A stretch of 23,587 nucleotides of DNA, from IMG/VR virus record IMGVR_UViG_2721755149_000018; one strand, given 5' to 3'. Shown here piece after piece: positions 1 to 23,587 of this stretch (its first letter is position 1; every line of letters begins with the position of its first letter). The notes below the pieces were generated by a model that saw nothing but the letters and a program-made list of their open reading frames with translations, did no database searches and was not told the origin of the DNA. The translations under genes and the position numbers were made by a program. Source of the DNA: an uncultured virus (IMG/VR IMGVR_UViG_2721755149_000018) (lineage: Duplodnaviria > Heunggongvirae > Uroviricota > Caudoviricetes).

Positions 1-2
1 GG

Positions 3-452
3 ACAACCCACTGGGGCGCGGATTTCGGGTGGGATGGTGGCTCTGGTGGCCTGCCTGTGTTCGCTGTGCAGGGCGGCACGGTCGTGATGGTTGGTCCCGC
101 GTCCGGTTTCGGTAGCTGGGTTGTTGTGGATCATCCGACCGGGGATGGTGGCGGCACCACCGTGTATGGGCACATCATTCCTGAGGTTCGCCAGGGGCAG
201 CGGGTGGAGGCTGGGCAGCGTATCGCCCGGATCAACCCGGATTCGAACACGAATGGTGGGGTTGCTCCGCATCTGCACTTGGAGTGGCACCGCTACACGT
301 GGGCGCAGCCGGGCTCGAACCGTCTTGACCCGGTTCCAATGCTTGCTGGCGCCGCGTATCCGGATGAGGCACCCGAGCCGGCGCCCACTGCGAGTCCTCT
401 GGTGGATCGTTGGCGGCTGATTCTGGAACAACTGATTGGACCGTTGCGATGA
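3..452 (+). CDS. Endolysin, M23 metallopeptidase (5'-truncated by window edge)
   Basis: Frame is open from nt 3 (TTHWGADFGWDGGSGGLPVFAVQGGTVV...), giving HxxxD (HWGAD), YGH and HxH (PHLHLE) M23 zinc motifs. Confidence 0.92.
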   Translation, partial: TTHWGADFGWDGGSGGLPVFAVQGGTVVMVGPASGFGSWVVVDHPTGDGGGTTVYGHIIPEVRQGQRVEAGQRIARINPDSNTNGGVAPHLHLEWHRYTWAQPGSNRLDPVPMLAGAAYPDEAPEPAPTASPLVDRWRLILEQLIGPLR

Positions 453-1420
453 CCCTCTACGGAATCGATGTTTCGAACCATCAGGGCAACTTTGATTTTG
501 GTGCGGCGAAACGCGAAGGCTTTTCCTTTTGCTCCCACAAGGTTACTGAGGGTGACGGCTACCGTGACCCGTACTGGCCGCGTGCGCGCGAGGAGATGCG
601 CCAGCACTTCACCGGCCTGTTCGCTGGCTACCATTTTGCCCGCAACAACGTCGATGTGAATCGTCAGGCTGATGCGCTGTTGGCGCACCTTGGCGACACG
701 TCGATTCCGATTCAGTTGGACTACGAGGACACCAGCACTCGCGGTTCGATTGAGAACATGCGCGCCCTGATCGCTGCGATTGAAGCCCGTGGGATGCGGG
801 TGTTCGCGAACTATCTTCCACGCTGGTACTGGACTGGGCACATGGGTGCGCCGCGCTTGGATGGCACACCTGTTCTGTGGAACTCGCACTACGTCAATGG
901 AACCGGGTATGCGTCTGCACTGTATCCGGGTGATGGTCATGCGGGTTGGGAGTCGTTCCATGCTGGCGCCCCGGAGGTGAAGATCCTTCAGTTCTCGGAG
1001 CGTGGTTTGGTGGCTGGTCAGTCGATCGATGTGAATGCGTTCCGTGGCAGTGAAATCGAGTTGCGCGCCCTGTTCGGTGGTGCGCCTATCGGAGGGGGAG
1101 TTGTGGCTGATGTTCCGACGTTGATTCAGGATCAGTTGGCTGGGCCGGGCGGTCAGGGCTGGGAGCTTCTGGGTCGCAGTAAGGTTGATCCGGCGCGTTT
1201 CAACACTCTTGTTGAGGCGGTTGCTGAGGTTCGTTCGGCGCTTGTAGAGCCGCGTCCGTCGTTTGTGGATGGTTCCACGGTGAAGTTGGATGTTCCGACG
1301 TTTGTGCAGTGCACGGATGCGGCGACGTTCCGTGCGGAGCGTGAGGTTGTTGCTCTGCGGGCTGAGGTTAAGGCGCTCACCGATGTTGTGAAGACTCTCG
1401 TCGAGAAGGTGGGTAAGTAA
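449..1420 (+). CDS. Endolysin, GH25 muramidase with actinophage LysA-type C-terminal domain
   Basis: ATG at 449 overlaps the upstream TGA (ATGA). Motifs YGIDVSNHQG, KVTEG, AGYHF, LDYE, LQFS, IDVN. C-terminal QLAGP..GW.LLG...TLVEAVA resembles actinophage lysin C-termini. Confidence 0.93.
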   Translation: MTLYGIDVSNHQGNFDFGAAKREGFSFCSHKVTEGDGYRDPYWPRAREEMRQHFTGLFAGYHFARNNVDVNRQADALLAHLGDTSIPIQLDYEDTSTRGSIENMRALIAAIEARGMRVFANYLPRWYWTGHMGAPRLDGTPVLWNSHYVNGTGYASALYPGDGHAGWESFHAGAPEVKILQFSERGLVAGQSIDVNAFRGSEIELRALFGGAPIGGGVVADVPTLIQDQLAGPGGQGWELLGRSKVDPARFNTLVEAVAEVRSALVEPRPSFVDGSTVKLDVPTFVQCTDAATFRAEREVVALRAEVKALTDVVKTLVEKVGK

Positions 1421-1764
1421 TGTTCATTAAGAATCCGGCAGCCCGTAAGGCTGTGTATGCGGTGCTGGCTGCGCTTGGTGCCGGCGCTGTGGCGTATGGG
1501 CTGATTGATCAGTCAACGGCGTCGATGCTGGTTGCTGCTGTTGGTTCACTGCTGGTGGGCCAGTCCGCGCTGGCTGGCGGCAACATCACTCCGCGGGTGC
1601 CTGTTGAGGATGTGCGGGAGCAGGTGCAGTCTGCGGTGCAGGATGCTGTTGGTCCGGTTGTGTCGCAGGTTCCGAATGTTGTTGGCGATGTGGTTGCTCA
1701 GGCGCAGGCGGGTGTGGATGCTGCTCGTGCCGAGCTGGAGCGCCGCATCGGCATTGGGCGGTAA
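1420..1764 (+). CDS. Holin
   Basis: TAATG overlap with the lysin. Two N-terminal hydrophobic helices (RKAVYAVLAALGAGAVAYGLI; MLVAAVGSLLVG) and a polar tail. Confidence 0.85.
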   Translation: MFIKNPAARKAVYAVLAALGAGAVAYGLIDQSTASMLVAAVGSLLVGQSALAGGNITPRVPVEDVREQVQSAVQDAVGPVVSQVPNVVGDVVAQAQAGVDAARAELERRIGIGR

Positions 1765-1767
1765 GCC

Positions 1768-2088
1768 GTGGGTGACATCACCATTCCGGNNNNNNNNNNN
1801 NAGTTTGGGTCGGCGAATGCTGTCACCCTCACCCCGTTCTTCCGCTGGTGGTCGGAGCGTGACGCCCGCAAAATCATGCGGCAAGCCGAAATCGAAGCCG
1901 CAGCCCTAATCCTCAACGATCAGCGTGTCGTGGCCCTCACCAATCAAGTGATGGGCCTGGTGAAACAAGTTCAGGAACTCACTTCCGAACTGTCCACAGC
2001 ACACGGCGAAATCACATCGCTCCGCAACGAGATCGCTTCTTTGCGTAAAGAACTCGGCGACTATCGGGACGAACACCCCGAACTTTGA
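1768..2088 (+). CDS. Post-holin membrane/coiled-coil protein (contains N-gap 1790-1801)
   Basis: GTG start 3 nt after the holin stop. C-terminal heptad coiled coil (VQELTSELSTAHGEITSLRNEIASLRKEL). Position typical of actinophage lysis accessory genes. Confidence 0.7.
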   Translation: MGDITIPXXXXXFGSANAVTLTPFFRWWSERDARKIMRQAEIEAAALILNDQRVVALTNQVMGLVKQVQELTSELSTAHGEITSLRNEIASLRKELGDYRDEHPEL

Positions 2089-2122
2089 TCCACGCTACAC
2101 AACTCCATAGAGGTGCCCCAGG

Positions 2123-3334
2123 ATGACAACCCCCGGCGGTGACGCGCCAGAAGGCGCCTATGTGATCGGCTCCGGCTACGGCAGCGATGTCACCGAAGAC
2201 TCTGTGCGTTCCATGACCCGCGGAAACGTTCTCAACCCGTGGTCGCGCGCACAGAACAACTACCAGACCTCGACTGCGGGCATGTACCGCGAGGTTACCC
2301 GCCTCGACAACCGTATTGACGAAATCATTTTCGGCAACGAACTCGTCAATCTCGCCACCTTCTCCACATCTGGCACGTGGACGAAACCCCCTGGCGCAAC
2401 TCGCGTTGTGGTGAATGTGCTGGCCGGATCGTCTGGTGGAGGTTGCGGAAACAACAGTGCTGGCGGGCAGGCTGATTGGCAGGGCGGGTTCGGCGGCTGG
2501 TCTGGCGGATGGCAGCGCGCCACCATCCTTGCCGGCGATTTACCGGAAACTGTCGAGGTTGTTGTCGGGGCCGGTAGCGATGGCGCTACGACTCGCGGAG
2601 CTGCGGTGGCTGCCGGGGATTCGGCGTTCGGCACGTATGTTGTCGCTGTCGGCGCATCTGGCACAAACTATGGGACGGGCAACTATTCGTTCCGGGTTCG
2701 TGGCGGTGATGGTGGATATGCGACCGGCAATCAGGTTGTCGGCGGCGAGTACGTTTCAGCCACTTATGGTGGTGCTGGTTCGTTCAGTCCCGGTGGCGAG
2801 GCTGGCGCTCCGAATGCCTCGGGTAATCCTGGTGTGAATGGCTATTCGGTCACTGAGGTTGGCAAGATCGGCATGGGTTCCGGTGGCGGTGGTGGCGCCC
2901 AGAATGGTGGTGGCGGCTTGGGTGGGCGTGGCGGTGATGGTGGTTGGCCGTCCGGCCCTGGCGGTGGTGGCGGCGCGAGCAACCTTGGTGGTCCGCTCGG
3001 TTATGGCGGTAAGGGTTCTGCGGGTGCGGTGTTTGTTATGACGTATTTGGAGGACACGTTGGGGATTGCCCCGACTGCCCCAACTGGTTTGGCGGCGAGT
3101 GAGATCACTCCGTCGTCGGCGAAGATCACGTGGGTTGCGTCAACGGATGATATTGCGGTCCGCAACTACAAGGTGTTTGTGGATGGCACCGAGGTGGCTG
3201 CGGTGGACGGCATTTCGCACACGGTGACGGGTTTGTCCCCGGCGACCACATATCAGGTCACGGTGCGCGCTGTCGATCTGGGCGGTAACGCTTCGAACGA
3301 ATCCTCCCCACTGTCGTTCACGACCACGGTCTAG
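2123..3334 (+). CDS. Minor tail protein, glycine-rich domain + C-terminal fibronectin type III domain
   Basis: MTTPGG..P.GAYV.G N-terminus typical of actinophage minor tail proteins. FSTSGTWTKPPGA...GGGGG glycine-rich domain. FN3 signature APTAPTGL...ITW.ASTDD.AV..Y.V...GLSPATTYQVTVRAVD.GGN.S. RBS GAGG. Confidence 0.88.
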   Translation: MTTPGGDAPEGAYVIGSGYGSDVTEDSVRSMTRGNVLNPWSRAQNNYQTSTAGMYREVTRLDNRIDEIIFGNELVNLATFSTSGTWTKPPGATRVVVNVLAGSSGGGCGNNSAGGQADWQGGFGGWSGGWQRATILAGDLPETVEVVVGAGSDGATTRGAAVAAGDSAFGTYVVAVGASGTNYGTGNYSFRVRGGDGGYATGNQVVGGEYVSATYGGAGSFSPGGEAGAPNASGNPGVNGYSVTEVGKIGMGSGGGGGAQNGGGGLGGRGGDGGWPSGPGGGGGASNLGGPLGYGGKGSAGAVFVMTYLEDTLGIAPTAPTGLAASEITPSSAKITWVASTDDIAVRNYKVFVDGTEVAAVDGISHTVTGLSPATTYQVTVRAVDLGGNASNESSPLSFTTTV

Positions 3335-3352
3335 CTTCGAGGAGTTTCCAGT

Positions 3353-3718
3353 ATGCCTACGGCTGTGAAGGTCGCAGAAAATGTTGGCGGGTTCGCCGGC
3401 CCGGGCACGTTGTATCGGGTTGATCCACCGATGAACGGCACCGAGTATGTGTTGCTGTATCACCAGCCGCCGGCGTTCGGTCAGCACGGCCAGTTGTGCG
3501 TTATTTTGGCGACAAAGAATGGTGCGTCGTTTACGCGGGATGTGCGTCCGCAGCCGGGAACGTATGTGACGGACGATCCGAATCATGCGTTGTCGCTGCA
3601 ACTTGCGGGCGGCTATGTGGTCACGGAACCGGCGCCAGTCGAGACGCCCCCGGAGGGGCCTGCTCCTGATGAGCCGGCCACGGAAGATCCTGGCGCGTCG
3701 ATTCCTACTAGCGGTTAG
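3353..3718 (+). CDS. Phage hypothetical protein (tail region)
   Basis: GAGGAG RBS. LYRVDPP motif and 'HALSLQLAGGYVV' resemble small actinophage tail-region proteins. Confidence 0.75.
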   Translation: MPTAVKVAENVGGFAGPGTLYRVDPPMNGTEYVLLYHQPPAFGQHGQLCVILATKNGASFTRDVRPQPGTYVTDDPNHALSLQLAGGYVVTEPAPVETPPEGPAPDEPATEDPGASIPTSG

Positions 3719-3727
3719 GCGGTTCCG

Positions 3728-4069
3728 GTGAGCGGATACTCCCCGATTAAAGAAACGTTGGTGTTGACTCGCGGCGCCGACTATGTGCACAGGTTTCAGA
3801 AGGCTGCGAAGGACCCGGATTTCCCTGAGGGTACGACTGCGGAGATTGTGATTACGCGCGGAACATCGATGTCTGCCCCTGTGTTGGCGACGTGGCCTGC
3901 GTATGACGTGAATCCGGATGCGTTGGAGTTTTGGGTGCAGACCACGGAGACGGATGCGATTCCGGACAGGGTGAATTGGCGCCTGTTGGTGCATTATCCG
4001 GCGCAGTCTCCGGAGTCTGAGGTTCAGGATTTTTGTTGGATGCGTGGCACGGTGAAGCGCGAACAGTAG
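3728..4069 (+). CDS. Small tail-associated beta-sandwich protein
   Basis: GY.P....LVLTRGAD...W.A...W.RGTVKR pattern recalled from actinophage tail-region proteins. In operon context. Confidence 0.72.
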   Translation: MSGYSPIKETLVLTRGADYVHRFQKAAKDPDFPEGTTAEIVITRGTSMSAPVLATWPAYDVNPDALEFWVQTTETDAIPDRVNWRLLVHYPAQSPESEVQDFCWMRGTVKREQ

Positions 4070-4117
4070 TAGCTGTTTGCGATACACGTTGATTGTTAAC
4101 TGAATAGAGGAGCCTTA

Positions 4118-4474
4118 ATGCCGAAGATGACGAATGCGTTCCGGGAGGCTGTTGCGGTCGCTGCGACGGGCCAGGGTTCGTGGATCAGTCTGCACACGTC
4201 CGATCCTGGCATCACTGGCACGGGTGAGGTGACGGGCGGTTCCCCGGCGTATGCGCGGAAGCAAACCACATGGACTGCTGGCGCGTCTGATGGCACTGTG
4301 GTGGGCACTGAGGTGGAGTTCGATGTGCCTGCCGGCACGTTCACCCACATTTCGTGTTGGACAGCGGTGACGGGTGGCACGTTCCAGTGGTCGCAGTCGA
4401 TCAGTGGCACCACGTTCCCTGGCCAGGGTAAGTTGCGTATTACGCCGATGTTCTCGGTGCCGCAGGGCGTCTAA
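4118..4474 (+). CDS. Phage tail fibre-associated protein
   Basis: AGAGGAG RBS. SLHTSDPG.TG..EVTGGSPAYARK...W...FDVPAGT.TH...WTA.TGGTF motif widespread in tail-fibre genes. Confidence 0.82.
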   Translation: MPKMTNAFREAVAVAATGQGSWISLHTSDPGITGTGEVTGGSPAYARKQTTWTAGASDGTVVGTEVEFDVPAGTFTHISCWTAVTGGTFQWSQSISGTTFPGQGKLRITPMFSVPQGV

Positions 4475-5487
4475 TGTCCTTTCCTGGCCTGGACACATTT
4501 CCTGGGCTGAGCCTGTTTCCGTCGTGGACTATTCTGCTGCCTCCGCCTGGTGTGGTGCCGACGACGGTTGCGGAGCGTCCTCGGGTGCCGGTGACGATTG
4601 TGCGTGCTGGGGCGATTCCGCCGCGCATGATTTGGATGCCGCGCCTGTTCCAGGATGTTGATGTGGAGTTGTCGTTGACGACTTCGTTGTCTCCCACGAT
4701 GATCGTGAACGCCATCGCCGAGTTGTCGCCGGATATTTCGGTGTCGATCGATGCGGTGGGCGGCGCTGTCCAGTTGACCGTCCCCATCGACATGCAGCTC
4801 GACGCATCGGCTATCGCCTCGGTGATCTCGAAGGCAGAAATGCTCATGCCCACCGATGCGTGGGTAGTGCAAAAGATCGCTGGCATGTCCGACAACTTCA
4901 ACCGAGCAGACGGTTCTCCCGGATCGAACTGGTTGCAGCGCCGATTCTCCGGCACCACGAACGCTGTGATCGCAGGTAACGCTGTCCAGGCGGGTGTGCC
5001 GTCAACGGCGTCGGGCGCCGATAACACGAATCAGACTGTGCTGGTGTTCAGCCCGGCAATTGGCGTCGACAACTTCGCTACCGAGGCAACCATTCTGTCA
5101 GTGCCGGCTGCCGGGTATTTCTCGGGTGTCGTGACTCGGTCGGATGCGTCGATGATGAACTTTGTGGCCGCGTTCGCCGCTGGCAATAGTGATACCGCAG
5201 GTATTTACACGTGCATTAATGGAACTTTCACCCGCCGTGTTGCGTTCGCGACGGATGCGTTCCAGGGCAACGACACGATGATCGTGGAGGCTGTGGGCAA
5301 CGTTTACACGGTGAAGCGCCGCCGCTCTGGGACGGTGACGACGGTGACTTCGTGGACGGATTCGGCGAATGTGATGCCGTCTGGTTCGGCGTATCGCCAC
5401 GGCGGCATGTATGTGTTGGCGGTGCGGTCGACATTTGAGACGAAGTATGGTCCGAAGCTCGACAATTGGTCGACTTACGCCCTGTGA
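4474..5487 (+). CDS. Minor tail protein with C-terminal lectin/beta-sandwich-like domain
   Basis: TAATG overlap. SDNFNRADGSPGSNW motif opens a C-terminal domain ending LDNWS, typical of tail carbohydrate-binding modules. Confidence 0.75.
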   Translation: MSFPGLDTFPGLSLFPSWTILLPPPGVVPTTVAERPRVPVTIVRAGAIPPRMIWMPRLFQDVDVELSLTTSLSPTMIVNAIAELSPDISVSIDAVGGAVQLTVPIDMQLDASAIASVISKAEMLMPTDAWVVQKIAGMSDNFNRADGSPGSNWLQRRFSGTTNAVIAGNAVQAGVPSTASGADNTNQTVLVFSPAIGVDNFATEATILSVPAAGYFSGVVTRSDASMMNFVAAFAAGNSDTAGIYTCINGTFTRRVAFATDAFQGNDTMIVEAVGNVYTVKRRRSGTVTTVTSWTDSANVMPSGSAYRHGGMYVLAVRSTFETKYGPKLDNWSTYAL

Positions 5488-5501
5488 TGACGAGGTGACT
5501 T

Positions 5502-5897
5502 GTGGCGTATAACCGGTTTTATGCGTTGTGGAAGAACCGCCCGAGTTTTGACACTCCTATTCGCGCGGAGGCGTTGCAGCACATCGAGGATGGGCTTGAG
5601 TTGGCGCATGCGGAGTTGGATGATCGTTTGGCTGCGTTGGCGCGCACCCCTGAGGTGTTGATTGCGGGCACGATCACCAGGGATGCGAATGGTGCCGCCA
5701 CCTCGGCCCCGGTGGTGTGGCCCGATGGCACACCGGGCACCTACACGGCGCTAGAAGTGTCCACGGAGCATCCGGGGGCGGTGGATTCGTACAGCGTCAC
5801 GTATGGGTCTCCGGTTGTTCAAACGTTCACTCAGCCGACTGTGACCCGTAATGCTGCGGGTGCGGTGACGGCGTGTCCTGCGATTGTGGTGAGTTAA
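5502..5897 (+). CDS. Tail-associated protein, paralog 1
   Basis: GAGGTG RBS, GTG start. N-terminal W.N.P...TPI.AEALQHIEDGL motif of tail fibre N-termini. C-terminal ~90 aa paralogous to the next gene. Confidence 0.8.
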   Translation: MAYNRFYALWKNRPSFDTPIRAEALQHIEDGLELAHAELDDRLAALARTPEVLIAGTITRDANGAATSAPVVWPDGTPGTYTALEVSTEHPGAVDSYSVTYGSPVVQTFTQPTVTRNAAGAVTACPAIVVS

Positions 5898-5899
5898 GC

Positions 5900-6229
5900 A
5901 TGGGTAATCCGGTGTATGACAGGTCTGCTGCGTTCGACACCGAAAACGAAATGGTGTCACGGTATGCCGAGTTGGCGCGCGTACCTGACGTGATACTGGC
6001 AGGCACCGTCACCCGCAACGCTGATGGCGTGGTCACCACGGCGGATGTGCTGTGGCCCAACGGGGTCGCCGGCGTGTTCACCGCCACGAGCATCAACCCG
6101 ACCCACAAGACTGTGGACGCCTACGAGATCACGTACGGCACTCCACCGAAGTACACGTTCATTCAGCCCACGATAACCCGCAACGGTGGCGGATATGCCA
6201 CCAACATTCCCCCCATCGAGGTGAACTGA
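5900..6229 (+). CDS. Tail-associated protein, paralog 2
   Basis: ATG 2 nt after the upstream TAA. LARVPDVILAGTVTRNADG...WPNG..G.FTA...VDAYEITYG...QPTITRN aligns with 5502-5897. Confidence 0.8.
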   Translation: MGNPVYDRSAAFDTENEMVSRYAELARVPDVILAGTVTRNADGVVTTADVLWPNGVAGVFTATSINPTHKTVDAYEITYGTPPKYTFIQPTITRNGGGYATNIPPIEVN

Positions 6230-6231
6230 CT

Positions 6232-8017
6232 ATGGGACTTCTTGATCCTCCAGGACTCTCCAAAGCGGTAGCAGATGCCACTTATGCCCCGCAGCGGTAC
6301 ACACCGCCGATCGAATTGTCATCGGTTCCGGCGGTCCTGGACTCGTCGTGGGGCTACCAACACGCCGCCTACACGCAGGACAACGTCACCACACTCGACG
6401 ACGGAACCCAGTACTGGGTCGGCATCAACGCCTCCACCAAGCCGGTCATCTCGAAACGCAACGTCGACANNNNNNNNNNNNNNNNNNNNNNNNNNNNNTG
6501 ACCCGTTCCAGCCGCAGGCCGCCGACTCGCACAACACGTTCGCCCTCGGCGTGGACAGCAACGGCCGGGTCATCGTGGCAGGAAACATGCACGAAAACCC
6601 GATGCGCTGCGCGTACACCACCAACCCCGGCGACCTCACCGCATGGACTGTGGTGCCGCCGTCCGGGGACGGCACCCAGGACCAGTGCACCTATGTGTCG
6701 TTCTTCACCGCTGGCGATGGCGTCCTGTTCCGGTATTGGCGGGACGGCGCAGCGACGCAGGGCAATGTGTTCTTCGACCGGTGGAACCCGACCACTCTCG
6801 CATTCGAGAACCAGGTCACGTTCATGAACGGCGTGGTGTCCGCAGAAGGCCCGTACCCGTGGCGGGTAGCGGTGTCCCGAGAGGGCAAGATCGGGGTCTT
6901 CTTCTGTTGGCGCGGCGAGGCCGGAGCCGACACCAACAACGATCTGTGCTATGTCGAGTCGGTCGACAACGGGGCGACGTGGCGCCGCGCCGACGGCAGT
7001 GCACAAACACTGCCGATCACCCACGCCAATGCGCAGGTCATCGTCCCGGCGCAGACCGGCGACGGGTTGCTCAATCAGGGCGGGTCCGACTTCGACATTG
7101 ACGAGCGGCCTCACGCCGGAATCCAACTCTACGACGCGAACGGCAAGACCCAGATTCATCATGTGTGGTGGAACGGCACCGCGTGGGTGAACGATCAGGT
7201 CACGAATTGGCGTGAGACGGTCGTGCAGGCGGGGCAGACCACGCTGGATCTGGTGGTGGCACGCCCGCAGGTGGTGTGCTCCGATCAGGGCCGCACACTG
7301 TTGATCACTCGCACTCGTGGCGAGGGGCTGAACGGGCGCCCGGTGTGCATCGATGTCACCCCCGGTGCTGGCAACAACGTGTTCCCGATCCTCGACATGG
7401 ACCTCGAGGAATGGGAGCCAGCTATCGACTCGCGGGCGCTGCGGTCAAGGAATGCGCTCACGATGTTCGTGGGGTCGATCCTGTCCCCGGCGAACTCGCG
7501 GCGATCGTGGCAGCGCCAGTGGGGCGGCGTGCTCACTGTGCACCTGGACAAGATCGACGAACTGGCGACGAGGCGGGCGAAGCTGCCGACCATCCGCACG
7601 CTCAAGACGTACTACGTCGGGCCGGAAACCACGCTGACGAATACGTCCGATGCGAACATTGTCACGTTCGGTGTGCCGCAGATTGCTCGTCAGCAGATCG
7701 GCCCCGGCGTGAAGGTGTTCATGCGTTGGTCCGCTCGTATGCAATTGGTGGCCCCCACTACTAGTGGAACGTACTACTTCAACGCCTCGCCCGATTCAGG
7801 GGGGGGCGCGGAGGACACGTATAAGGTGGGGGAGATGTTTTATCAGTCCGGCATGTATGCGGGGATGGCGACACCGTGGGTTCCGCTGCCGGGTACCCCG
7901 TACAACCTGGGTGGCCTGGACCGGGATACGCGGCTGATCTTCCGTGGCTATGCGGACAATGCGGCTGGCATGAAGTTCGGTGCGTGGACTGTTGAAGTCG
8001 GCATCCTAGAACTCTAG
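6232..8017 (+). CDS. BNR-4/Asp-box beta-propeller tail protein (putative receptor-binding protein or glycan hydrolase); frame change falls in N-gap 6470-6498
   Basis: Starts MGLLDPPGL at 6232 and continues after the gap in another frame. BNR-4-like motifs DSHNTFALGVDSNG....GNMH, TY..F, WRDG, NNDL.Y, and Asp-box S.DNGATW. Confidence 0.82.
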
Positions 8018-8060
8018 CTTTCGGAATGTCACGACGTTAGCCATACATGGGGGGGCTGTA

Positions 8061-9746
8061 GTGGGCGTTTTAGATCCGCCAGGATTACCTCTGGCCTTCG
8101 CGGATGCGCGTTATGTTCGTATGGTTAACGGCGAATCCCCGGACACGAATTGGAATGTTTTCGTGTCCGGGGAGGGCGTTGCCGATTCGAATCTTGCCGA
8201 CATGGTCGTTGCGGGTGAAACGAAAACGGCTCTTGATGCAGTGTACGCGCCAGTGTCGCTGTCTGCCCGGGTTGCCGACATTGCCCCCGATGGGGGTGTG
8301 CGTGCAGTCGGCAAGGGGGATTTGCTGGCGAGCGTGAAAGACTTTGGCGCAATTGGTGACGGAATTACGGACGATGCGCCAGCTTTTGTTGCCGCGTTCA
8401 ACTCCGGTCTTCCGCTGTATGTTCCGCGCGGCGACTATCGCCTTGCTTCAACTATCACTCGCAACTTTTCCGGACTGCACATGGTGGGGCAGAGTGGTGC
8501 TCGCGTATTCTCCGATACTGTAGATCAACTGTTTCGATTTAGTAGTACCGATGGCGTGCACATTGAAAACATTTCTTTCGAATGCGCGGTCGCTGATGCG
8601 GCAAATAGCAACTATGGACTTCTGTCGAGTACTAGTTCACTTAAGAATATACTACTATACCGGTGCGTGTTCACTGCGGCGAACCGTAACACAAACGGCG
8701 TGAAGTTCATTGCAGACAATCTCGCAGAACTGTCGGTAGAGAACGTTTTCGCTAGAGAATGCGTATTCCGAAACATAGGCCGGATGGGAATGGAAATCCA
8801 AGACCATTCCGTAGACCGAACGATTGTGCGGGTAAAAAATGTCGGCGTGATCGACTGCGCCTTCCAGGACTGCGGAACTCTCTCCACAGGCATCGATTTG
8901 TCGTTTAGTGGACATTTATGCGGAGCGGTTGCACGGGGGAACACGCTGATTCGGAGCGCCACCATTGGCGTTGAGTTCGCCGGAGACCACGAGATGCCAG
9001 TCGCGGTAGGCAACACGTTCTCATCAATGGGGCCGTCATGCAACGCAATTTCTTTCACAAACAACTACAACTCGAATCAGGTCATCGGGGCGGTCATCGA
9101 AGGCAACAGGTCCATCGATCGGAGCGGAAGTGGTTCCCGGCTGTGGTATTTATACAATGCCCGCCTGTCTCGAAACTATTTCAAGTTCGCATCCGGGGCG
9201 ATGGTGCTCAGATCCTGCGTGCGAACTGTCGCCTACGGGGAAACGTACGACAGTTCAGGGGCGTACGCATTGTTCATTGAGGGGACTTCAACAGATAACG
9301 TATTCGAGCGGTGCGAGCTAAGGACCGGAACTGGCGCGTTTTCAATATTCCGCGTGAATGGAGCCGACAGTGTTCGGAACTATGTAGTGCGCAGCAATCT
9401 GATCAGATCTGTTGGCGTCACATTCGATCAGATCAACTCGTCCACGCAGAACGCAATCATCCAATGCGATCACGGGTCGACGCGCTGGCAGCCGGTCAAG
9501 ACGATAACGATCGCTGATGCGGATAAGACGATTAATGTGGTGGAAGCCGATTCTGAGGCGCTAATCTTCTCTGGAACGTTGACGGCAGCTCGGACGGTGA
9601 CGTTGCAGAATGCGAAGCGGGCGTATCGGTTGAAGAACAACACCGCTCAGCAAGTGTCGGTAACCACTGGCGGCACTGCGGTGGCGATCGCTGCGGGAGC
9701 CACGAAGATTGTGTATGTGGAGGGAACGACCATCACCGAAGTGTGA
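8061..9746 (+). CDS. Tail spike / polysaccharide depolymerase, pectate-lyase-superfamily right-handed beta-helix
   Basis: SVKDFGAIGDGITDDAPAF..A.....LYVPRGDYRL motif followed by Asn/Cys-rich beta-helix repeats. C-terminal SGTLTAARTVTL...NNT motif of tail fibre ends. Confidence 0.87.
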   Translation: MGVLDPPGLPLAFADARYVRMVNGESPDTNWNVFVSGEGVADSNLADMVVAGETKTALDAVYAPVSLSARVADIAPDGGVRAVGKGDLLASVKDFGAIGDGITDDAPAFVAAFNSGLPLYVPRGDYRLASTITRNFSGLHMVGQSGARVFSDTVDQLFRFSSTDGVHIENISFECAVADAANSNYGLLSSTSSLKNILLYRCVFTAANRNTNGVKFIADNLAELSVENVFARECVFRNIGRMGMEIQDHSVDRTIVRVKNVGVIDCAFQDCGTLSTGIDLSFSGHLCGAVARGNTLIRSATIGVEFAGDHEMPVAVGNTFSSMGPSCNAISFTNNYNSNQVIGAVIEGNRSIDRSGSGSRLWYLYNARLSRNYFKFASGAMVLRSCVRTVAYGETYDSSGAYALFIEGTSTDNVFERCELRTGTGAFSIFRVNGADSVRNYVVRSNLIRSVGVTFDQINSSTQNAIIQCDHGSTRWQPVKTITIADADKTINVVEADSEALIFSGTLTAARTVTLQNAKRAYRLKNNTAQQVSVTTGGTAVAIAAGATKIVYVEGTTITEV

Positions 9747-9755
9747 CAGCCGCGG

Positions 9756-9800
9756 AATCGCCCCGTATGGATACACGAATTTCCATACGGGGCGATTTTT
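9756..9800. terminator. Intrinsic terminator between convergent genes
   Basis: Perfect 16-bp inverted repeat AATCGCCCCGTATGGA (9756-9771) / TCCATACGGGGCGATT (9782-9797), 10-nt loop, T-run on the + strand. Confidence 0.88.
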
Positions 9801-9805
9801 GATGT

Positions 9806-11059
9806 CTATGCGGATTTTGCGTTGCGCCTGGACAGCAGGATGGCGGCGAGTGCAATGATCCCAATAGCAGCTTCGACGAGCAGGACCGCATCCAGCGGTT
9901 GCCGGAACCGTGCCCGAGTGAAGAAAACAGCCATCACAGGCCCGTTCAGTAGGAACAGTGCAAGAAAGAACTTCTCGGATGCCTGCACAGGGATGGCGGC
10001 TCGCCTGGCATACGCAAGCCGGAACAGACAGAGGACGACCACGGCGATGAACGATCCCCACGCAATAAGGGCATGCAGGATACTTCCCGCGTCCACCGCG
10101 GCAGGCGTGTTGTAGGCAGAAAAGTAGTTGACCAGTTTACCCGCATAGAGGGCGGCAGCATCAGCCGGGTGTGTGGCGATCCAGTCTATAGCGGATGATT
10201 GGAAGAATGAGCTGCGGGCAACCTCGTCCTTGCCGAGCGGTTTGGCTGCCTGATAGTAGGTGGACAGGTCCACAGACACACCACTGGCGGGTGTGGCGTT
10301 CGGGTTGTTGCCCAGGAGTAGGTTGATGCCGGATGAGGTGCTGAATGGGATGATAGAACCGAACGCTGCGAGGTTGCGGAGTGTCCACAGCGCAATGGGT
10401 GCGGTGAACGCCGCGCCGGCTACCACAAGGAACCGCAGACGTGCCACATGTTGCCTCCACATCACCCACCAGAGTACGGCAACACTCGTGAAGATCAACG
10501 TGGGTACAGCGAGCGCCATCAACGCGCCGAGCATTCCAAGTCCCGCAGCTTCCGCCCATGCTGCGGGGCGCCCATCGATGCGGGCGGCGAGCAGCCACAT
10601 GCCGAGTACGAGCGCCACCGCAAGTGTTTGCGGATAGAAGGTGCCGGCGGTGAACACATTCAGTGGATAGGCGAGGACGATGAGGCCCGCAACGATGCCG
10701 TATCGGCTTCCGATGAGGCGAACCCCGAGCTTGGCTGCGCACCACCCGGCGGCGATCAGGCACAAGGCGGGGATGATGGCGAGGGCTTTCGCGGGTAGCC
10801 CGATCGCGATGAACGGCACGAACAGGAGCGGCCATGTCGGCGGACGGTAGGCGGTCGGTTGCCCGTCCAGCATATAGCCATCGCCGGATGCGATGCTGTT
10901 TGCGATGGCTAGGTATTCTTGCTCGTCTTCGACGCTGGCGGTTCCTCCGATACTGGAACAGTAGGTTGCGACACCTATGATGGCGAGCCCGATTGCGATT
11001 TGCATGGCTCGGTAGATGGTGTTTTCGATTGCCTGGCGCGACTGGGTTACTGCCCCCAA
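9806..11059 (-). CDS. GT-C fold integral membrane glycosyltransferase (ArnT/PMT_2, GT39/GT83-like)
   Basis: Many hydrophobic helices. DExxY motif in the first loop (EDEQEYLAIANSIASGDGY), TAYRPPTWP, W..RN...FG, RFRQP near the C-terminus. GGAGG RBS 7 nt before the TTG start. Confidence 0.85.
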   Translation of the reverse strand: MGAVTQSRQAIENTIYRAMQIAIGLAIIGVATYCSSIGGTASVEDEQEYLAIANSIASGDGYMLDGQPTAYRPPTWPLLFVPFIAIGLPAKALAIIPALCLIAAGWCAAKLGVRLIGSRYGIVAGLIVLAYPLNVFTAGTFYPQTLAVALVLGMWLLAARIDGRPAAWAEAAGLGMLGALMALAVPTLIFTSVAVLWWVMWRQHVARLRFLVVAGAAFTAPIALWTLRNLAAFGSIIPFSTSSGINLLLGNNPNATPASGVSVDLSTYYQAAKPLGKDEVARSSFFQSSAIDWIATHPADAAALYAGKLVNYFSAYNTPAAVDAGSILHALIAWGSFIAVVVLCLFRLAYARRAAIPVQASEKFFLALFLLNGPVMAVFFTRARFRQPLDAVLLVEAAIGIIALAAILLSRRNAKSA

Positions 11060-11090
11060 GACATTTCCTCCCCTGGATGTTTTACGTTCG

Positions 11091-11129
11091 GCCCCTGCTG
11101 CCCTTGATTATGGGTGGCGGGGGCTTTTT
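11091..11129 (+). terminator. Plus-strand intrinsic terminator
   Basis: GCCCCTGCTGCCC-8nt-GGGTGGCGGGGGC-TTTTT. The stem needs three G-U pairs, so it folds well only on + strand RNA. Confidence 0.7.
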
Positions 11130-11136
11130 GTGCTGT

Positions 11137-11791
11137 CTACGCCTGCGGCAGCGCCCATTCCCACTCGACCGAAGCGACACCATCAGTCCACGTGTAGCCC
11201 ACAACCTCCGAACCCTCCGGGATTGCTACCACGATTTCTTTCGAATACGTGGAGTGCGGCAACAGGTTGGACATGTCTTGGCCGTCCATCTGGGCGCAGG
11301 ACATGGCATCCATGCGGATACCGGATTCGGTGGTGACACGCCCTTCCGAATTGACGGTGTACCAGGAGTACAGGTCGAGGGGTTGCGGGAATGACGGCGG
11401 ATTGTCGAACGTGGTGACGGTGAGGTTGAGGATTGCGAAGCCTGCGCCGGGATCATCGATGGTGATGTACGGGTTGCTGGCGTTGGGGCATTCTGTGGCG
11501 GTAATGCGTTGAATACGGTCGACGGTCATTTGAATGAGTTTCGTGTCGTCTTTGTTGAGGACTCCGAATGGTTCGCCCACGTTTTTGATGATGGCGCCAC
11601 GATTGTTGGTCACCGGGGTTGCGGCAGTCGTCACAGACTGTGTCGCGGCGGGGGTGGCTGTCACCTTCACTAGCGTGGACGCCGGTGCAGCCGCAGAACG
11701 CCCGGCAGTGGCCGGTGGGGGTGCGTCTGCGGTCGTGTCGGTAGTACTGCACGCCCNNNNNNNNNNNNNNNNNNNNNNNNNNNNNNCGCAT
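11137..11791 (-). CDS. Lipoprotein with Thr/Ala/Pro-rich linker and C-terminal Ig-like domain (signal peptide interrupted by N-gap 11757-11786)
   Basis: The 11137-11670 frame extends upstream to ...A-C-S-T-T-D-T-T-A-D-A-P-P-P at the gap edge (lipobox-type Cys). An ATG-CG (Met-Arg) lies at 11791 on the far side of the gap. Confidence 0.75.
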
Positions 11792-11801
11792 CAGAGTGGT
11801 C

Positions 11802-12098
11802 CTAGAGGATGGTGGGTGGATGGTTGCCGAACGTGCCATATGGGTCGCCGTGTAGGTACGCATCGTGTTGCGCATCAGCCCGAGCAGCAATCACGGCATG
11901 CTCCCGGCGGACAGCCTCGCGGCGCTGCATGAAGGTGGCGAGCGGCCACCAATACACGACAGTGACGAGCATGAGGGTGGCGAGCCCGAACACCGCGGCC
12001 CCGAACTCGCCCGCCACAATCAACTGGACGAGTACCACAGTGAAGAACACTGCGACCGGGGCAAGCAAAATCCGCGCCGCCCCCAATACCCCCCTCAT
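11802..12098 (-). CDS. Small two-TM membrane protein (actinophage family ending RADxQHxxYLxGDxxGxFGxxPP)
   Basis: GGGGAGG RBS before ATG 12098. Two hydrophobic helices and a recognisable C-terminal motif. The ORF-track start at 12434 is unlikely because it overlaps the integrase. Confidence 0.8.
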   Translation of the reverse strand: MRGVLGAARILLAPVAVFFTVVLVQLIVAGEFGAAVFGLATLMLVTVVYWWPLATFMQRREAVRREHAVIAARADAQHDAYLHGDPYGTFGNHPPTIL

Positions 12099-12256
12099 GC
12101 CGCCTCCCCGCGTTCGGTGTCTGTTATGTCCAGCGCAGCATAAACCGAAACCCGACAAGTTGCATAGACCCAAACCCGCCGTGTGGGTACAAACAACAAT
12201 GGCAGATCGCCCCCGTACTCTAGCGGCAAAACCCGCCTGACCAGCGCAAATAAACA

Positions 12257-12300
12257 GAGTCCAAGTCAGGTCACCTTGTGACGTAACCCGACTTGAACCC
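12257..12300. other. Candidate attP for the serine integrase
   Basis: 44-bp imperfect palindrome GAGTCCAAGTCAGGTCAC-CTTGTGAC-GTAACCCGACTTGAACCC (18-bp arms, 14/18 matched) centred on GT at 12278-12279, 14 bp upstream of the integrase start. Confidence 0.7.
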
Positions 12301-12301
12301 G

Positions 12302-12307
12302 TATAGT
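12302..12307 (+). promoter_or_regulatory. -10 element of a leaderless integrase promoter
   Basis: TATAGT lies 7 nt before the GTG start at 12315. No Shine-Dalgarno sequence. Confidence 0.6.
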
Positions 12308-12314
12308 CACCCAC

Positions 12315-13685
12315 GTGAAAACAGCCGTCTACACCCGCATCAGCTTCGACCGAAAGAACACCGGCGCAGGAGTCGACCGGCAACTCGAAGGATGCGAAAA
12401 CCTCGCCAAAGAACTCGGCTGGACCATCCTCCACACCTTCTCCGACAACGACATCTCCGCCTACTCAGGCAAGGTTCGCCCCGGCTTCGAAGCGCTCATC
12501 CACGCCATGAAAACCGGGCAGATCGAAGCACTCATCTGCTGGCACCCCGACAGGCTCTACCGGCACATGAAAGACCTCGAACGCATCATCGACATCGCAG
12601 ACTCCCAACACGTAGAGATCCGATCCGTCCAAGGCGGCACCATCGACCTATCCACGGCATCGGGCCGCATGGTGGCCCGCATCCTCGGCTCGGTGGCGCG
12701 GCAGGAGTCGGAGCATGCGGGGGAGCGCCGAAGGTTCGCGAACGACCAGCGGGCCGCGCAAGGGGTGTTCTACACGAGTGGTCCACGCACGTTCGGGTAC
12801 ACCCAGAAGGGTGAGCCGATGCCAGGCGAGGCGGAAGCTGTAGCGAAGGCGGCAGAGGACATCTTGTTCGGTAAGTCGATTCGTGCGGTGGCGCGGGAAT
12901 GGAATGAGCAGGGTTTCCGGACGACACGTAAACAGAGGGCGTGGACGGGCACTGCGGTGCGTGGAACGATTGTGAATCCACGTTATGCGGGTATTCATGT
13001 GCATCGCGGCAAGGTGATCGGGCGTGGCGATTGGGTGCCGTTGATCAGTGAGGACACTCACTATAGTTTGGTGGCTTTGATGGAGGATAATAAGCCGTCG
13101 TCTGATCGTTCGTTTGAACGTCAGTTTCAGGGTTCTGGTGTGTATTTGTGTGGGGTGTGTGGCACGCCGCTTTACCAGTTTTCCGGCGGGAAGCGTGAGG
13201 CCCGGTCTTATAAGTGCCCTAAGTATCATGTGGGTCGTAGTGTTGAAAAGTTGGATGATTATGTTTCGCGGCTGGTGGTTGGGTATTTGTCGCGTCCGGA
13301 TGCTCCGAATGTGGTGGATGTTGAGGAGCCGACGGTTGATTTGGCGGCTTTGAGGATTAAGCGTGATGCGTTGCAGGCTAAGTTGAAGTCTTTGACTGAG
13401 ATGTTCACGGATGACCATATCGACAAGGATCAGTTTTTGTCGGGGACTGCGGATGTGCGTGAAAAAATTGCGGCGTTGGATGCGCAGATGGTGGTGATCA
13501 ATAAGGCGTCTCCGGTGACGTATTTGTTGTCGCAGCGGGATCGGGTCGGGGAGGCGTGGGAGGAGTTGTCGCCGGATATTCGCGGGAAGGCGATTCAGGC
13601 GTTGATGACGGTTCGGGTGTTGCGGATGGCCCGGAAGTCTCCTCGGTTCAATCCGGATGATGTGGAGGTTCGCTGGCTGCTGTAG
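12315..13685 (+). CDS. int: Large serine recombinase (serine integrase)
   Basis: VYTRIS catalytic Ser10, DNDISA, RPGF, DRLYR. Recombinase domain (FGY...W....V...NPRYAG), zinc ribbon CGVCG..YKC, coiled coil. Confidence 0.97.
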   Translation: MKTAVYTRISFDRKNTGAGVDRQLEGCENLAKELGWTILHTFSDNDISAYSGKVRPGFEALIHAMKTGQIEALICWHPDRLYRHMKDLERIIDIADSQHVEIRSVQGGTIDLSTASGRMVARILGSVARQESEHAGERRRFANDQRAAQGVFYTSGPRTFGYTQKGEPMPGEAEAVAKAAEDILFGKSIRAVAREWNEQGFRTTRKQRAWTGTAVRGTIVNPRYAGIHVHRGKVIGRGDWVPLISEDTHYSLVALMEDNKPSSDRSFERQFQGSGVYLCGVCGTPLYQFSGGKREARSYKCPKYHVGRSVEKLDDYVSRLVVGYLSRPDAPNVVDVEEPTVDLAALRIKRDALQAKLKSLTEMFTDDHIDKDQFLSGTADVREKIAALDAQMVVINKASPVTYLLSQRDRVGEAWEELSPDIRGKAIQALMTVRVLRMARKSPRFNPDDVEVRWLL

Positions 13686-13737
13686 CGGGGTGTGGCCGCA
13701 CCTGCGCGACGTGTTGTTTAAACCGGTACTGATGTTT

Positions 13738-13743
13738 TAGTAT
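13738..13743 (+). promoter_or_regulatory. -10 element of a leaderless promoter for the RDF/HNH-fusion operon
   Basis: TAGTAT lies 6 nt before ATG 13750. TTGTTT at 13714-13719 is 18 nt upstream. AT-rich spacer. Confidence 0.55.
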
Positions 13744-13749
13744 GGGTGC

Positions 13750-13923
13750 ATGACTAGTGGTGATGAGCGGGCTGCGGTTGCGGTGGCGGAGTTGGATGAG
13801 CGGGTGCGTCGGATGGTGGAGGCTGCGCCGGCGTGGACTGATGTGAAGCGTGAGCGGATTTTGGCGTTGTTCGCTGCGGATCGGTCGAGCCGGGTTGTGG
13901 ACAGCGATGAGGCTGCGGCATGA
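13750..13923 (+). CDS. Putative recombination directionality factor (phiRv1 Rv1584c-like), 57 aa, absent from ORF track
   Basis: MTSGDERAAVAVAELDERVRRMVEAAPAWTDVKRERILALFAADRSSRVVDSDEAAA. The core resembles the AAPPLTxEQRxRLAxLL motif of phiRv1-type RDFs. Directly follows the serine integrase and has an ATGA overlap with the next gene. Confidence 0.75.
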   Translation: MTSGDERAAVAVAELDERVRRMVEAAPAWTDVKRERILALFAADRSSRVVDSDEAAA

Positions 13924-15335
13924 GCGCGCGAGAAGCACTTCCGTCGCACGTCGCCATTGCTGAGCATTGGCTGGAGCATCAAGCTCCCAATTCTGGGATG
14001 GTCCCCGACATCAACCGACCCGCTTGCATGGCGTGCGGATGGTTCCCACGTAAGAATGTCTCAAGGTCGATCCACAAGGCTTGGAGTCAGGCCGGGCTAG
14101 AGCGGTGCCATATCATTCCCCATGCGCTTGGGGGGAGCGCTGACCCGGCCAACCTTGTCTTGATGTGCAGGGAGTGCCATGTCGACTCACCGGATGTAGC
14201 TGACCGCGAGTTCATGCTCGAATGGATAGCCAGGCGAGAAGATGGAACCTACTTCACGCGCTGTCATCGCGAGCTTGACAGGCACCCCGAGTATCTAAAC
14301 CTTCTGGCTGGCGTTCATGAAGGCGACATCAACTTGGCCGTCGACTACGCAGGATCGTATGTTCTGTCGAGTTCTGTATCGCACAGTGGAGCCATTTCGC
14401 CTGGAACATACGCAGCGTCTGCGATAGTTGGTCTACGCAAGGCGTCCTCTGTGGATGCTGCTACCGTCCATCGCCTCGTTGAAGTAGGTGAGCTAGATCG
14501 GCAGTTCAAAGCTGCGCTCGACGTTGTACTGGCAGAGAGAGATGCGGAGCGTATTACCGCTGCCGCTATCAAGTCGCATCGCAGAAGTGCAGAGGTCGGC
14601 GCGATCCGTGGTCGTCCGCCGTACGGCTACAGGGACATAAGGGATCGAACGGGAAAGATCACAGAGAGGGTCAAGGATCAGGCATCCTCTAGGAACATTG
14701 AAGAGATTGCGCAGCGCCTCCTAAGTGGTGAGCCCCTGCCTAGAGTCGTTGACGACTTCAATAGGCGCAAGATTGCTGCGCCAGGTACGTCGAAGGCTTG
14801 GACGAGGATGATTGCGGACAGGCTGCTTCGCGTTCCGCACTATGCAGGATTGCGTGTGCATCGCGGCGAGGTTGTCGGTGTTGGGTCGTGGCAGCCAATC
14901 TTTACGCCGGAGGATCGGGATCGACTGATTTCCATTCTCGACTCGCTGACTCGAAGTGGTGCCGAGAAGTACCTACTGTCTGGGATTGCTGTATGCAGCG
15001 TATGTGGGTCGACTGTTGTCGGCGTGAAATCGAAGTACACATCGTACGCCTGCTCAAGCGGGAGTCGTTGTGTGAAGCGCAGCGAAGATTTCGCCAACTC
15101 TGTCGTAGAGGACGCTATAGTGCATCGGCTTGACGATGCGCCAAAGTCGTATCTTGGCGGTCTTTCAACTCGGGCGGCATGGGAGTCCGGGTCCGCGTCT
15201 TTGCTGGATAGGCGCGCCATTGGGAGGGACTTAGTTGAGTCAATCACGATCATGCCGGTTGGGCGTGGGCGTATCCAGTGCAAGGATCGGGATGCAATCC
15301 GCGTAGTCCTCCGTTCGAAGGAGGTTGCGTCGTGA
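13920..15335 (+). CDS. HNH endonuclease fused to serine-integrase recombinase and zinc-ribbon DNA-binding domains (no serine catalytic domain)
   Basis: N-terminus: C36xxC39...ERCH64IIPHALGGSADPAN78LVLMC83REC86H87. C-terminus from ~aa 231: GRPPYGY...W......L..PHYAGLRVHRGEVVG.G.W.PI...YLLSGIAVCSVCG...YAC. Confidence 0.88.
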   Translation: MSAREALPSHVAIAEHWLEHQAPNSGMVPDINRPACMACGWFPRKNVSRSIHKAWSQAGLERCHIIPHALGGSADPANLVLMCRECHVDSPDVADREFMLEWIARREDGTYFTRCHRELDRHPEYLNLLAGVHEGDINLAVDYAGSYVLSSSVSHSGAISPGTYAASAIVGLRKASSVDAATVHRLVEVGELDRQFKAALDVVLAERDAERITAAAIKSHRRSAEVGAIRGRPPYGYRDIRDRTGKITERVKDQASSRNIEEIAQRLLSGEPLPRVVDDFNRRKIAAPGTSKAWTRMIADRLLRVPHYAGLRVHRGEVVGVGSWQPIFTPEDRDRLISILDSLTRSGAEKYLLSGIAVCSVCGSTVVGVKSKYTSYACSSGSRCVKRSEDFANSVVEDAIVHRLDDAPKSYLGGLSTRAAWESGSASLLDRRAIGRDLVESITIMPVGRGRIQCKDRDAIRVVLRSKEVAS

Positions 15336-15793
15336 GCGCCCCGAAGCGGTTTCTGGTGACGTACCGTCTGGAGGATTGGCGTCTGCGGGTGCGGATTCAC
15401 CACAACGACGGCACTTATCTGGGGGAAACCCACACCAAGCATCGTGATGTTTCGTTGGTGCGTGGGTTGGCTGAGTCCTACCTCAACTTCTACTTCAACG
15501 ACACGCATGAGCGTGCGGTGACGGTGTTCGGGTCTCGCATCACCGCGCCGAAGCGGAAGTCGCCGAAGGTGCCGGCGCGGGTGGTTGATCCGCGGGTGGA
15601 GGCGAACCGTCGTCGGGGGTGTCCGACTCCGGAGAAGGCGGCGTTTCGGTGTCGGGTGGATGCGGAGCGGGCGTTGGTGCATGCGTGGGCGCATCGTGAG
15701 CGGGGCGGGTATGTGCCGGTACGCGTGTACTCGGATTGTCGATGCAAAATGTGGCATCTGACTTCACGCTCCGAGTGGAGCAATGCCGCCTAG
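15332..15793 (+). CDS. Phage hypothetical protein with C-terminal Cys/His motif
   Basis: GGAGG RBS and GTGA overlap. C-terminal CPTPEK..F....A.....RVY..C.C..WHLTS motif common in actinophage small proteins. Confidence 0.75.
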   Translation: MSAPKRFLVTYRLEDWRLRVRIHHNDGTYLGETHTKHRDVSLVRGLAESYLNFYFNDTHERAVTVFGSRITAPKRKSPKVPARVVDPRVEANRRRGCPTPEKAAFRCRVDAERALVHAWAHRERGGYVPVRVYSDCRCKMWHLTSRSEWSNAA

Positions 15794-15817
15794 TTAATCT
15801 ATTCGGCATCACCATGT

Positions 15818-15856
15818 AGCCGCCGCTGTGCACGCTGATCGTGCATGGCGGCGGCT
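15818..15856 (+). terminator. Strong hairpin, likely terminator of the serine-integrase/HNH operon
   Basis: 17-bp stem AGCCGCCGCTGTGCACG / CGTGCATGGCGGCGGCT (two G-U pairs), 5-nt loop, 24 nt after the stop. Weak U-tract. Confidence 0.65.
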
Positions 15857-16189
15857 TCCGTGTAGGTTGACCAAAACCGCATTTAGATGCACTAGCGGAT
15901 TAACTAGCGCGTTCCCGGTTTGGTGCGTACTGGTATTATTGCAGGTGGGAGCGTTTTGCGCCTGTAGGTGGCATGTAATGCTTACAGTTTCGATGACTGG
16001 AAGCAATCCGGTGACGTGCGGAAACGACTCCACAAACACCCCCAAATCTGGCCGGATCTGGCTTCTATGGGTTGAGTGAAAGATTCACCGGATGCACCTG
16101 TTCCTGCATGCCGGAAACGTGGGTGGTGGACGCCCGCCCGCAAACTGATACATTCCTGCGTTCCACGACAACTACACAGCGGAGACGAC

Positions 16190-17404
16190 ATGGCTGCACG
16201 ACGCGACAACGGAGACGGCTCACTGTTCTGGAGCGAGAGCCGCAAGTTATTCATCGGGGCGATCTACCTGCCCAACGGCAAACGCAAACAGGTCACATCC
16301 AAAGACAAGGCTGCCTGCAAGGCGAAGCTGGACGCCCTCAAAGCGAACATCGCCGACGGGCTCGACCCGCACTCCGATCAAGTCACCGTCGCCACGTGGT
16401 GCAAGCACTGGCTGGAATCCCTGGCCCCGAAAACCGGCCGCCCGAACACGCTCGCCAACTACCGCGCCGCGGTCAACACCTACATTGTGCCGGCGATCGG
16501 CCGCACCAAACTCCACGACTTGAAGCCGCATCATGTGCGGGAGGTGCACGACGCGGTGGCGGCTGCGGGCCGATCATCGGGGACGGCGTTGAATACGCAT
16601 TGGGCGTTGTCGGCGGCGTTGGGTGCTGCGGTGGCGGAGGAGATGATGGTTCGCAATCCGTGCGATCGGGTGAAGGCCCCGAAGGTGACGCGGGAGAGGC
16701 GGGGCGCGCTCACTGTCGAGCAGGCTCAGCGTCTTCTGTCCACGTGCATGGAACGTGATGATCCGATGGTGTCGCGGTGGGCGGCGGCGTTGATGTTGGG
16801 GGCGCGGCAGGGTGAGCTGTTGGGGTTGACGTGGGATCGGGTGGACCTCGACAAGCGCACAGCGAATCTGGAGTGGGCATTGGATCGGCTGCCGATGGTC
16901 CATGGGTGTGGTGGGTCGTGTGGCGCTAAGTGGGCGTCCCGGTGTCCTCGGGCGGTGTTCGATGTGGAGGAGTGGTTCGAGTACATCCCGTTGTACAAGA
17001 ATTTGGCGTTGGTTGATCCGAAGTCGGATCGGTCCCGGCGTGTGGTGCCGATCCCTGCTCCGCTGGCGGCGCTGCTGGAGGAGCATCGGGAGCGCTCACC
17101 TGAGAACCGTCACGGTTTGGTGTGGGCAACGGACGAGGGTGAGCCGATCGATCCGGGCGCGGATTTGCGGGCGTGGAAGTCTGCGGTGCAGCGGGCCGGG
17201 TTGCCTCCGGTGGTGTTGCATGAGGCGCGGCATTCCACGGCGAGCATTCTATTGGAGTCGGGCGTGGATCAGGGTGTGATCATGGCGGTGCTCGGGCACT
17301 CGTCCATCATCACGACGCGCGGGTACACGCATGCTAGCGACAAGTTAGCGCGGGCTGCGTTGAGCAATCTGGATGTGTTGTTGGAGGAGGTGTCGGAGGG
17401 GTAA
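16190..17404 (+). CDS. int: Tyrosine integrase
   Basis: GGAG RBS before ATG 16190 (MAARRDNGDGSLF, typical arm-binding N-terminus). Catalytic set R (GARQGELLGL), K (PKS), HxxR (LHEARH), H (LGHS), Y (RGYTH). Cys-rich insertion HGCGGSCG....RCP. Confidence 0.96.
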   Translation: MAARRDNGDGSLFWSESRKLFIGAIYLPNGKRKQVTSKDKAACKAKLDALKANIADGLDPHSDQVTVATWCKHWLESLAPKTGRPNTLANYRAAVNTYIVPAIGRTKLHDLKPHHVREVHDAVAAAGRSSGTALNTHWALSAALGAAVAEEMMVRNPCDRVKAPKVTRERRGALTVEQAQRLLSTCMERDDPMVSRWAAALMLGARQGELLGLTWDRVDLDKRTANLEWALDRLPMVHGCGGSCGAKWASRCPRAVFDVEEWFEYIPLYKNLALVDPKSDRSRRVVPIPAPLAALLEEHRERSPENRHGLVWATDEGEPIDPGADLRAWKSAVQRAGLPPVVLHEARHSTASILLESGVDQGVIMAVLGHSSIITTRGYTHASDKLARAALSNLDVLLEEVSEG

Positions 17405-17781
17405 CGGTTCGCTTGGGTGTTCGAGTGCCGGGGTGGTGCGCCAGGGTGGCGTGCTGCCCCGGTTTTGTTCGTTGTGCGGCGGCTGCTGGCTCTTGTGGTT
17501 GCTCGCCGGGTTGTGTCAGGTGTAGGCAATTCCAGCTTCCCTGGGGTGCGGTTCGGGGGTGTGTGGTTGTGCGCTACCGAATATGAATGATGCTCGTTTA
17601 CCACGGGATTTGGGGGTTAGGGTTGGCTTTGTTGTGGTGTTTGGTTCATGAAAGCCAACTTGCATGTAACACGTTGGAAATAGATACTTTTGTCCTGTTT
17701 GACTGGTATCGACAAGGACTAAAGTCCACTACCCGCCGGTAAGATGTTTGAACTGGTGAAACATACGTAACGTCCAGTTTC

Positions 17782-17803
17782 TGTCGGGGATACACGCTAT
17801 GAT
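17782..17803 (+). promoter_or_regulatory. PafBC-dependent (RecA-NDp-type) DNA-damage promoter
   Basis: TGTCGG-GGATACACGC-TATGAT matches the TGTCGG-N10-TA-N3-T consensus exactly. Confidence 0.8.
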
Positions 17804-17815
17804 CAACGAGTCAAC

Positions 17816-17831
17816 TCGAACACCTGTTCGA
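17816..17831. promoter_or_regulatory. LexA (SOS) box
   Basis: TCGAAC-ACCT-GTTCGA, an exact actinobacterial consensus TCGAAC-N4-GTTCGA, 12 nt downstream of the -10. Confidence 0.88.
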
Positions 17832-17862
17832 ACACTACGAGCCTACGGGGGCCACAGACATC

Positions 17863-18327
17863 ATGAGCAAGACCCAGCGATTCCGCGCCAAGCACATCGA
17901 CCAGCACACCCTCGCCAACTGGTCCGTCTTGGGCATCACCATGCACCACCCCACCGGAACCGCCGTCTACTGGCACAACGACGACTGCCAGACCCTCATG
18001 AAAGACATCGGTTTGATCCGCGTCAACGAAGATCGCAGCATCGACCTCCACCCATTCGCGCCCGCCACCACCGACGACCTCAACGTGCTCCGCGGCGCCG
18101 GCATGGAAGCCGCCCAGAACGAACCCTCCAAAGCAACCGCCTGGACCAAGCACAAGTCCAAGACAGGCGTCTACTGGACGTGCGTGATCTCCGTGCCGCT
18201 CGACTGCAACGACGAAGTGGCGGTCGCTGTCCGCAGCCACCAGGCGAAAGAACTCACCGTGCACGAGTCCTTCACCAAGAAGACACGGATGGCGACCGCC
18301 ACCGACGAAACTATGGAAACCCTGTAG
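17863..18327 (+). CDS. Hypothetical protein, predicted DNA-damage inducible
   Basis: 154-aa ORF with strong GC3 codon bias and GGGGG RBS-like element, downstream of the PafBC and LexA sites. No family recognised. Confidence 0.8.
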   Translation: MSKTQRFRAKHIDQHTLANWSVLGITMHHPTGTAVYWHNDDCQTLMKDIGLIRVNEDRSIDLHPFAPATTDDLNVLRGAGMEAAQNEPSKATAWTKHKSKTGVYWTCVISVPLDCNDEVAVAVRSHQAKELTVHESFTKKTRMATATDETMETL

Positions 18328-18768
18328 TCAGCCGACGCGAGTAGGGCGGCGGAGCACGAGGGATTCCGCCGCCTCCTCCGTCGCAGCAGCCGTCAACCGA
18401 GCATGCTCAGTCAGATCCCGAATGAACGAATCCACCATCTTCTGCTGACGCGCCGTCAAATACGCGGCCTCCGGGGGAAGCTCATACAGCTTCTCGCTGA
18501 TCGTCCCATTCAACCCAGCCCACTTCGCAATCAGCGACGGCTTCTTCCCCAACGCCTGCGCCACCTTATGAATCACATGCGGCTCCGGCCCCGTCTTCGT
18601 GTACTCACCGTGAATCAGCCGGCGCACCGTCACCGGAGCCAACCCCGTCGCCCGCGCTAGCCCGTTCATCGACGGCTCACCGAACTTGTCCAGCATCTCG
18701 CGGTTGCCGGTTTGCTTCATCGCCACAGCCCACTTCTCAGGGATGCTGCGCTCAATCTTCTCGATCAT
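18328..18768 (-). CDS. HTH DNA-binding protein, immunity-repressor-like
   Basis: HTH SMNGLARATGLAPVTVRRLIHG...KVAQALG. C-terminal YELPPEAAYLTARQQKMVDSFIR resembles actinophage repressor C-termini. ATGA overlap with the upstream repressor. Confidence 0.85.
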   Translation of the reverse strand: MIEKIERSIPEKWAVAMKQTGNREMLDKFGEPSMNGLARATGLAPVTVRRLIHGEYTKTGPEPHVIHKVAQALGKKPSLIAKWAGLNGTISEKLYELPPEAAYLTARQQKMVDSFIRDLTEHARLTAAATEEAAESLVLRRPTRVG

Positions 18769-19193
18769 GACTTGCTCCTCTTGGACTGTGTACGGGTGGT
18801 TTTTGTTGTCTTGCGGGTAGCAACCGTTGACCTAGCTGGCTTCTTCACTGGTTCCGGCTGCGGGCTTGGTCTGCGTTTCTGGGCTCTGCGTAACAGCTCT
18901 TGCAGTAGCTCTTCATCTGTTCGTTCTTCTATGGGTGTGGCGTTACGTTCCGCCTCCCATTCGTCTTGGGTGAGATACCCCGCGGCCACCAGGGCTTCCA
19001 GGACGCTGGTGCCGAGGGCTTCCGCGACGGCCCGAATGATTTGTTTGTCGCGGGGTGCGACTCCACCGTTCCGCCATTGCGACATTCCTCCACGGTTGAG
19101 GCCGATGGTGTCTGCGAGGTGGGACTGGTTGAGACCATTCCTTTCGAGTCCTTCCTCGATGTACTGCCACCAGGCGGTCGTTGTTGTCGTCAT
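18765..19193 (-). CDS. XRE-family HTH immunity repressor
   Basis: WWQYI...NQSHLADTIGLNRGGMSQWRNG...AEALG.SVLEALVAAGYLT..E, the common actinophage repressor pattern. Confidence 0.9.
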   Translation of the reverse strand: MTTTTTAWWQYIEEGLERNGLNQSHLADTIGLNRGGMSQWRNGGVAPRDKQIIRAVAEALGTSVLEALVAAGYLTQDEWEAERNATPIEERTDEELLQELLRRAQKRRPSPQPEPVKKPARSTVATRKTTKTTRTQSKRSKS

Positions 19194-19200
19194 GCCGTGG

Positions 19201-19206
19201 ATTGTA
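19201..19206 (-). promoter_or_regulatory. -10 element of a leaderless repressor promoter
   Basis: TACAAT on the minus strand 7 nt before ATG 19193. No Shine-Dalgarno sequence. Confidence 0.7.
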
Positions 19207-19229
19207 CTGCCAAGTATTCGCGGCTTACT

Positions 19230-19246
19230 ACTGTTGAGTCAACAGT
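19230..19246. promoter_or_regulatory. Palindromic operator candidate
   Basis: ACTGTTGA-G-TCAACAGT, perfect 8-bp arms, upstream of the repressor promoter. Confidence 0.65.
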
Positions 19247-19394
19247 TCCGGGTAGGTAGTTGTACTCATTTGTGCTGCTCGGTTGGTATCTAGGGCTATC
19301 TAAGCACGTCATACCGTCTGTACGCAACACACCTGTGTGGAACGCGCTAGGGCCTTTAGTCCCCGTTTACCGTCCACGTTCCCGGCGCGATCCA

Positions 19395-19459
19395 CCTGTA
19401 CCCACACCCTGACGGGTGCAAACATGCGCATTCACCAGCGAAGTAGCCTGTACCCACAC
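19395..19459 (+). repeat. 13-bp direct repeat CCTGTACCCACAC x2
   Basis: Copies at 19395-19407 and 19447-19459. The 11-bp core also occurs inverted at 12181-12191. Confidence 0.8.
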
Positions 19460-19465
19460 GACCGG

Positions 19466-19494
19466 TTGACCACGACCACATCCGCGTGTAGGTT
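19466..19494 (+). promoter_or_regulatory. SigA-type early lytic promoter
   Basis: TTGACC-N17-TAGGTT upstream of the first early gene. Confidence 0.7.
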
Positions 19495-19530
19495 TGGTTT
19501 ATCCAACCAACACCACATGTAGGGGTCACC

Positions 19531-19629
19531 ATGAAACAGCACACCAGGGCGCAACGCGCCGTCGACATCTTCGCCATCCTCTGCCTCCTCGCCGTCGTGT
19601 GCATCCCCATAGTGGGGGTGTACGCATGA
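19531..19629 (+). CDS. 32-aa single-pass membrane peptide, absent from ORF track
   Basis: AGGGG RBS. MKQHTRAQRAVDIFAILCLLAVVCIPIVGVYA. ATGA overlap with the exonuclease. Confidence 0.7.
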   Translation: MKQHTRAQRAVDIFAILCLLAVVCIPIVGVYA

Positions 19630-20534
19630 TGCTCACCGGCCGCAAACTCGAAACCCCCATCACCCCCGGCAGCATCGAACACCTGTCGGTACTCTCCGCG
19701 TCGAAAATGCCGCAGCTCATGAACCTTTGCCCACCCGACTGGGGCGACGAATTCACCCTGTGGCACGAGATGCGGCACAAGCGGCAACTGTCCAAACCAT
19801 CCGATGCCATGACCCGCGGTCACGAGTTCGAGCCCATGATCCGTGACTGGTTCCAACGCGACCACCCAGCTTTGCGGGTCGAAACCTCGTCCACGTGGGC
19901 GCATCTGGAACGCCCCTGGCAGACCGCCGACCCCGACGGCGAAGTGTGGCACGACGACGGCACCCTGGAACTCCTGGAGGTCAAGACCGCCTCCGATATG
20001 AGGGACTGGGGGCAGCCCGGAACCGACGAAATCCCCGACCACTACTACGCGCAAACCCAGTGGCAGCTCGACACGATCGGTGCCCGCCGCGTCCATGTCG
20101 CCGTGTGTGGGCCGTTCGAGTTGTTCGACCGGAAACCCCGCTACTACATCGTGGACTATGACCCGGAGTATGCGCGGGTGTTGCGGGAGAAGGGGTTGCG
20201 GTTCATGCAGTCCCTGGAGTTGGACGCTGAACCTGTGCGCCGCAACACCACCGACAAAGCCATGCTCGCCGTCCGCTGGAAGAACACCACGATCACCGAC
20301 GACCCTGGGTTGGAGATCCCCGACGAGATCGCCGAACCCTACCTCGCCACCCGCGGCGACTGCCCCACATGCGCCGAAGCGAAAGATGCGGCCGCAACCC
20401 TGTTGGAGTACATGGGCACGGCGAAGAAAGCCACCTATCGGGGTGTGACGATCGCGAACCGCGTGAATGGTCGCGCCGGCGCACCACCAATGCTGCGAGC
20501 CGCCAAGGGCCTCGCACTCAAAACCACCGCATAG
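19626..20534 (+). CDS. YqaJ/lambda-exonuclease family (RecE-like) exonuclease
   Basis: LSASK, RGHEFEP, ADPDG, LLEVKT, YYAQTQWQL motifs. Start set at the ATGA overlap. Confidence 0.93.
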   Translation: MMLTGRKLETPITPGSIEHLSVLSASKMPQLMNLCPPDWGDEFTLWHEMRHKRQLSKPSDAMTRGHEFEPMIRDWFQRDHPALRVETSSTWAHLERPWQTADPDGEVWHDDGTLELLEVKTASDMRDWGQPGTDEIPDHYYAQTQWQLDTIGARRVHVAVCGPFELFDRKPRYYIVDYDPEYARVLREKGLRFMQSLELDAEPVRRNTTDKAMLAVRWKNTTITDDPGLEIPDEIAEPYLATRGDCPTCAEAKDAAATLLEYMGTAKKATYRGVTIANRVNGRAGAPPMLRAAKGLALKTTA

Positions 20535-20547
20535 AAAGGCAACCGTC

Positions 20548-21432
20548 ATGACCGCTGTTGAACGCTACGAGTCGAACACCCTCGCAGAGAAGATCGAATG
20601 GGCACGCGCCATGTCCACCGGCACGATGCTTCCCCGCGCCTACCAGAACAACCCCGCCAACCTCCTGTTCGCACTCGAATACGCGGACACCCTCGGCATC
20701 CCGCGCATCAACGCACTCACCTCCATCCACGTCGTGGACGGGAAGCCCACCGCGTCCGCTGACCTCATCGCATCGCTCGTCCGCAAGGCTGGGCACAAGC
20801 TGCGTGTCGTCGGGGATGACACCTACGCGGAGGCGATCATCATCCGCGCCGACGATCCCGAGTTCGAGTACAAGGCACGCTGGGATGAGACGAAGGCACG
20901 CAAGGCAGGGAAGTGGGGGAGCAAGGGCCCGTGGTCGCTGTACCCGGCGGCGATGCTTCGTTCCCGCGCCATCACTGAGGTTGCCCGCATGGCGGCATCC
21001 GATGCGCTCTACGGTGTGATTTACACGCCGGAGGAGTTGGGGGAGACGGTTGATGCTGACGGGAACGCGGTGCACAATGTGACCACGATGCCGCGCCGCC
21101 CGCAGCCCCGCCAGGTTCGTCCGGTTCACGCAGTGGAGGCGGCGCCGGCGCCCGAACCGCAGCCCGCAGTGATCGACCTCGAACCGCTCCGGGATCAGGT
21201 CAAGGAAACCTGGGACGCGGAGGTGCTTCGCACGATTTGGCGGGAGCATGACCTCAACAACGCGAGTGGTGAGGATGCGCAGAAGTTGAGTGATGCAATC
21301 TTGGCGCAGTTCGAGGAGATCAAGAACCGTGCCGCCATCGCCGAAGCGCAGGAGCAGGCGGAGCCGTCGCATGAGGCCGCAGTGGAGGCCGTGACCGAAA
21401 CCTTGGACGCGGAGATCATCGAAGCGTCCTGA
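20548..21432 (+). CDS. RecT/ERF-like single-strand annealing protein
   Basis: GAAAGG RBS. LP.AY.NNPAN, IHVVDGKP..SA, W..YP.AML..RA....AR....D.L.G..YTPEEL. Paired with the exonuclease. Confidence 0.9.
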   Translation: MTAVERYESNTLAEKIEWARAMSTGTMLPRAYQNNPANLLFALEYADTLGIPRINALTSIHVVDGKPTASADLIASLVRKAGHKLRVVGDDTYAEAIIIRADDPEFEYKARWDETKARKAGKWGSKGPWSLYPAAMLRSRAITEVARMAASDALYGVIYTPEELGETVDADGNAVHNVTTMPRRPQPRQVRPVHAVEAAPAPEPQPAVIDLEPLRDQVKETWDAEVLRTIWREHDLNNASGEDAQKLSDAILAQFEEIKNRAAIAEAQEQAEPSHEAAVEAVTETLDAEIIEAS

Positions 21433-21438
21433 GGATTA

Positions 21439-21472
21439 CCGGGTGGTGGGCGCATGGTCGTCCACCACCCGG
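21439..21472 (+). other. Intergenic RNA hairpin
   Basis: CCGGGTGGTGGGCG-CATGGT-CGTCCACCACCCGG, 14-bp stem, no U-tract. Confidence 0.55.
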
Positions 21473-21498
21473 CTTCAACACACACGGATCGGAGACAC

Positions 21499-22020
21499 AT
21501 GACCCGCCGCTACCCGCACGAAGTCGACGCGCTTCTTCGTAAGCCAATCGGCACGGAAAAACTCGTCGACATGCTCGCAGACTGGGCTCGTGAAGCAATG
21601 CGTCAACGAGACGAACTCGTAGAACGCACCGGTCGCGCTATTGCCGACCGAGCACGCGCCGAAGATGAAGCGCAGTCGTACGTCCGGTCTGTAATCGATG
21701 CGGCGGAGCGTGCCGGTTACAGAGTCGACCACGAGCGAGCACAGGATTCGCTGGACAATGCTCGATATCAGACTGCACGGGATGCTTTCGAGATTGCCAA
21801 GTTGGAGAGGTTCCGGCGGTCGATGTGCACTGTTCCTCTGGATGTTGCTGATGCTCGACGTAAGGGCGTTGACGACTCCGCGATCCTGGATGCTGTGGTG
21901 AAGGTCGCCGATCGCGCTCACGCGGCGTACAAGTCTGCGTCTGCGCCTACGTTCGACGAGTGGCTGTCTCAGTGCAAGTCTCGCGATGAGGATTCTGGCA
22001 CGTTGTTCGACGTTGCCTAG
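21499..22020 (+). CDS. Hypothetical alpha-helical phage protein
   Basis: GGAG RBS before ATG 21499. 173 aa. Flanked by hairpins. Confidence 0.75.
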   Translation: MTRRYPHEVDALLRKPIGTEKLVDMLADWAREAMRQRDELVERTGRAIADRARAEDEAQSYVRSVIDAAERAGYRVDHERAQDSLDNARYQTARDAFEIAKLERFRRSMCTVPLDVADARRKGVDDSAILDAVVKVADRAHAAYKSASAPTFDEWLSQCKSRDEDSGTLFDVA

Positions 22021-22033
22021 TTGAGTTACGCCT

Positions 22034-22068
22034 GGGTGGCGCATGGATTCTGGGTCTGTGCGCCACCC
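22034..22068 (+). other. Intergenic RNA hairpin
   Basis: GGGTGGCGCATGGAT...GTCTGTGCGCCACCC stem with G-U pairs. Confidence 0.55.
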
Positions 22069-22097
22069 GTCTACCGCACACATGGATAGGAAACGCT

Positions 22098-22577
22098 TTG
22101 GATCGGGAAGACTGGCAGGAATCGGCGAAATGCAGTGGCGCCGACACCGACACATACCACTGGGAACACCTCGGGCTGAACCCACACCAACAAGCACAAG
22201 CACTGTGCGCCGGCTGCCCAGTCAAACGCGAATGCGCCACCTACGCGCTACAGCATCGGATCACCGACTACGTGTTCGCTGGGGTCGCTGTACCGCCCGC
22301 CGACAAGCCACAAACGAAGGCGTTGCAGGCGCTCGCCGCTATCGCCAACCCTGCGCCCAAAGCGACGAAGCCGGTTGCGCCGCCGTGGGATGGGAGACGC
22401 TGCCCCGAAGGTCATGCGTTGACTGAAGACAACACGTATTGGTCCACGGTCAAGTCGGGGCACAGGGTGGGGACGTGCAAGACGTGTAAGCGCATCAAGA
22501 GTCGTCAGCGCCGCGCACAGCAGCGCGCCGCGAATCAGGCCGCGAATGATGCTCGACTTCGAAAGGCAGCCTCATGA
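22098..22577 (+). CDS. whiB: WhiB-family transcription factor with extra C-terminal zinc-finger-like module
   Basis: DWQESAKC...A.ALCAGCPVKRECATYAL four-Cys pattern. Second module CPEGH....NTY...CKTC. Confidence 0.85.
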   Translation: MDREDWQESAKCSGADTDTYHWEHLGLNPHQQAQALCAGCPVKRECATYALQHRITDYVFAGVAVPPADKPQTKALQALAAIANPAPKATKPVAPPWDGRRCPEGHALTEDNTYWSTVKSGHRVGTCKTCKRIKSRQRRAQQRAANQAANDARLRKAAS

Positions 22578-22705
22578 CCACCATGCCTATTGACCCGCAG
22601 CTCTTGGTGTCGCTGTACGTCACCGCACCCGAATACCTCCAACAACGCCTGGAGGACTACTACGGCACCGACATCCTCGACGCGCTCCTCCGAAAGCAGG
22701 TGTGA
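22574..22705 (+). CDS. 43-aa hypothetical protein, absent from ORF track
   Basis: GAAAGG RBS and ATGA overlap with whiB. MTTMPIDPQLLVSLYVTAPEYLQQRLEDYYGTDILDALLRKQV. Fills the gap exactly. Confidence 0.68.
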   Translation: MTTMPIDPQLLVSLYVTAPEYLQQRLEDYYGTDILDALLRKQV

Positions 22706-22706
22706 A

Positions 22707-22937
22707 GTGGCTACTAAAAACAAGAACAGTAATCAGCCCGACGGGCTCGTGTCGTGGCACACCTGCACCACCTGCGGGAAACGCGCCTACCACAGCAAGG
22801 CGGATGCGAAACGCTCCCGCAAACACCATGCAGACCCTCGCCTCGGCATCTACAGGTGCGGACAATTCTGGCACCTCGGACACCTCGGGGAAGGCATCAA
22901 ACGCGGCTACGAAACCCGCATCGAACGCTACAGCTAA
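22707..22937 (+). CDS. Small Cys/His phage protein
   Basis: GTG 1 nt after the previous stop. C..CGKRAY.SK.DAK......IYRC...WHLGH motif. Confidence 0.72.
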   Translation: MATKNKNSNQPDGLVSWHTCTTCGKRAYHSKADAKRSRKHHADPRLGIYRCGQFWHLGHLGEGIKRGYETRIERYS

Positions 22938-22980
22938 CCGATTACCACACACACGCACAGCACACACCAAAGAAGGCATC

Positions 22981-23587
22981 GTGAGGATTCGCAACATCAA
23001 GCCGAGGTTCTGGCGTAGCGACGACATCGACGCACTCGAATGGCACGACCGACTCCTCTTCATCGGACTCTGGTCCTACGTGGACGACAACGGGGTGGGC
23101 ATCGACAAACTCTCGTCGATCGCCGCCGACCTGTTCGCCGCGGACCTGGTAAAGAGTTCCGAGGAGACTCTCAAGAGGATCTCTTCCGGGCTGGAACGAC
23201 TGTCTTCCAGTGGTCTGATCCAGCGTTACCAGTCGGAAGGCCGGAATCTTCTGTATGTCACCAACTGGAAATTGCATCAGAAGGTAACGAACCCGAACAC
23301 GCCGCGCTACAGCACTCCTACCAGCGCAAACACTGATCCCGGAAAGCTGGAAGATAGTCCCTCGCGAGACAATCAAGAGAACCTGCCTACTGGTGTAGAG
23401 GTACATAGTTGTAGTGGTGTAGAGGTACATAGTTGTAGTGGTGTAGAGATCCCGGAAGAATCCCGGAATCTTCCAGCTGTTCCGGAAGACGTTCCGGAAG
23501 CCAAGCCGGAGAAGAAGCCCACCACACCTGACTCCACGAACAGGTTCGACGAGTTCTGGGCCACCTATCCACGTAGGGAAGGCAAAG
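22981..23587 (+). CDS. Phage replication initiator / replisome organiser (3'-truncated; absent from ORF track)
   Basis: GAAGG RBS, GTG start. MRIRNIKPRFWRSDDI..L....RLLFIGLWSYVDDNG.G...NW..HQK...FDEFWATYPRREGK. Frame open to the window end. Confidence 0.9.
   Translation, partial: MRIRNIKPRFWRSDDIDALEWHDRLLFIGLWSYVDDNGVGIDKLSSIAADLFAADLVKSSEETLKRISSGLERLSSSGLIQRYQSEGRNLLYVTNWKLHQKVTNPNTPRYSTPTSANTDPGKLEDSPSRDNQENLPTGVEVHSCSGVEVHSCSGVEIPEESRNLPAVPEDVPEAKPEKKPTTPDSTNRFDEFWATYPRREGK
23391..23448 (+). repeat. 24-bp tandem repeat x2.4 inside the initiator gene (iteron-like)
   Basis: TGGTGTAGAGGTACATAGTTGTAG at 23391 and 23415, plus a partial copy at 23439. Confidence 0.85.

What the first reader, a model, noticed from the sequence alone, without database searches (positions are those of the whole stretch)
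13920..15335. HNH nuclease grafted onto serine-integrase DNA-binding domains: candidate att-site-targeted nuclease
Seen: an intact-looking Zn-HNH domain (CxxC...H64...N78...CxxCH) replaces the serine catalytic domain. It is followed by an alphaE-like helix, a recombinase domain and a zinc ribbon homologous to the neighbouring integrase (PHYAGLRVHRGEVVGVGSWQPI vs PRYAGIHVHRGKVIGRGDWVPL; SGIAVCSVCG vs SGVYLCGVCG). The integrase's coiled coil between the zinc ribbon and the C-terminal W...R motif is absent. Established: in large serine recombinases these two domains read the att half-site and the coiled coil mediates synapsis. Inference: the protein binds a long att-like sequence, cannot recombine, and instead nicks or cuts. 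Possible roles are destroying the attP/attL/attR of competing elements, homing of the cassette, or controlling its own att site. I do not recognise this architecture as a described family. It is translationally coupled behind the RDF, and its codon usage looks different from its neighbours.
Basis: partly seen in the sequence, partly recalled or inferred. Interest (0 to 1): 0.93.

Follow-up and report, generated by a model that had tools for sequence, protein, structure and literature searches.

The report
HNH nuclease fused to serine-integrase DNA-binding domains
A temperate phage carries an intact gene that joins a small DNA-cutting enzyme to the DNA-gripping part of an integrase, but it occurs in only one narrow phage lineage and its activity and target are untested.

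Summary
ORF 13920-15335 (+, 471 aa) has an intact zinc-HNH module (res 1-~180), then the alphaE helix, recombinase domain, zinc ribbon and C-terminal tail of a large serine recombinase (LSR). It has no Resolvase catalytic domain. About 70 residues of coiled coil are missing as one clean in-frame gap.

Independent assemblies carry the same continuous ORF, so it is not an assembly artefact. It is not a family: among 1.84 billion representative proteins the only full-length match is a 99% identical one. The N half is a complete member of a stand-alone phage HNH family (~165-290 aa). That family sits in many different genome positions, as free-standing homing endonucleases do. The C half is closest to LSRs elsewhere (40%), not to the neighbouring integrase (28%).

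The gene fills one slot of a translationally coupled operon behind an active serine integrase. In two other studies' contigs that slot holds 408 unrelated bases between the same boundaries.

My best reading (about 0.5) is a mobile, homing-endonuclease-like nuclease retargeted by an LSR DNA-binding module. The main rival (about 0.3) is a recent, neutral fusion. Cleavage, DNA binding and the target are all inferred.

The parts
13920..15335 (+). Whole chimeric ORF, 471 aa plus stop
   Evidence: The same continuous ORF is in G001, in contigs of runs X3 and X5 and in six cluster members.
13920..14243 (+). Zinc-HNH (His-Me finger) nuclease module, res 1-108. Zn ligands C36, C39, C83, C86. Catalytic H64, N78, H87.
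   Evidence: Pfam HNH_5 and HNH. Invariant columns of the family alignment A2. Profile hits to the HNH of IscB and of McrA. AF2 model mean pLDDT 82.6. Weak fold matches, all to HNH nucleases.
14244..14450 (+). Helical subdomain shared with the stand-alone HNH family, res 109-177. Fold not identified.
   Evidence: P0053 (207 aa) aligns to res 1-182. Alignment A2. Helices in the AF2 model. No match above generic helical bundles.
14445..14489 (+). Fusion junction, about res 176-190: the HNH-family sequence ends and the LSR sequence begins
   Evidence: N-half hits end at res 182 and LSR hits start at res 185-198. Alignments. Contigs of X3 and X5 run across it.
14484..14597 (+). alphaE-derived long helix, res ~189-226
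   Evidence: Aligned to the alphaE of 7 LSRs. Helix at 4-41 of the C-half AF2 model.
14610..14954 (+). Recombinase domain (RD), res ~231-345
   Evidence: Pfam PF07508. PHROG 95. Foldseek matches to 28 LSR chains at E<=1e-3.
14967..15143 (+). Zinc ribbon domain, res ~350-408, with four Cys (C359, C362, C378, C384)
   Evidence: Pfam PF13408 at 25.1 bits, cut-off 25.3. C359, C362 and C378 are invariant in A3. Fold matches.
15144..15164 (+). Short linker (res 409-415) standing where the ~70-residue coiled coil lies in LSRs
   Evidence: 16 residues between L404 and W421, against 80-94 in 28 of 28 LSRs
15165..15332 (+). C-terminal LSR tail, res 416-471, with W421 and the ...VVLR ending as in P0052
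13750..13923 (+). Upstream 57-aa ORF. Its stop overlaps the fusion's start (ATGA). Function unknown.
   Evidence: No family hit.
15332..15793 (+). Downstream 153-aa ORF. GTG start overlaps the fusion's stop (GTGA). AAGGAGG lies 7 nt upstream. PHROG 3424, function unknown.
12315..13685 (+). Intact large serine integrase (Resolvase + Recombinase + zinc ribbon + coiled coil), head of the same-strand gene row
12257..12300 (.). attP of the neighbouring serine integrase: imperfect inverted repeat with the crossover at about 12278-12281
   Evidence: Contigs of X6 and X10 switch to unrelated DNA at 12278/12281. The G001 provirus record ends at window 12098 and begins at 12315.

Best explanation
The ORF is a real, intact chimeric gene. 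A complete free-standing phage HNH endonuclease (res 1-~180) is joined in frame to the DNA-binding two-thirds of a large serine recombinase: alphaE, recombinase domain, zinc ribbon and C-terminal tail.

The two LSR parts needed for recombination are gone. The serine catalytic domain is missing, and so is the coiled coil that mediates synapsis and directionality.

Most likely it is a site-directed HNH nuclease or nickase of the modular homing-endonuclease kind. In this reading the LSR-derived domains bind a long, att-like half-site. That site belongs to its lost parent integrase, not to the neighbouring one. The HNH module then cuts nearby.

The gene behaves as an exchangeable cassette in a translationally coupled operon (orf57 - X - orf153) behind the phage's active serine integrase.

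Shown: the architecture, the intact catalytic and zinc residues, continuity of the ORF in independent assemblies, the exact-boundary replacement polymorphism, and the homing-endonuclease-like placement of the HNH family.

Inferred: DNA binding, cleavage, the target, and homing.
For: Architecture:
- Domains by Pfam and PHROGs.
- The C-half model (pLDDT 89.9) matches 28 LSR chains at E<=1e-3, including PhiC31, Bxb1, A118/LI and SPbeta integrases.
- The HNH half keeps all 11 invariant and 7 near-invariant columns of its family.
- The LSR half keeps all 7 invariant and 11 near-invariant columns of a 29-sequence LSR alignment.

Two clean in-frame losses at domain borders:
- The catalytic domain is missing. 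Full-length LSRs in the alignment have 107-124 residues ahead of the aligned part.
- The coiled coil is missing: 16 residues against 80-94 in 28 of 28 LSRs.
- An engineered deltaCC LI integrase (delta 342-416) bound attP and attB with wild-type affinity (PMC3783163, section 13 read). The natural deletion should therefore spare DNA binding.

Not an artefact:
- G001 has the same ORF.
- One X5 contig from another study spans 12132-16100, and an X3 contig spans 13967-15675.
- Six cluster members come from several sources.

Cassette behaviour:
- In X6, one contig joins 13924 to 15326 through 408 other letters. X10 has loose ends at the same two places. The integrase stretch 12278-13506 differs at 1 position in the X6 contig.
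- Start and stop codons overlap on both sides of the gene.
- Window 12315-15546 differs from G001 at 4 positions. Differences resume at 15547, with 85 in the 1326-nt tyrosine integrase gene. The aligned DNA left of attP is 78% identical.
- GC3 is about 0.60 in both halves, below the neighbours.

The HNH family looks like free-standing homing endonucleases:
- 138 relatives were found in viral contigs, with open frames of median 202 aa.
- In 17 loci examined of 79, they sit beside ribonucleotide reductase, DNA polymerase, terminase subunits, portal, thymidylate synthase, or other homing endonucleases.
Against: - No activity, binding or expression data exist.
- Among the best 150 of 5579 hits in 1.84 billion representatives, only a 99% identical protein is full length. 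All six cluster members are at least 98.7% identical. There is no sign of a diversified, long-selected family.
- All 7 variable residues lie in the LSR half.
- Both nucleotide differences from G001 inside the gene are non-synonymous, while the two in the integrase gene are synonymous. The numbers are far too small for a test.
- The LSR half has the second-longest terminal branch of 29 (1.02 against a median of 0.68).
- One cluster member (P0203, 373 aa) starts at M99 and lacks the HNH core. Its DNA was not seen.
- The geometry is open. In serine recombinases the N-terminal end of alphaE lies away from the DNA (recalled). The model does not say where the HNH would reach.
- No target site could be named.
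Confidence: 0.5

Rival explanations
1. A recent, selectively neutral fusion. A free-standing HNH gene landed in or beside a second, redundant serine-integrase gene. A deletion then joined them in frame. The product does nothing useful and is carried along with the integration module until it decays.
For: - It is a single narrow lineage.
- All 7 amino-acid variants lie in the LSR half.
- 2 of 2 nucleotide differences from G001 are non-synonymous, against 0 of 2 in the integrase gene.
- Its terminal branch is on the long side.
- P0203 lacks the HNH core.
- The phage has two other intact integrases, so a third is dispensable.
- Stand-alone members of this HNH family are direct same-strand neighbours of serine recombinase genes in 4 of 79 viral loci. 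The raw material for such a fusion therefore exists.
- Cassette-minus modules are viable.
Against: - Two separate in-frame losses both fall exactly at domain borders.
- 471 codons are open in every DNA copy seen: the window, G001, X3 and X5.
- Every family-invariant residue of both halves is kept.
- Translational coupling on both sides places it in an operon.
- It is found in at least three studies' assemblies.
Confidence: 0.3
2. A DNA-binding factor that does not need to cut. The LSR-derived domains occupy an att-like site. This could block integration or excision by another phage's integrase, or regulate the operon. The HNH part would serve only as a scaffold or an occasional nickase.
For: - The DNA-binding domains are kept while catalysis and synapsis parts are removed.
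- The gene sits in the integrase operon.
- Earlier notes of this scan describe small archaeal proteins with a dead HNH joined to a recombinase domain, read there as DNA-binding factors. These are unchecked leads.
Against: - All HNH catalytic and zinc residues are intact, which is not expected if cutting were dispensable.
- The DNA-binding half is only 28% identical to the neighbouring integrase, so it should not read that integrase's sites.
Confidence: 0.12
3. An assembly chimera or a mis-called frame: two genes joined by an assembler or read through a sequencing error.
For: None found.
Against: - Identical architecture appears in G001.
- Contigs of X3, and of X5 from a different study, cross the junction.
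- Cluster members come from NCBI, JGI, ENA and Logan sources.
- Only contigs could be laid, not raw reads.
Confidence: 0.01

Closest known systems
Large serine recombinases / phage serine integrases (Bxb1 gp35, A118/LI integrase 4KIS, PhiC31 Int, SPbeta SprA)
   Same: alphaE helix, recombinase domain, four-Cys zinc ribbon and C-terminal tail. phmmer hits to LSRs reach down to 1e-49. The family profile hits Bxb1 9iu2, SPbeta 9dxh and A118 4kis. Fold matches.
   Different: There is no Resolvase catalytic domain and no serine nucleophile. There is no coiled coil. It therefore cannot recombine or synapse and is not an integrase.
Free-standing modular phage homing endonucleases (HNH type such as I-HmuI and T4 Mob proteins; architecture as in I-TevI: nuclease, linker, DNA-binding module). 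Names are recalled.
   Same: An N-terminal small nuclease followed by a separate DNA-binding module. The HNH half's family sits between conserved phage genes and beside other homing endonucleases. The gene shows presence or replacement polymorphism at fixed boundaries.
   Different: The DNA-binding module is LSR-derived, which I found described nowhere. Cleavage of a cassette-less allele is not shown. There was no sequence match to cultured-phage genomes for the HNH half.
Stand-alone HNH family represented by P0053 (207 aa) and about 138 viral-contig relatives
   Same: The whole N half, res 1-182, aligns at 45% identity to P0053. All invariant residues are shared.
   Different: Those proteins end where the fusion continues into LSR sequence. 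None of the 79 viral loci carries a fused form.
Engineered deltaCC LI integrase (PMC3783163)
   Same: The coiled coil is removed while the zinc ribbon is kept. The engineered protein still bound attP and attB with wild-type affinity.
   Different: That mutant keeps its catalytic domain and still recombines promiscuously within one molecule. Here the catalytic domain is replaced by HNH.
HNH domains of IscB/Cas9 and of McrA
   Same: These are the closest solved HNH cores by profile: 9k2z at 1.1e-4 and 6ghc at 5.3e-4. NCBIfam IscB scores 22.7 bits, far below its cut-off of 175.
   Different: No RuvC domain, no guide RNA context and no modification-reading domain. Only the ~40-residue core is alike.

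Membership tests
Large serine recombinase (serine integrase) | N-terminal Resolvase catalytic domain (PF00239) with the serine nucleophile | tested here: not met
   No PF00239 hit at E<=0.1, while the neighbouring integrase scores 105 bits. LSR alignments start at the fusion's res 185-198.
Large serine recombinase (serine integrase) | alphaE helix, recombinase domain and zinc ribbon domain | tested here: met
Large serine recombinase (serine integrase) | Coiled-coil motif inserted in the zinc ribbon domain | tested here: not met
   16 residues between L404 and W421, against 80-94 in 28 of 28 LSRs
HNH / His-Me finger nuclease | beta-beta-alpha-metal core with catalytic His, Asn and His, plus a CxxC...CxxC zinc site | tested here: met
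   Pfam HNH_5 and HNH above their cut-offs. H64, N78, H87, C36, C39, C83 and C86 fall on conserved columns. Strands 61-64 and 79-82 and helix 84-89 in the model.
HNH / His-Me finger nuclease | Metal-dependent DNA cleavage | not testable with these tools
   Needs a biochemical assay
Free-standing homing endonuclease | Gene present in some and absent or replaced in other otherwise near-identical genomes, at fixed boundaries | tested here: met
   In X6 and X10 the stretch 13924-15326 is replaced by 408 other letters, while the integrase is near identical
Free-standing homing endonuclease | Relatives scattered between conserved genes at many genome positions | tested here: met
   Shown for the HNH half's family in 17 loci examined of 79. 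Not shown for the fused form, which has one position only.
Free-standing homing endonuclease | Cleaves the endonuclease-less allele and is copied into it | not testable with these tools
   The 408-letter allele could not be read beyond two 30-letter ends.
   No hit in Pfam, PHROGs, NCBIfam or PADLOC. RDFs are diverse, so absence of a hit does not exclude one.

The most novel reading that the evidence does not exclude
This may be a natural att-site-directed nuclease. On this reading, a selfish HNH endonuclease captured the long-site DNA-reading module of a serine integrase. It now cuts an att-like sequence, either to home its cassette into rival integration modules or to destroy the attachment sites of competing phages that use the parent integrase.

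The link may be wider than this one gene. Stand-alone members of the same HNH family are direct same-strand neighbours of serine recombinase genes in 4 of 79 viral loci. Two divergent contigs among them carry a conserved pair: a short recombinase lacking its zinc ribbon, followed at once by the HNH gene. The fused gene would then be the Rosetta-stone form of a partnership between this HNH family and serine-recombinase DNA-binding domains.
Probability: 0.2. Interest if true: 0.8.

Novelty: new variant of a known kind. Interest (0 to 1): 0.55.

Why it matters
Serine-integrase DNA-binding domains read 40-50 bp sites and are much used in genome engineering. If this protein works as proposed, it shows that nature has re-used that module to aim a nuclease. 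That would add a new DNA-targeting domain to the homing-endonuclease repertoire and a ready-made scaffold for long-site nickases.

It would also show a way for phages to fight over integration modules. If the gene is instead a neutral fusion, it is still a clear snapshot of how modular nucleases arise: a free-standing endonuclease gene sits beside an integrase gene, and two in-frame deletions follow.

Tried and rejected
Searches that found nothing or nothing new:
- Scans of genome contigs with the fusion and with the integrase found no relative.
- Megablast of 11800-16100 against GenBank phages gave no match.
- tblastn of the HNH half against the same collection gave no match.
- tblastn of the whole protein gave 110 records, all ordinary serine integrases covering res ~185-405.
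- Viral-contig scans with the integrase, the tyrosine integrase, orf171 and P0053 returned only G001.
- The metagenome contig L092 is 100% identical to window 11787-19682, so it is not independent.
- PADLOC gave nothing for the fusion. NCBIfam gave only far sub-threshold hits.
- Single-sequence phmmer against PDB gave nothing significant.
- The helical subdomain (res 109-194) gave only generic helical matches with Z below 6.
- ESM Atlas feature hits stayed at 0.85 or below, so they are leads only.
- No RNA holder is listed.

Tools or steps that failed:
- The window's own assembly is not held.
- A combined alignment of both halves (A4) placed LSR fragments over the HNH half. I did not use it and folded the two halves separately.

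Ideas considered and set aside:
- The fusion reads the neighbour's attP. This is unlikely at 28% identity.
- L021 and L031 as direct ancestors. Their LSRs are too distant.
- The entry 'phiRv1 integrase' under HNH group 1 in Table 1 of PMC5714182 (passages read). As I recall it, phiRv1 integrates into REP13E12 elements whose ORFs carry HNH domains. That is not a fusion.
Full report
**What is there**

The window is a temperate phage genome segment, in this order:
- endolysin and holin (410-1764);
- minor tail proteins and a pectate-lyase-like tail spike (2123-9746);
- three minus-strand genes;
- a serine integrase (12315-13685);
- a 57-aa ORF (13750-13923);
- the ORF in question (13920-15335);
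- a 153-aa ORF (15332-15793);
- a tyrosine integrase (16076-17404);
- two repressor-like genes;
- a YqaJ/RecT pair;
- a replication initiator.

The ORF is 471 codons long. Pfam finds HNH_5 and HNH at res 57-98, Recombinase at 259-333 and the recombinase zinc ribbon at 352-401. The zinc ribbon scores 25.1 bits against a cut-off of 25.3. There is no Resolvase domain, while the neighbouring integrase scores 105 bits for it. PHROG 95 (integrase) covers res 198-409 at 1.8e-34.

**The two halves**

An exhaustive phmmer search of 1.84 billion representative proteins gave 5579 hits. Among the best 150, only one is full length, P0001 at 99% identity. The others match one half or the other:
- res 1-~180 matches stand-alone proteins of about 147-230 aa, the best being P0053 (207 aa, 45%, res 1-182);
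- res ~185-408 matches ordinary large serine recombinases (LSRs) from their alphaE helix onward, the best being P0052 (40%).

*N half.* It is a complete member of its family. In a 16-sequence alignment the invariant columns are W17, C36, C39, W55, L60, H64, C83, C86, H87, P91 and W102. The near-invariant columns are A14, D30, P34, G71, G72, N78 and L81. The fusion has all of them. The closest solved HNH cores by profile are those of IscB and McrA. The AF2 model (pLDDT 82.6) gives only weak fold matches, all to HNH nucleases. The helical part, res 109-194, matches nothing specific.

*C half.* It folds with pLDDT 89.9 and matches 28 LSR chains at E<=1e-3, including PhiC31, Bxb1, A118/LI and SPbeta integrases. 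It keeps all 7 invariant and 11 near-invariant columns of a 29-sequence LSR alignment.

*What is missing from the LSR.* Full-length LSRs in that alignment have 107-124 residues (the catalytic domain) ahead of the point where the fusion's LSR part begins. Between the invariant L404 and W421 the fusion has 16 residues, where 28 of 28 LSRs have 80-94. The coiled coil is therefore missing as one clean in-frame gap, and the C-terminal tail resumes in register.

In the LI integrase, an engineered deletion of the coiled coil (residues 342-416) left attP and attB binding at wild-type affinity. Removing the zinc ribbon weakened binding about 25-fold (PMC3783163, abstract and section 13 read). The natural protein thus keeps what binds DNA and lacks what cuts, rejoins and synapses.

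The neighbouring integrase is only 28% identical over 139 aa, so the two are not recent duplicates.

**Is it real?**

The same continuous ORF is in the IMG/VR provirus record G001. It is also in six members of one 90% cluster drawn from NCBI, JGI, ENA and Logan sources. Contigs of public runs carry it too: an X3 contig spans 13967-15675 without a difference, and one X5 contig from another study spans 12132-16100 with 28 differences, one of them inside the gene. Only contigs could be laid, not raw reads. An assembly chimera is very unlikely.

**Context: an active integration module and a variable slot**

G001 is permuted relative to the window. Window 1-12098 matches its end and window 12315 onward matches its start. 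Contigs of X6 and X10 leave the window for unrelated DNA at 12278 and 12281, in the middle of the inverted repeat 12257-12300. That repeat is therefore the attP of the neighbouring serine integrase, and that integrase is active. The window shows the unintegrated arrangement.

The 57-aa ORF, the fusion and the 153-aa ORF are linked by overlapping stop and start codons: ATGA at 13920 and GTGA at 15332. An AAGGAGG motif lies ahead of the GTGA.

In X6, one contig joins 13924 to 15326 through 408 other letters. X10 has loose ends at the same two places. So the fusion gene, almost to the base, is replaced by a different short segment. The X6 contig over 12278-13506 of the integrase gene differs at 1 position. 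The immediate flanks differ at 29 positions over 13537-13924 and 22 over 15326-15699.

Against G001, window 12315-15546 differs at 4 positions. Differences resume at 15547, with 85 in the 1326-nt tyrosine integrase gene. The aligned DNA left of attP is 78% identical. The integrase, orf57 and the fusion thus travel as a recently shared block, and the fusion's slot is exchangeable.

The fusion has the lowest GC3 (0.60) and the lowest codon-fit score of 18 genes measured. Both halves are alike (0.595 and 0.601), which fits arrival as an already fused unit.

**What the HNH family does elsewhere**

A viral-contig scan found 138 relatives of the HNH half, and 80 loci were kept, 79 of them not the window's own record. 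Their open frames have a median of about 202 aa, and none continues into LSR sequence.

I examined the neighbours in 17 of these loci (42 proteins). The gene sits beside ribonucleotide reductase, DnaB helicase, thymidylate synthase, DNA polymerase, UvsX, SbcCD, small and large terminase, portal, Holliday-junction resolvases, or other HNH and GIY-YIG homing endonucleases. That is the pattern of free-standing homing endonucleases.

An HMM of the LSR alignment found a serine recombinase gene in 4 of the 79 loci. In all four it is the direct same-strand neighbour:
- In L021 and L031 the HNH gene lies just upstream of a full LSR.
- In L034 and L041 a short recombinase lies just upstream of the HNH gene. 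It has Resolvase plus Recombinase domains but no zinc ribbon, and is 257 and 254 aa. Its stop and the HNH start are adjacent or overlapping.

The two short recombinases are 28% identical and the two HNH proteins 45%. The LSRs of L021 and L031 are too distant to be the fusion's parents. The arrangement still shows that the raw material for such a fusion recurs, and it hints at a link between this HNH family and serine recombinase genes.

**How it most likely works**

My best reading, at a probability of about 0.5, is a modular homing-endonuclease-type enzyme:
- The LSR-derived recombinase domain and zinc ribbon bind a long att-like half-site of the lost parent integrase.
- The alphaE-derived helix acts as a linker.
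- The HNH module nicks or cuts nearby.
- The gene spreads, or is kept, as a selfish cassette in the integrase operon.

Every functional step here is inference. Where the HNH reaches on the DNA is also open.

**Evidence pointing the other way**

- The protein exists in one lineage at 98.7% identity or more.
- All 7 variable residues are in the LSR half.
- The two nucleotide differences from G001 inside the gene are both non-synonymous (D398G, G435V), while the two in the integrase gene are synonymous. The numbers are too small to test.
- The LSR half has the second-longest terminal branch of 29.
- One cluster member, P0203, starts at M99 and would lack the HNH core.

A recent neutral fusion therefore remains a serious rival, at about 0.3. 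Against that rival:
- there are two separate in-frame losses exactly at domain borders;
- the frame is intact in every copy seen;
- all conserved residues are kept;
- the gene is coupled to its neighbours in an operon.

A non-cutting DNA-binding role gets about 0.12, and the intact catalytic residues count against it.

**Comparison with what is known**

The protein is not an integrase. It fails two defining features: the catalytic domain and the coiled coil. It meets the sequence definition of an HNH nuclease. It resembles free-standing homing endonucleases in family behaviour and in its replacement polymorphism, but cleavage of a cassette-less allele is untested.

Four full-text searches found no described natural fusion of an HNH nuclease to LSR DNA-binding domains. 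Two earlier notes of this scan describe small archaeal proteins with a dead HNH joined to a recombinase domain. I did not test them. They suggest that HNH plus recombinase-domain combinations arise more than once.

**Verdict**

I class this as a new variant of a known kind, a modular HNH endonuclease with a new DNA-binding module. It is seen in a single phage lineage, and its function is unproven.

Noticed in passing
window 12257-12300 (crossover about 12278-12281): This is the attP of the neighbouring serine integrase. Contigs of runs X6 and X10 switch to unrelated DNA here. The G001 provirus record ends and starts on either side of it. The window is in the unintegrated arrangement. The host-side loose end reads like the FWSDQYD motif of ferredoxin-reductase-type flavoproteins; that motif is recalled and was not tested.
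   Followed up: partly
window 13924-15326 versus runs X6 and X10: An alternative allele of 408 letters fills the fusion's slot. From the 30-letter loose end, it starts at the same ATG. The rest of its sequence could not be read.
   Followed up: partly
L034 3802-5170 and L041 2604-4044: A conserved gene pair in two divergent low-GC viral contigs. A short serine recombinase (Resolvase + Recombinase domains, no zinc ribbon, 257 and 254 aa) is directly followed by a member of the same HNH family. In L021 and L031 the HNH gene lies directly upstream of a full LSR. That makes 4 of 79 loci.
   Followed up: partly
window 16076-17404: A second integrase of the tyrosine type in the same phage. It is under purifying selection against G001 (dN/dS 0.08). 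A 17-nt inverted repeat at 15818-15856 lies just upstream.
   Followed up: no
window 15332-15793: The downstream ORF probably starts at GTG 15332 (153 aa) behind an AAGGAGG motif, not at 15278 as the mechanical ORF list gives. It matches PHROG 3424, function unknown.
   Followed up: partly
window 12315-15546 versus flanks: Mosaic divergence from G001. There are 4 mismatches in about 3.2 kb over the integrase, orf57 and the fusion. Differences resume at 15547 to the right, and the aligned DNA left of attP is 78% identical. Window 6287-11125 has no match in G001 at all.
   Followed up: yes
window 8061-9746: A tail spike with a pectate-lyase-like domain. It has the lowest GC of the window (0.54) and lies in the part with no match in G001, so it looks like a swapped receptor-binding module.
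   Followed up: no
window 19359-20549 (-) versus 19494-20534 (+): The minus-strand 397-aa ORF has dN/dS 0.92 and a stop in G001. The plus-strand ORF over the same DNA is a YqaJ exonuclease next to RecT, so the plus-strand gene is the real one.
   Followed up: partly
window 1790-1801, 6470-6498, 11757-11786: Three short runs of N (masked or unresolved bases).
   Followed up: no
protein P0203 (cluster of P0001): A 373-aa member of the fusion's cluster starts at M99 and so lacks the HNH core. This could be a truncated copy or a different gene call.
   Followed up: no
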